Positions 1 to 64,000 of a stretch of DNA of 64,000 nucleotides are shown here, piece after piece (positions within the stretch are counted from its first letter, which is position 1; the number at the start of each line of letters is the position of its first letter). The position numbers and the translations under genes were made by a program. Below the pieces are notes generated by a model. That model was given only the letters and a program-made list of their open reading frames with translations, was not told the origin of the DNA and searched no databases. The stretch comes from Raja brachyura (taxonomy: Eukaryota): NCBI GenBank assembly GCA_963514005.1, contig OY740823.1, positions 2,232,001 through 2,296,000 of the forward strand, read 5' to 3'.

Positions 1-990
1 ATTTTAGCACGTGGGCCCTTTCTGTCCCTATCCATAAATATCTTAAACCTAATCGAAGTGTGGTTCCAAAAGGCACCTCCAAAGAACTTGCCCTTCCCAT
101 TTTCGCAATACTAAATGCAGCGTTACCCTCTCACGTGTGGGGGCCTCGACATACTGCTTGAGAAACCCTCCTGAACACTTTTGAGAAATGTCACCCCATC
201 CAAACCCTACCCTTTGTGATGTTACCCAGTCAATATTGGTAAAGTTAAAAAACCCTACTGCAACAACCTTGTTACAGCCGTCTGCAATCTCCTGGCATAT
301 TTGTTCTTCTAATTCCGGTTGATTATTCGGGGGTCTGCAGTACATCCCCAACAAGGTGATCATCTATTTCTTGTTCATCAACTCCACCCATATAGACTCA
401 CTGGACGAACCGTCCGTAATGTCATATCTGACCACTGCTCTGACATCTTCTTTAACGGACATTGCAAAACCCCCTCCTCGTTTACCCTCACCCCTGTCTC
501 TCCTGAAGCTCCTGTATCCCGGAACGTTGAGCTGTCAGTCCTAGCCCTCCCTTAATCAGGATCCAGTAATGGCTACAACGTCTCAGTCGCTCGTACCTAT
601 GCATGCCCCAAGCTAATCTGCCTTGCCCGTCAGGCCCCTTGCATTAAATTACGCGCAGTTTGATCCAACCCTCCTTTCTCGCTCTACGACTTTCACCTGC
701 CTATTCTGTCCACTGACCTTTCTCTCACCACCCAACATACCCACTTCTAACCTCTCACCTTTCTCTGTCCTGTATAAGACCACACACCCTGCCAATCTAA
801 TTTAACCTGTCCCTTGTAGCTTTAGCAAACCTGCCCGCCTGGATGTTGGTGCCCGCCCAGTTATGGTGCAATCCGTCCCTTTTGTATAGGTCACCCCTGC
901 CCCAGAAGAGATCACAATGGTCCACATATTAAGATCCCTGCCCCCTGCATCAACTCCTCAGCCACACATTCATTTCACCTATCTTGCCCT
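1..990 (-). mobile_element. CR1-clade LINE fragment (ORF2 endonuclease region), decayed
   Basis: ORF 49..363 (LLGMYCRPPNNQPELEEQICQEI...) resembles the CR1 AP-endonuclease; frameshifts and stops; boundaries approximate. Confidence 0.75.
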
Positions 991-2105
991 CACTTGCACG
1001 AGGTACTAGTCCCCTTTATTCAATTCTCCCAAAGCTGGTAAGAACTCACAAGACTCCTACCATAGAAGAGCAAAATTCTGGAGCGCAGACGTGCCTCCGG
1101 CTCTTTTCCTCCGGTCAGTACTTCCAATCCACGGCAGCCTTTTCTCACCCTTCCCCTTCTCCATATCCCCTTCCCCTTCAGTTCCTTTCCCTCTCGTCTA
1201 ACCATCTATCATCATTAATCTGTCGCTGGTATTCACTATCTGCAGCACAATCCGCTCTCTGATTGTTAACGTTTTTCCCGAGTTGTTTCTTGTGGGGATG
1301 TGCATGTGTGTGTACGTGCGGAGTATAAAGAAAAGGCCGGTTGGTGGGGTAAATTGTTCCAGACTTCCGACATTGTTTATACGGACACAACAAAGTGTTA
1401 GTCCGTAGTGTGCCGTCTGAGGCCGGAGAATCTGTGAGTGTGGCACACCATATCTTCAGTTAACGGAGAGCATGCGTAGACCCACCCTGGTCAACCGTTA
1501 TCCCTGCGTCATCCCCGTCAACCTAGTGAATATATCCATACATTTTGAGGCCAAAACTCCAGGCACTACGCAACAAGAGCCTTGCAAATTTGCTTTGAAT
1601 ATTCCTCCCCTTTGTACTTAATATAATTTGCAATGGAGGCCAACAGACCATCCACACCCATATTTACGGGCTTTCCTGTACACTATCCTCATCCTTCACA
1701 CTTTGCGCCGCAGATCTCTTTGCACTGCATTTTCTTATCCAACTCCAGTGAAATAATAATTTGCTGATCATTATTTTATCTTCTCACAATAACCGCTGTC
1801 TTGTCTGTTCAATTAATCCAACTATCTGTCATTTAGGTTTTAGGTAAGGTATCTAGCTCTGTACCATCAGTAAACCTGGCCACATGATACTGGTTCCTAG
1901 TAGCCAGAACATTGGACCGTGGAATAAATGACGTCGCAAAATTGTCTGTTAGGAAAATATGCAAGTCGCTCTTGCTTTGAATAATTGCACACGTCTAAAC
2001 GAGCGTCATGCAGTGATAGTCATTTCAATGTTGTTATGACTTAAGACAATATATATTTCCAATGTATTTAAAAAAATAAAAGGACAGAGAGTGTTGGAGT
2101 AACTC

Positions 2106-2861
2106 GCTACATGGTAAACGGTAGGGAATTGAAGAATACAGTTGAACAGAGGGATCTGGGAATAACCGTGCATAGTTCCTTGAAGGTGGAATCTCATATA
2201 GATAGGGTGTTAAAGAAAGCTTTTGGTATGCTAGCCTTTATAAATCAGAGCATTGAGTATCGAAGCTGGGATGTAATGTTAAAATTGTACAAGGCATTGG
2301 TGAGACCAAATCTGGAGAATGGTGTAGAATTCTGGTCGCCCAATTATAGGAAGGATGTCAACAAAATAGAGATGGTACAGAGGAGATTTACTAGAATGTT
2401 GCCTGGGTTTCAACAGCTAAGTTATAGAGATAGGTTGAATAAGTTAGGTCTTTATTCTCTGGAGCGCAGAAGGTTAAGGGGGGACTTGATAAAGGTTTTT
2501 AAAATGATGAGAGGGACAGACAGAGTTGATGTGGACAATCTTTTCCCTATGAGAATAGGGAAGATTCGAACACGAGGACATGACTTCAGAATTAAGGGAC
2601 AGAGGTTTAGGGGTAACATGAGGGGGAACTTCTTTACTCAGAGAGTGGTAGCGGTGTGGAATGAGCTTCCAGTGGAAGTGGTGGCGGCAGGTTCGTTGGT
2701 ATCATTTAAAAATAAATTGGATAGGCATATGGATGAGAAGGCTATGGAGGGTTATGTTATGAGTGCAGGCAGGTGGGACTAAGGGAAAAAAAGTTGTTCG
2801 GCATGGACATGAAGGGCCGAGGTGGCCTGTTTCCGTGATGTAATTGTTATATGGTTATATG
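2106..2861 (+). mobile_element. 5'-truncated CR1 LINE (ORF2 C-terminus and 3' tail)
   Basis: Open 223-aa ORF2 C-terminal frame (QRDLG...LYKALVRPNLE...FFTQRVV); (GTTATATG)n tail; 7-bp TSD GTAACTC at 2099-2105 and 2862-2868. Confidence 0.92.
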
Positions 2862-4075
2862 GTAACTCAGTGGCTCAGGCAGCATGTCTGGAGAACTTGA
2901 ATCGGTGACCCTTCTTCAGACGCGTTTCAAAATCCCCGATTATCGTGTTAACTCTAACGTTCAAAGTATGTACCGTTGTTTCGGAAGTTTAATAATTTAT
3001 GTAAGTTTTCGCAAAATTGTTTTCGAATTGATTCTTCTTTCAGTTCATTATATTTAATATTGATTGATTAATATATTTTATATTTATTGATTTTAAATAT
3101 GTTCGGGCGCATTTGCATGACCTAGAAATTTCGACGAATATTAAAAGGACATTAAAAAATATTATCACTTAATACCGCCAAGTAACCAGACGAGGGCGTA
3201 ATGTAGGGATTCTGCTTGACCCACTGAGATACTCCGTAATTCTGTGGGTTCCCGTCCATTTACAGATATTGGCTGGGAGTTCATTTGGGGAAATCGACAC
3301 TGCGATGAAAGGTGAAACACGATCAGTTGGAATGGTGCAATAAATGCACGGAGCCCAAGGATCGTCTCCGACTTGCTACGTCAACATGTCCCCCCCCCCC
3401 TCCCCCTGACACGGTGGAATGGACCGGATGGAGTCTTGATGGAGTAGAGCGGGTGAGATCAGCTCCGTGTTTTCCTACCCCTTCCTCAACGTGTTCAAAG
3501 TGATAGGACTAAGACCTGTTAATGATGATGATCATAATAATACTTTTTTTTTGATGGGCGCCTTTCAGGACTCTCAAGGACACTTTACAGATTAAAACAA
3601 GCAAATTACAAACATATAAACAAAATGAAAGAAAGAATAAGTAGTGGGGACATCAACAATACTGAATTCAGAGAGAGCAGCGGCAGCTAATCGCGCCAGC
3701 GTTCAGTCTCCTTTCCCTGTTGAAACTTGGAACGTATTGTGTAGGTTGATTCAGGTAAAACAAGACACCTTGATGCAGGGAAGGCCGAGAATAGCAGAAA
3801 GTTGACTTGAAAATTATACTTCCGATCTGGATATTAGAATGTGAGCATCGAACGGCGTGGATCTGGCTCCGACAAGTAGGTGTGAAGGGAAGGGTGTAAA
3901 AGGATGGGAAAGGGGGGGGGGGGAGCAGGATAAACACGCTGGGTGAATGGAGGAAGGGGGACGGAACGCTGAGTTTAGAGACCGGGTAATGACAAGGGGT
4001 TGGAGAGGAGGCCGGTGTAGGCCACATATATCGGTATTGATCAGGGGGACGGAATGGGCCGTTTGAGTAAAACAG

Positions 4076-4270
4076 ACACAAACGGCTGGAGTAACTATGC
4101 GCGTCAGACAACATAGACAATCTCTGGAGAAAGGGATTAGGTGACATTTCGGGTCAAGACCCTGCTTCAAACTGAGTCGGGAGAAGGGATAACGAGAGAT
4201 TTAGACGGTGATATAGAGATATAAAACAAATGAATGAAGAATGCAAAAAAGTAACGTAGATGCATAAAAG
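4076..4270 (-). mobile_element. Penelope-like pseudo-LTR fragment with degenerate hammerhead core
   Basis: Reverse complement reads TTTGAAGCAGGGTCTTGACCCGAAATGTCACC, a mutated version of the CTGAAGA..GAAACGTC motif seen elsewhere in the window. Confidence 0.65.
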
Positions 4271-4380
4271 TAAAATGTATGACTGCTTCTGAACCCCACA
4301 ATATTCGCGCCAATGCCCTCAATGTATTGTGAGGACCCGAGTAAAAACAGACCACTGGAGACACATCGCGTTTTTTGTTC

Positions 4381-4386
4381 TTTATT
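4381..4386 (-). terminator. Polyadenylation signal of the Ig light-chain gene
   Basis: AATAAA on the minus strand about 280 nt downstream of the C-exon stop codon. Confidence 0.7.
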
Positions 4387-4668
4387 GAGAGCTGTGTTAC
4401 ACTAGATCCAATCACATCACGGTCGCCGTCTGTAGGGGTATCTGCCCCCATTATACACGCAGCGGGAGTGGGACACGGGGCACAAGGGGTAAGTGGAGAA
4501 TAGAGAATCTCGCGGCGTGCAAGGCGGACAATCATCGCGCCGATCTCTGAGATAATTACATGAGAAGTTGCTACAGGTTACATTGCTCAAGGCGGCCGCA
4601 GACGCAGTGAGAGCCTCACAGCGTTAAACAGGGGCAGCAAATAGACGGGCGCCGCCGATGGCGCGGCG

Positions 4669-4997
4669 TCAGTGCGGGCAGGCTGACGCCGGGACAGTGT
4701 GGAGCAGAGGCGTGCTAAGCGAGCTGTGGCTCACGCTGCATGAATAGCTCGAGCCCTTGCTCCAGGCGGCGGCGGGGACCCGCAGGTAACTGCTCAGCCT
4801 GTACGTCTGCTCGGCGTCCGCGGACACGGCGCCTGTCGTCACCCCGCTCTCCGTCTCCACGCGGTCCACGGCCCAGCGCACAGCCACCAAGCCCGGCTTG
4901 AAGCTGCTCACCAGGCAGCTGAGAGTGGCCGTGCCCGAGCCGGTTTCCTCCGGGGAGGGAGGGAGAAGGAGAAGCGAGGGCTTCCGAGACTCGCTAC
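4669..4997 (-). CDS. Ig light chain constant exon (type I / sigma-cart, NS5-like)
   Basis: Polypyrimidine tract and CAG acceptor (5000-4998), phase 1; (S)SESRKPSLLLLPPSPEETGSGTATLSCLVSSFKPGLVAVRWAVD...YRLSSYLRVPAAAWSKGSSYSCSVSHSSL...ASACPH*; both C1-set Cys, the Trp and the interchain Cys near the C-terminus are present. Confidence 0.95.
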
Positions 4998-5394
4998 CTG
5001 TGTGGGGGAAAGGAGGCAGTGTTAGTTGATGGAGACCGCCACATTCTGACCCCCAACGCGAAACAACTCGGCAGCAGAAATTAGCACCGACCGTCGACGA
5101 ATCAGACGTGGGTGAAATGTGGGGCGCAGGGTGCGGCCAATCAGCCCATCAAGTCGTGTGGACTGGTCCAGATCAATCCCCGCTGCCGCCTTTCTGCCAA
5201 CCTCCACTGCCCTGTCAGGCCGAGAGCACTTACTCAGTGTCACATCACCCTGACAACGGCCCCCGTCCCCCCACCAGGCACCGCTCAACGGTTTGTCCTG
5301 CTGACCAGGTGATCCTTGCAGAGTGCTACAATTTTCCAGCTCTGAAATTCGTTTGACCGTGAATTTGAAAAATGTTACTTTCTTAACCGCGTCG

Positions 5395-5665
5395 ACATCG
5401 ATCGTTAATCACCCGCTGGCTCTAGTTCTAAGTTTTCCCACACCCTGGCCCACTCCCTACCCACTAGCGGCAATTTACAGAAGGCCAATTAACCTACAAA
5501 ACCCGCACCTATTTGGAATGTAGGAGGAAAGCATGAAACGCAGAGAAAACCCACGCGGTCACTAGCAGAACGTGCAAACCGCAAACATAATTCCCGAGAT
5601 TAGAATCGAACCAGGGTCTCTTACGCTGCGAGGCAGAATCTCTACCGTTGGGCCGCTGTGCCGAA
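5395..5665 (-). mobile_element. tRNA-derived SINE in the J-C intron
   Basis: Reverse complement shows an A-box-like head and B-box GGTTCGATTC followed by the conserved body CGCGTGGGTTTTCTC...GTAGGTTAATTGGC. Confidence 0.75.
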
Positions 5666-6072
5666 CCACTTTAATGTGTTGGTAGCGGGATGGCTCTTTT
5701 GGAAGTCCATGTACGGGAGAGGCTCTGGTGATAAATCGAGCACTCTCGGTGCAGTGAGGCAAGGGGAATGGCGGGACTCGCTCTGCACTATCTGTTTGAC
5801 CCGCCCGCTGCTCACTCACTCACGCTCACAATGTCTGCAGATTCGCTTGCTTGCACACCCGCATTGACACCTATCATTTTTTGAAAACTGCGACTTGTTT
5901 CACGATGCAGGAATCCAGGCGCTTAGCGCTGCCTCTCACCGCAGGCGGGAATATTCTCCCGACCGTACCCTTGCGCAGAATGATGTGGGGAGGGGTGGTG
6001 TGAGATTGGACCGGAGCTGAGCCGGTCACGTGAGAGGGAAGGTCGATAGATCTGGGACTCCGCTGCCTGAAC

Positions 6073-6357
6073 TGGTGGCACAGAGGCGAACTGAGTTGCT
6101 GCCTTACAGGCCCAGAGGCCCGGGTTCGATCCTGACCACGGGTGCTGTATGTGCGGAATGTGAACGCTCTCCCCGTAACCACGTGGGTATTTACCGGCTG
6201 CTCCGGTTTCCTCCTACTCTCCAAAGACATTCAGCTGTGTGGGTTATTTGGCTGTGGCTAAAAATGAAAATTGTCCCCAGTGTTTAGGATAGTGCTTGTG
6301 TCGGGGTGATCGCTGAGTCGAAGGGCCTCTTTCCGCTCAATCTCTCTGAACTAAACT
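6073..6357 (+). mobile_element. tRNA-derived SINE in the J-C intron
   Basis: GTGGCACAG...GGGTTCGATCC (A and B boxes), same body as the other copies, (CTAAA)n-like tail. Confidence 0.8.
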
Positions 6358-6371
6358 AGAATGAATATCGA

Positions 6372-6794
6372 GGGTTACTTTACAAAAAGCTGGAGAAACT
6401 CAGCGGGTGCAGCAGCATCTAAGGAGCGAAGGAGATAGGCGACGTTTCGGGTCGAGACCCTTCTTCAGACTGGTCAGGGATCAGGGAAACACTGTCCTCG
6501 TAGGGAGGAGGAGAACTTCTTCAAAGTAGGCATACCTTGAGGAGATATCGCAGTGGAGTAGACAAACTGTTAAAGAAGGAACTGCAGATGCTGGAGAATC
6601 GAGGGTTACACAAAAAGCTGGAGAAACTCAGCGGGTGCAGCAGCATCTAAGGAGCGAAGGAGATAGGCGACGTTTCGGAAGAAGGGTCTCGACCCGAAAC
6701 GTCGCCTGTCTCCTTCGCTCCTCAGGTGCTGCTGCACCCGCTGAGTTTCTCCAGCTTTTTGTGTAACTCATCGATTCTCCAGCCTCTGCAGTTC
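6372..6794 (-). mobile_element. Non-autonomous Penelope-derived fold-back element (pLTR, short internal piece, pLTR, plus inverted pLTR)
   Basis: Two direct pLTR copies on the minus strand plus an inverted copy forming a hairpin with arms of about 100 bp (6578-6678 vs 6694-6796); flanked by CTAGAATGAATATCGA (6356-6371) and CTAGAATAAATATCGA (6795-6810). Confidence 0.85.
6441..6468 (-). ncRNA. Minimal type I hammerhead ribozyme core (PLE type)
   Basis: CUGAAGA-A-GGGU-CUCG-ACCC-GAAACGUC: intact core, helix II and palindromic ACGU helix III; helix I only about 2 bp. Confidence 0.7.
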
Positions 6795-6808
6795 CTAGAA
6801 TAAATATC

Positions 6809-6958
6809 GACCCTGATTCGATCCTAATCTCGGGCATTAGGTTTGCGGTTTACACGTTCCACTAATGACCGCGTGGGGTTTCTCTGCGTGCTGTGGTGTC
6901 CTCTAACATCCCAAATAATTGCGGGTTTGTCGGTTAATTGGCCCAATATAAATTGCCG
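6809..6958 (+). mobile_element. Partial SINE, inverted relative to the 5460-5620 part of the minus-strand copy
   Basis: Shares the unusual CTAATCTCGGG..TTTGCGGTTT variant with the 5395-5665 copy; bounded by CTAGAATAAAT at 6795-6805 and 6959-6969. Confidence 0.7.
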
Positions 6959-7086
6959 CTAGAATAAATGCTCACCTTAGAGTGCACCGCGCACAACCGG
7001 TGCTTGAAGCTGACGGATGGAGCCTACGCAGGGGTATTAGAGCGACCGTAATAGGAATTGATGGAAACTGAACGAGGGAAACTTAC

Positions 7087-7446
7087 TCTTTATATCGAGG
7101 ATCGTTCCCCCGCCGAAGTAATATACCGCATCTGTTTCCCTCACGGCACAGAAATAGACGGCTGCGTCTCTGGGCTCCAGCCTGTCGATGATCAGGACAT
7201 AACTGTTGGCGGAGCTATCTCTGGACGGCATGAATCGTTCAGTGATCCCGGTCGCTCTATTAATGTTACCAGCAGCCCAATGCACCAGCACCAACTCCGG
7301 TCTCTCCGCGGGCCGCTGTCGGTACCACTGCCCGCCGTAGTTTCCAACGTTTAAGTTCTGCACCCGACACTCCAAGCGGGCGGTCTGCCCCGCGGAGACA
7401 GGGTCGGCCATTGGACTCTGAAGCAGGACTGGAACCGCCGAGAGAC
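7087..7446 (-). CDS. Ig light chain variable exon, germline-joined V-J
   Basis: AG acceptor at 7448-7447, 360-nt phase1/phase1 exon, donor GTAAGT at 7086-7081; ARLECRV...QWYRQRP...DAAVYFC-AVRETDAVYY-FGGGTILDIK; no RSS or intervening DNA between V and J. Confidence 0.95.
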
Positions 7447-7594
7447 CTTCAACAAAACACAATAGGACAACAGGGTGACTTGGAGCCAACTGAAGGCTGA
7501 ACAACCGCTAAATACGCGCAGGGCACTGGCGACGGTGGAGATTTTAACAAATGTCGCTGCGGAAAATCAGTCCGTGAACCAACCGGAGCCTCAC

Positions 7595-7640
7595 CTGGCG
7601 GGAGCAGCAGGGACAAAATGAGGTGCAGCGCTCGGGCCAT
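7595..7640 (-). CDS. Ig light chain leader exon
   Basis: ATG at 7640, MARALHLILSLLLPP(G), 46 nt ending in phase 1, donor CAG|GTGAG; 148-nt intron to the V exon. Confidence 0.9.
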
Positions 7641-7735
7641 TCCTCCGGATCAGCGAGCGCCCAAACTTCGCGCTGTTCTGCAAACTCCGAGAACCGCACC
7701 GGTTCAAGTGTGTGCAAACAGGAGCCTCCGGGTGC

Positions 7736-7743
7736 TTTTAATA
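7736..7743 (-). promoter_or_regulatory. TATA-like box of the Ig light-chain gene
   Basis: TATTAAAA about 95 nt upstream of the leader ATG; no canonical octamer seen nearby. Confidence 0.5.
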
Positions 7744-8910
7744 ACCGGAATGTAATGAGTAGGAGGGGTCAGAAACTGATGTGGGCGAGACCGATTTCCC
7801 GTAATCTGCTGACGGCAAACAAAATGTCGTTACATTCCTCACATCTGACTTAAAAATGTGTAATCTTTGGTTGAACAGAGAACATAATAAAGACGATAGT
7901 ATGTTGAACATGATCCCAAGGCCAACTCTTAAATGTCTGCACAGAAGTCATACCCCTGAATTCCCTGCATAAACGGGTCCCTAAACGAAAGTCTGAAATT
8001 CCACCAAATTGCGTCGCTGAATTAATTCAAGAATAATCGTTACATACTTCATCTCTGATTTTATAATGTTTCATCTTCGGTTATGTCACAGATTCAGGCT
8101 TGTGAACATTCGATCAATATCCGGGCGAACTGATTTCAGACATTCGGGTTGTGTTCAGGAACAGCAGGAGATTGCCGCTCAATGAGATCAAAGCTGCTTC
8201 GCACCATGTTGAGCTGCCCCGCACAAACTCTCTTTGATCTCCCCCGAAACTGTCGCAACGGTTCAGATACAAGATGGGGAAAAGCCTGCGGAGAACAAGC
8301 CGTGTGTGCGCTTTGCCTATTTAAAGTTTAATATGAAGCTGACCCCTAAAATACCGAACATCCAATTGACTAATGATCGTTTTCCCCCGGAGCAGCTGGA
8401 ACGTGAGCCTGGAGAATCTCAATTCGCCTCAAACCAGCTATGCATGAATTAAGATTTTTGGAAAATATAACATGCAACAGTATGGTACATGAACAATATA
8501 GGTGCCTAACATGTTGCCAAGGCAAAATCTCCTCTGCATGCACATAATCCATATCCCTCATTTCCTCAGATATCCATGCGTCAACGCAAAAGTCTTTCAA
8601 ACGCCACTGTGGCATCTGCCTCACCCACCGCCCCCAGCAGCGTGTTCCAGGCTCCCACCAACCTCTATGTAAAAAGCCGTGCCCCACACACTTGATTGAA
8701 CCTTTCCTCTCACATTAAAAACTGTGCCCTCTAGTATTTGATTTTCCGAACTTGGCATGAAGGTTCTGACTGTTTTGTCACAAACGATTTGTACATTAAA
8801 TTTGTATATAACTCAATTAAGCTGCCAGCAACCTCCGTGAAGACAATCAAGTCACACCCATCTCTCAATCGCAGTTGTCCACTAATCCCTTTCAAATCCA
8901 CATGGTTGAA

Positions 8911-9004
8911 GTCTGAAGAAGGGCCTCAGCCCGATACATCACCTATTCCTTTTCGCCTGAGATTATGTCTTACCGAGGAGTTACTCCAGCTTTGTACGTC
9001 CATC
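8911..9004 (+). mobile_element. Penelope pLTR fragment with degenerate hammerhead
   Basis: GTCTGAAGAAGGGCCTCAGCCCGATACATCACC (GAAAC mutated to GATAC) followed by the pLTR tail GAGTTACTCCAGC. Confidence 0.65.
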
Positions 9005-9124
9005 TTCACATAGTTGTGGAAATATATCTCGAAAGTAATAATTGCATGATAATGGAGTGTGGGGCAGGATCTGTGAACACCCAGGCAAAACTGGTTGGAA
9101 TCAAACATTCGCAGTTCGCGTGTT

Positions 9125-9567
9125 AGATGGATGAGAGGAGATCTCATTGAACCATATAAGATTGTTCAGGGTTTGGACATGCCAGAGGCAGGAAACATGT
9201 CCCCGTTGTTGGGGGAGTCCAGAACCAGGGGCCACAGTTTAAGAATAAGGAGTAAGCCATTTAGAACGGAGACGAGGAAACACTTTTTCTCTCTGAGAGT
9301 GGTGAGTCTGTGGAATTCTCTGCCTCAGAGGGTGGTGGAGGGAGGTTCTCTGGATACGTTCAAGAGAGCGCTAGATACGGCTCTTAAAGAGTCAGGAGAT
9401 ATGGGAGAAAGCAGGAACGGGGCACTGATTGGGGATGATCAGCCATGATCACATTGAATGGCGGTGCTGGCTCGAAGGGTCGAATGGCCTACTCCCGCAC
9501 CTATTGTCTATTGTGTATTGTCTATTGTCTATTGTATATTGTCTATTGTCTATTGTCTATTGTCTAT
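9125..9567 (+). mobile_element. CR1 3' fragment with expanded (TCTATTG)n tail
   Basis: RGDLIE...SRTRGHSLRI...; conserved 3'UTR; heptamer microsatellite at about 9500-9567. Confidence 0.9.
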
Positions 9568-10869
9568 GTGCCAGCAATCGCCTCTGAGAACAAGGTGTGA
9601 TATCCAATGACACATCCACTGCAGAATACCCGGCCATCGACATTCAGCGCTGACCAGTGGCCAGAAATCAAACCGGATTAATTACATCAAGATGACTATA
9701 TAACGTTAAACACAATCAGAGGACGGTACGATGTATTGAACGAGCTGCCAGAGGAGATAGCTGAGTCAGATACAAGAGCAGCATTTAAATATATGTGGAC
9801 AGGTACATGGATAGGAAAGGTTTGGCTAGATATGGGCCCAACGCTGGCAGTTGGGACAAGTGTAGATGGGGCATCAAGGGCGGCATGGGCAAGCTTGGCC
9901 AAAGGGCGTGTTACTGTGCCGTGTGACTCTATAACTCTATGACGCTATGACTGTATGACTAATGTTACCCGATCCCAGGGCCAAAGGTCGGGATGATTTG
10001 GAGTCAGACTTGTTTCGGGACAACGACGTCTCAGCAATGTGCAGTGATTTTGATGTATCCATTTGTGTGCGGGTCCAACTGTCCCCTCTGCTTTGAATGT
10101 CGGGCTCATCCCGACCCACGGGACGGGTTCCGCACCCCCCCCCCCCGAGAATCTATTCGCTCGGCCGCTCGCGCTCAGGCGTGCTACGTAACGTCAGAAA
10201 TAAGGACAAGGGGTCAGTCCATGTCCCTCCCCAGCAACCACCAAGCTCTTGAACACCCTGGAACGGTGGAGCAGTGGGTAGACCTGCTGCCGCAAAACGC
10301 AAGAGACCAGAGTTTGATGCTAACCTTCGGTGCTGTCTGTGTGGATTTGCTTCTCCCTGTGACCGCATTAATTTTCTCCCGTTCTCCAGTTTCTCATCAC
10401 ATCTCCAAAAAACATATTGGTGTTTAATGGATGGGCAATTAAGATAACAACTTTGACTGTGTTTTTGGTTGCACTAGGGGCTTCGATTTCTACTATTATG
10501 GTTACCTTGTATGAATGATTATTAATTGATTGTATTATTGATTACTGTACATTTCCACTACGTCAATACGTGCATGGGCCTGTTAAGGTGCCACAAGTGA
10601 GAATGTCATTGCTCCTTTCCCGATACATTTGGCAATAAAACACACTTGACTATTAGGCCGCAGGCCCCTCGCGCCTCGGCGTTTCCGTTGTCCAATGAGA
10701 AAGTGATGACACGAATCACCTCCAGTTTAAATTCCATTTGGAATATTTTGGAGGACCAAGAAACCAAGAAAGTGGCTGATCATTTACACGACGCTACCAT
10801 CTTGCACAAAACGCATACGATCAATTCCTTTAACATTCATCAATCATTCTAAAATCTCGTTAATTCAGG

Positions 10870-11167
10870 ACGGCATGGTGGCGCACCCGGACAGCTACCA
10901 CCTTACAGCGCCAGAGACCCGGGTTCAATCCTGACTACAGGTGCAGTCCATCCGGACTCTATACGTTCTCCCTGTGACCGGCGTGGGTTTTTTTCCGAGA
11001 TCATCATTTTTCTCCCACACTCTAAGTATATACAGGTGTGTAGGTTAATTGGCTTGGTATATATGTAAATTGTCCCTATTGTGTGCAGGAGAGTACATGA
11101 GTGCAGGGATAGCTAATCGGTGCAGACACGGTCGACCGAAGGGCGATACTCTCCAAACTAAACTGAA
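10870..11167 (+). mobile_element. tRNA-derived SINE
   Basis: GGCATGGTGGCGC...GGGTTCAATCC head, family body, AAACT/GAACT-type tail; a second partial copy lies at about 10262-10425. Confidence 0.8.
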
Positions 11168-12186
11168 CACATTTCTTACATACCCGAGCAACTGATTATC
11201 TGGATTCTAAAACATCACCCCTCTCTGCGGGGGAACTTTCTATCCCAGTCCGCCACGACAGATCACCTGGTCTGAGAGTGTGGTCTCTGATTCTCGAGAC
11301 TGCAGAGATTTGGACCATCACCATTAGTGTCATCAGGTCTTCACTGGAGACTATCGGTCCAGATTGCTTGACATCGCCGTGTTACACACCCGTGACCGAG
11401 AATTAAGGATGGAGGGAATGCTCTCGCATGTCCATCCAAAGAAAGATAGGTCAGGAGCCATGCACGATATTCAAATTGTGTTCCCACCAGTATCCTGTAT
11501 AAATGCAGCAAAACATGTCTACTTGTTGCTTGAATGGCCTTTGCTTTATTACTTGTTTGTGAAACTGGTTAACCCCCTGTGATCTGTATGTAAGATAAAG
11601 GGACGCTTCAACCAGCACATTTCAAACCCTCACCTTAAATTGAGCTCTGATGTTATATATTTTATTCTGGGCGAACAGATGACTTCGCGACATAGCATCA
11701 CTTTATTCCACCCGACCTCTCCTTCCCTTGTTTGGCCAAACTATAACTTCCACCTCTTCGTCTATGTAACTTTCTCGCTAGCCGGCGTCTAGTTCACGGT
11801 TCAGGAGATATTCCTTAATCCAAACATTTTGATGCAGAATGCGAACGGCTGCAGCTGTTTCCTCTGTCAGCTCCAGCGTGGCGCCTTACACGCGGCCTAC
11901 GAAAGTCAACATTTATATTTTGTGTGTTGCATCACCAAAAACGTTTGACAGGCTTTTTGATAATGTATATCTTGGTATACACCGAGCGTTATGCTGGCAT
12001 TTCTTGGATAAGAAATTGCTGTATTTCTCTAACAACAGGAGTCAAAATAAATAGCCTGCATCTCTCTATCTCTCTCCTTCTCCCCCCTTTATCTTGTTCC
12101 TCTCTCTCTCTCGTTCTCTGTCTTTCTCCTAATGTCTCGGTATGTCTCTGCTTAACCTTCACCCATCCCCCTTCCCTCTCACTCTG

Positions 12187-13827
12187 AGGATTGGGGAATG
12201 TTTGAAGAGCAACAGAAGGTAACTAGAAAGGCAATCCTGGGACAAAAGATGAGAAAAGAAAAGCTAGCCAAGAATGTAAAGGACGATAGTAAAAGTTTCT
12301 TTAGGAATGTGAAGAGGAAATAAATAGTTAAGACTAAAGTTGGACACTTGAAGACTGAAAAGGGTAAATTTATTATGGGAAACAAGGAAATGGCAGATGA
12401 GTTGAACAGGTACTTTGGATCTGTCTTCACAAAGGAGGATACAAACAATCTTCTTGCTGTACTAGTGGCCAGAGGATCTGGGGTGACGGAGGAACTGAAG
12501 GAAATCCACATTAGGCAGGAAATGGTGTTGGGCAGACTGATGGGACTGAAGGCTGCTAAATCACCAGGGTCTGATGGTCTGCATCCCAGGGTACTTAAGG
12601 AGGTAACTCTACAAACCGTGGACGCATTGGTGATCATTTTCCAATGTGCTCTAGATTCAGGTCAGTTCCTGTGGATTGGAGGGTAGCTAATGTTATCCTA
12701 CTTTTGAAGTAAGGCGGGAGAGTGAAAACAGGAATTATGGACCAGTTACCAGGTGGGGAAGATGCTGGAGTCAATCATAAAAGATGAAATAGCGCCACAT
12801 ATGGATAGCAGCAACAGGATCGGTCCGAGTCAGCATGGATTTACGAAGGGGACATGATGTTTGACATCTTCCAGATTTTTTTGAGGATGTAACTAGGAAA
12901 ATGGACAAGGCAGAGCCAGTGGATGAAGTGTACCTGGACTTTCAGAAAGCATTTGATCAGGTCCCACATAGGCGATTAGTGGGCAAAATTAGGGCACATG
13001 GTATTAGGGGGTAGAGTGCTGACATGGATAGAAAATAGGTTGGCAGACAGGAAACAAATAGGGATTAACGGGTCCCTTTCAGAATGACAAGCAATGTCTA
13101 GTGGGGTGTCGCAAGGCTCGGTGCTTGGACCGCAGCTATTTATAATATACATCAATGATTTCGTTGAAGGGATGCAAAGTAACATTAGCAAATTTGCAGA
13201 TGACACAAAGCTGGGTGGCAGTGTGAACTGTGAGGAGGATGCCATGAGAATGCAGGGTGACTTGGACAGGTTGGGTGAGTGGGCAGGTGCATGGCAGATG
13301 CAGTTCAATGTGGATAAAGTGAGGTTATGCACTTTGGTAGCAAAACCAGGAAGGCAGATGATTATATAAATGGTGCCAAGTTGGGAAAAGAGGAAGCACA
13401 AACGGGATCTGGGGGTCCTTGTACATCAGTCAATGAAAGTAAGCATGCAGGTACAGCAGGCAGTGAAGAAAGCAAATGGCATGTTGGCCTTTATAACAAG
13501 AGGAATTGAGTATAGGAGCAAAGAGGTCCTTCTGCAGTTCTATATGGCCCTACTGAGACCACACCTGGAGCATTGTGTGCAATTTCGGTCCCGTTATTTG
13601 AGGAAGGACATTCTTGCTATTGAGGGAGTGCAGCCTAGGTTTACAAGGTTAATTCCCGGGATGGCGGGACTGTCATATGCTGAGAGAATGTAGCTGCTGG
13701 GCTTGTATACTCTGGAGTTTAGAAAGCCGAGAGGGGATCTTATTGAAACATGTAAGATTATTAAGGGCTTGGACACGGTTGAGGGAGGACACATGTTCCC
13801 GATGTTGGGGGAGTCCAGAACCAGGGG
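12187..13827 (+). mobile_element. CR1 LINE ORF2 remnant running into the gap
   Basis: SPGSDGLHPRVLKE, YLDFQKAFD, SGVSQGSVLGP and [10 protein letters not shown] across several frames. Confidence 0.92.
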
Positions 13828-14027
13828 NNNNNNNNNNNNNNNNNNNNNNNNNNNNNNNNNNNNNNNNNNNNNNNNNNNNNNNNNNNNNNNNNNNNNNNNN
13901 NNNNNNNNNNNNNNNNNNNNNNNNNNNNNNNNNNNNNNNNNNNNNNNNNNNNNNNNNNNNNNNNNNNNNNNNNNNNNNNNNNNNNNNNNNNNNNNNNNNN
14001 NNNNNNNNNNNNNNNNNNNNNNNNNNN
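13828..14027. other. Assembly gap (200 N)
   Basis: N run. Confidence 1.
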
Positions 14028-15490
14028 CCTCTTGAAGGAGGCAGGGATACAATTCCACTACCTAGCCCTTCGCGGGTTGAGGTCTCACCAGGAGCCACTA
14101 GGAAGTGGTCTGGTGAATCAGGCAGGCCCGAGTCCACTGGCAGACCAAGAAGGGCCAGTGTCGACTCACCACCCAGAGGGACCAGGAGGAGTCACAAGGG
14201 TGGAGCCTCGCCTAGGTCACCGCTTCCCCCGCTGGGGGCAGGTCGGGACCGTACGCCGTCTGGGTCCAGATTTAGGACAGTCGGCAAGCCCGTGCGGACG
14301 TCGGGTCACCACGCTGCGGCGTCAGGTGCCGACCTCTCCCCACCCATGCCCTTTGAGGCAGCCGGGTCCAGCTCAGCGAAGAGGAGGCGCTCGAGCAGGT
14401 CCGCGCGGGAATCGCTCAGCTTCGCCGAGGCGGCTGGTAGCGACACATCATCACAGTACCGATATTACCTCGACGAGGTACGGACTGATGATCGAAGCCT
14501 CAGGAGTTCCTTCGGGCACGAGGCCTCTTACCTCCCACACCCGCCCGATGAAGGGCGCTTGGATCGTATGGAGAGGATATTGGAGCAAGTTCTACTCAAT
14601 CAGAAACAGGACACACACAGCTCCAGGGGACTCATGGATATATCCCCGTCCCCATCTATGGACAACATAAGACCAGATGAGGAGGATATCCTGGTACATG
14701 CCCCAGCAGCACCTGAGGTCCCTCAGGAAGATCTGCTGGATGTGGCAGCCAAATTCGGGTTACCCGTATCATCAGGACAACCCCTCAACATCAAACTGGC
14801 CGCAACCATAGATTATCTTACCAACCATCAATTGCAGGAGGAGGTCCTTGCGAAGGCCATGGAGAGACACAAGGCTCCAGGAACTGCAATTCACTCCACG
14901 TGCCGATTGTGAACATGCCAATCTGGGGTAATATCAGCCCGGGCATCAGAGCGCAGGAAGTGAAACTGCAGAGGATTTTAAAACTGCTTACGTCTGGGAT
15001 CACCGCTTTTGCAAAGTCGGTAGATGGGGTTGTTCTAAGCACCGAACAGGAGGATGCTCTAGCTCTGCTCTGCAATACGCAGTACGAGATCAACGCTTTC
15101 CGGAAGAGCATTATCAAACCTTCCTTGAATCCCAAATTTGCGGGACTATGCAGAGCACCTCCTACCCCCCCACCTAGACAGCTGTTCGGGGAAGACCTCC
15201 CAAAGCAGGTCAAAGAGCTCGATGACCATGCGAAAACCATAGGTCTGATGAGACCACATTTTGTGGCCAGACCTTCGGCCAAGAAGACACCTTACTTCAG
15301 GCCACGAGGTCAGACCGATAGGCCAACAAGGACCTACGTTCCGGCACCTCCTCAATATCAACAGCCTCATCAGCCCAGGCCTTTTTTAGGACTAGGCCCT
15401 CAGCGGCCAGCATGGAAGATGCGGATTCCGCACCAACCACGAAACCCAGCGCCTCCACGTCCCACCAAAAATCCCAGGGACCGCCGATAA
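14028..15490 (+). CDS. DIRS gag-like ORF1 (partial, one frameshift near 14880)
   Basis: Frames 13677..14912 and 14900..15490 join as ...HKAPG/NCNSLHVPIVNMPIWG... if one base is restored; LFGEDLPKQVKEL block. Confidence 0.7.
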
Positions 15491-17421
15491 CCATGAAGGT
15501 AAGGGGGTCTGGGTTCCATGCACTTGCATGTCTAACCTCACGAATTGGGGGCAGATTACGGGGATTTAAGGAGGCTTGGGAAACCATCACTTCAGATGAG
15601 TTTATCTTGCAAAGTATTCAGGGTTATGAAATTGAGTTTATTCATGGCCAATTGCCTCCACCCCAGCATATGCCGAATCGCAAATTTGCACTTTCCAAAA
15701 AAGAATTGGCAGAAGGCTATGCTGAAATCTTGAGTTTACAAGACAAAGGTGTGATAGAACGAACCACACATGAACCAGTTGAATTTGTGTCTAATATATT
15801 TACTAAAACTAAAAAAGACGGTGGATGCCGGGTCATTATAGATTTAACTCACTTGAATACCTTTGTAAAATACACCCATTTCAAAATGGACACATTTGAA
15901 ACAGCCAAATCTTTGATTTCGGAGGGCTGCTTCATGGCATGCATTGATTTAAAAGATGCATACTATTCAGTATCCATTCGGAAACATCATAGGAAGTTCT
16001 TGAAGTTTACCTGGATGGATCAGCTTTGGCAATACAAAGCATTGCCCAATGGGCTTACTACAGCCCCCAGACTGTTCACCAAACTACTCAAGCCAGTGTT
16101 ATCTACACTGCGGAGACAAAATCATACGGTCATGGCTTATTTGGATGACATTCTCATAATTGGGCACACTCTGGAATCCGCAGAGTTGGCGGTTTCAGCC
16201 ACAGTGGAAATTTTTCAACAAATGGGGTTTATAATCCATCCAGACAAATCAAAGTTCCTCCCCGCACAGATCATGGACTACTTGGGGTTCACAATAGACT
16301 CCAATCGCATGATCACCACCATCCCAACTAACAAAGTTGGTGATGTGTTTCAAGCATGCAAGAACCTGGTCTGCGCCAGTATACCGTCTATCAGATTAAC
16401 TGCCAGGGTAATTGGCAAAATTGTAGCAGTATTTCCAGCTGCTCAATATGGACCTTTACACTATCAGAATTTACAAAGGTCAAAAATAACAGCATTAAAA
16501 TTAAATGCTGGACATTATGATAGACCCATGCAGTTGCCGGTTAAGGCAAAACTTGAGTTACTATGGTGGATTGGCAATATCCATAACTCATTTAAACCCA
16601 TCATTGTGCCTCGTCCAAAGGTATACTTGCAAACAGATGCAAGCTCCCATGGCTGGGGAGCTACAGACAACAATAACAGTTGTGGAGGTAGATGGGATTC
16701 ACTTGAAGCTACTTTGTTGTTAGCACAAGGGATAAACTATTTGGAGATGCTAGGAGCATTCCACGGACTTAGAGCCTATTGTTCAAACATGACTAACACT
16801 CATGTCCGTCTCCAAATAGACAATACCACTGCGGTGGCTTATCTGAATCATATGGGCGGTACCAGGTCAATTTCATGCAATGAATTGGCAAACACAATTT
16901 GGCTCTGGTGTATTCAACGGAATATTTGGATCTCAGCTACCTACTTGCCAGGTGAGCTCAATACAGTGGCGGACACCAGGTCACGGAAGTTCAATGACAA
17001 CATCGAGTGGATGTTGAACCCCCAAATATTCACCAAAATTACAGCCAAATTTGGTAAACCGGATATTGACCTTTTTGCGTCACGGTTGAACCATCAGGTA
17101 CCAACATACGTATCATGGGAGCCAGATCCTGGGGCAATGGCGATGGACGCATTCTCGCTAGACTGGGGGAAATGGTTCTTCTATGCCTTTCCTCCATTCT
17201 GCCTCATCAGTCGGGTATTGCGGAAAATCCAGCTCGATGCTGCCAAGGGCATCCTCATTATACCCGACTGGCCTACGCAATCATGGTATCCGGTGGTCCT
17301 TGGAATGATAAGTCAACCATGGGTCCTCTTGGAGGGTTGCCCACAATTGGTGACGAACCCTGCCACAGGGGAACCACACCCCTGCCATAGTCATTTGAAT
17401 CTATTGGCTTGCAGGATCTGA
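15412..17421 (+). CDS. DIRS reverse transcriptase / RNase H / DNA methyltransferase-like polyprotein
   Basis: Uninterrupted 669 aa: IDLKDAYY, LPNGLTTAPRLFTK, YLDD, TDASSHGWG, INYLE, IDNTTAVAY, DIDLFAS...FYAFPPF. Confidence 0.95.
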   Translation: MEDADSAPTTKPSASTSHQKSQGPPITMKVRGSGFHALACLTSRIGGRLRGFKEAWETITSDEFILQSIQGYEIEFIHGQLPPPQHMPNRKFALSKKELAEGYAEILSLQDKGVIERTTHEPVEFVSNIFTKTKKDGGCRVIIDLTHLNTFVKYTHFKMDTFETAKSLISEGCFMACIDLKDAYYSVSIRKHHRKFLKFTWMDQLWQYKALPNGLTTAPRLFTKLLKPVLSTLRRQNHTVMAYLDDILIIGHTLESAELAVSATVEIFQQMGFIIHPDKSKFLPAQIMDYLGFTIDSNRMITTIPTNKVGDVFQACKNLVCASIPSIRLTARVIGKIVAVFPAAQYGPLHYQNLQRSKITALKLNAGHYDRPMQLPVKAKLELLWWIGNIHNSFKPIIVPRPKVYLQTDASSHGWGATDNNNSCGGRWDSLEATLLLAQGINYLEMLGAFHGLRAYCSNMTNTHVRLQIDNTTAVAYLNHMGGTRSISCNELANTIWLWCIQRNIWISATYLPGELNTVADTRSRKFNDNIEWMLNPQIFTKITAKFGKPDIDLFASRLNHQVPTYVSWEPDPGAMAMDAFSLDWGKWFFYAFPPFCLISRVLRKIQLDAAKGILIIPDWPTQSWYPVVLGMISQPWVLLEGCPQLVTNPATGEPHPCHSHLNLLACRI

Positions 17422-18399
17422 ACAGGCCACTACTTCAGTATGGTCTATCTTCAAGGACAATGGATACCATGGGAGCATCATGCAGGGAGTCCTCAAGACG
17501 GCAGTACTTATCGTACATCAGGAAATGGGAATCCTATTGTGGCCGCATGGACGTTGCATATGACTCCGTCTCCATCACAGATGTGCTGGAATTTCTTGCG
17601 GGGCTACACCATGATCAACATCTCAGCTATAGTGCCATCAATAGCGCCAGGAGTGCGCTCTCGTCCTACCTCAATATTGAGGTAGGATCCAATAAATTGG
17701 TCTCCAAACTTATGCGGGGGATATTTAATTCCAACCCGCCGAGGCCCCGTTACAACGTCACATGGGATATTGGCAAAGTGCTGACCCTGCTGGGAACATG
17801 GTCACCCGTTGACGGGGCTCGAATTGGACAAACTCACCCTGAAGGTGGTGATGTTGATGGCACTTACTTCAGCACAAAGGGTGCAAACGCTTCACAAGGC
17901 CAAGATCGACAGAATGATCTCTACCCCTGAACGGGTCACTTTCTTCATTGATGAATTGCTCAAGCAGCATAGACCTGGATTCACAGGGCTGCAGCTGGAG
18001 TTTCCAGCATACCCCGCTGATGCTAGGCTATGCATAGCCACCCATATCCGCCACTATATCAAAGTGACGAGGAAAATAAGGGGAATGGAGCAATACCTGT
18101 TCATCAGTCACAAAAAACCTCACCATAGAGTGACGGTGCAGACGATATCCCGATGGCTCAGGATCGTCTTGAACAAAGCAGGTATTGACACTGATGTTTT
18201 TAAATCCCATTCCACCAGGGCAGCATCAACATCGGCGGCAAAGGCCATGGAGGTGCCCATGGACCAGATACTTGCCACAGCGGGATGGGCCAGTGAAGCC
18301 ACTTTTCAACGGTTTTACAATAAACCCGTCACCATACCTGGAATGTTCGCAGGAGCCGTGCTGGATGCAGGCCGAGAACATGCAGTTCCCCCTCAGTGA
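17409..18399 (+). CDS. DIRS tyrosine recombinase (one frameshift in a G run near 17814)
   Basis: SYSAINSARSALS, AQRVQTL (catalytic R), HSTR (HxxR), GWASEATFQRFY (W...Y); two ORFs join on removing one G. Confidence 0.88.
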
Positions 18400-18570
18400 G
18401 GGGTCCTTTCTTGTTGTTATTAATAAATATTATTATTTTTTCAGAGACGGAAATTGATTACTGCTGTCCACCTTTTCAGTAGCGTGTGTGATAGCATGGA
18501 CGTTGTCCAGGGCGTGAAATCACAGAAGCTTTGAAGTCTTCACGAAGTCACTCACGTGACTCCGAAATGA

Positions 18571-18876
18571 AATAGTAAGATTAAACGAGAACTTACCAGT
18601 TTGAAGTTTGATCTTTATTTTATGAGGAGTTGCGATGAGGGATTTCGTGCCCTCCGCTCCCAACCCTCGATCATAAAGTCAACTGGTAACTAGAGTCTCT
18701 TTAATCTTACTATAACAAGTCATTTCTTGGCTTGGTTTTTCTGTGATTCCACACCGCGGCTTTGAAGTATGTCGCGCATGCGTGCTGGCGGGTTCTTCAC
18801 GAAATCCCTCATCGCAACTCCTCATAAAATAAAGATCAAACTTCAAACTGGTAAGTTCTCGTTTAATCTTACTATT
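18571..18876. repeat. Perfect 79-bp inverted repeat (DIRS ICR versus right terminus)
   Basis: 18571-18649 is the exact reverse complement of 18798-18876. Confidence 0.92.
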
Positions 18877-19044
18877 AAACTCCATTAACCATTCCTCAGC
18901 CCACTTGCCCAACTGATGGGTGATGGGTGGGAGGGTGATGGGTGGATGGAACAAGCTGCCAGAGGAGGGAGTTGAGGCTGGATATCCCATCGTTTAAGAA
19001 ACAGGTACATGGATCTGACAGTTTTGGAGGGATATGGACAAAGT

Positions 19045-19421
19045 TTGAAACATATAAGATTGTTATGGGTTTGGTCACGCTAGAGGCAGGAAACACGTTC
19101 CCGAAGATGTGGGAGTCCAGAACCAGGGGCCACAATATAAGAATAAGGAGTAAGCCATTTAGAACGGAGACGATGAAACACTTTTTCTCACAGAGAGGGG
19201 CGAGTGTGGAATTATCTGCCTCAGAGGGCGGTGGAGGCAGGTTCTCTGGATGCTTTCAAGAGAGAGCTAGATAGGGCTCTTAAAAAGTCAGGGGATATGG
19301 GGAGCAGGCAGGAACGGCGTACTGATTGGGAATGATCAGCCATGATCACATTGAATGGCGGTGCTGGCGCGAAGGGCCAACTGGCCTACTCCTGCACTTA
19401 TTGTCTATTGTCTATTGTCTA
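19045..19421 (+). mobile_element. CR1 3' fragment
   Basis: ETYKI...ESRTRGH; 3'UTR and (TCTATTG)n tail. Confidence 0.85.
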
Positions 19422-20059
19422 TAAAAATATATCATTGAAATGATCGTGTGACGATGACTCTTGTACAGGTTGCTCTGAGAGGCAGTTATCACTTCACTTG
19501 GATAGCGGCTCCACTTGGACTGCTGTGTTATGGGTTTCACATTGACTCAGTAACTCACCAACACCCTTCACACTTTCTCCATCTCTACACTAATGGATGG
19601 ATATTGCGATCTGGATGAGTGAAAGTTCCTCTAGTTAAGTATCGGGAGCACCGACACCATTGTCCACAGCCCATCCCCAGAACCCCTTACCCAGACCTAG
19701 GAAGCTCCCTTCTGCAGTGCTACAACCACCAACTTCTCCGCTTCGCATCATTCCCTACTACTGGTCCATAAATCTAACTGAGGACGCCATGAGCGTTCCT
19801 GCCTTCGCCTGAAATGATCGTGAGCTCTGGAACTCTGAACCTCTTGGCCTCACTGTGCTCCAGTAGCATACATGTTAAGACCACACTTCGGACGGAGCGT
19901 TTGCTGTTCTGTTCGGGTGCCTACCCTGTGTTCTGGTGCCAATGTTTTACGCATAACTACGCATCAGCTTGCGTGGTCTTGATCGATTAAATAGTCTCTT
20001 GTAATCTCTTGCAATTTTGGGGTATGTTAGAGGCATGTCCTATAGACTCTATATTCCAT

Positions 20060-20910
20060 GGTGTGCCACGGTGCCGGCGCCGGGCCCACTGCTATTTGTC
20101 ATTTACATCAAATATGAATGAGAATGTGTGAGGCGTGATTACTTAGTTTGCAGATTGCACAAAGATAGCTAGTAATGCAAACATTGAGCAAAGGTTATCA
20201 GGGGTTACAACAGGGCCTTGATCATCTGGGCAAGTTACACTGAGGAACGTCCAGTGGACTGTAATGCACTGCAAGGTGTTGCATTTGCGAAGACAAGCCA
20301 GGGCAGCAGCTTCACAGTAAAGGCTTGGGGTTTGTTGTGGACCAGAGGAATTCAGCGTACAGGTAACTAGTCACGGGTAGAAAGGGAGTATTGTAGTGCA
20401 GAGGTAGCCTGGAGTGCAGATATATAGCTCCTTGAAAGTGTCGTAATTAATTGACATGGACTGGTGCAGGATCTAGAATACAGGTAGACCGTTCCCTGAA
20501 AGTGGCGTCATGGGTAGACAGCGTGATGAAGAAGGCTTTTGGAACATTGTCCTTCATCGGTCTGGTATTAAGTATAGACTTTAGTATCAGATATTTTCAG
20601 GAAATGTTGACGAGGCCGCATTTGGAGTGTCGCATTCAGATGTGGTCACCCTGATGATGGAAATATGTAATTCAGCTAGAAAATGTACAACGCAGATTCA
20701 TCAGCGTGTTGCATGAACTCGAGTATGTGAGCAACAGGGTTGAACAGACTGCGACTTTATCCCCTGGAGTACGAGGAGTACGAGAGGGGTGATCATTTTG
20801 AGAGATATTAAATCATGAGGGGGATAGAAAAATGTGAATGCACAGGGCCTTTGCTCCAGGGCAGGGGAATTAAGAATTAGAGGGCATGAGTTTAACGTGA
20901 GAAGGGTGAA
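20060..20910 (+). mobile_element. Old, highly degenerate CR1 RT fragment
   Basis: Traces of GVP.G..LGP, FAD, KKAFG and RPHLE in broken frames. Confidence 0.6.
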
Positions 20911-21504
20911 ATGTAGGTGGAATATAGTTGGCTGGGACGGGGGGTGCGGGCTGCTGTTCAGGTTGGGAGATGGGGAGCAATATCGATGGAACAATTCAAT
21001 GACGAATTGAGACATTTTTCTTTCTCCCTCAGTGTCATCGGGGAAATCAGACGCGGGTCATTCCAGTGAGCGCCACGTTGGCGAATGTTCACGAGGCCGC
21101 CAGCCGTGTGTGTGACAGGCACTGATGCAGCTGCGCTCTTGTCATCTCCCCGAGGGACCCTGTCGGTGTTGGCGCGGGCTTTATTTAGCTGTCCTTACAC
21201 AAATCCATGCTGTTTCTGGTTGTTTGTGTAGCGAGGCAGGTGTTGCGGTCGCTCGGACCCTGCGAGGGAGGAGGGAGAGACGGGGCAGCATTTACAACAA
21301 CATGTTAATATTCAGAAACTGGAAGACATTGAACCTAAATTTGAATCCTTGAGAAATAATTCTCATAAATTACAATTTCAAGCCATGAACTTCAATATTT
21401 TATTTGATAATAAGTTGATTTGATAATATTTTATGATAAAAGGGATCGCTGCGGGGGAGAGGGAGAAAGCGGCGAGTTTATCAGCTGCAACTGGTCCAAA
21501 ACGC

Positions 21505-22030
21505 CGCAGCGAGACTCCTGACGGGCACCCGAAAAAGGGACCACATCACCCCGATCCTGGCCTCTCTACACTGGCTCCCTGTGCGGTTCCGAATTACCTT
21601 CGAGACCCTCCTCTTTGTCTACAAAGCCCTCAATGGGCTTGCCCCCACCTACATTAAAAGTCTTCTCACCCACTACACCACCTCCAGATTCTTCGGATCA
21701 GCCGACTTGGGGTTGCTGAATGTCCCGCAGTCGAGGCAGAAGCTCAGGGGCGACCGATCGCGCCTTTGTGGTCGCAGCTCATAGACTGTGGAACAGCATC
21801 CCCCTCCCCATTAGAACTGCCCCCTCCATCGACTCCTTTAAGTCTAGTATAAAAATGTATCTGTTCTCCCAAGCCGTTCCTGATGTCCTCTGAGTGAGGG
21901 CTATTTGTATATATGTACGTAGCGTGCTTGTGTATACTACTCTTATAACAAATATAAAGCACTTTGGTCAACGAGAGTTGTTTTTTAAATCTGCTACATA
22001 AATAAATGTGACTAGACTTGACTTGACTTA
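21505..22030 (+). mobile_element. L2-clade LINE 3' fragment
   Basis: HITPILASLHWLPVRFRI..LLFVYKALNGLAPTYI; (GACTT)n tail. Confidence 0.85.
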
Positions 22031-22562
22031 ACCATATAACAATTACAGCACGGAAACAGGCCCTCTCGGCCCTTCCAGTCCGTGCCGACCATTTAATTTC
22101 CCCTAGTCCCATCTACCTGCACTCAGACCATACGCCTCCATTCCCTTCCCGTCCATATACATATCCATTTTACTTTTAAATGTTGAAATCGATCCTGCCT
22201 CCACCACTTGTGCAGGAAGATCATTCCACACAGCCACCACTCTCTGAGTAAAGAAGTTCCCCCTCATGTTACCCCTAAACTTATGTCCCTTAATTCCCAT
22301 GTCATGCCCTCTTGTTTGAATCTTCCCTACCCTCAATGGGAAAAGCTTATCCACGTCAACTCTATCTATCCCTTTCATCATTTTAAAGACCTCAATCAAG
22401 TCCCCCCTTAACCTTCTGCGCTCCAAAGAATAAAGGCCTAACTTGTTCAACCTTTCTCTGTAACTTAGTTGCTGGAACCCAGGCAACATTCTAGTAAATC
22501 TCCTCTGTACTCTCTCTATTTTGTCGACATTCTTCCTATAATTAGGTGACCAAAATTGTACA
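22030..22562 (-). mobile_element. CR1 3' fragment (GTTATATG-tail subfamily)
   Basis: ORF 22103..22489 is closely similar to the 2111..2782 product. Confidence 0.9.
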
Positions 22563-22934
22563 CTTGTATTAAATATATAATATTCGGGGGAGCGGGGACT
22601 GGAATCATCACCGGGGAAATATCAGGATATCATAACGACCCGGGACCTCACCCACACACTCCGCTCTTAAAGATGGACATTGCTGTGATCCGAGGGTCAA
22701 TGCTCCATTCTCATACACAGCAGGGAACAACAACTTCCGGCCTGTTGCTCCGTTTACTACAATCACGGGTGGCTTTTCCCACAGCGCTGCCTTGCACAAT
22801 GCCCAGACACCCAGATGCCTTAGTGCCGAAGTATTGATCACCCCCCCCCCCCCCCCCCAGCCTGGAACAGAAACAGTCAAAGTCCACCCGCCCAGCTGAT
22901 CCAGAGTAAATTGTCATTCATAATCATTAACGAC

Positions 22935-23590
22935 AGCGGTACAATTAGGCCATTCGGCCCATAAAGTCTACTCCGCCATTTAATGGTGGCTGATCTAACC
23001 CCATTCTCCTGCCTTCTCACCAATACCTCGCACACCCGTACTAATTAAGAATCTATCTATCTCTTCCTTAAATATATCCACTGACATTGCCTCCACAGCC
23101 TCCTGCGGCAAATAATTCCACAGATTAACCTCTCTAAAGAAATTCTTCCTCATCTCCTTCCTACAAGTACGTCCTTTAATTTTGATGCTTTGAGTTCTAG
23201 TCGTTGATTCTCGCAATAGAGGAAATATCCTCTTCACATCACCCTATCCAAGTCATTCACTATTCTGTACGTCCCAATGTTGTCCCCCAACCCCCTCACA
23301 TTTCTAAACTCCAGCCAATATAGGCCCAGTACCGTCAAACGCTCACAATATGTTAACCTACGCATTCCTGGGATCAATATTGTAAACCTCCTCTGGACCA
23401 TCTCCAGAGCTAGCTCATCTTTCCTCAGATATGTTGCCCAAAATTGCTCACAATATTCTAAATACGCCCTGAACAACGCCTTATAGAGCCTGTTTTTGTA
23501 GGTAAGCTCTTGAGCAATAAATGCTTTCTTTACGTCTGATTCGTCTTGCAGATTAAGTTTTTGGGAAACCTGCATCAGCACTCTCAAATT
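22935..23590 (-). mobile_element. CR1 3' fragment
   Basis: ORFs 23234..23587 and 22995..23237 are the CR1 ORF2 C-terminus. Confidence 0.85.
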
Positions 23591-23767
23591 GTTAGCATAT
23601 CAAAAAATATTACAGGTTCTTAATCAGCTGTGCTGGTGGGCCGAGGAATGCCTAATGGTGATTAATGCACATAAGTGAGAGATGTATTTCGCAAATTCAA
23701 ACTCGGGCAGCACATTCACAACGAATGGCAGGGCCCCACGTAGCGTTGGGATCTAGGAGTACAGGTA

Positions 23768-24432
23768 AAATGTGTGGCAATGAACTGCAGATGCTGGTTT
23801 AAACCAAAGATAGGCACAGAAAGTTGGAGTAACTCTGCGGGGAAGGCAGCATCTCTGGACAGAAGCATTGGGTGACTTTCTGGTTGAGACCCTTCCTCAG
23901 ACTAGTTCGGGTCAAGGGAAACGAGAGATAGAGACGATGATGTGGGGAGAAAAAGAACGATGAATAAAATAAAATGAAAACAGGCCATGAAGGAAACGGG
24001 CCACAGTTAGCTGTTTGTTGGGTGAAACCGAGAAGCTAGTGCGTCTTGGGTGGGGGAGATATAGGAAGAGAGAGAATGATGGGGCTACACGAAGATTGGG
24101 AATCGATATTGTAAACTGCCCAAGCGAAATATGAGATTCTGTTCCTCCAATTTGCGTTTAGCTTCACTCTGGCAATGGAGGAGACCTGGGAGAGAACGGT
24201 CGTGTTCACCCAACAAAGAGCTAACAAAGGCCTGTTTCCTTTATCGTCGTTACTTTTTTGCATATATTTCATTAATTGTATTTTATCTCTCGACATCATT
24301 CCCTTTGTCTCTCGTTTTCCTTACCCTTAACCAGTCTGAAGGAGGGTCTGGACCCGAAACGTCCCCATTCCTTCTCTGCAGAGATACTGCCTATTCCGCT
24401 GAGTTACTCCAGCTTGTGTGTCTATCTTGGGA
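23768..24432 (-). mobile_element. Penelope-derived fold-back element (pLTR and GIY-YIG C-terminal remnant, plus inverted pLTR)
   Basis: Arms at about 23805-24030 and 24202-24430 are inverted; degenerate hammerhead cores at about 23873-23900 (-) and 24336-24363 (+); 8-bp TSD TACAGGTA at 23760-23767 and 24433-24440 inside an older CR1. Confidence 0.8.
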
Positions 24433-25369
24433 TACAGGTACACTGTTCCCTGAAAGTGTTACGCTAAGACAGGGTGGTTTAAAAAGGCCTTTTGTGCATT
24501 CGCCTTGGTGAGGCTGCATTTGGAGTATTGTGTGCACAAGTGATCATGTTGCTATAGAATGGTATGAAAATCATGAAGGAAACAGATGGACTAGAATCAC
24601 TGTGCTTTTTACAAGAGGGTTGTGATCAAAACCAAATGTTTGATGTGAGATGGGCAAGATTTAGAAATAACTTGAGGGTGAAATTTTGAACTCAATGAGT
24701 GGTAGGTATATGGAGCGAGCCGCCAGAGGAGATGGTGAAGGCAGATATAACAACAACATTAATAAGATACTTGGGCAGGTACATCGTCAGGGAATGTTCA
24801 TAGGGATATGGCCCAAACGTAGTTAGCATGGACGAGTTTTGCGTGGTTCCCAGTGGTATGACTATGACACTATGACGGAGCATCTATGGGCCTCTGGAGG
24901 AGAGAGTGTCAGGATCTACAATCTCAGAATGAAGGAAGTTCGTCGGTTTAATTCCCCATTCTCTCCGATCTTTAGCTTTCCCAGCTAAAGAAAACAGACT
25001 CCCTGCGTTCACTTTGTGGTCCAACCAATGTGTTGTCATTCAACATCATTGCCTCTTATCGTCCTCAGCTTCAACGAATTAGGCGGCCCCCTTTCAATCT
25101 ATTCGCATGGGACACCCCTCCTATTACAAGAACGCAGGCCCGGCTACGCCGCCCAATACTGTTGACTGCGGAAGGAGAATGAAGACTAAAGAATTGTACA
25201 TATGAAACAAGACCCCAGCCCTCTTGCTACCTGACCTCCTTCTCCAATAGCTTGAAGATAACCTAAATTAGCATCACCTGTGTATGAGGTTTATTTCGTT
25301 CATGCGTCAGCACAGGATAACTACGTATGTGAACAGTCAATGAAAACCGTCACCCATATGCTGTATGCT

Positions 25370-26200
25370 ACATGCTATATTGTACATAAATGTGAGGTTA
25401 TCCACTTTGGTGGCAAAAATAGGAAAACAGACTATTATCTAAATGGATGCCGATTAGGAAAAGGGGAGATGCAGCGCGACCTGGGTGTCATGGTACATCA
25501 GTCATTGAAAGTAGGCATGCAGGTGCAGCAGGCAGTGAAGAAAGCGAATGGTATGTTAGCTTTCATAGCAAAAGGATTTGAGTATAGAAGCAGGGAGGTT
25601 CGACTTCAGTTGTATAGGGTCTTGGTGAGACCACACCTGGAGTATTGCGTACAGTTCTGGTCTCCAAATCTGAGGAAGGACATTATTGCCATAGAGGGAG
25701 TGCAGAGAAGGTTCACCAGACTGATACCTGGGATGTCAGGACTGTCTTATGAACAAAGACTGCATAGACTCGGTTTATACTCTCTAGAATTTAGGAGATT
25801 GAGAGGGGATCTTATAGAAACTTACAAAAGTCTTAAGGGGTTGGACAGGCTAGATGCAGGAAGATTGTTCCCGATGTTGGGGAGGTCCAGGACAAGGGGT
25901 CACAGCTTAAGGATGAGGGGGAAATCCTTTAGGACCGAGATGAGAAGGACTTTTTTCACACAGAGAGTGGTGGGTCTCTGGAACCCTCTGCCACAGAGGG
26001 TAGTTGAGGCCAGTTCATTGGCTATATTTAAGAAGAAGTTAGATGTGGCCCTTGTGGCTAAGGGGATCAGAGGGTATGGAGAGAAGGCAGGTACGGGATA
26101 CTGAGTTGCATGATCAGCCATGATCATATTGAATGGCGGTGCAGGCTCGAAGGGCCGAATAGCCTACTCCTGCACCTAATTTCTATGTTTCTATGTTTCT
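25370..26200 (+). mobile_element. CR1 3' fragment, open frame
   Basis: KCEVIHFG...GEKAGTGY* and (TTTCTATG)n tail; its 3' end is the donor for the 27709-28850 capture. Confidence 0.92.
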
Positions 26201-27271
26201 ACATGCTATATACACATATAGAGCTACGCAACATGGAATCAGACCTCTCTTGTCCATGTTGACCAGTTTGGCAAATTAGGCTCAAATCATTTACCAGAAT
26301 TCGACATGTGGCCTTTTAATTCCTTCCGATCCAAATATCTATCCAAATGCTTTTTAAGCAACCTAATTGTATCCGTCTCTGCTCGTTCATCTGGCAGCCT
26401 ATTCCAGATATGCAAAATGAACCTTTTCTATACATGCACGGCCAAATATTTTATAAATGTTGTTATCGTACATAATACAACTATTTCCTCTGGCAGCTCA
26501 TTTATACCAGTCTATGTGAATACGCTGCCTCTTAGATTCCTCTAAAATGTTTCCCGTCGCACCTTTAACACTTTCTTATAGTTTCTAATTAGCCCTACCC
26601 TGGGTAAATTAATGTGCATTCACACTATCTATTCTCCTCATGATTTTTTACACCTTTTGTAAATCAGCCCTCAGCCAGCTGTCCTAAAAAACATAGTCGT
26701 TGCATGACAAATCTCTTTCTCTATAGCACAGGCAGTCAAGGTCTGGCAACACCCTAGAAAATCTTCTCTGCAAACTTACCATCGTAACGGCATATTTTCT
26801 ATCGGCGTGTTACTGTGTTAATAGGCCTATTGTTCTGGGGTGATCTTATAGAGGTGTACAAAATCATGAGCGGATAGATGCACAGAGTCTTTTGATCAGA
26901 GTAGGGAAATCGAGGACCAGAGGACATAGGTTCGAGGTGAAGGAGAAAATATTTAATTGGAATTCATGGGGTAACATGAATTCATGGGGTAACAAAGGGA
27001 GTTGGGTGTATGAAAGAAGCTGCAAGAGGAGGCAGTTGATGTTGGGCCAATCCCATCGTTTGAACAAATAGATAGACAGGTACATGGATGGGACAGGTTT
27101 GCAAGGATATGGACCATTCGCAGGCAGGTGGGACTAGTGTGGCTGGGACATGTTGGCCGTGGTGGACAAGTTGGGCCGAAGGCCCTGTTTCCACACTGTC
27201 ACTCTATGACACTATGACACTAGGGGAAGGGGGAGGAATCCTTTGCAGTGACAGAGACCCTTCAACAACTT

Positions 27272-27439
27272 GTGTAGGGAGCAATTGAGGATGCAGGAGT
27301 AAACCAAAGATAGACATAAAAATGCTGGAGTCAGGGAGCAATTCTGGACAAAAGGAATAGGGGACGTTTCGGGTCGTGCCCCTTCTTCAGAAGAGATGCT
27401 GCCGGACCCGCTGAGCTACTCGAGCATTTTGTGTCTGTC
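27272..27439 (-). mobile_element. Miniature Penelope fold-back element
   Basis: pLTR reverse complement ending in CTTCTTCAG (core 27363-27390) joined to an inverted pLTR tail; imperfect 13-bp TSD CCTTCAACAACTT / CCCTCAACATCTT. Confidence 0.7.
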
Positions 27440-27812
27440 CCCTCAACATCTTCACCGACACAGACGAACCGATCCGCCACTGGCTGCCCTGTACCTTGCA
27501 TTGCACGAATAAGTGCAGCTCATCAATCAGTCCATTGGTTGAAAGCGTTTTTGGATCTGTCTGAAATGGCGATGGGCGGTATAAAAATGTAACGATTCAC
27601 CTCTGCGCTACGAACCTGCTGTTTTGCGTCACCTCCCAAATGTTCATTGAGTGCTCTCTATTGCCACCACGTGGGCAATGGTGTAACACGATATCTGGCC
27701 ACATTACGTTGTTTTAAAGAAGGAACTGCAGATGCTGGAGAATCGAGGGTTACACAAAAAGCTGGAGAAACTCAGCGGGTGCAGCAGCATCTAAGGAGTG
27801 AAGGAGATAGGC

Positions 27813-27840
27813 GACGTTTCGGGTCGAGACCCTTCTTCAG
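27813..27840 (-). ncRNA. Minimal hammerhead core
   Basis: CUGAAGAAGGGUCUCGACCCGAAACGUC intact; the 5' strand of helix I is replaced by captured DNA. Confidence 0.65.
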
Positions 27841-28102
27841 GGAAGGCAGGTACGGGATACTGAGTTGCATGATCAGCCATGATCATATTGAATGGCGGTG
27901 CAGGCTCGAAGGGCCGAATAGCCTACTCCTGCACCTAATTTCTATGTTTCTATGTTTCTACATGCTATATACACATATAGAGCTACGCAACATGGAATCA
28001 GACCTCTCTTGTCCATGTTGACCAGTTTGGCAAATTAGGTTACACAAAAAGCTGGAGAAACTCAGCGGGTGCAGCAGCATCTAAGGAGTGAAGGAGATAG
28101 GC

Positions 28103-28130
28103 GACGTTTCGGGTCGAGACCCTTCTTCAG
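28103..28130 (-). ncRNA. Minimal hammerhead core (tandem copy, 290 nt from the previous one)
   Basis: Identical core sequence. Confidence 0.65.
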
Positions 28131-28756
28131 AGAAGGCAGGTACGGGATACTGAGTTGCATGATCAGCCATGATCATATTGAATGGCGGTGCAGGCTCGAA
28201 GGGCCGAATAGCCTACTCCTGCACCTAATTTCTATGTTTCTATGTTTCTACATGCTATATACACATATAGAGCTACGCAACATGGAATCAGACCTCTCTT
28301 GTCCATGTTGACCAGTTTGGCAAATTAGGCTCAAATCATTTACCAGAATTCGACATGTGGCCTTTTAATTCCTTCCGATCCAAATATCTATCCAAATGCT
28401 TTTTAAGCAACCTAATTGTATCCGTCTCTGCTCGTTCATCTGGCAGCCTATTCCAGATATGCAAAATGAACCTTTTCTATACATGCACGCCCAAATATTT
28501 TATAAATGTTGTTATCGTACATAACACAACTATTTCCTCTGGCAGCTCATTTATACCCGTCTATGTGAATACGCTGCCTCTTAGATTCCTCTAAAATGTT
28601 TCCCGTCGCACCTTTAACACTTTCTTATAGTTTCTAATTAGCCCTACCCTGGGTAAATTAATGTGCATTCACACTATCTATTCTCCTCATGATTTTTTAC
28701 CCCTTTTGTAAATCAGCCCTCAGCCAGCTGTCCTAAAAAACATAGTCGTTGCATGA

Positions 28757-28784
28757 CTGAAGAAGGGTCTCGACCCGAAACGTC
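28757..28784 (+). ncRNA. Minimal hammerhead core (inverted arm)
   Basis: Identical core sequence on the plus strand. Confidence 0.65.
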
Positions 28785-29215
28785 GCCTATCTCCTTCACT
28801 CCTTAGATGCTGCTGCACCCGCTGAGTTTCTCCAGCTTTTTGTGTAACCCTCTGGCCACATTACGCTTGGTTCCTGCAGCCAGGACATGAGAACATGGAA
28901 TAAATGAAAACACTGCCTTCATAAACTCGTCTGCAAAATTGTTTGTTAGGAAGATGTGCAAGTCGCTCTTGATTTGAATGATGGTGCATAGAATAAAACA
29001 GTGTCAGCCTGTGTTGGTCATTTTTACTTCTCTTCTGAGTTCAGGTAAATACTTATTACCAATGTATTTAAAAATAAAAATACCCAAAGTGCTGGAGTAA
29101 TTCAGCGGGTCAGAATGCTGGAGAACATGGACAGGCAACGTTTCGGGTTGGGATCCTTGGGTTGCTTTCTAACATCTCAAATTATCGTGTTACCTCCAAA
29201 GTCAAGGTACCTATA

Positions 29216-30832
29216 CAGTGGCTTGCAAACGTTTTCATACCCCTTGAACCTTTCCACATTTTGTCACGTTACAACCACAAACGTAAATGTATTTTATTGG
29301 GATTTTATGTGATAGACCAACACAAAGTGGTGCATAATTGTGAAGTGGAAGGAAAATTATCCATGGTTTCCAAATTTTATTACAAATACAAAACTGAAAA
29401 GTGTGGCGTGCAAAAGTATTCAGCCCCCCTCAGTCACTACTTTGTAGAACCACCTTTCGCTGCTTTTGCAGCTGCAAGTCTTTTGTGATATGTCTGTACC
29501 AGCTTTGCACATCTAGAGACAGAAATGTTTGCCCATTCTTCTTTGCAAAATAGCTCAAGCTCAGTCAGATTGGATGGATAGCGTCTGTGAACAACAATTC
29601 TCAAGTCATGCCAGAGATTCTCAATTGGATTTAGGTCTGGACTTTGACTGGGCCATTCTAACACATGAATATGCTTTGATCTAAACCATTCAATTGTAGC
29701 TCTGGCTATATGTTTTGGGTCGTTGTCCTTCTGGAAGGTGAACCTCCGCCCCAGTCTCAAGTCCTTTGCAGACTCTAACAGGGTTTCTTCCAAGATTGCC
29801 CTGTATTTGGCTCCATCCATCTTCCCATCAACTCTGACCAGCTTCACTGTCCTTGCTGAAGAAAATCATCCCCACAGCACGATGCTGTCACCACCATGTT
29901 TCACAGTGGGGATGGTGTGTTCAGGGTGATGTGCAGTGTTAGTTTTCCGCCACACATAGCGTTTTGCATTTAGGCCAAACACGTCAATTTTGGTCTCATC
30001 AGACCAGAGCACCTTCCTCCACATGTTTGCTGTGTCCCCCACATGGCTTGTGGCAAACTGCAAACGGGACTTCTTATGGCTTTGTTTCAACAATGGCTTT
30101 CTTCTTGCCACTCTTCCATAAAGGCCCGATTTGTGGAGTGCACGACTAATAGTTGTCCTGTGGACAGATTCTCCCACCTGAGCTGTGGATCTCTGCAGCT
30201 CCTCCAGAGTTACCATGGGCCTCTTGGCTGCTTCTCTGATCAATGCTCTCCTTGCCCGCCCTGTCAGTTTAGGTGGACGGCCATGTCTTGGTAGGTTTGC
30301 AGTTGTGCCATACTCTTTTCATTTTCGGATGATGGATTGAACAGTGCTCCGTGAGATGTTCAAAGCTTGGGATATTTTTTTATAACCTCAGCCTAATTTA
30401 AACTTCTCCACAACTTTATCCCTGACCTGTCTGATGTGTTCCTTGGGCTTCATGATGCTGTTTGTTCACTAATGTTCTCTAACAAACCTCTGAGGCCTTC
30501 GCAGAACAGCTGTATTTATACTGAGATTAGATTATACACAAGTGGACTCTATTTACTAACTAGGTGACTTCTGAAGGCAATGGGTTGCACTGGATTTATT
30601 TAGGGGTATCAGAGTAAAGGGGGCTGAATACTTTTCCACGCCACTCTTTTCAGTTTTTTATTTGTAAAAAAAATTGACAAACCATGTATCATTTTCCTTC
30701 CACTTCACAATTCAGCGCCACTTTGTGTTGGTCTATCACATACAATCCCAGCAAAATACATTCACGTTTGTGGTTGTAACGTGACAAAATATGGAAAAGT
30801 TCAAGGGGTGTGAAAACTTTTGCAAGCCACTG
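29216..30832 (-). mobile_element. Full-length Tc1/mariner DNA transposon (IR/DR type, Passport-like)
   Basis: CAGTGGCTTGCAAA termini, TIRs of about 215 bp, TA TSD at 29214-29215 and 30833-30834, 1617 bp long. Confidence 0.95.
29437..30453 (-). pseudogene. Tc1 DD34E transposase with three in-frame stops and no frameshift
   Basis: MKPKEHIRQVRDKVVEKF..GRPPKL..WSDETK..FQKDNDPKH..SPDLNPIENLW..KGGSTK; 339 codons in one frame. Confidence 0.92.
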
Positions 30833-31599
30833 TAGTTGTTTGGAAGGTCCATAATTCATGAACATTTGAGGAATCATTTTTCCAATTGTTTGTGCTTTTA
30901 GTTAATTGTTTTTCTTTCTTTCCAGTTTTTCAAATATGTGCTGTAGGAGGGAATTATATGCTTTACCCGCAGCCTGTATCTGACTTTGAACAGATATGCA
31001 CAGATACAAAATTTAACAGCTCCTCGGTCAGGGGTGTATCTGATGAACCAGTCGGTTTATTAGAGATGCACATCAGCAAATAGTGTGAGCAAGCCCAATC
31101 TGCTTCAATAATCTATAGTAATAGTACAGTTTCATACCCTCATGACACAATTGTTACTCGTAGTTGAAATAAACCATCATTAATCAATGTCTCTGGAACG
31201 TTTTATCTTTGTCTTTCCACAAAGTTAACTTTAACCTTTATCTTCCTGGTGTTTCCAAACTCCAAGAAGGAGCTGTTGAGCTGGAGACAGCAGCTGGATT
31301 AAATCCACAGCCTGGGACCACCAGGTCTCGTGGCTTTGATCACCCACTGAAACAATGGTGGGCTGACAACAGAATGTCAGACCGAAGCAACAAATTTACG
31401 GGCCTCTGATGAGGCTCGTAACAAACCACTAATTCAGTATTCTTTTCGGAGGCCTGATATACAGGCTCGAGCAAGCCAAGATTGGCGGATGCCTGTTTAT
31501 GATACATTGAGGCCTGGGAAGAACAACAAGCCAAGGGACTCGTGACAAAACGTATCCAGACCACCACCTTTTTCAGAGGTCTGTTTACCGTTCCTCCGA

Positions 31600-33421
31600 G
31601 TCCAAGGAGGGATTTAGAGTAGAAGTCTGTGATTTTATGTGGAACCAAATGAGAATTGGCGAGTCTCTCGCTCAACACAATACCTACATAGAAACATAGA
31701 AACATAGAAAATAGGTGCAGGAGGAAGCCATTCGGCCCTTCGACCCAGCACCGCCATTCATTGTGATCATGGCTGGTCGTCCCCAATCAATAACCCGTGC
31801 CTGCCTTCTCCCCATATCCTTTCATTCCACTAGCCCCTAGAGCTCTGTTTATCTCTCTTAAATCCATGCAGTGATTTGGCCTCCACTGCCCTCTGTGGCA
31901 GGGAATTCCACAGGGAATTCCACCTCTTCCACCATACTTCAAATGGAAATTGATAAGTACGATGATGATCCCTTGCAATATGAGACTTTCATAGACCAAG
32001 TTGAGAGAAGAGTGGAGAGGAAAACTACTGATGATGAAGATCGATTTCATTTCATTACACAAGCGGATATCCAATAGGGCTTGTTGCTGGTTTGTAGGAA
32101 GTTGCCTACCGGTGAGTGCTATCGAACGGCGAGAAAATTGGTTGGATAACAGATTGGTATCGAGCACCAGATCGTCAATGCATACATGAAGAAGGCCCAT
32201 GCTTGGACAGTTATCTGGCCGGATGACGCGAAAGCATTGCTGGAGTTTACGATATTTCTTAGACGTTGTTATGGCTCGAGGAAACATCTCAACCACATGC
32301 AAGAAATTAATGTTGTTAGTAATATGACAATTATGACTCCAAAACTGCCCTAGAAACGTTGAGAAAAGTGGACCGATAAAGCAGGCCACATGGAGGAAAA
32401 TGAGAACCGCGAGATCATGCTTCCTGATCCGGTGAACTTCATAGAAAAGGAAGTACATTTCATGTCAAATTTACGTTATGGGCGTATTCAAGATCCTAAA
32501 CCAATCGCAACTGTCAAAGGTTCTACCTTTACAAAAACAAAAGGAAGACCAGGACCTAAGAGAACTAGTTTTACTACCACCGTAATACCTCTGGAAACGA
32601 AAGGCTAAAAGGAAGGAGATACATCTCCTAAGCAAAAATTATTTTGTTTGTTATGTGATGAGGTTGGTCACACCATAAGGTGGTGTCTAAGTTTCAAGAA
32701 GAAGGAATATAAAGAAAAGATTAATTTCTTCAAGGAGAAGGGAATCTGTATTGGATGTTTGAAAAAAGGACACATGGTTAAAGACAGTAGGAGTTCCATA
32801 ACTTGTGATAGGTGCAAGCAGGGTCACCCTGAAGCACTTCACAGTTAGCAGAAGGAGCCGGAGCAAATAGAACAGAAGGAGAAGCCAGCTACTGGTGATG
32901 CTGTCACCTCACCTCAGATAACTGCCCACATTGGGGCCGGGGTTGGAATCTGCATCTTCTCTATCTTACCAGTTCAGGTAAGGAATAGCAAGACGGATAC
33001 AATGTTGCAAACATATGCATTTTTGGATCATGGTAGTTCGGTTACCTTTTGTACAGAACCTATACAGACTATGAAGACCCAAGGGGATGGACCGTTTGCT
33101 GTGAAAACCCTACTAGGATGGGTTATTTATGGCTCCTTGAGAAGGAACATCGAAAGGAATAACGGAAACAACAGAAGAACTATCCTGCCGCTGCTGTTAA
33201 TCACATATCTACTGGTAAAGCAGAAAAGCTATTGATCAAACAATACAAGCATGACTTCAATGAAAGCGCCAGAAAGGAATCTGAAGAAATGTCCAGGGTA
33301 GAGAAAGTTCTTGGATAGTATGAACTAATCAGTAAAGATGATAGCCGGACACTATTGTCTGGGTTTCCTTTTCAAACAAGAGAGTATGAGTCTGCCGAAT
33401 GATCGTCGTATGGCAGAGCAA
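31600..33421 (+). mobile_element. BEL/Pao LTR retrotransposon remnant, gag-protease part
   Basis: EIDKYDDDPLQY, three Cys/His knuckles (CLLC..GH, CIGCLKKGH, CDRCKQGH), protease TYAFLDHGS; 5' boundary uncertain. Confidence 0.8.
31686..31921 (-). mobile_element. CR1 3' end inserted in BEL gag
   Basis: (CATAGAAA)n tail on the plus strand; ACCT on both sides (31682-31685, 31922-31925). Confidence 0.8.
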
Positions 33422-33794
33422 GTCGAGTGGGAGGAGAGTTAGCAGTGAGTCAGAGGGGGAAACAGTTGAAGAGGAGAGGCAAAGCACAGGCAGACTTTCA
33501 GAGCTCCCGCGGATTTGGAAGAAACAGCAACAAAGAGAAGCAGGAAAAAGCACTGATTGGCTCTAGCCCGAGTGGGAGGAGAGTTAGCAGTGAGTCAGAG
33601 GGGGAAGACAGTTTAAAACTGAGGAATTTGGTTTGTAAATTGGTAAATTAAGCTATCAGTCAATATAAATAAGACGGCTCTTAGGGAACGGCAGTGAGGG
33701 AGCGGCCTGGTGAGAAAAGTGTGAGTCTTTGGCTCGAGAGACTTCGGCGAGGACGCTACGCATAAAACTCGAGAGGACGAAACGGGGTGAACAC

Positions 33795-34879
33795 ATGTCG
33801 GGGCAGATGAGACAGTGTGAGGCTTGCAGAATGTGGGAGCACAGGGACACAGATGGAGCCTCTGGCTACAACAACTGTGGCAAGTGCGTCCAGTTTCAGC
33901 TCCAGAAGGACCGAGTTGGGGCACTGGAGAAGCAGCTGGATGACCTCAGGGCCATCCGGGAAACCAAGAGTTTCCTAGACAGGACCTACAGTGACGTAAT
34001 CACGCTGATGTTACGGGAAGAACCAAGGTGTGTGACTGAGAGAAAGGGTGGAAATCATGGAGTGCAGAAGACCCAGGTGGCTGTGCCTAATGAAAACAGG
34101 GACATTAGCCACGGTTGCCCAGTCAGATGCAACTAAATTTAAAGTGGCACTTTCTTCCCAATAACCCTCTCTGGCTAAACCTCTCCCTTCATCACGTCCA
34201 GTTTAAATTCCAGTTGGAATATTTTGGAGGACCAAGTAACCAAGAACCAAGAACCAAGACACGCTCTTGGGAACTGTCCGGGGAGACGATGTTTGCAGTC
34301 CGAGCGGCGGACATGTAGGTGGCTCCAAATCTGGAGATGGGACTCGACCGGCGAGACCGACGTCGGGCAGAGCCCTAGTGGTGGGTGACTCAATTGTCCG
34401 AGGAGTGGACAGGAGATTCTGTGGTGGCAGACGAGATGCGAGGATGGCCTGTTGCCTCCCTGGTGCCAGGGTTCAGGATGTTACGAGCCGAACTTCGGAA
34501 CATCCTCGAGAGAGATGGTGAACAGCCGGCAGTAGTTGTGCACGTCGGCACAAACGACATCGGGAAGAAGAGGAAGGAGGTTCTCCAACACGACTTCAGA
34601 GAGTTGGGAAGAAGACTGAAATGCTGGACTTCCAGGGTAGTTATCTCTGGATTGCTTCCAGTACCACGTGCTAGTAAGGACAGGAACAGGGAGATAGGGG
34701 ACCTGGATGTGTGGCTGAAGGGCTGGTGCAGGGAGCAAGAATTTAGATGTATAGACCACTGGGATCTCTTCTGGGGTAGGGGTGACCTCTACAAAAGGAA
34801 TGGGTTACACCTTAACTGGAGGGGAACTGACATTCTGGCAGGCAGGTTTGCTCGGGCTACACGTGTGGGTTTGAACTAA
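33795..34879 (+). pseudogene. CR1 ORF1 (zinc finger / leucine zipper and SGNH esterase)
   Basis: CxxCxMWE...CGKC, ALVVGDSIVR, VVHVGTND, NGLHLN; interrupted by an insert of about 155 bp at 34105-34257. Confidence 0.85.
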
Positions 34880-36588
34880 ATAGTGGGGGGGGGGGGGGGG
34901 GGGGAGATTGACAACATGGAAGTATAAAGGTGGAGTTGAAGGGGAAGTGGCAGGAGGAAAAATTACAAAAGATTCCCGAATTAATGAGATGGAAAGCTTG
35001 AGAATGGAGAACAGAGTAAGGTCAGGGCCAATTGCGAGGGGGGGAGTGAATACGGAGGTCAAAGTGCTGTGTATGAATGCGCGAAGTATAAGGAATAAAG
35101 TGGACGAGCTTCAAACTCAGTTTAAAACTGGCAAGTATGATGTTGTGGGAATTACTGAGACATGGCTGCAAGAGGGCCAGGGCTGGGAACTGAATATTCA
35201 AGGGTATACCTCCTATCGAAAAGACAGACTGGTGGGCAGACGGGGTGGGGTTGCCCTGTTGGTGTGGAATGAAATTCAGTCCCTTGCGAGGGGTAGACTG
35301 GGAACATCAGGTTGGTACTGGACCCCAAGAAAGGGACTTTGTAGAATGCCTTCGTGATGGACTCTTTGAACAGCTTGTATTGGAGCCTATCAGGGAGAAG
35401 GCAATTCTGAATTTAGTGTTATGTAATGAACCGAATTTGATAAAGGATCTCGAGGTTAATGAGCCATTAGGAGGCAGTGACCATAACATGGTCCGGTTTA
35501 ATCTACAATTGGAGAGGGAGAAGAGTAGATCGGTGGAGTCAGTGTTGCAGTTGAATAAATGATACTATGGGGCAATGAGGGAGGAGCTGGCCAAAATTCA
35601 CTGGAAAGATACACCAGCAGGGATGACAGTGGAACAAAAATGGCAGGCGTTTCTAGGAATAATACAGAAGGTGCAGGATCAGTTCATTCCTAGGAGGAAG
35701 AAAGATTCCAAGGGGCGAAAGGGACGACCATGGCTGACAAGAGACGTCAGGGACAGTATAAAAATTAAAGCGAAGAAGTACAATGTAGCAAAGATGAGCG
35801 GGAAGCTAGAGGATTGGGTAGTGTTTAAAGAACAACAGAAGATAACCAAAAAGACAATACGGGGAGAAAGGATGGGGTACGAAGGTCAGCTAGCCAAGAA
35901 TATAAAGCAGGACAGTAAAAGCTGCTTTAGGTATGTGAAGAGGAAAACATTAGTTAAGACCAAAGTTGGACCTTTGAAAAAGGTGAATTCATTATGGGGA
36001 ACAAGGAAATGGCAGATGAGGTGAACAGGTACTTTGGATCTGTCTTCACTAAGGAGGACACAAACAATCTTCCTGATATAGTAGTGGCCAGAGGATCAGG
36101 GGTGACAGAAGAACTGAAGGAAATCCACATTAGGCAGGAAATGGTGTTGGATAGATTGATGGGACTGAAGGCTGGTAAATCGTCAGGGCCTGATGGTCTG
36201 CATCCGAGGGCACTTAAGGAAGTGGCTCTAGAAATCGTGGATGCATTGGTGATAATTTTCCAATGTTCTATAAACTGAGGATATGTTCCTGTGGATTGGA
36301 GGGCAGCTAATGTTATCCCACTTTAGCTGCAGGCGGGAGAGAGAAAACGGGGAATTATAGACCAGTTAGCCTGACATCGGTGGTGGAGAAGATGCTGGAG
36401 TCAGTTATAAAATATGAGATAGCCGCACATTTGGATAGCAGGAACAGGATCGGTCCGAGTCAGCGTGGATTTACGAAGGGGAAATAATGCTTAACTAATC
36501 TTCAGGAATTTTTTGAAGATGTAACTAGGAAAATGGACAAGGGAGAGTCAGTGGATGTAGTGTACCTGGGCTTTCAGAAAGCAATTGA

Positions 36589-38909
36589 CAATTAAAAAAG
36601 GCTTTAAAATTGGATAATATATCACTCTGTCTCCCCATTGTTATCAATCCCTTATTCAAACCTTCCATACTGGATAAAGGTTTCACACAGTGGAAAAATA
36701 CGGAATTAAAAAGATGGGATATCTTTATAAGAAAGGTATTTTTCTTTTATTTCAGGAGTTACAACAGATTTATGGACTGCACTCAAATATTTGTTTCAGA
36801 TATCTACAACTTAGAGATTATGTTAAATTCAATACACAAGATTATAGGAGTAGGGAACCAGAAATCTTTGATGAATGTTAGAATAAACATCCTAATACAG
36901 GAAAATTAACAACTTATACCCTTTTAGATAGGGAGGTCCCAGCGACGGAATCATATAACTTGGTTAAGAAGGTTCAATCTTTGGGTGTTAATGGCTGAGT
37001 AGCAAGATGGATTCAACAGTGGCTGAATGGGAGATGTCAAAGAGTAATGGTAGATGGCTGTTTGTCAGGTTGGAAGCCGGTGACCAGCGGGGTGACTCGG
37101 GGATCTGTGTTGGGTCCACTGTTGTTTGTCATGTACATCAATGATCGGGATGATGGGGTGGAAAATTGGATAAGTAAGTATGCAGATGATGCTAAGATAG
37201 GTGGTGTTGTGGATAATGAAGTAGATTTTCAAAGTCTACAGAGAAATTTGGGCCATTTGTAAAAGTGGGCTGAAAGATGGCAGATGTAGTTTAATGCTGA
37301 TAAGTGTGAACTGCTACATCTTGGCAGGACAAATCAAAATAGGACGTACATGGTAAATGGTAGGGAATTGAGGAATGCTGTGTAACAGAGGGATCTAGGC
37401 ATAACTGTGCATAGTTCCCTGAAGGTCGAATCGCATGTAGGTAAAGAAAGCTTTTGGTGTGCTGGCCTTTATAAATCAGAGCATTGAATATAGGAGTAGG
37501 GAAGTACTGTTAAAATTGTACAAGGCATTGGTGAGACCAATTCTGGAGTATGGTGTAAGATTTTGGTCGCCTAATTATAGGAAGGATGTCAACAAAATAG
37601 AGAGAGTACAGAGGAGATTTACTAGAATGTTGCCTGCGTTCCAGTGACTAAGTTACAGAGAAAGGTTGAACAAGTTAAGTCTTTATTCTTTGGAGCGCCG
37701 AAGATTAAGGGGGGACTTGATTGAGGTCTTTAAAATGAAGAAAGGGATAGACGGAGTTGACGTGGATAAGCTTTTCCCATTGAGGGTAGGGAAGATTCAA
37801 ACAAGAGGGCATGACATGAGAATTAAGGGACAGAAGTTTAGGGGTAACAAGAGGGGGAACTTCTTTACTCAGAGAGTGGTGGCTGTGTGGAATGATCTTC
37901 CAGCAGAAGTGGTGGAGACAGGATCGATTTTAACATTTAAAAGTAAAGTGGATAGGTATATGGACGGGAAGGGAATGGAGGGGTATGGTCTGAGTTCAGG
38001 TAGATGGGACTAGGGGAAAATAAATGGTCGGCACGGACTGGAAGGTCCGAGAGGGCCTGTTTCCGTGCTGTAATTGTTATATGGTTATATCTTATATGGG
38101 AAAATGAATTAGGTCAACCTATAGCGAAAGATATTTGGGACAAAAGTCTACAACAAACACATCAATGCTCGTTAAATTCCAGACATGTTTTAATACAATT
38201 TAAAGTATTACACAGATTACATTACTCTAAAGTAAAATTAAATAGAATTTTCCCACATATCTCTCATATCTGTGATAAATGTCAGCATCTAAAGGCTAAC
38301 TTAACATACTTTTGCAAATTGTATAAAAATAAAAAAATTCTGGATTGATATTTTAGAATAATTTCTGAAGTTGTTAATACTAAACTGGATCCCGACTCAA
38401 AACTAATAATATTTGGAATATCAGAACAAAGTCTAACACTCACAACAAGCCAAAGAAACGTTCTAGACCACAGTATAATAACTGGGAAGAAATGAATATT
38501 AAAATTTTGGAAATATCTTATAACCCCCACAATTAATATGTGGATTATGGAAATGTCGGAGACCCTACAACTGGTAAGAATCAGATTTGTCTTAGCGGAC
38601 AAACAAGAACTTTTTCTTAGAATATGGTCTTCATTCATCGATTATTTGAAAGGGTAGATTGGTTCGGCACGGGAACCTAACTGAAACCTAACTGAAACTT
38701 GAACTCCGGATCAGATGAAAAGTTATACTTTTTTTTAGCTTGACATTTATGGGTTTTTTTCTCTTTGTTTCTTAGTTTCTAGCTATATTTAAAAAAATTA
38801 GAAGCAGAATGAATCCTCAATTGATAATATTAATAATGTATGATTGATACACATGAAATGTTTTCACCATAATATATGTTTGCTTCTAATAAAAATATAT
38901 TTAAAAAAA
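36589..38909 (+). mobile_element. 5'-truncated L1-clade LINE nested in CR1
   Basis: AT-rich ORF2 C-terminus (NPLFKP, YLQLRDY, IQFKVLHRLHY, CDKC), AATAAA and poly(A); 13-bp TSD AGAAAGCAATTGA (36576-36588) / AGAAAGCATTTGA (38910-38922). Confidence 0.88.
36960..38090 (+). mobile_element. CR1 (GTTATATG-tail subfamily) nested in the L1
   Basis: KYADD RT motif through the 3' tail; the L1 frame resumes at ..IWENELGQ. Confidence 0.88.
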
Positions 38910-39667
38910 AGAAAGCATTTGATAAGGTCCCACATAGGAGATTAGTGGGCAAAATTAGGGCACATAGTATTGGCGGTAGAGTGCTGACACGGATAGAGAA
39001 GTGGTGGGCAGACAGGAAACAAAGAGTAGGGATTAACGGGTCCCTTTCAGAATGGCAGGCAGTGACTAGTGGGGTACCGCAAGGATCGGTGCTGGGACCG
39101 CAGCTATTTACAATATACATCAATGATTTGGATGAAGGGATTCAAAGTAACATTAGGAAATTTGCAGATGACACAAAGCTGGGTGGCAGTGTGAACTGTG
39201 AGGAGGATGCTATGAGAATGCAGGGTGACTTGGACAGATTGGGTGAGTGGGCAGATGCATGGCAGATGAAGTTTAATGCGAATAAATGTGAGGTTATCCA
39301 CTTTGGTAGCAAAAACAAGCAGGCAGATTACTATCTAAATGGCGTTAAGTTGGGAAAAGGGGAAGTACAACGGGATCTGGGGGTCCTTGTATGTCAGGCA
39401 GTGAAGAAAGCGAATGGCATGTTGGCCTTTATAACAAGAGGAATCGAATATAGGAGCAAAGAGGTCCTTCTGCATTTGAGGAAGGACATTCTTGCTATTG
39501 AGGGAGTGCAGCGTAGGTTTACAAGGTTAATTCCCGGAATGGTGGGTCTGTCATATGCTGAGAGAATGGAGCAGCTGGGCTGGTACACTTTAGAAGGATG
39601 AGAGGGGATCTCATTGAAACATATTAGATTTTTAAGGGCTTGGACACACTAGAGGCAGGAAACATGT

Positions 39668-42511
39668 GACTTGGGAAGCGCGGAGGCTACCGAGCTAGGC
39701 TGAGATCAAACCCGCACCAGCCAGCTCTGCCCAGCATTTTCGCGCAAATGCCCGGTCCCTGGTGAGTAAAACCGACGAACTTCGGCTGCGGATCACCACA
39801 CACAGACGGATCGCCGACTGCAACGCCATGGTCTTCACCGAAACATAGCTCACCGACAACATTCCGGACAAAGCCATCGAGCTAGAGGGTCGCACTGTCT
39901 TCAGGGCCGACGGATCAGCGGAGGACTCCGGTAAGACCAAGGGCGGCGGACTGTGCATCTGTGTGAACAACTCATGGTGCACAGACGCTGTCAGGATTGG
40001 TAGTCACTGCTCTGCTGACCTGAAATACCTGATGTTAAAGTGCAGGCCCTTCTGTCTGCCCAGGGAATTTACATCGACTGTCATCACTGCAGTCTATGTA
40101 CCCCCGGACGCTAATGCCAGGCTTGCAATGGAAGAGCTGCAAGCTGCTATCAGCAAACAACTAACTGCTCACCCACAGGGGGCTTTTATTGTTGCGGGTG
40201 ATTTTAACCACCCCAATCTTAAAACTGTGCTCCCCAGATTCCACCAACATGTCTCCTGCCCAACCAGAGGTAACAATATTCTGGACCTAGTATATACCAA
40301 TATTACTGAAGCATACAAAGTCCTCCCTCTCCCCCACCTGGGACAGTCTGACCACCTCTCTCTGTCCCTGCTCCCCAAATACACACCTCTGATCAGACGT
40401 GTGAAACCTACCGTGAGGACAGTGAAGGTCTGGCCTGAGGGGGCTGTCTCTATTTTACAGGAACAGTTTCAGCAAACAGACTGGAGTGTGTTTGCCACCC
40501 AGGCCACCTTTAACTCCTATGTGGACATCAACTCATACACCTCAACCGTTCTGGACTATATAAAATTCTGCACTGATAACGTCACTACCCGTAAAGAGAT
40601 AAAGACCTTCCCAAACCAGAAGCCGTGGATGAGCAGGGAGGTCAGACTCCTGCTGAAGGCTCGAGACGCCGCTTTTAAATCTGGCGACGCTGATGGATAC
40701 AGCTCATCCAGGGCCAATCTGAAATAGGGAATTAGGAATGCTAAACTCAATCACAAACGGCGGATTGAGGAGCATTTCCGAAACAACTCTGACCCCAGGC
40801 GCATGTGGCAAGGAATCAAATCCATTGCCGATTACCATAAAGTCAACAACCCCCCCCAGACAACGCCCCCCTTCCTGATGAGGGTAACCGTTTCTATGCT
40901 CACTTTGACCGGGCCAACAAAACTCCAGCCATCAAAGTTGCTCCACCCCTGAATGAACAACCCCTCAGTCTCTCCATCTCTGCTGTACAAGACGCACTGA
41001 GCACGGTGAATGAGCACAAAGCTGCCGGCCCCGATGGCATCGCAGGTCGGTTGCTCAGGGCATGTGCTGGACAACTATCCCTGGTCCTCACTGACATTTT
41101 CAATCTGTCACTGGCCCAGGGTGTCATACCCACTTGCCTCAAAACATCTACCATTGTGCCAGTGCCCAAACAATCAGCGACAGGGAGTCTCAACGACTTG
41201 CGGCCAGTGGCACTCACCCCTGTCATCGCCAAGTGCTTTGAGCGGCTGATCTTGGCTCACCTCAAAGCCAGCCTCCCCCCCCCCCCCCCCCCCCCACACT
41301 GGACCCCCACCAATTTGCCTACCGGACAAACAGGTCTACAGAGGACGCGATATCGGCGGCCCTAAACTCTTCCCTGACCCACCTGGACAGCAACAACACC
41401 TACATCAGGCTGCTGTTCATTGACTTCAGATCCGCCTTTAACATTGTCATACCCGCTAGCTTGATCACCAAACTCAGCGGTCTTGGCATCTCCACCTCCC
41501 TCTGCAATTCGACACTGGATTTCCTCACTAACAGACCACAGTCTGTTAGGGTCAACAACCTCACCTCCTCCACTATAACACTGAACACCGGCGTGCCACA
41601 GGGCTGTGTGCTCAGCCCTCTCCTCTACTTCCTCTTCACCCATGACTGTATCCCTAAGTATGGCTCCAACGCCATCATAAAATTTGCCGACGACACCACG
41701 GTGGTGGGACTGATCAGCGACAACGACGAGTCAGCTTACAGGGAGGAGGTCCAGCACCTGACTACCTGGTGTGCCAACAATAAGCTCGTCCTCAACTCCC
41801 AGAAGACGAAGGAAATCATTGTTGACTTTAGGAAGAACAGAGGGGGCAGACACACCCCTATCCATATAAACGGGACTGAGGTGGAGCGGGTATCCAACTA
41901 CAAATTCCTCGGGATACACATCTCGGAGGATCTGTCCTGGTCCCTCAACACCTCAAAGCTGATCAAAAAGGCGCAGCAGCGCCTTTACTTCCTGAGGAGG
42001 CTCAAAAAAGCCCACCTGTCCCCCCAGATCCTGACCAATATTTACCGCTGTACCATCGAAAGCATCCTGACCACCTGCTTTACGGTATGGTACAGCAGTT
42101 GCACCGTGGCAGACAGGAAGGCACTACAACGGGTGGTGAAAACCGCCCAGTACATCATCGGTGCCCCACTTCCTGCTATGGATGCCCTCTACCGAAAACG
42201 GTGTCTGAAACGGGCCAGGAAGATCATCAAGACCCCTCACACCCTAACCATGGACTGTTTGCCCTCCTACCATCAGGGAGGCGGTACAGGAGCCTCAGGT
42301 CCCGCACTAGTAGGATGAGGAACAGCTTCTACAATAACACCATCACACTGCTGAACTCGGAGTCCCGCCGATAGATTTCTCCAGTCTCTTCGTCCACATT
42401 GTCTGCATTCTGTATTTATTTTCTATATTGCTACCACTTCTAACTGATTAACTGCATTTTTTGTACCTATACTTGTATCTGTGCAATGACATTAAAGTTG
42501 AATTGTATTGA
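39668..42511 (+). mobile_element. Rex1/Babar-clade LINE nested in CR1
   Basis: Endonuclease (KCRPFCLPREFT, AGDFNH, SDH), RT ([22 protein letters not shown]), [14 protein letters not shown]; (TTGAA)-type tail; few disablements. Confidence 0.88.
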
Positions 42512-42850
42512 ATGTTCCCGAGGTTGGGGGAGTCCAGGACTGGGGCCACAGTTTAAGAATAAGGAGTAAGCCATTTACAACGGAGACGAGGAAACACTTG
42601 TTCTCACAGAGAGTGGTGAGTCTGTGGAATTCTTTGCCTCAGTGGGCGGTGGATGCAGGTTCTCTGGATGCTTTCAAGAGAGAGCTAGATAGGGCTCTTA
42701 AAAAGAGCATAGTCAGGGGATATGGCGAGAAGGCAGGAACGGGGTACTGATTTGGGATGATAAGCCATGATCAAATTGAATGGCGGTGCTGGCGCGAAGG
42801 GCCTAATGGCCTACTCCTGCACCCATTGTCTATTGTCTATTGTCAATTGT

Positions 42851-43835
42851 CAACGCACCCATAATCTGAAATGCATGTTTGGCAAGATAACGAAATTTCA
42901 TGATGAATATACGTATTTCCTAAAGGATACGATTAACAAATGATTATGCCGAAATGGTACCAACAAACCAACTTAATTGAAGTGATGGAGAGCTTTGGTA
43001 CATTCCACACCATGGGCTTATTACCTGTAGAAAGGGACCTTGAGGGTGGTCTTGTACTATGCTGCAGTCTTCAAAGGAGCATCACTTAATTGTCAATTAC
43101 TGCAAGGTCCAGACCTTACCAACCTTGCTGGAGTTCTTATTAAATTCAGACAAGAACCAATTGCGTTGATGGCTGATATTGAAGCGATGTTTCATCAAGT
43201 TAAAATATCAGAAAATCACATTGACTACTTGCGATTCCTTTGGTGGCCTGAAGGGGATGCACAGCAAGATATTCTTGAATATCGGATGAAGGTACATCTC
43301 TTCGGAGCAGTGTCATCACCTAAGTGCGCTAACTTTGCATTAAAGAAGACGGCAGAGGGAAATAAAGCTCACTTTCCAGAAGAAGTCATAACCACTGTGA
43401 AGAATAATTTCTATGTGGATGATTCATTAAAATCCATGTCTTCGGAGCAGGGATATTTCAATAGGTGAAATATCTGACTTTCCTCTGCAATAAGGGCGGA
43501 TTCACGCTTTCCAAGTGAATCAACAACAGTCGTGTTGGATTGGAAAGCATTCCACCAGATGATAGAGCCAAGGAAACCAGTGAGTTGGGTGTGGACAAAG
43601 ACAATCTGCCAATGGAAAGAACAAGCAGATCTGCTAATGTTTCACAATGGAAATATCTTAACACAAAGGAAAATGCTGCGGATGCAGCTTCTGGAGATCT
43701 ATCAGCAGACCGCTGCTTAAGTAATAGGAGATGGATCAATGGACCAGAGTTTCTCTGTAAGTTAGACAGAGAACGGCCAAAACTTGAGCTGGGATTTGAA
43801 ATCTCTGCTAATGATCCGGAAATTAAAGGTAACTG
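42851..43835 (+). mobile_element. BEL/Pao remnant, RT part
   Basis: [43 protein letters not shown]; internal deletion before the RNase H end. Confidence 0.88.
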
Positions 43836-43879
43836 GTTATAGTTAGAGCATACTGAGTTCAGCTAAATTACTACTACAG

Positions 43880-44720
43880 TTACTACGTCAAGACTAGCAG
43901 CCCTCTCCAGCCACTGTCGGAGGGCCAATTAGTTCGTTTGAAGACGGCGAAAGGTCACGATCGTCTGGGTATCGTGGAGGAATTCTGCCCAGAGCCAAGA
44001 TCTGACCTGATCAGATCGGAAGGAGGGGTCTACAGGCGGAACAGAAGACACATCCTCCCAGTCAATCAGCCAGTGCCATCCCAACAGTATTCGCAGGAAT
44101 GCTCGAATGTCCCCGATGTCATTCCATGGTCCAGTAGGGACACTGTAGGATTCAAGGGTGATCGGGTGCCTGCTGACCCCCAGCTAGTTCTGATGCCAGC
44201 TCATGAGCCACCAGGTTTGATGGCGAAATAAGCGACAAAGCCCACGGTGTTGTTACCTGCTAAGTCACCTGCGCCTACTGAGAAGTCACCTGAAAAGGGG
44301 GAAGCTGAGAGTTTGTACCCTACACGTGCAGGACGGGTTTGCAAGCCTACCCGAAAGTACAAAGACTATGTTTGAAAATTGGTTATGGACTTTAACCAAC
44401 CCATTGATCAACATCTTTCATTGTATTCATTTTACTTGTGTATATCACCCAATGCTCGACTGTGGCCTATCAGTGCTTACATCCGTATATTGTTATGTCA
44501 TAGTTTATCATATATACTTTAATAGCCTCAAGCGTAGGCTTAAGAATGAGGATGTAGATCAATCATGTTAGCGGATCTGATCGTATCTGAGTTTAGTGAT
44601 GGACACCCGGCCCGTAATCCAGTTCGGGTTTTCTATATATTATTCCGCTGGCATATAGTGACAGTAGCCATCAGCTAGTTAGTTAGTCCTGGAGTCCGGA
44701 GATGATAGCACTGTAATTCG
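43880..44720 (+). mobile_element. Gypsy-type LTR element 3' end (integrase C-terminus, PPT, start of LTR)
   Basis: PLSEGQLVRL...PRS.LI..EGGVYRRNRRHIL, TRAGRVCKP..YKDYV*, then a purine tract and TGT at 44553. Confidence 0.7.
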
Positions 44721-44721
44721 G

Positions 44722-45583
44722 CAAGGTCGGTGGGGGCGCTGCAAGCCGGCAGCCCTGTCAGCAGTGTGTTAGTCATTTCAATTTTTTATTTTTTTAGTGT
44801 CTTTTAAAGCATGTTTTTAATGTTTATTTGTGTGTCCTGTGTGGGGGGGGGGGGGGGGGGGGGGGTGGTGTGGGGGGGGTGAGGGGGAAACCGTTTTGGT
44901 CGCCTCCCTCACGGAGAGGCGACTTTTTCCAGGTCGCCTCCCCCGGAGCCTAACAACGAAGATCGAGCGGCCTTTCCCGGAGACGCGTCCGGGGCTTCAG
45001 CGGCGGGCGCAGCGCGGACTCTCGGCATGGAGCTGGTGAACCCTCGCCGGAGGGGAGCGCTCCGTTTAGCTGGCCCGCGGCAGCCAGTAACCTGAAGTCG
45101 CGGTCTGCAGAGCTCCAGCTGGCGCGGAGTCCGCAGCCTGGAATCCCCCGTTGGGGACCCGGGAGAAGAAGAAGCTTCCACTTCTACCGCGGGCCCGGCG
45201 TGGACTTACCATCAGGAGCGGTGTCCCTCGCCGGAGATCGCTGGAGCTTCGACTGCCGGCCCTGTGGTCTGCGGCGCGGCGGGGAATTTAGATCTTCGAC
45301 CGCCGGCCTGCGGCCTACACCAACCTGAAGCCGCGGTCTCCGGTGGGGAAGACCCGATTCTGGACTTACCTGGACTTTTACCTGTCTGTACATCTGGACG
45401 CCCGCAGCGGCGGCTGCGGAGGGTTGAGGTCCCGACCACAGGGAAAAATGGAGGACGACTGGCCAATTTTTTTGCCTTCCACCACACTAATGAATGCTGT
45501 TTTTTGTGTGTTCTTTATCATTGTACCGCTGCTGACAAATTCATTTCAATTCATTCAATTCATTCACTTGCACTTTGTGTGCA
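44722..45583 (+). repeat. Unclassified GC-rich interspersed repeat (copy 1)
   Basis: Shares architecture and CGTGGACTTACCATC (45199-45213) with 47590-48375. Confidence 0.55.
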
Positions 45584-45729
45584 NNNNNNNNNNNNNNNNN
45601 NNNNNNNNNNNNNNNNNNNNNNNNNNNNNNNNNNNNNNNNNNNNNNNNNNNNNNNNNNNNNNNNNNNNNNNNNNNNNNNNNNNNNNNNNNNNNNNNNNNN
45701 NNNNNNNNNNNNNNNNNNNNNNNNNNNNN
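45584..45729. other. Assembly gap (146 N)
   Basis: N run. Confidence 1.
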
Positions 45730-46247
45730 CCCCCTAGCCTGGTTCAATCAAGCACCGAATACGAAACACTGGAATCCAACTCTCTTTATCGTATAACACC
45801 AATACAATATCTAGTTCAATACCGCTAGTCTGATCCTTGCCTCCACTCATTCGAGCCAATCAGCCTTGTGCGAATAGAACAACTCCAGAAGATCAGCTCA
45901 AACCAATACGCTATCCTAGAAGATCGGCACACCCCAATGTGCTCTCCCCTCTTTTATACCCTTACGGACCCTTGGCGCGAAAATATATGGGGGCGGGGGA
46001 AACCCCTACAAGCCAATTATCAATAAGGATTACACAATACACTAAACGACAGTTCCCTAAGGCAATCACAAAACTTCACATAACACACATTCGATAGAAA
46101 GCACTCAGTGGGAAACAATGCTACTAAGTAAAGAAACATTATACGAGGTAAAGTAAACAGTTTGGGCAAGGCCCCTCTCCTTGACCAATCACAAGGAACG
46201 GCGCGAAGACCATGCAACAAAGTCCACAATATTATTGTAACCTATCA
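45730..46247 (-). mobile_element. Probable LTR (ERV- or Gypsy-like) preceded by a polypurine-like tract
   Basis: Minus strand: GGTTGGGAAA|TGATAGG start, CCAAT motifs, TATAAAAG at 45950-45957; runs into the gap. Confidence 0.5.
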
Positions 46248-46693
46248 TTTCCCAACCAATCCCAATGATACACTTGCAACAGGGCTAGTACCTTCTGCAA
46301 AACCTCATGCATATTAACAATTAAAGACCATCTGGACATCAACCTTTATTCAACCTTGTCGGAGGCTACAGGCACTCTGGAGCCATGTTCCTCATGTCCT
46401 TGCACCTTTAGCAAAAGATGATTAGCACGTTTTACAGAAGCAGAAATCCTCAATTTTTTCAAGCACCCGAAATGCCTGAAATTATCAGCACTACTATGTG
46501 TTTCCTCCGTATATTCACTCAATAAAGAACTTGTAGTTGAAGTTGATCGACTCAGTGTTATCACAGCTTCAACTCTTTTCCCTGCTATCATCTATACCGT
46601 CAGGTGGTATAGAAGCCTAAAATTTCACGAAGGTGATAGAACACGGCCCACCTGTTGCACGACCATAGACTTGTCGAATTGCCTTTGGCATAG

Positions 46694-47375
46694 TACATCT
46701 CTGAGGATATGACATGGACATCACACGCTGAGCACTGGTGAGAAAGGCAAGGCAGCGCCTTTAACACCTCAGTCAATTGAGGAAATTCAGAGTGTCTCTG
46801 AGGATCCTCCAGTGCTTCTACTCAGTGGCTGTGGAAAGCATCTTGGCCGGAAATATCACGATTTGGTTTGGGAAATGCTCTTTCAGGACAAGAAGGCTCT
46901 GCAGAGAGTAATGCGTTCGGCCGAACGCACTATGGGAACTTCACTCACCCCCCTGCAGGAACTATACATCAGAAGGTGCGACTCCAGAGCGAACAAGATA
47001 ATGGGAGACCCCTTACACACCAGCAACGGACTGTTCCAGCTACTACGGTCAGGCAAACCCCTCCGTTGCCATGCTGTGAAAACGGAGAGGATAAGAAGGA
47101 GTTTCTACCCCAGAGGCCATTAGGACTGTAAACTCCCACCTCACCAGGGACTAGCTTTACTGTACCATTTTACTGTTCTGTGGTGTCTTTTTAAAATGTC
47201 TGTTTTTTTCTTTTTTCCTCACACAAATATGTAATATGTGAATATGTGATTTTGTTCCATTCTATTTCGTAGTTTTTTGGGTTTCTTTTTTGCACAATCC
47301 GCGAGAACTGCCACCTTTCATTTCACTGCACATCTGGTATGTGTATGTGACGAATATACCTGACTTGACATGACT
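46694..47375 (+). mobile_element. Rex1-like LINE 3' fragment
   Basis: HISEDMTW, VRKARQRL, DKKALQRV, HTSNGLFQLLRSG, T.R.RRSFYP; (GACTT)-type tail. Confidence 0.8.
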
Positions 47376-47589
47376 TTTGCAATATTTTTTCTTATTATTA
47401 TCTGGAGGTATTTATGTTCATTTCAGGTACAATTTATACATTATCATCATTTGGTGTGTTACATCAGTATACGACTGCATGCTGTTTGAAAGCACGGTGT
47501 ACGTTGTTCCTATGTCTCGATTGGTATGTCAAGACACTTATGCCAAACGCCAAGAGTACTTTATTGTCATATGCCCCGAAATGGAGCAA

Positions 47590-48375
47590 CATGCCACCAG
47601 GTGGCGCCTCAGCGATGGCAGCCTCGCGAACAGTCTGTCTTCCTTTTCGTCCTTTTTCTTATTTATGTTCGTTTCATAAGTACGTGTTAATATTCTCCGG
47701 TTTCTTTTATGTGGGGGGTGAATGAGGGGGACGGGAGAAATATATATATATTTTACCTTGCCAATGATGCGATTGTTTTCCGGATCGTACATCCGGTCAC
47801 CCTGCGGCCAAACATCATGGCGCTGGCTGTCTTTCTCGAGACTAACTTTCAGCACCACCTCGGGGCCGTGGACTTACCATCGGAGCCTGCAATCCTTTCC
47901 CTGGGATCGACGCTCCAACCGCGGCCTACGGATTTCAATATCGAAGAGCTAACAGTCTCGGGTAGAAACTGAAGTCGGGAGCCTTCAAAGTCGCACAAGG
48001 CTCGACTAGCCCCGACCCGGTGTCTCATCGCCCGGCAAGGGGGAGCTGCGATTCCCCCGATGCGGGAGCTTGATCGCCCCGATGCGGAGGGCTCGACCGC
48101 CGGGGGATAACAAAGGGGCCGGGAGCCAAAATTGCCCCGACAACGGAAGGATCGAGTGCCCCCACCGCGGGATAACAAAGAAGGGAAGACGATTGAACTT
48201 GTTTTTCCATCCGTCACAGTGAGGAATATCGGGAGCAGCTGTGGTGGATGTTCATGTTAAAATGTAATTTGTGTGTCTTGTTGCTGTATGATTGTATGGC
48301 AAATCACATTCTTTGTATGTTGCAAAACATACTTGGCTAATAAAGTACTATTAAGATTACGATTGTTATGATTAT
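47590..48375 (+). repeat. Unclassified GC-rich interspersed repeat (copy 2) with AATAAA and (GATTA)n-like tail
   Basis: Related to 44722-45583; internal sub-repeats CCCCGATGCGG and GGATAACAAAG. Confidence 0.55.
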
Positions 48376-50199
48376 GACATACATCCAGCAGCTAAACAGA
48401 TATACATAGTACTGTAATGACACCATAATAAACACCAGAAGCATCCGTTTATATTTGAAAAAATCGAATAAGCAATTAAAGTGCAATGACAAAAACAATG
48501 CCTATGTTGCTCGCAGATTATTTGGAGGTTGTAATCTTTAATTGCATGATGGCCGTTGCGAAGATGCTGTCCACAACATGGATCTTGCACGTGACAATTA
48601 ACTCGATGTGATTTGACTTGACTTCAATTTGTGCTGACGTTTATCTCCCTCGAGCAATCGATTCCACTCTCACCCTCCTCTCTCCCATTTGGTTCCATCT
48701 GCCATTATGTCTCCGTTTCTCTCCTCACCCAACACTCACGTGCTTCTGGCTGACAACTCCAGCCCCACTTGCCAACCTGGATCCATCTGAGCATCCGCTT
48801 AGCCCTCCGCTGTCCACCCATTGACTAGTGTCTCCGCTCTCATCCCTCTCCTCTATATTCACGACAGAGAATAGAAGAGTTTAGTTCGGGGACAACCCCT
48901 TCGGCTCGTAATATCCGTGCAAAATATGATGTAGGTCAAAGTAATCATCGCTGCAGTTCTGCCGCTCCCCGTGTGCGCGACTTTGGCGCCTTTCAGAGGG
49001 GGCCGGGCTTAAAGTGCCGTTTTTCTTCAGACTGGGCAAATCGATCAATGTCGGGCGATTTCGTTGCGGAAGAAAAATCGCTCCGACATTTCATTAATGA
49101 AGGTATTTTTAAATTACGCTAGATTATTTATTATCTAGAGTAATTTGAAAATCACCTTCAAAAGCCGTGAGGGCCGTTAACGGGAAGGAATTTGCGTAGG
49201 GGCGAAAAAAGGGACACAGTTTATTTTTATATTAAAAGTTGGTTTTTATGGAGGCTTTAATAATATTTTCATGTTGCGAAATGGGGTCCAAAAAATGTAT
49301 GAACCGGCTGTATTTTTCATACCGACTTCACAGCAAACCACAACGTTCCAATCCACCGCATTTCACTAAAACGTACTCGCTGGTTGATTTAAATGGCCAT
49401 TAATTTACAGGCATTAAACACTAAATTCCTTCCATTTGGCCCAGAAATTCATGAAAATTAGATTTAAAAATCATGTTAGATTGTGGATTATTGTGTGAAT
49501 GTTATTTAGACACTTAGACAATTTTTAAAACGTTTATATTTTCTTAAGAAATGGATAGATGTTTAGATCTACTCATTGCATTTTGTAATTAGCTACAATT
49601 AGATAACTAACTAATTATATGCTTTAATTTCAGGTCATCCAAGTAAGATTGTTTCATATTTGTTTCAGAATGCTTCAATCTATAATAACAGGAAATTTCA
49701 TTGAGTTCTCTTAATTTTTAAGAAAGTTATGGGCATTTAACGGTTCTAGATTACAGCTTTTGAGTTAAGTCAATTGAAAGGCAATGGGGAACAAGATGCT
49801 AATTTCCGAGTATGAAAATGGTCATAACTTTCTTAATACTGAAGATATGAAAGTGAGTTAGGTGTCAAATTAAACTTATTTTTATGCTTTATCTGATGGG
49901 ATAAATTGCAGACTTGATTTTTAAAATCTCAAAATTTGGTAACATTGCTACCCATTCCGGACAGATACCCTTTGGCAGATCTAGTAAGGCAGGTCATTCA
50001 CAATGAATTATGGTGTCATAGGGTACCACATACGCTGTAGCGATTTAAACTCCTGTACCAATTTGGGTGTCTCGACAACCGTGGTTGCATTAATCATTCA
50101 TACGCGGTCTCTATCGATTTGAATTGGGATATATTCTGTTACGTAAGACATGACTTCAAATCGATTTGCATTTGATTGGGCCCTGAATATTTATTCTTA

Positions 50200-50390
50200 C
50201 TATGTACAGAAGATAATTAACCTACAAACATGCGCATCTTTGAAATATGGGCGGAAACCGGAGCACTCGGAGAAAACCCACGCGGTAACAGGAGCGTAAA
50301 AACAGCGTCCAGAGAGCAGCCGCAGTGAGGATCGAACCCAGGTCTCTGATACTAAGGCAGTAATTCTACAGCCGAACCACTCTGCCGCCA
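50200..50390 (-). mobile_element. tRNA-derived SINE
   Basis: Reverse complement has GTGGCGGCAGAGTGG...GGGTTCGATCC and the family body. Confidence 0.75.
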
Positions 50391-50761
50391 CACATGTTTA
50401 AGAATGTGATACCCTATGCTTAAGATAAAACAGGAATTGGAGGTGGTAAATACAGTGAAATACAAAGAATAACTTTATTTCTTTATGGATGGTCGCTAAA
50501 TGAGACACATGTTCCATGTGTATTTGGATAGCTTTGTGATAAGACACGGGAAATTGCACGTACTGGAATCTTCAACACAAAATGAGTACTGGAGGTACGC
50601 AACTGTTTAGGATACAGCTGTGGATGGAAATTGACTGAACGAATGGTGGGGCAGGACAAAGTCTGGCAAGTGCTGGCGTGTAGAAGAATGAGGTGGTTCC
50701 AATGAAGTACAAAATAGCGAAAGGCTTGGATAGAATGGATATGGAGAGAATGTTTCCACAT

Positions 50762-51230
50762 TAGACAATAGGTACAGGAGAAAGCCATTCGGCCCTTCGA
50801 GCCAGCACCGCCATTCAATGTGATCATGGCTGATCATCCAAAATCAGCACCCCGTTCCTGCCTCATCCCCATATCACCTGACTCCGCTATCGTTAAGAGC
50901 CCCATCTAGCTCTCTCTTGAAAGTATCCAAAGAACCGGCCTCCACCGCCCTCTGAAGCAAAGAATGCCACAGATTCACAACTCTCTGTGTGAACAAGTGT
51001 TTCCTCATCTCCGTTTTAAATGGCTTACCCCTTATTCTTAAACTGTGACCCCTGCTTCTGGACTCTCCCTACATCGGGAACATGTTTCCTTCCTCTAGCG
51101 TGTCCAAACCCTTAATATTCTTATATGTTTCATTACATGTTTCCCTCTCATCCTGAATTATCTTATATAAATTACAGAGTATACAAGCCCAGCCGCTCCA
51201 TTCTCTAATCTTATGACAGTCCGCCATCCC
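50762..51230 (-). mobile_element. CR1 3' fragment inserted in an older plus-strand CR1
   Basis: Reverse-complement CR1 3'UTR and ORF2 end; the flanking older CR1 continues on both sides. Confidence 0.75.
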
Positions 51231-51542
51231 ACAAGTGGTAGAGACTAAGACTAGAGGTCACAGAATCAGAATTCTAGGACGTTCCTTTAGGACGGTGTTG
51301 AGGAGGAATCGATTTATTCAGCGTGTGGTGAATCTGTGGAATTATTTGCCACTGAAAGCTGTGGACGACGTCAATTGATGTTTTAACGCAGAGAAATAGA
51401 TTTTTGATTAGAACGTGTGTCAGAGTTTATGGGTATAAGGCAAGAGAATGGGATTAGGATGGAGTGATAGGTCAGCCATGATTAAATAGCAAACTAGACC
51501 TGATGATACAAATGACCCAATTCTGCTCCTCTCACCTATGAC

Positions 51543-53469
51543 TAGAGCCAGGATTTCGCCATGAATGCCATGTGCATTTGCATGCCTTTTTTGATGATAT
51601 CACCAAGATAATGCCTTTTTCACGATCGAGTGCCTAAATCTGCCTTTTTTTTGCCATTTTGCTAAAAGTTTGTGCTATTTTCTCTAGTTATATCGTGATT
51701 ACAATGGCGTTTTCTATGTTAACATGTTAATATTAATGTTATTATTAACGTGTTAACATAGTATAAATTACAAGAAAATTTCCACCACCGGGGCGAAACC
51801 GGGGCGTCACCGTCGGTCGTCCATTCATTCGTGCCGCTGCCCACTGGTTTAATCTTCCCCAAAATCTATTTATTGTTTCCCATTTTGCAAACTTCCCACA
51901 AGCTACCACTTCCCTTGAGAAAAGTGGCAAAATACTAGTGAATAACTTGCAGGTTTTCAACAAAGTAACTGACAATATTCGTAAAGTTCCTTGCGATGGA
52001 GGTAAACAGATAGAAACGTAGAAATTAGGTGCAGGAGTAGGCCATTCGGCCCTTCGAGCCTGCACCGCCATTCAATATGATCATGGCTGATCATCCAACT
52101 CAGTATCCCGTACCTGCCTTCTCTCCATACCCTCTGATCCCCTTAGCCACAAGGGCCACATCTAACTCCCTCTTAAATATAGCCAATGAACTGGCCTCAA
52201 CTACCCTCTGTGGCAAAGAGTTCCAGAGACCCACCACCCTCTGTGTGAAAAAAGTCCTTCTCATCTCGGTCCTAAAGGATTTCCCCCTTATCCTTAAGCT
52301 GTGACCCCTTGTCCTGCACCTCCCCAACATCGGGAACAATCTTCCTGCATCTAGCCTCTCCAAAACCTTAAGAGTGCTGTACGTTTCTATAAGACCCCTC
52401 TCAATCTCCCAAATTCTAGAGAGTATAAACCGAGTCTATGCAGTCTTTGTTCATAAGACAGTCCTGACATCCCAGGAATCAGTCTGGTGAACCTTCTCTG
52501 CACTCCCTCTATGGCAATAATGTCATTCCTCAGATTTGGAGACCAGAACTGTACGCAATACTCCAGGTGTGGTCTCACCAAGATACTATACAACTGAAGT
52601 AGAACCTCCCTGCTCCTATACTCAAATCCTTTTGGTATGAAAGCTAACATACCATTCGCTTTCTTCACTGCTTGCTGCACCTGCCTACTTTCAATGACTG
52701 GTGTACCATGACACCCAGGTCGCGCTGCATCTCCCCTTTTCCTAATCGGCCACCATTTAGATAATAGTCTGCTTTCCTATTGTTGCCACCAAAGTGGATA
52801 ACCTCACATTTATCCACATTATACTGCATCTACCAAACATTTGCCCACTCACCCAGCCGATCCAAGTCACCTTGCAGTCTCCTAGCATCATCCTCACAGC
52901 TATCACTGCCCCCCAGCTTAGTGTCATCCGCAAACTTGGAGATATTGCCTTCAATTGCCTCATCCACATCATTAATGTATATTGCAAATAGCTGGGGTCC
53001 CAGCATTGAGCCTTGCGGTACCCCACTAGTCACTGCCTGCCAAGATACAAGGAAAATGTGAGAGAGTGATTTTAGCTAACAAAGATCTTGTAGAAATACA
53101 AAACATAGCAAAAGTTCTCAAAGGTAGTTGTAATGCACAATATATCAACATGAATATAGCGTCTGCAGCTTGTTTCGGGTATGCACCAGTGACCTCAGCT
53201 GAGGTAGAAAGAAGCTTTTCACAACTGAAGCATATTCTGTCTGACACACGGCATAGTTTAAAAAGATAATTTGAAAAAATGCTAGTAATTATATGCAACC
53301 AGGCAACTTTGGTCATTTAATGTAGTATGCCTATATATTATCATTTGTAACCATACTTGGTGGTGGAAATACATGCCTTCGTGAGCCTTTTTTGTCCATA
53401 AATGCCTTTTCGTGCCTTTTTTGTAATTTTATTATGCCTTTTTTTTAGTTCCAAAACATCCTGGCTTTA
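51543..53469 (+). mobile_element. Internally deleted hAT DNA transposon
   Basis: 12-bp TIRs TAGAGCCAGGAT / ATCCTGGCTTTA; 8-bp TSD CCTATGAC (51535-51542) / CTTATGAC (53470-53477); C-terminal motif APVTSAEVERSFS. Confidence 0.85.
52013..53042 (-). mobile_element. CR1 3' part nested in the hAT
   Basis: [10 protein letters not shown] through GEKAGTGY*; AGATA on both sides; removing it restores the transposase frame CDGGKQ|IQGKCERV. Confidence 0.9.
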
Positions 53470-53979
53470 CTTATGACATTATAAGTGGTCAATAGCTACA
53501 GGCTGGATGATTGGGACATACATTATAAGGATGAAATGACAGATGATAAAGGTATAAGGGAAACAATGGTGAATCAGCTTAAGAGAGAATACGAATTAAA
53601 TGTAAAGCAGGGTGGGGGTGATATGGTTGGAAGGGAAACAGAAAGACAGAAGAGAAATGGGGAATATGGGGATGGGAGATTTCGTACTAAGAAGTAGAAA
53701 TTACAGTTTCACTGCGGTTGGGTTAGAAATGGGAGATATGGGTGTACATCTGAGGAGCGGGGACACCGAAAAGAGCGAGTGAATAGTGCCTAGAGGGGTG
53801 TTGCTTCAAATTAGAGAATTTATTTTTGATGTCATTGGGTTGTACGATCCCAAGCAGAATATGAGTTGTGGTCGCAATAGGGATTTAACTCAAATGACGT
53901 GATGTTATTTTTCAGTTGATGAAATGTACTGTTTTTAACGATAATGATCACCGAGAATCGGTGGGGAAAAGCAGCAGCG

Positions 53980-53986
53980 TATAAAT
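53980..53986 (+). promoter_or_regulatory. TATA box of the GPCR gene
   Basis: TATAAAT about 80 nt upstream of ATG 54064; CRE-like TGACGTGA at 53896. Confidence 0.5.
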
Positions 53987-54063
53987 TAATGGCGTAGCAG
54001 ATGCACTGGCTCAGAGGTTACTTCAGAGAGACCGCGGCTATCACGAAGACGGTTTGATTATCT

Positions 54064-54136
54064 ATGAACATGCTTGAAATATTTTACATTGCCAGAAAAA
54101 TCTGCTATCTGATCATCGGGGTTATTGGGGTGCCTG
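54064..54136 (+). pseudogene. GPR139-like GPCR, coding exon 1 (N-terminus and start of TM1)
   Basis: MNMLEIFYIARKICYLIIGVIGVP, phase-1 donor CTG|GTAAG; joins exon 2 to give GVP-VNLVAIVIL. Confidence 0.8.
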
Positions 54137-55274
54137 GTAAGAACTTTAGCAAACGAACGTCTACAGTTATGCATTTTGAGATATTTTGATTCGTTCCCTT
54201 CCTGGTGATGTACCTATTGGAACTTTGGCAATGACAGTAAGGACGACATCGGCAGTAAGTGATGTGGAAATGCTGGAGAAACTCAGCAGGTGAGGCGGCA
54301 TCTATGGAGCGCACAGGGCTTGAACCTGGTGAGACGCAGGAGGAGCCCGGCCGGGAGTCACCCCACAGAGCCCAGTCCCTCCATGCACTCGAGTCTCCCA
54401 ACCCCTGCAGAGTAGTTTTTAAGATGGCTGATCCGTGGTCGGTTGCTGCTGGGACGCAAGTCGGGGCCTGATCAACCCCGGCTGGGTCGCCTGGGCGAGG
54501 GTGTCTGATGTTGTGAGACCCGAAACATCCGATGACTCCAGGTCACATCACTGAGGATGCGTCCCAGCGCATCTAGAAGATGAATATTTTTCACATAGGC
54601 GACGTTTCGGGGCGAGACCATTCTTCAGACTCGGGAATATGCTTTGTGTCGTATTGTTTTGAGTCTGTTGAAAATAAACAAACTATTGAGACAGACGCTG
54701 GGAGGAGGACGTGCGATAGGGTTTCGGGATTGCGGTGGGAGATGCCTACCCCTATTGGTCGATCATTGAGATACGGCTGGGAATTAAATCTGCGGCGGTC
54801 GAAGGCGCTCGCAACTTGGCTGCTGCCCGACTAAAACGACGTTTTTTTAATAGCCCCGCGCACTTTGATATAATTTTAATTCACGTTGCCTCGTGTTGCA
54901 AGAAACCTGACATAAAAGCCGTCTGGTTTAAAGGTAAAACACGAAACACTACCTCTCTGTGTATCAGTCAGCGCAGCAGACATCTCCTGCTCCGAACAAT
55001 CAGACATGGGATGCTCAGGTTTTCATGTCCAAGTATATATATACACTCAATTCCAGGTGATTGAAGAGATTTCGACGCACGGTTGTTGCCAGCCGAGTTT
55101 TGTCACGCATAAAAAAACAGAAGACAGTTGAATGGATCAACTAACTTATAATGTCTCAGTGCTGCATGTGGCGGCCCACATTGATAGGGCGGTTAATGAT
55201 ATCGGCACGTTGGCCATCAACCTGTGAACTGCACGTAGAGGTTGCGACGTTATCGGACAATTGTGTACAATTGA

Positions 55275-56877
55275 ACGGATGAACGGATTGAAGGCCGATA
55301 AATCCCCAGGGCCAGATAGTCTGCATCCCAGAGTACTCAAGGAGGTAGCCACAGAAATAGTGGATGCATTAGTGATAATTTTTCAAAATTCCTTAGATTC
55401 TGGAGTAGTTCCTGAGGATTGGAGGGTAGCTAATGTAACCCCACTTTTTAAAAAAGGAGGGAGAGAGAAAGCGGGGAATTACAGACCAGTTAGTCTAACA
55501 TCGGTAGTGGGGAAACTGCTGGAGTCAGTTATTAAAGATGGGATAGCAGCGCATTTGGAAAGTGGTGAAATCATTGGACAAAGTCAGCATGGATTTACGA
55601 AAGGTAAATCATGTCTGACAAATCTGATAGAATTTTTCGAGGATGTAACTAGTAGAGTGGATAAGGGAGAACCAGTGGATGTGTTATATCTAGACTTTCA
55701 GAAGGCTTTCGACAAGGTCCCACATAAGAGATTAGCATACAAACTTAAAGCACACGGTATTGGGGGTTCAGTATTGATGTGGATAGAGAACTGGCTAGCA
55801 GACAGGAGGCAAAGGGTAGGAGTAAACGGGTCCTTTTCAGAATGGCAGGCAGTGACTAGTGGGGTGCCGCAAGGCTCAGTGCTGGGACCCCAGCTATTTA
55901 CAATATATATTCATGATTTGGACGAGGGAATTCAATGCAACATCTCCAAATTTGCAGATGATACCAAGCTGGGGGGTATAGTTAGGTGTGAGGAGGATGC
56001 TTGGAGGCTGCAGGGTGATTTGGATAGGCTGAGTGAATGGGCAGATGCATGGCAGATGCAGTACAATGTGGATAAATGTGAGGTTATCCACTTTGGTGGC
56101 AAAAACATGAGGGTAGACTATTATCTGAATGGTGGCAGATTAGGTAAGGGGGAGATGCAACGAGACCTGGGTGTCATGGTACACCAGTCATTGAAAGTAG
56201 GCATGCAGGTGCAGCAGGCAGTGAAGAAAGCAAATGGTATGTTAGCATTCATAGCGAAAGGATTTGAATATAGGAGCAGGGAGGTTCTACTGCAGTTGTA
56301 CAGGGTTTTGGTGAGGCCACACCTGGAGTACTGCGTACAGTTTTGGTCTCCAAATCTGAGGAAAGACATCCTTGCCATAGAGGGGGTACAGAGAAGATTC
56401 ACCAGACTGATTCCTGGGATGTCAGGACTTTCATATGAGGAAAGATTGGATAGACTCGGTTTGTACTCGATGGAATTTAGAAGATTGAGGGGGATCTTAT
56501 AGAAACCTACAAAATTCTTAAGGGGTTGGACAAGCTAGATGCTGGAAGATTGTTCCCGATGTTGGGGGAGTCCAGAACAAGGGGTCACAGTCTAAGGATA
56601 AGGGGGAATTCCTTTAGGACCGAAATGAGGAAAACATTCTTTACACAGAGAGTGGTGAGTCTCTGGAATTCTCTGCCACAGAAGGTAGTTGAGGCCAGTT
56701 CATTGGCTATATTTAAGAGGGCGTTAGATGTGGCACTTGTGGCTAAAGGGATCAGGGGGTATGGAGAGAAGGCAGGTACGGGATACTGAGTTGGATGATC
56801 AGCCATGATCACATTGAATGGCGGTGCAGGCTCGAAGGGCCGAATGGCCTACTCCTGCACCTATTTTCTATGTTTCT
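55275..56877 (+). mobile_element. Young CR1 (RT to tail) in the GPCR intron
   Basis: 413-aa open RT frame; one frameshift in a G run near 56490. Confidence 0.93.
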
Positions 56878-57140
56878 AATGTTGGCGAGGCCACACTTGG
56901 AGTAACGTATTCAGTTTTGGTTATCGTGCTGTTTTTAAAATGTCATTGGGTTGGACAGACGGCAGAACATTTCCGAGGATCCTGTCTGGACTCGAGATCG
57001 TTGAGATCTTTATGCTGCTGAAGAATATTGCCGCCGCTCTGTATTGTAATGTTTTCACAATGCAATACATTGGTGACGCACAGTAAAACTCAGTTTATGT
57101 GGCACATTCCAAACATCGGTTTTGTGGTGTTAACATCAGA

Positions 57141-57235
57141 CTGAAGATGGATCTCGATCAGAAACGTCATCTGCCCAAACCTGCCACAAGTGCTGCCTGC
57201 TAACTGAGTCCCTCCAGCACTTCATGTTTTGCAAC
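57141..57235 (+). mobile_element. Penelope pLTR fragment with hammerhead core in the GPCR intron
   Basis: CTGAAGATGGATCTCGATCAGAAACGTC at 57141-57168 followed by the pLTR tail. Confidence 0.65.
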
Positions 57236-58110
57236 ACTTTTTAATTTGATGAGTATTCCAAAACATCTCAAGTTAGATCGTATAAAATAGTGGAATTACA
57301 TGTTTCCTAGTTAAAGCAATGTCACCTGAGGAGTATTGTGGATTTCTCACCTTAAATGAAATTTCGAGCTCCCGAGCATGCGGGCTAGCTCAAAACAAAA
57401 CATTAAGGCGCTGAGAAGTCAATTGTGTCCATCTGCATTTTTTCTAGTAAATCATGAGACCTCAGGTCAAGCAACCTCAGGAGGTGGCGTATCAGAGGCT
57501 TATGGATAGGTAAATGTCCAAGCAGTGAATGGAGGTATTGGATTCCGTGCAGTCAGAGTTTAGTTGACCATGCCATGGAATTCGGTGGGAACATCGGCGG
57601 TCCAAGGGCCTGTTGTTTGTTCTCAATTCTGATACCCTAACACAATCTCGTTTGCCGTCTTATTGCGAGGCTCAAGCGAACAATTTATGTTCCTAGAAGA
57701 AGACTTGGGGCGGCGGAAATTAGGTTTCAACAAAATGTGCGAATCCAACCCAGATGTTTCAAGAGCGCGGGTTTCACTGGGAGCAGGAATCAATGCCGTA
57801 GTCAGTGGAAAAGAGGAGTAACATGCCGGAATATCTTGCTTTAAAAAGTGTCGGGTTATGAATTTTACTGCAGATTTATACTGCAAACGCTTACCTATTA
57901 TTTAATGTTCTCGCACGTTGTGTATTAACGATATCGCTTCCTTTAAACTCGGTTTTGATGTTGAACGAGTATGAAGATCATTTATTGCCGCCTTCATAAA
58001 TTGACCCACCACAGAAGTAATATTATTGATAATGTGACCCGGAACTATGTATTCTGAGTTCCAACTGCGATCAACAGTGATTTCACGTATTCTTTACTTT
58101 GCTTTTGAAG

Positions 58111-58983
58111 TGAATTTAGTGGCGATTGTGATCCTGTCCCGAGGAAAGTGCGGACTTTCCACCTGCACCGCTCGCTACCTGGTGGCCATGGCAGTGGCGC
58201 ACCTACTGAGCGTCATCAGTGACGTCATACTGTGGCGGGTCAGTTACTATTATTTCCCCGGGACTTTCCTGGACATCACCCCCGTGTGCAGTATGGTCCA
58301 TGTGGTGGCTGGTGGAACAAGAGATTGTTCTGTCTGGTTCACTGTCATTTTCACCTTTGATCGATGTGTAGCCATTTGTTACCAGAAGCTGAAAACAACA
58401 TATTGCACGGACAAAAATGCACGTGTGGCTCTGACAATAACGGGGGTTCTGCTCTGTTGCAAAAATGTCCCCATGTACTTTATATTTGAAGCAGGCATAC
58501 TGATTGACAATGTACCCTGGGGCTGTTTGCGGAAATGGAGCATTTATACAGATCCCGTGTGGGTGGGATATGATTGGCTGGCTAATAATGTTGCTCAACT
58601 CTCTGACAGTCCGGCACATTTTAGTGGCCATTCGGGTTCGTAAGGTGCTGAGGGGTCAGAGAAAGCTGGAGAACCGCAGTGACCCAGAGATGGAGAGCAC
58701 AAGGAGGTCCACGGTCCTACTCTTCACCATATCTGGCAGTTTCATCATTCTGTGGTCATTGTCCGTTGTCGATTTCCGTTATTACACAATTGGCGGAACT
58801 GATCCTGGTAATTACAACTATTCCGAATACGTATTTTCACATTGCGGAGCCATTTTGACGGCTTTAAGTTGCTGCACCAATACGTTTATTTATGGGGTTA
58901 CGCAGTCTAAGTTCAGGGAGCAGCTGACCAACGGAGCGAAATATCCGTTCACCTTAATGAAGCAATTGATAAATAAGGAATAA
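58111..58983 (+). pseudogene. GPR139-like rhodopsin-class GPCR, coding exon 2, frameshifted in TM5
   Basis: AG acceptor at 58109-58110; LSRGKCGLS, YLVAMAVAHLL, FTFDRCVAIC, NTFIY; frame change near 58580 with TM5 apparently shortened; TAA at 58981. Confidence 0.85.
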
Positions 58984-59528
58984 ACAACCAGAATTGTCTT
59001 GTTATTGGAAAACCTGGCGGCGGGGAGAGTAACCGGGATCAAACCCACACGGAAAGCAAGTATTCAGGAAACCAGCCGCTCGGTCCACCTAACTGCTTCC
59101 GACCATCAAATGTGCAACTTTAACTAATCCTACACAAATCCAGTTACCTCTTCCAATGTCCCATCAATGCTCCACCCGCCAACCTACTCCGATTCTACCG
59201 CTCATAATCTGTATTGGCGACAATTGACAGCGTCCGACGCGTTCGCGATAAAAATATATGACGACTGATCGACGGGAGCCACCCAACAGGTGAACATGAA
59301 ACCAAGGAGAACATCCAACCTTCATGCAGACGGCACCGGTGGTTAGAGTCACTGGAACGTATTACATTCTCCCCAAAATTCACAAACAGAACTACCATGG
59401 CAGTCCCATTGTTTCTGCCAGCTTCCGTCGCACTGAATTCATTTCCACACTATCCTAACACACCTGATCCACTTCCTCCCGACCTATGTCCCAGATACCC
59501 CATACGTCGTTCGTCTCTTCAATTACTT

Positions 59529-59929
59529 ACTCGGCTTGTACTTGCTGGAATTTAGAAGATTGAGGGGGGTTGGACAAGCTAGATGCTGGAAGTTTGTCCC
59601 CGATGTTGGGGGAGTCCAGTACAAGGGGTCACAGTCTAAGGATATGGGGGAATTCCTTTAGGACCGAGAAGAGGAAAACATTCTTTACACAGAGAGTGGT
59701 GAGTCTCTGGAATTCTCTGCTACAGCAGGTAGTTGAGGCCAGTTCATTGGCTATATTTAAGAGGGCGTTAGATGTAGCACTTGTGGCTAAAGGGATCAGG
59801 GGGTATGGAGAGAAGGCAGGTACGGGATACTGAGTTGGATGATCAGCCATGATCACATTGAATGGCGGTGCAGGCTCGAAGGGCCGAATGGCCTACTCTT
59901 GCACCTATTTTTCTATGTTTCTATGTTTC
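59529..59929 (+). mobile_element. CR1 3' end, near-identical to 56456-56877
   Basis: Shares rare variants; short deletion between G runs. Confidence 0.88.
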
Positions 59930-59996
59930 CGTTTTCCAGGCCATCGCTCCCTCATCTTTACTATGTACACTCAGTCACTCTGCACCTTCTTACCAC

Positions 59997-60430
59997 AGCG
60001 GGACTGCCATAAGAGGAAAGATTGAAAAGATTAGGCTTGTATTCACTGGAATTTAGAAGGATGAGGGGGGATCTTATAGAAACATATAAAATGATAAAAG
60101 GACTGGACAAGCCAGATGCAGCAAAAATGTTCCCAATGTTGGGCGAATCCAGAACCAGGGGTAACAGTCTTAGAATAAAGGGGGGGGGGGGGGTCATTTA
60201 AGACTGAGGTGCGAAAAAACGTTTTCACCCAGAGAGTTGTGAATTTATGGAATCCCCCGCCACAGAGGGCAGTGGAGGCCAAATCACTGGATGTATTTAA
60301 GAGAGAGTTAGATATAGCTCTCGGGGCTAGTGGAGTCAAGGGGTATGTGGAGAAGGCAGGCACGGGTTATTGATAGAGGACGCTCACAATGATCACAATG
60401 AATGGCGGTGCTGGCGGGAAGGGCCGAAAC
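59997..60430 (+). mobile_element. CR1 3' fragment
   Basis: LGLYSLEFRRMRGDLIETYK...GYVEKAGTGY. Confidence 0.85.
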
Positions 60431-62280
60431 CATCCGTTTCTTCTTCCACCGCAGAACAAGTCAATTTCCCTCTACCTGCAATTTTCTCCGCCTAGCGGAG
60501 TTGGTCCTTAGATCCAACAATATATCCTTCGACTACTCCCACTTCCTCCAAATCCAAGCCGTGAGACCCAGCACTCGCGCGGGCCCAGCTATACCTGCCT
60601 CTTTGTTTGGTTTTACGAACAGTCCCTGTTCAAGGCCCTATCCCTTATCTCCAGCTCCACTACATTGACGACTGAATTGGGGATACCTCCTGCTCCCATG
60701 CTCGCGGACTTGATTAACTTCACTACCAATTTCCATCCTGAACTCGAATTTACTTGGACCATCCCCGACGTCTCCCTCCCGTTTCCTGATCTCACTAACG
60801 CCACCACATAAGATAAACTATCGATGGACATCTATTCTAAACCTACTGACTCCCACTGCTATTTAGACTGCACTTCCTCACATCCAGCTTCCTGCAAAGA
60901 CTCTATACCCTAATTCATATTCCTCCATCCGCGTCGCAAATGCGCCCAAGATAAGGTGCTCGATATCAGAACATCCAAAATATCATCATTCTTTAGGGCA
61001 CAGTGATCGCTCTCTTCTATCATGGATGAGGCCATCACATGGGTCTCCTCTATATTCCGCAGCTCCGCCTTTGCTCCTCATCCACATTCGCAACAGGGAC
61101 AGAAGTCTATCACTCCATGAGACGTCACATATGGCATATAATCCTCCGACGTTTTTTGCCACCTCCGACAGAATCCCACCACGTTCTATTTCCACCCCTT
61201 TCCACTTTTGATAATCGTCCCGTCCGCAATTCGCAGGTTGACTCGTCACCACCCCCAAACCACCCCTCCCCAGGTATTACCCCTGCAATGGCAGGAGGCG
61301 CAACACCTGTTCCTCCTTCGACTCTGTCCAATGGCCACGACAGTCATTTCAGATGAGCCAGAGGTTCACTTCCTCCTCCGCCAATCTCACCTGCTGTATC
61401 CGATGTGCCAACTGTGATATATAATTCGGCGAGACCAAGCAGAGTCTCTGCGATTGTTTCGCAGAACACCACAGTTAACTCCGTCCAGGCCTAAGGTTGG
61501 CCCGCGCCAAGCAATGTACCGGTTTCTAAACAAGGTAAGCCCCACTCCGATTCCCATACTGACCTTTTTGTCCTGGGCCTCCTCCACTGACAGTGATTCC
61601 CAACTCAAATTGGGCGAACTGAACCTCCTATTTCGCTTGGACAGCTGATAACCCAGCGGTATGGATATTGATTTATCTGCCTTCAAGTAACCATTGATTT
61701 CCCTCTTACTCCGTGTAAACTAAAGTAATCTGAACTCTTCTTCCGATCTCCAAGTGCTTAATGGTGTCCCAGGGCGTTGTAACTAAGCTGAGATGTCCTA
61801 CCTCTAGCCAATTCACAGTCTTCCTACTCAAAGCTGGTGCTCGTCTTCCGAACTCCGAATTAAGATCATAACATTATAAAATCATAAGATCATACGTGTT
61901 CGGGGCAGAATTAGGCCATTCGGCACATCAAGTCCACTCCGTCGTTCAATCATAGCTGATCTATTTCTTCCTCCAAACCCCATTCCCCTATGTCTATCTC
62001 TGCCTTAAAATATCCATTGATTCGACCTCCATGGCCTCCATCAGATATATGTGATCAGATATATCCGAGGACATTGTGGGGAACTAGAGAGGAAATTGAG
62101 GGAGTCCTGGTTGAAATTTACGAATCGTCCTTAAATACAGGAGAGGTGCCGGAAGACGAGAGGGTGGCAAATCTTGTACCTCTTTTCAAGAAGGTTTGCA
62201 GGGAAAATGCTTGGAACTATAGGCGGATGAGCTTAACCTCTGCAGTTGGTAATTTACTGGAGAGTATTCTCAGGGATACA

Positions 62281-62842
62281 GTCTGATTTTCCTGCTAGTC
62301 GGAGTTTCATATCTTCCAAGTGTAGTGTTTCGAACATAGTTGAAATCCACATATTAATTGTTGGTATAGGAGAATTTTTCCAGAATTTTAAGATTAGCTT
62401 TTTTCCATTTACTAAGCCATATTCAAATAGAGTATTTTGAAACACATTTAATTCCGGGCTATCTTCCGATATCCCGAAGATAATCCAGTCTGCTTTTGGA
62501 GTCAGTTTTATTTTAAATATTTTTGTGAAAATTTAAAAGAATTCAGTCCAAAATGTTTGAATTTTTGTACAAAAGACAAATGAGTGTGCTTTATTAGCTT
62601 CTTGACATTTATATTTATCACATGTAGGAGAGACGTTGGGAAAAAGTTTACTTATTTTAGCTTTTGAATAGCATAATCTGTGTATGATTTTTAATTGTAT
62701 TAAGGTGTGCCTTACATTAATTGAACATTTATACACATTTAATAAAAATTCTTCCCACCTTTCTTTGGGAATTTATATACTTAATTCTCTTTCCCAGTCT
62801 CTCCTGATACCATCTGTGTTGGTAATTCTGCATTTAGAATAC

Positions 62843-62903
<61 letters not shown>

Positions 62904-64000
62904 GGTTTGCTGATTCTGCCTTTATAGTCATTACTTCTTCCAGTAAGTCTGGGGGCATATTCTGATAATCTTGTGCGTATTTTTTCAGATAGTCACAGAT
63001 TTGGAAATATTTAAAATACTGATTGTTTCCCAAATTGTATTTTAGTTGTGTTTGTTTAAATGATAATGGTTTTCCCAATTCATACACATCTCCGAAGATT
63101 TTAATTCCAGCTCTTTCCCATTGTGTAAATGCTTTATCTATTATAGTTGAAGGTTTAAATGAGGGATTTTTACCGATAGGAGACAAGAGAGATACATTTC
63201 TTAATTTTAGATTGTCTTTTATTTGTTTCCAAATTCTGATTGTACTGTATATAATTGGATTATTGTTGTAATTTATATTATTCATCGATATTGGAGAGAG
63301 AAGAATTGCTCCAATATTATAAGCAGAACAATCCCCTCTCTCCATAATCGTCCAATCCGGTTGTTGGGGAGAGTTATCCAGCAATTGGATCATGTTTCTA
63401 ATATTTACAGACCAGTAGTAATACATAAAGTTGGGGAGTGCTAATCCCACTACTACTTTGGGTTTATTCAGATGAACTCTTTGTATTCTGTGGGATTTAT
63501 AATCCCAAATAAAATTTGTGATATCTGAGTCCAGTTTAAAAAAAACTTTTTGGGTAAATATATTGGAATAGATTGGAACAGGTATAACATTTGTGGTAGA
63601 AAACCATTTTTCTTACTTTTTTTTCGGCCTATTAAGGGCATCGGAAGCGTTTTCCAAAATTTAATCAAGTTATATAGTTTCTTAAGTAGAGGGTTATAAT
63701 TTTCATCAAACCTATCTTGATATCTTGTAGTAATTTCGATGCCCAAGTATTTAAACATTTCCGTAGGTATTATGAAAGGAAACTGTTTTAAGATGCGTAG
63801 AGTCTTTCGGTTTTATTGACATGATTTCACTTTTATTCTAATTTATTCTATATCCTGAGAATGATCCGAAGTACTCTATCAATTTTAAAATATTTGGTAT
63901 GGTAATATGAGGTTTTGTGATGTACAATAGTACATAGTCAGCGTATAGTGATATTTTATTGTTGGAATATTTTGTTTTATATCCATGGATATTCGGATGA
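62281..64000 (-). mobile_element. L1-clade LINE ORF2 fragment extending off the window
   Basis: LYAD, FKYLGI, LYLFQSIP, GLALPNF.YYYW, IQLKIIHRL, CDK. Confidence 0.85.
62846..62897. repeat. (TA)26 microsatellite inside the L1
   Basis: Direct reading. Confidence 0.95.

Follow-up and report, generated by a model that had tools for sequence, protein, structure and literature searches.

A hammerhead tandem in Raja brachyura lies in the middle of a PLE insertion and could show how retrozyme-like units arise

Retrozymes in the strict sense form multi-copy families, contain canonical type I ribozymes and yield circles in abundance (Cervera and de la Pena, 2020, PMC7229834). Animal retrozymes have been argued to derive from PLE pLTRs (Li, Clavereau and Pollet, 2026, bioRxiv 10.64898/2026.07.22.740005); the accessible portion of that preprint contains no mechanism by which a pLTR would acquire a non-PLE spacer and a first tandem. 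Within PLEs, an architecture of two direct pLTRs and one inverted pLTR around host DNA has already been published (PMC3846280). Biochemical work on PAc established two RT start sites with the tail between them, and uncut RNA is the main substrate there (PMC11167929). Helix I of the hammerhead comprises 2 bp in D. virilis and 4–5 in S. mansoni (PMC4209133).

Here we analysed 64,000 nucleotides of Raja brachyura (assembly GCA_963514005.1, contig OY740823.1, positions 2,232,001 to 2,296,000), called the window and numbered from its first letter. Self-comparison showed that 27748–28037 and 28038–28327 are copies of 290 bp each with a sole difference (27841 G, 28131 A), as a preliminary description made from the letters alone had stated; the repeat extends by 2 further bases (GG) to 28329, and TRF returned period 290, 2.0 copies, score 1157. 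The same description had taken each unit for a PLE pLTR piece joined to captured DNA, and this holds: the arm matches the pLTR of a parent element and the cargo copies the window from 26082 onward. It had overlooked the target duplication, an inverted core, the repeat-tail start of the cargo and the fact that the cargo, a copy of 26082–26278, is extended in unit 2 as far as 26707. A single PLE insertion of 1.14 kb, bounded by a 14-bp target duplication, has the tandem in its middle (Table 1). We consider it likely that this is a single young, non-coding PLE pLTR insertion with two copies of nearby DNA, made by RT during insertion, and not a working retrozyme. Read in this way, the tandem illustrates a possible birth of a retrozyme-like unit and not such a unit at work.

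Table 1. Parts of the insertion and its donor (positions in the window).
Feature	Positions	Strand	Remarks
Left target-site duplication	27695..27708	.	14 bp (15 with the base shared with the arm); identical to 28852-28865
Full pLTR arm, positions 1-131, 94-131 tail included	27710..27840	-	Core 27840-27813; 99% to the L051 pLTR
First cargo, 197 bp	27841..28037	+	Copy of 26082-26278; first base G, donor A
Inner pLTR arm, positions 1-93	28038..28130	-	Core 28130-28103; arm end at the second start site of the family
Second cargo, 626 bp	28131..28756	+	Copy of 26082-26707, 4 mismatches
Inverted pLTR arm, positions 1-94/96	28757..28852	+	Third core 28757-28784
Right target-site duplication	28852..28865	.	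Identical to 27695-27708
Donor of both cargos	26082..26707	+	About 1 kb left of the target; LINE-like repeat 3' tail, then single-copy flank

The insertion contains no ORF sequence, and host DNA fills the space between the arms. The ends of the full arm are those of pLTR copies genome-wide, the joint between inner arm and cargo has GG microhomology, and all 4 mismatches of the second cargo to the donor fall outside its first 197 bp. At the donor, the LINE-like repeat spans 25362–26202 and has many copies within the window; the first ~120 bp of the cargo are the 3' tail of this abundant repeat and the remainder is single-copy flank. We take the repeat to be CR1/HER1; its 280-aa frame gave no match in Pfam. 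The donor has no adjacent young pLTR.

The empty site was found twice. In a paralog on the same contig (L038, 95%) the site is empty and the target sequence is present once, and in sequencing run X1 a 548-nt contig joins 27693 to 28851. The paralog belongs to an inverted segmental duplication in which window 21416–32537 corresponds to L038 (G000:C47:2392000-2401999) at ~95% identity and ~135 kb distance. Of the 4 positions at which cargo and donor differ, the paralog matches the cargo at 2 and the donor at 1, and at 1 it matches neither; few changes are therefore the cargo's own, and the insertion is young. The joints of the insertion were not seen among the pieces listed from 8 of 21 public runs, of which contigs were searched; this absence carries no evidential weight, and the structure therefore rests on one assembly. 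A search for a host gene around the site, with Pfam on 82 of 155 repeat-poor frames, gave no match between 19 and 37 kb. Frames on the minus strand at 29437–30318 presumably resemble a Tc1-type transposase.

The arm of the insertion is 99% identical to the pLTR directly before the 1204-codon ORF of L051, and copies of the family extend upstream into a GIY-YIG-bearing frame. Full parent units are ~4-kb tandems in which frames of 1204–1221 codons start directly after pLTR 130. Pfam matched RVT_1 (E 5e-4) and GIY-YIG (E 2e-3) in the parent frame, both below the Pfam cut-off, and the frames contain a CX4CxxC motif, the linker ahead of the endonuclease, which suggests the Neptune type. Exact matches to a 42-mer from the native core number 14,857 in the genome, and 2,936 exact cores have a non-T base just upstream. 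The parent is an abundant PLE with predicted RT and GIY-YIG domains. The marks of an EN+ PLE are all seen in the insertion, namely the pLTR of an autonomous element, arms of 1–131 and inverted 1–94/96, and a 14-bp target duplication with an empty site.

The 3' ends of the 139 distinct arms in the loci examined are bimodal. They fall at 93–95 in 41 of the 80 short arms (shorter than 120; 40 of 79 without the insertion's own inner arm) and at 120–135 in 54, matching the two RT start sites of PAc (PMC11167929). Unless the arm runs on, 5' ends lie at +1 in 38 and at −4 to −1 in 37 of the 139, in a count seeded on positions 6–25 and hence blind to arms that start at the cleavage site. As L001–L037 were the best BLAST hits and L062–L079 were picked for a non-T base before the core, the junction counts given below are not those of a random sample.

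Each unit has one minus-strand core of the form CUGA-A-GA, helix II, GAAACGUC. The core pattern was matched 7 times in the window and not at all in 100 shuffles; a third, inverted core begins at 28757. Rfam at gathering score gave no match anywhere in the window, so the cores are without library support. Both tandem cores have the boxes of a min-HHR, with CUGANGA and GAAA, an extra base before helix II, palindromic 15.1–16.1 and NUH. Their helix I is 1 bp each (C-G and U.G), plus a C.C mismatch, short of the at least 2 bp of a min-HHR. In native context helix I has 2 bp (U.G, G-C), and older subfamily cores have mostly U-A, G-C. The reduction from 2 bp to 1 bp arises because captured DNA replaces the native CAGU ahead of each core, the very tetranucleotide at which many family arms begin; the near loss of helix I had been correctly noticed in the preliminary description. 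Ahead of the core, the native sequence (L051:3790-3840) consists of a run of pyrimidines closed by CAG and so resembles a 3' splice site or an initiator. Since helix I is where a D. virilis intron has its end (PMC4209133), splicing might by analogy provide another helix I strand in this PLE family.

RT origin is argued because the inner arm ends at 93 and because the sole difference between the units is the junction base. When all microhomology breakpoints of 2 nt or longer were enumerated, 58 of 3583 (1.6%) gave an arm end of 93–95 with the core kept, compared with about half of the other short arms (40 of 79). Non-native junctions of the family have GG after the arm end in 13 of 44 cases with the insertion locus (naive binomial p 2e-6) and 12 of 41 without it, and GGA in 10 of 44 (naive binomial p 1e-9) and 9 of 41, respectively. 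L032 has the identical junction G, followed by a full fold-back arm. At both arm-cargo junctions of the insertion a hairpin CCTTC-T-TCAG-(G/A)-GAAGG can be read, and AGAGAAGG lies in the donor at 26080–26087; together these would account for two landings at one place, for which annealing of the new arm to the existing arm would account as well.

A possible course of events is the following. The endonuclease would nick both strands 14 nt apart, and one nicked end would prime cDNA at pLTR 131, copying as far as the hammerhead start. The cDNA end would then acquire G/GAAGG, by fold-back or untemplated addition, land on the donor octamer, either as DNA or in a local RNA, and copy 197 nt. The 3' end of this copy (ATTAGG) could serve again as primer at the second RT start (93), and the end of the new arm would go back to the same donor place, guided by microhomology or by annealing to the earlier arm, and copy 626 nt. 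The other nick would prime the inverted 94–96 arm, which joins the cargo.

Other loci of the family show related structures. In L031, which has a 14-bp target duplication, the inverted arms enclose 297 bp that stem from the locus's own flank (99.7%). In L027 the inner arm ends at ~92 and is followed by a return to the same body sequence, a short body duplication lying around this arm (L027:2730-2797). The L027 inner arm spans pLTR 29 to ~92 and starts exactly at the hammerhead cleavage site; arm starts at this site were considered as a sign of activity in vivo and set aside, the one starting at position 29 being a single case. Local duplications abut pLTR arms in L035:893-2944 (835 bp, 98.0%) and L066:3505-8001 (968 bp, 98.2%), and these are probably further local captures. 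L016:2968-5748 is a 2.8-kb near-perfect palindrome of two head-to-head truncated PLE copies. L002, L020 and L001 carry PLE insertions that arose independently at one site of the LINE-like repeat tail, with target duplications of 12–13 bp in L002 and L020; the tail is a possible recurrent PLE target, although these loci came from a query containing both repeats. L001 has the joint of the candidate chimeric family discussed below, but appears to have arisen by insertion into the repeat accompanied by a short deletion. Within the window itself, 6360–6810 is a young insertion of the same family with two minus arms ~230 bp apart, the ORF start between them, and then a fold-back arm. It sits between minus-strand exons at 4672–5148 and 7040–7507 with Pfam matches to immunoglobulin C1-set and V-set (E 2e-21 and 7e-14), which form a probable Ig V-C cluster. 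Elsewhere in the window, on the plus strand at 58038–58980, a 7tm_1 receptor match in Pfam is divided over two frames, which points to a probable frameshift in a GPCR gene.

Pairs of direct cores at most 1.5 kb apart occur in 8 of 80 loci, 5 of which were chosen for the pair, and an exact tandem with duplicated cargo occurs in 1 of 80, the insertion itself; a double return is therefore not established as routine. Two further observations count against the RT model. Fold-back arms centred in exactly the insertion's register number 5 in the genome, and the GG microhomology of cargo and arm is also compatible with DNA slippage. The preliminary description had held that a simple microhomology-mediated (GG/AGG) DNA duplication would fit as well. 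A plain duplication after insertion, in which replication slippage or microhomology repair joined the GG of arm 94–95 to the GG ending the 197-bp cargo, would indeed explain the 2-nt joint and the identity of 289/290. We regard it as very unlikely and the earlier suggestion as disfavoured, since a breakpoint at 93–95 is expected in only the 1.6% of microhomology pairs given above, and the sole change would have to fall on the junction base (2 of 580 places) and yield the family-typical G. An arm end at 93 and a common cargo start are both accounted for if two PLE events took place, the first giving arm 131, cargo 626 and inverted arm, and the second priming on ATTAGG inside the cargo, copying arm 93–1 and annealing by 93 bp of homology to the existing arm, so that 290 bp were duplicated. 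PAc favours ATT cut sites (PMC11167929), and multi-arm clusters exist in the family (L058, L059). Annealing to the first arm should nevertheless have carried its G over to unit 2, where the donor A stands; a second target duplication is not seen, and a second strike within 626 bp of a young insertion is required, so that we think two events unlikely. Finally, an assembly error that duplicated 290 bp could explain why the cargo-arm joint was not seen among the pieces listed from the 8 public runs. It is hardly credible, as the two new joints coincide with features typical of the family (arm end at 93, GG junction), for which an assembler has no reason, and the runs checked appear to come from other individuals, one of them with the empty site.

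The preliminary description had proposed a possible nascent retrozyme, with the caveat that the cores may be inactive. That the unit already functions as one, being transcribed, cleaved in dimeric form at both cores and circularised to 290 nt, appears highly improbable. There are two intact cores in direct tandem with a palindromic ACGU, the 93 RT start site is retained by the unit, and the two 290-bp units with one type I core each lie inside the 150–450 bp of animal retrozymes (PMC7229834). The predicted circular monomer folds at z −2.07 against 100 shuffles; as support, this stability was discarded, being no better than that of controls made of the arm with random cargos, which fold equally well in 17% (26/150). 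Against function, the single base pair left in helix I contrasts with a canonical hammerhead (6-bp helix I, loop 1–2 contacts), and it is the G-C pair adjoining the core, present in native and most older subfamily cores, that is lost. The junction is moreover unique in the genome, and an exact-pattern search gave no multi-copy family of the unit: the cargo-arm joint has one occurrence in 2.7 Gb, and the arm-cargo joint occurs at the insertion locus and in one older unrelated copy, exact patterns being such as would miss diverged copies. A chimeric LINE-tail/pLTR family was considered and rejected, as two of its 3 pattern matches are the insertion locus and the third is an older subfamily without cargo. 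Cleavage by minimal PLE hammerheads is weak even in dimers (PMC4209133), the PAc hammerhead depends on its protein (PMC11167929), and among 9 Xenopus dimers 8 failed to cleave (bioRxiv 10.64898/2026.07.22.740005). Folding predictions for read-through RNA of the entire insertion give a pairing probability of 0.999 between the antisense arm and core 27840, and a cost of 65 kcal/mol for the dimer fold; in the tandem alone forcing it takes ~16 kcal/mol, alike in L057, a natural tandem with native junctions. Folding was not retained as a test of inactivity, as it is non-discriminating: helix II probability is ≤0.01 in native context too. Because of the loss of helix I and the antisense arm, the ribozyme motifs are probably inactive, and cleavage and a 290-nt circle are unlikely on this sequence. 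The cargo is absent among the pieces listed for run X16 (contigs; possibly RNA, flagged as probably DNA). Divergent RT-PCR is confounded as a test for circles because the head-to-tail joint is already present in the genomic tandem.

As an element in itself, the insertion is probably a dead end. It has retained its donor, empty site, target duplication and two distinguishable junctions, and therefore suggests a concrete, testable route to retrozymes, by a template jump to local DNA and re-priming at an internal start. We offer, with more doubt than confidence, the wider view that PLE RT could build retrozyme-shaped units in one step and so be a steady source of proto-retrozymes, of which this locus would be a dated, donor-resolved snapshot. 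RT would copy the hammerhead arm, jump to neighbouring host DNA, re-prime at the internal start and return. If this is true, every such event makes a new tandem of hammerhead and host DNA with the RT start site kept; more than 14,000 young arms would supply proto-retrozymes, and the few whose cargo restored helix I could amplify. There is also a warning, in that pipelines which score any two-unit tandem with cores as an active retrozyme will gather by-products of insertion.

Among described systems, the insertion resembles the capture of host DNA by Penelope elements in Adineta vaga (Arkhipova et al., 2013, PMC3846280), in which pLTRs flank host DNA as they do here. It differs in that the donor lies 1 kb from the target, has no adjacent young pLTR and was copied two times beginning at one and the same base, so that an exact tandem resulted; that paper describes mobilisation in trans. 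The literature searched, with subscription journals outside its scope, contained no description of doubled local capture by a PLE. EN+ Neptune-type PLEs (PMC8557442, PMC11167929) have partial tandem and inverted pLTRs and a 30–40 bp tail. They share with the present case a min-hammerhead pLTR, two start sites ~37 nt apart, an inverted 5' arm, and a parent ORF with RT, CX4CxxC linker and C-terminal GIY-YIG; unlike them, the insertion has no ORF sequence and has host DNA between its arms. Like animal non-LTR retrozymes (PMC7229834; bioRxiv 10.64898/2026.07.22.740005), it has units a few hundred bp long that are arranged head to tail and contain a single type I core; a GC content under 50%, a long target duplication and a PLE-derived hammerhead are shared as well. 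In contrast to these it is a single locus of two units, with a minimal core and a 1-bp helix I, inside a PLE insertion with an inverted arm. At the 5' junctions of R2, snap-back and the use of extra template have been described, the cDNA 3' end being extended on itself, nearby DNA or other RNA, and untemplated additions occur there too, as proposed for the insertion (PMC11331408). R2 belongs to a different retrotransposon class, and in the insertion re-priming at an internal PLE start site is proposed to have followed. The insertion behaves as PLE captures are known to do, but for one twist, which provides a candidate route towards units shaped like retrozymes.

What the first reader, a model, noticed from the sequence alone, without database searches (positions are those of the whole stretch)
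27694..28865. Hammerhead-armed Penelope fold-back element that captured 627 bp of neighbouring DNA
Seen: a 1142-bp insert (27709-28850) sits between perfect 15-bp direct repeats TCTGGCCACATTACG. Its ends are inverted arms of a Penelope pseudo-LTR, about 93 bp of perfect inverted repeat. Between the arms is a copy of local sequence 26082-26708 at 28131-28757 (offset 2049; I see about 4 substitutions). The copy spans a CR1 3' end plus its flank, so it came from this locus and not from the CR1 family at large. Both junctions fall exactly on the first C of the hammerhead core (...CTTCTTCAG|cargo|CTGAAGAAG...), with 1-2 nt of microhomology. The diverged paralogous site near 1875 shows the empty state. 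Established: PLE pLTRs carry minimal type I hammerheads, and PLEs often have inverted 5' pLTR pieces. Inference: a PLE-driven capture and duplication system, loosely analogous to Pack-MULEs, in which the RT template-switches onto nearby sequence at the ribozyme boundary. I do not know of this structure being described.
Basis: partly seen in the sequence, partly recalled or inferred. Interest (0 to 1): 0.88.

Follow-up and report, generated by a model that had tools for sequence, protein, structure and literature searches.

The report
Penelope fold-back insertion with copied local DNA
A real, lineage-specific 1.1-kb insertion made of three short hammerhead-bearing Penelope-type retroelement pieces joined by two copies (198 and 627 bp) of DNA lying 1-1.6 kb upstream: most likely a one-off multi-jump accident of Penelope reverse transcription, not a dedicated gene-capture system.

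Summary
The insert 27709-28850 has perfect 15-bp target-site duplications, and reads from a ~1.4%-diverged relative contain the exact empty site. It holds three Penelope-type (PLE) 3' pieces, not two. All three stop at the first C of the CUGA box. Their outer ends fall on two points about 36-40 nt apart, which matches the published two start sites ("tail") of PLE reverse transcription and its extension of both DNA strands. Between the pieces lie two copies of local DNA, both entered at donor nucleotide 26082/3: 198 bp and 627 bp.

Best reading (about 0.6): one aberrant retrotransposition in which the PLE enzyme ran off a short RNA, jumped twice onto a nearby template, re-started once at its own start site, and joined the opposite-strand cDNA.

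The CUGA boundary is a family-wide 5' end. Cargo-less fold-backs turning there are common in reads, so it is not specific to capture. I found no second cargo-bearing copy and no sign of re-mobilisation, so "Pack-MULE-like system" is unsupported.

The source individual's own reads were not available. Other scan notes already flagged the 290-bp repeat and the boundary rule in this window.

The parts
27694..27708 (.). Left copy of the 15-nt target-site duplication
   Evidence: Perfect direct repeat with 28851-28865. The empty-site contig in organism F joins 27693 directly to 28851.
27709..27744 (-). 36-nt 'tail': the extreme 3' end of the PLE-type unit, present at this end of the insert only
   Evidence: The same sequence follows the arm in the tandem/fold-back element at 6570-6605 and 6771-6796. 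It corresponds to the 30-40-nt PLE tail lying between two RT start sites (PMC11167929; PMC8557442).
27745..27840 (-). Arm A1. The sense strand is the minus strand; it runs from the C of CUGAAGA outward. The min-hammerhead core is at 27813-27840.
   Evidence: 100% inverted repeat with 28757-28852. BLAST to the family unit gives positions 102-233 together with the tail.
27841..28039 (+). Partial cargo: a copy of donor 26082/3-26280. The last GG is shared with arm A2.
   Evidence: Identical to the donor except for the junction base 27841.
28038..28130 (-). Arm A2: a second complete 'start-site-1 to CUGA' unit of 93 nt. Core at 28103-28130.
   Evidence: 100% identical to A1 and complementary to the right arm. 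Its outer end lies within 1-5 nt of the right arm's outer end.
28131..28756 (+). Full cargo: a copy of donor 26082-26707(8), with 4 substitutions
   Evidence: Low-copy word depth over 28292-28707.
28757..28850 (+). Right arm, sense on the plus strand, without tail. Core at 28757-28784.
28851..28865 (.). Right copy of the target-site duplication
26080..26708 (+). Donor of the cargo: the last ~120 nt of a CR1-like LINE 3' end plus ~500 nt of low-copy flank. It ends 1001 bp upstream of the insertion point.
   Evidence: An organism F contig spans the donor's right boundary (26628-26863), so the donor sits in place there.

Best explanation
This is a single aberrant insertion of a short, non-autonomous Penelope-type (retrozyme-like) RNA.

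Proposed sequence of events:
1. The PLE endonuclease nicked both strands 15 bp apart, and both 3' ends primed reverse transcription.
2. The top strand started at the outer start site (giving tail + A1). The bottom strand started at the inner start site (giving the right arm).
3. Both cDNAs ran to the same 5' point of the RNA, the C of the CUGA box.
4. Instead of being joined directly, as in the many cargo-less fold-backs of this family, the top-strand cDNA jumped onto a nearby minus-strand template whose 3' end lay at 26082/3.
5. It copied 198 nt and was then recaptured as a primer at the enzyme's inner start site, making A2.
6. It ran off at the CUGA box again, jumped to the same entry point, copied all 627 nt, and finally joined the 3' end of the bottom-strand cDNA.

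Shown: the anatomy, the TSD, the empty site, the two classes of outer ends, the common inner end, the repeated entry point, and the microhomologies. Inferred: that the PLE enzyme, rather than a host polymerase, did the copying; the order of steps; and the nature of the acceptor (RNA or nicked DNA).

The product is probably dead on arrival. It is a local 627-bp duplication, not a mobile cargo carrier.
For: - A perfect 15-nt TSD, and an exact empty site in organism F. One 548-nt contig maps 27407-27693 and then 28851 onward, at the same depth as neighbouring single-copy contigs, in 3 runs from 2 samples.
- Outer ends fall into two classes about 36-40 nt apart. A1 ends at arm position 132, A2 at 91-93, the right arm at 94-96, and the independent element at 6372 at 94-99. 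This matches the two adjacent internal RT start sites, the one-sided tail, and the cleavage and extension of both strands shown in vitro for an Anolis PLE (PMC11167929).
- All three arms end at the same inner nucleotide.
- A2 is a complete start-site-to-run-off unit. A random later duplication breakpoint would hit that site about 0.5% of the time (my estimate: about 6 nt out of 1142).
- The only mismatch in the 290-bp repeat sits on the junction base. That is expected for two separate jumps with different added nucleotides.
- The cargo was entered twice at the same donor nucleotide, with 1-3 nt of microhomology at every junction.
- Donor and copy differ at 4 sites. Organism F carries the copy allele at 3 of them and the donor allele at 1, so changes accumulated on both copies after a real duplication.
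Against: - Only one instance was seen.
- The source individual's reads were not among the runs offered, so the interior (perfect 290-bp repeat, 96-nt inverted repeat) is not confirmed independently of the assembly.
- Nothing shows what the acceptor was, or why it had ends at 26082/3 and 26708.
- Host repair polymerases also make microhomology-mediated templated insertions.
- Template jumping has not been demonstrated for a PLE enzyme in the papers read.
- The reason for the stop at the CUGA box is unknown. In the element at 6372-6796 one cDNA read straight through that point.
Confidence: 0.6

Rival explanations
1. Two-step origin. An ordinary cargo-less, nearly perfect palindromic fold-back inserted first. 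Later the palindrome broke at its centre (hairpin or cruciform cleavage). Host microhomology-mediated, synthesis-dependent repair then filled the gap with DNA copied from 1-1.6 kb upstream, with one extra template switch.
For: - Cargo-less fold-backs that turn at or within about 10 nt of the CUGA box are common in reads. Many contigs per run join 28131 to 28755-28767.
- Both cargo junctions lie exactly at the centre of symmetry, with 1-3 nt of microhomology.
- Centre-break revision of palindromes is an established process. This rests on my own knowledge: one search listed papers that use the term, but I did not read any of them.
Against: - A2 begins within a few nucleotides of the enzyme's inner start site and ends at the run-off point. 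It looks like a fresh RT product, not a random repair copy.
- Neither arm lost a single nucleotide at the supposed break.
- No intermediate was seen: organism F has the fully empty site.
Confidence: 0.2
2. This is a recurrent PLE-driven capture system, analogous to Pack-MULEs, in which inverted hammerhead arms pick up neighbouring DNA at the ribozyme boundary and can move it.
For: Cargo sits between inverted arms inside a TSD. The family is abundant and recently active.
Against: - No second cargo-bearing copy in 64 kb. The two other fold-backs have no cargo.
- No such note elsewhere in the scan of this genome.
- No junction-bearing contigs in the four runs laid. These runs lack the insert, so this test is weak.
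- The right arm stops at the RT start site. In the Anolis PLE the RNA needs about 55 nt beyond that site to be used (PMC11167929), so re-mobilisation looks unlikely.
- The boundary is a general family 5' end, not specific to capture.
Confidence: 0.07
3. Assembly artefact. All or part of the interior (the 290-bp repeat, or the cargo itself) was created by mis-assembly of a repeat-rich region.
For: PLE tandem/inverted insertions are known to trouble assemblies (PMC8557442). No read from the source individual was available. Organism F and probably organism G lack the insert.
Against: - Mis-assembly does not create a perfect 15-nt TSD whose removal reproduces exactly the empty site seen in another lineage.
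- The cargo differs from the donor at 4 sites in a phylogenetically sensible pattern.
- The nearest assembly gaps are more than 13 kb away.
Confidence: 0.05

Closest known systems
Complex tandem/inverted insertions of Penelope-like elements, with a one-sided 30-40-nt tail (Evgen'ev & Arkhipova; Craig et al. 2021, PMC8557442; Frangieh et al. 2024, PMC11167929)
   Same: An inverted 5'-truncated copy next to a direct copy, a tail at one end only, a TSD, a min-hammerhead core in the repeat, and two outer-end classes that match two RT start sites.
   Different: 627 + 198 bp of non-element DNA copied from nearby sits between the pieces. I found no description of this in the PLE papers searched.
L1 twin priming and template-jump chimeras of non-LTR retrotransposons, such as U6-L1 chimeras and R2 end-to-end template jumping (own knowledge; PMC8857657 was listed but not read)
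   Same: Both target 3' ends prime cDNA, giving an inversion. The polymerase leaves the 5' end of one template and enters the 3' end of another with 0-3 nt of homology.
   Different: A different enzyme class (telomerase-related RT with a GIY-YIG nuclease). The acceptor is a local sequence used twice. Re-initiation occurs at an internal start site.
Pack-MULEs / Helitron gene capture
   Same: Host DNA lies between terminal inverted sequences inside a TSD.
   Different: Those are recurrent, and the composites transpose again. Here there is one copy, no evidence of movement, and an RNA-based element.
Metazoan non-LTR retrozymes (Cervera & de la Pena 2020, PMC7229834; Li et al. 2026 preprint, 10.64898/2026.07.22.740005)
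   Same: A short non-coding unit of about 230 nt carrying a type-I min-hammerhead core, derived from a PLE pLTR and found in tandem (6372-6678). The 290-bp repeat places two cores in direct orientation.
   Different: The arms here lack the strand 5' of the CUGA box, so helix I cannot form. No circular RNA or cleavage was tested.
Templated filler insertions at double-strand-break repair junctions, and centre-break palindrome revision
   Same: Microhomology at every junction, a local template in cis, and junctions at the palindrome centre.
   Different: The internal arm copy has the boundaries of a reverse-transcription product.

Membership tests
Penelope-like element insertion (non-autonomous pLTR-derived unit) | Inverted and/or partial tandem 5'-truncated copies flanked by a target-site duplication | tested here: met
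   Inverted arms inside a perfect 15-nt TSD. A second element at 6372-6796 has a tandem plus inverted layout and a 14-nt TSD with 1 mismatch.
Penelope-like element insertion (non-autonomous pLTR-derived unit) | A 30-40-nt tail at one end only, reflecting two adjacent RT start sites | tested here: met
   A 36-nt tail at 27709-27744, absent at 28850. Outer ends cluster at arm positions 91-99 and 120-132 across six young arms. Criterion taken from PMC11167929 and PMC8557442.
Penelope-like element insertion (non-autonomous pLTR-derived unit) | RT plus GIY-YIG endonuclease ORF | tested here: not met
   The insert has no ORF of that kind. Among window ORFs of 200 aa or more, only LINE-type RVT_1 / Exo_endo_phos_2 hits appear, and none is GIY-YIG. 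The element must therefore be non-autonomous; its autonomous partner was not identified.
Minimal type-I hammerhead of PLEs (Cervera & de la Pena 2014) | [quoted passage not shown] | tested here: met
   Read directly from the arm sequence against the traits listed in PMC4209133.
Minimal type-I hammerhead of PLEs (Cervera & de la Pena 2014) | Helix I, and recognition by a curated hammerhead model or demonstrated cleavage | tested here: not met
   No Rfam hammerhead hit at gathering score or at E<=10 on the arms or on the full unit. The arms are cut at C3, so the 5' strand of helix I is gone. Even the full unit offers only about 2 pairs. MFE folds are no better than shuffles. Cleavage was not tested.
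Pack-MULE-like capture system | Several independent cargo-bearing copies and/or transposed copies of the composite | tested here: inconclusive
   None in the 64-kb window. None in the scan notes. The whole genome could not be searched with these tools.
Metazoan non-LTR retrozyme | Tandem units of about 170-400 nt, each with an active hammerhead, giving circular RNA | not testable with these tools
   Two cores lie 290 nt apart on the minus strand, but helix I is absent. No RNA data were examined.

The most novel reading that the evidence does not exclude
Penelope-type reverse transcription complexes, after running off a short RNA at the CUGA box, repeatedly jump onto nearby nucleic acids and re-initiate at their own start site. 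If so, PLE insertions would be a recurrent source of kilobase-scale local duplications, and possibly of occasional mobile chimeras, in PLE-rich vertebrate genomes. This locus would be the first dissected example.
Probability: 0.12. Interest if true: 0.75.

Novelty: new variant of a known kind. Interest (0 to 1): 0.5.

Why it matters
How PLEs integrate is poorly known. The only biochemical study I found (2024) showed extension of both strands and two internal start sites in vitro. This locus is a natural product that displays both features. It also suggests template jumping and re-initiation in vivo, which would explain how PLE fold-backs arise. If more cases exist, it would show that PLEs can duplicate neighbouring host DNA. 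It also gives a clean presence/absence marker between closely related lineages. As a single event it has no evident function.

Tried and rejected
- Rfam at gathering score on the whole window, and at E<=10 on 27250-29250 and 6300-6850: no hammerhead family matched. The only hits were generic hairpin matches to miRNA models, below threshold, on the 6.6-kb fold-back.
- RNA folding of the full unit and of the right arm: no better than shuffles, z about 0.
- Ribozyme cleavage as the cause of the junction: rejected. The predicted cut (after GUC) lies 28 nt 3' of the junction.
- An initiator-like motif (CCAGTCT) just upstream of the CUGA box as a transcription start: possible, but the junctions sit 2-3 nt downstream of its A. 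Unresolved.
- The paralogue at 1876-2105 as an empty site: homology starts only at the TSD, so it says little.
- The older inverted pair at 23779-24415: its arms extend well upstream of the CUGA box, so it is not a cargo case.
- Pfam on the ORF feeding into the donor (25280-26101): no hit. Only weak similarity (E 4e-6) to a LINE ORF2 tail elsewhere in the window. 'CR1-like' therefore rests on my recognition of the C-terminal motif and the repeated 3' tail.
- No shared sequence motif was seen at the four inferred nick or end positions.
- Literature searches for PLE template switching or capture found nothing describing this structure.

Full report
**What is there**

The sequence shows a 1142-bp insert (27709-28850) between perfect 15-nt direct repeats at 27694-27708 and 28851-28865. 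The assembly gaps in the window are far away, at 13828-14027 and 45584-45729.

Read on the plus strand, the insert has six parts:
1. A 36-nt extension, 27709-27744.
2. Arm A1, 27745-27840, ending in CTTCTTCAG.
3. A 198-nt copy of donor 26082/3-26280.
4. Arm A2, 28038-28130, identical to A1 over 93 nt.
5. A 627-nt copy of donor 26082-26708, with four substitutions.
6. A right arm, 28757-28850, the perfect reverse complement of A1 over 94 nt (96 nt if two TSD bases are counted).

Parts 2+3 and part 4 plus the start of part 5 form a 290-bp direct repeat. Its only mismatch is the junction base itself (27841 G vs 28131 A). Another scan note on the same stretch did flag the 290-bp repeat.

**It is a real insertion, absent from a close relative**

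Logan contigs of four public runs were laid on 25900-29000. In three runs from two samples of 'organism F', one 548-nt contig maps to 27407-27693 and continues directly at 28851. It therefore carries one copy of the 15-mer and no insert.

- Its depth (9-16) equals that of neighbouring single-copy contigs.
- It differs from the window at 6 of 437 positions.
- In the more diverged 'organism G', two contigs end and begin so that they would overlap by exactly 30 nt (k-1) if the site were empty. That site is probably empty too.

No run from the assembled individual was on offer. The arms are repeats with about 1e6 word depth, which breaks short contigs. The interior is therefore not confirmed independently of the assembly.

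**The cargo came from this locus**

- The donor's first ~120 nt belong to a very high-copy LINE 3' end. The rest is low-copy.
- A 274-codon ORF runs continuously into the donor. Pfam does not name it. I recognise its C-terminal motif as CR1-like from my own knowledge.
- An organism F contig crosses the donor's right edge (26628-26863), so the donor sits in place there.
- At the four donor/copy differences, organism F carries the copy's base at three sites (28490, 28525, 28558) and the donor's base at one (26652). Three changes therefore fell on the donor and one on the copy after the duplication. That is what a genuine duplication of roughly 0.6% divergence should look like, and not what a mis-assembly would produce.

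**What the arms are**

The arms belong to an abundant family with at least 15 fragments in the window. A second young element at 6372-6796 has a 14-nt TSD with one mismatch. It shows the whole unit of about 230 nt: about 100 nt upstream, then CUGAAGA..., then the 132-nt part seen here, arranged as a partial tandem plus an inverted piece.

The core meets the four traits published for PLE minimal hammerheads (PMC4209133):
- an extra nucleotide after A9;
- a G10.1-C11.1 pair;
- a long helix II;
- a palindromic ACGU at 15.1-16.1.

However, no Rfam hammerhead model matches even at E<=10, and folding is no better than shuffles. In the arms the 5' strand of helix I is missing because they begin at C3. 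'Hammerhead-armed' is therefore correct as a motif statement and unproven as a statement about activity.

No GIY-YIG/RT ORF lies in the window, so the unit is a non-autonomous, retrozyme-like PLE derivative (compare 10.64898/2026.07.22.740005).

**The ends tell the mechanism**

Frangieh et al. (PMC11167929) showed three things for an Anolis PLE:
- the enzyme cleaves and extends both target strands;
- reverse transcription starts at two adjacent internal sites without homology to the target;
- the 30-40-nt 'tail' seen at one end of genomic copies is the stretch between those sites.

At this locus the outer ends fall into exactly two classes:
- A1 at arm position 132 (with tail);
- A2 at 91-93, the right arm at 94-96, and the independent copy at 6372 at 94-99.

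The inner ends of all three arms are the same nucleotide, the C of CUGA. Each arm thus looks like a complete cDNA from a start site to a run-off point.

A2 in particular is hard to explain as a later random tandem duplication:
- A breakpoint would land within a few nucleotides of the start site with a probability of about 0.5% (my estimate).
- The sole mismatch of the repeat would have to fall on the junction base by chance.

I therefore read the 290-bp repeat as a second round of the same reaction. The 3' end of the 198-nt cargo copy was used as a primer at the inner start site.

Both cargo copies begin at the same donor nucleotide, with junctions CAG+G+GAAGG and CAG+A+GAAGG. This argues for an acceptor with a defined 3' end at 26082/3 on the minus strand. 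The 627-nt copy may have ended at the acceptor's 5' end (26708), where synthesis passed to the 3' end of the opposite-strand cDNA. Microhomology is 1-3 nt at each junction. Whether the acceptor was an RNA or a nicked DNA strand cannot be told from sequence.

**The CUGA boundary is a family rule, not a capture rule**

In the window, short copies or fold-back arms begin 0-4 nt from the C of CUGA at 8910, 27391, 6675 and the three arms here. The shorter or diverged fragments at 54631 and 57137 also end near there. Older or longer copies run through it (4189, 6569, 23922, 24314).

In the reads, many contigs per run join the antisense arm at 28131 to the sense arm at 28755-28767. These are cargo-less fold-backs that turn at the same place.

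The predicted ribozyme cut is 28 nt further 3', so cleavage does not create this end. Its cause is open: an RNA 5' end, an RT stop, or inheritance from fold-back masters. Another scan note stated the same rule for this window. My counts support it only in part.

**Rival explanations**

- Two-step origin. A cargo-less palindrome inserts, later breaks at its centre, and is repaired with templated filler. This fits the central junctions and the microhomologies. It does not explain A2's boundaries or the intact arm ends, and no intermediate allele was seen. I give it about 0.2.
- A recurrent capture system. It has no support beyond this one locus. The right arm ends at the start site, whereas the Anolis enzyme needs about 55 nt beyond it. 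About 0.07.
- Mis-assembly. It is unlikely given the TSD, the matching empty site and the allele pattern. About 0.05.

**Verdict**

This is a new variant of a known kind. It is a complex PLE insertion in which reverse transcription appears to have jumped twice onto nearby sequence, duplicating 627 bp. It is a useful natural record of how PLE fold-backs form. It is not evidence for a cargo-carrying transposon system. None of the papers I searched describes such a structure.

Noticed in passing
window 6358-6810: A second young element of the same subfamily (6372-6796). It consists of a partial tandem of the ~230-nt unit plus an inverted piece, with a 14-nt TSD (6358-6371 / 6797-6810, 1 mismatch) and a tail at one end only. 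One cDNA read through the CUGA box; the opposite arm starts 0-3 nt from it. It gives sub-threshold Rfam hairpin hits to miRNA models.
   Followed up: partly
window 27306-27434: An older, diverged copy of the family. A 41-nt inverted piece is joined 3 nt from the CUGA box. It lies between the donor and the insertion site.
   Followed up: partly
window 23779-24415: An old inverted pair of longer pLTR copies, with arms of about 163 nt at 74% plus 45 nt at 82%. The arms extend well upstream of the CUGA box, so the boundary is not universal.
   Followed up: partly
window 26201 / 27719 (reads): In all four runs, 10-17 contigs join the LINE 3' microsatellite-like tail (ending at 26201) to the PLE tail (from 27719). 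The PLE-type unit may often insert into, or next to, such LINE tails.
   Followed up: no
window 29214-29428 and 30619-30834: A 216-bp inverted repeat at 90.7% identity just downstream of the insertion. Nature unknown.
   Followed up: no
window 26441, 26476, 26509, 26652 vs 28490, 28525, 28558, 28701: At all four donor/copy differences the copy has C. Outgroup contigs show C is ancestral at three of them, so the donor changed there, while at 26652/28701 the copy changed.
   Followed up: yes
window 15412-17418, 38876-42315, 55261-56499: LINE-type reverse transcriptase ORFs (RVT_1, Exo_endo_phos_2). No GIY-YIG Penelope ORF appears among ORFs of 200 aa or more.
   Followed up: partly
window 54268-54631: A different hammerhead-like family with CUGAAGA and CUGAUGU-type cores in opposite orientation within about 110 nt.
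   Followed up: no
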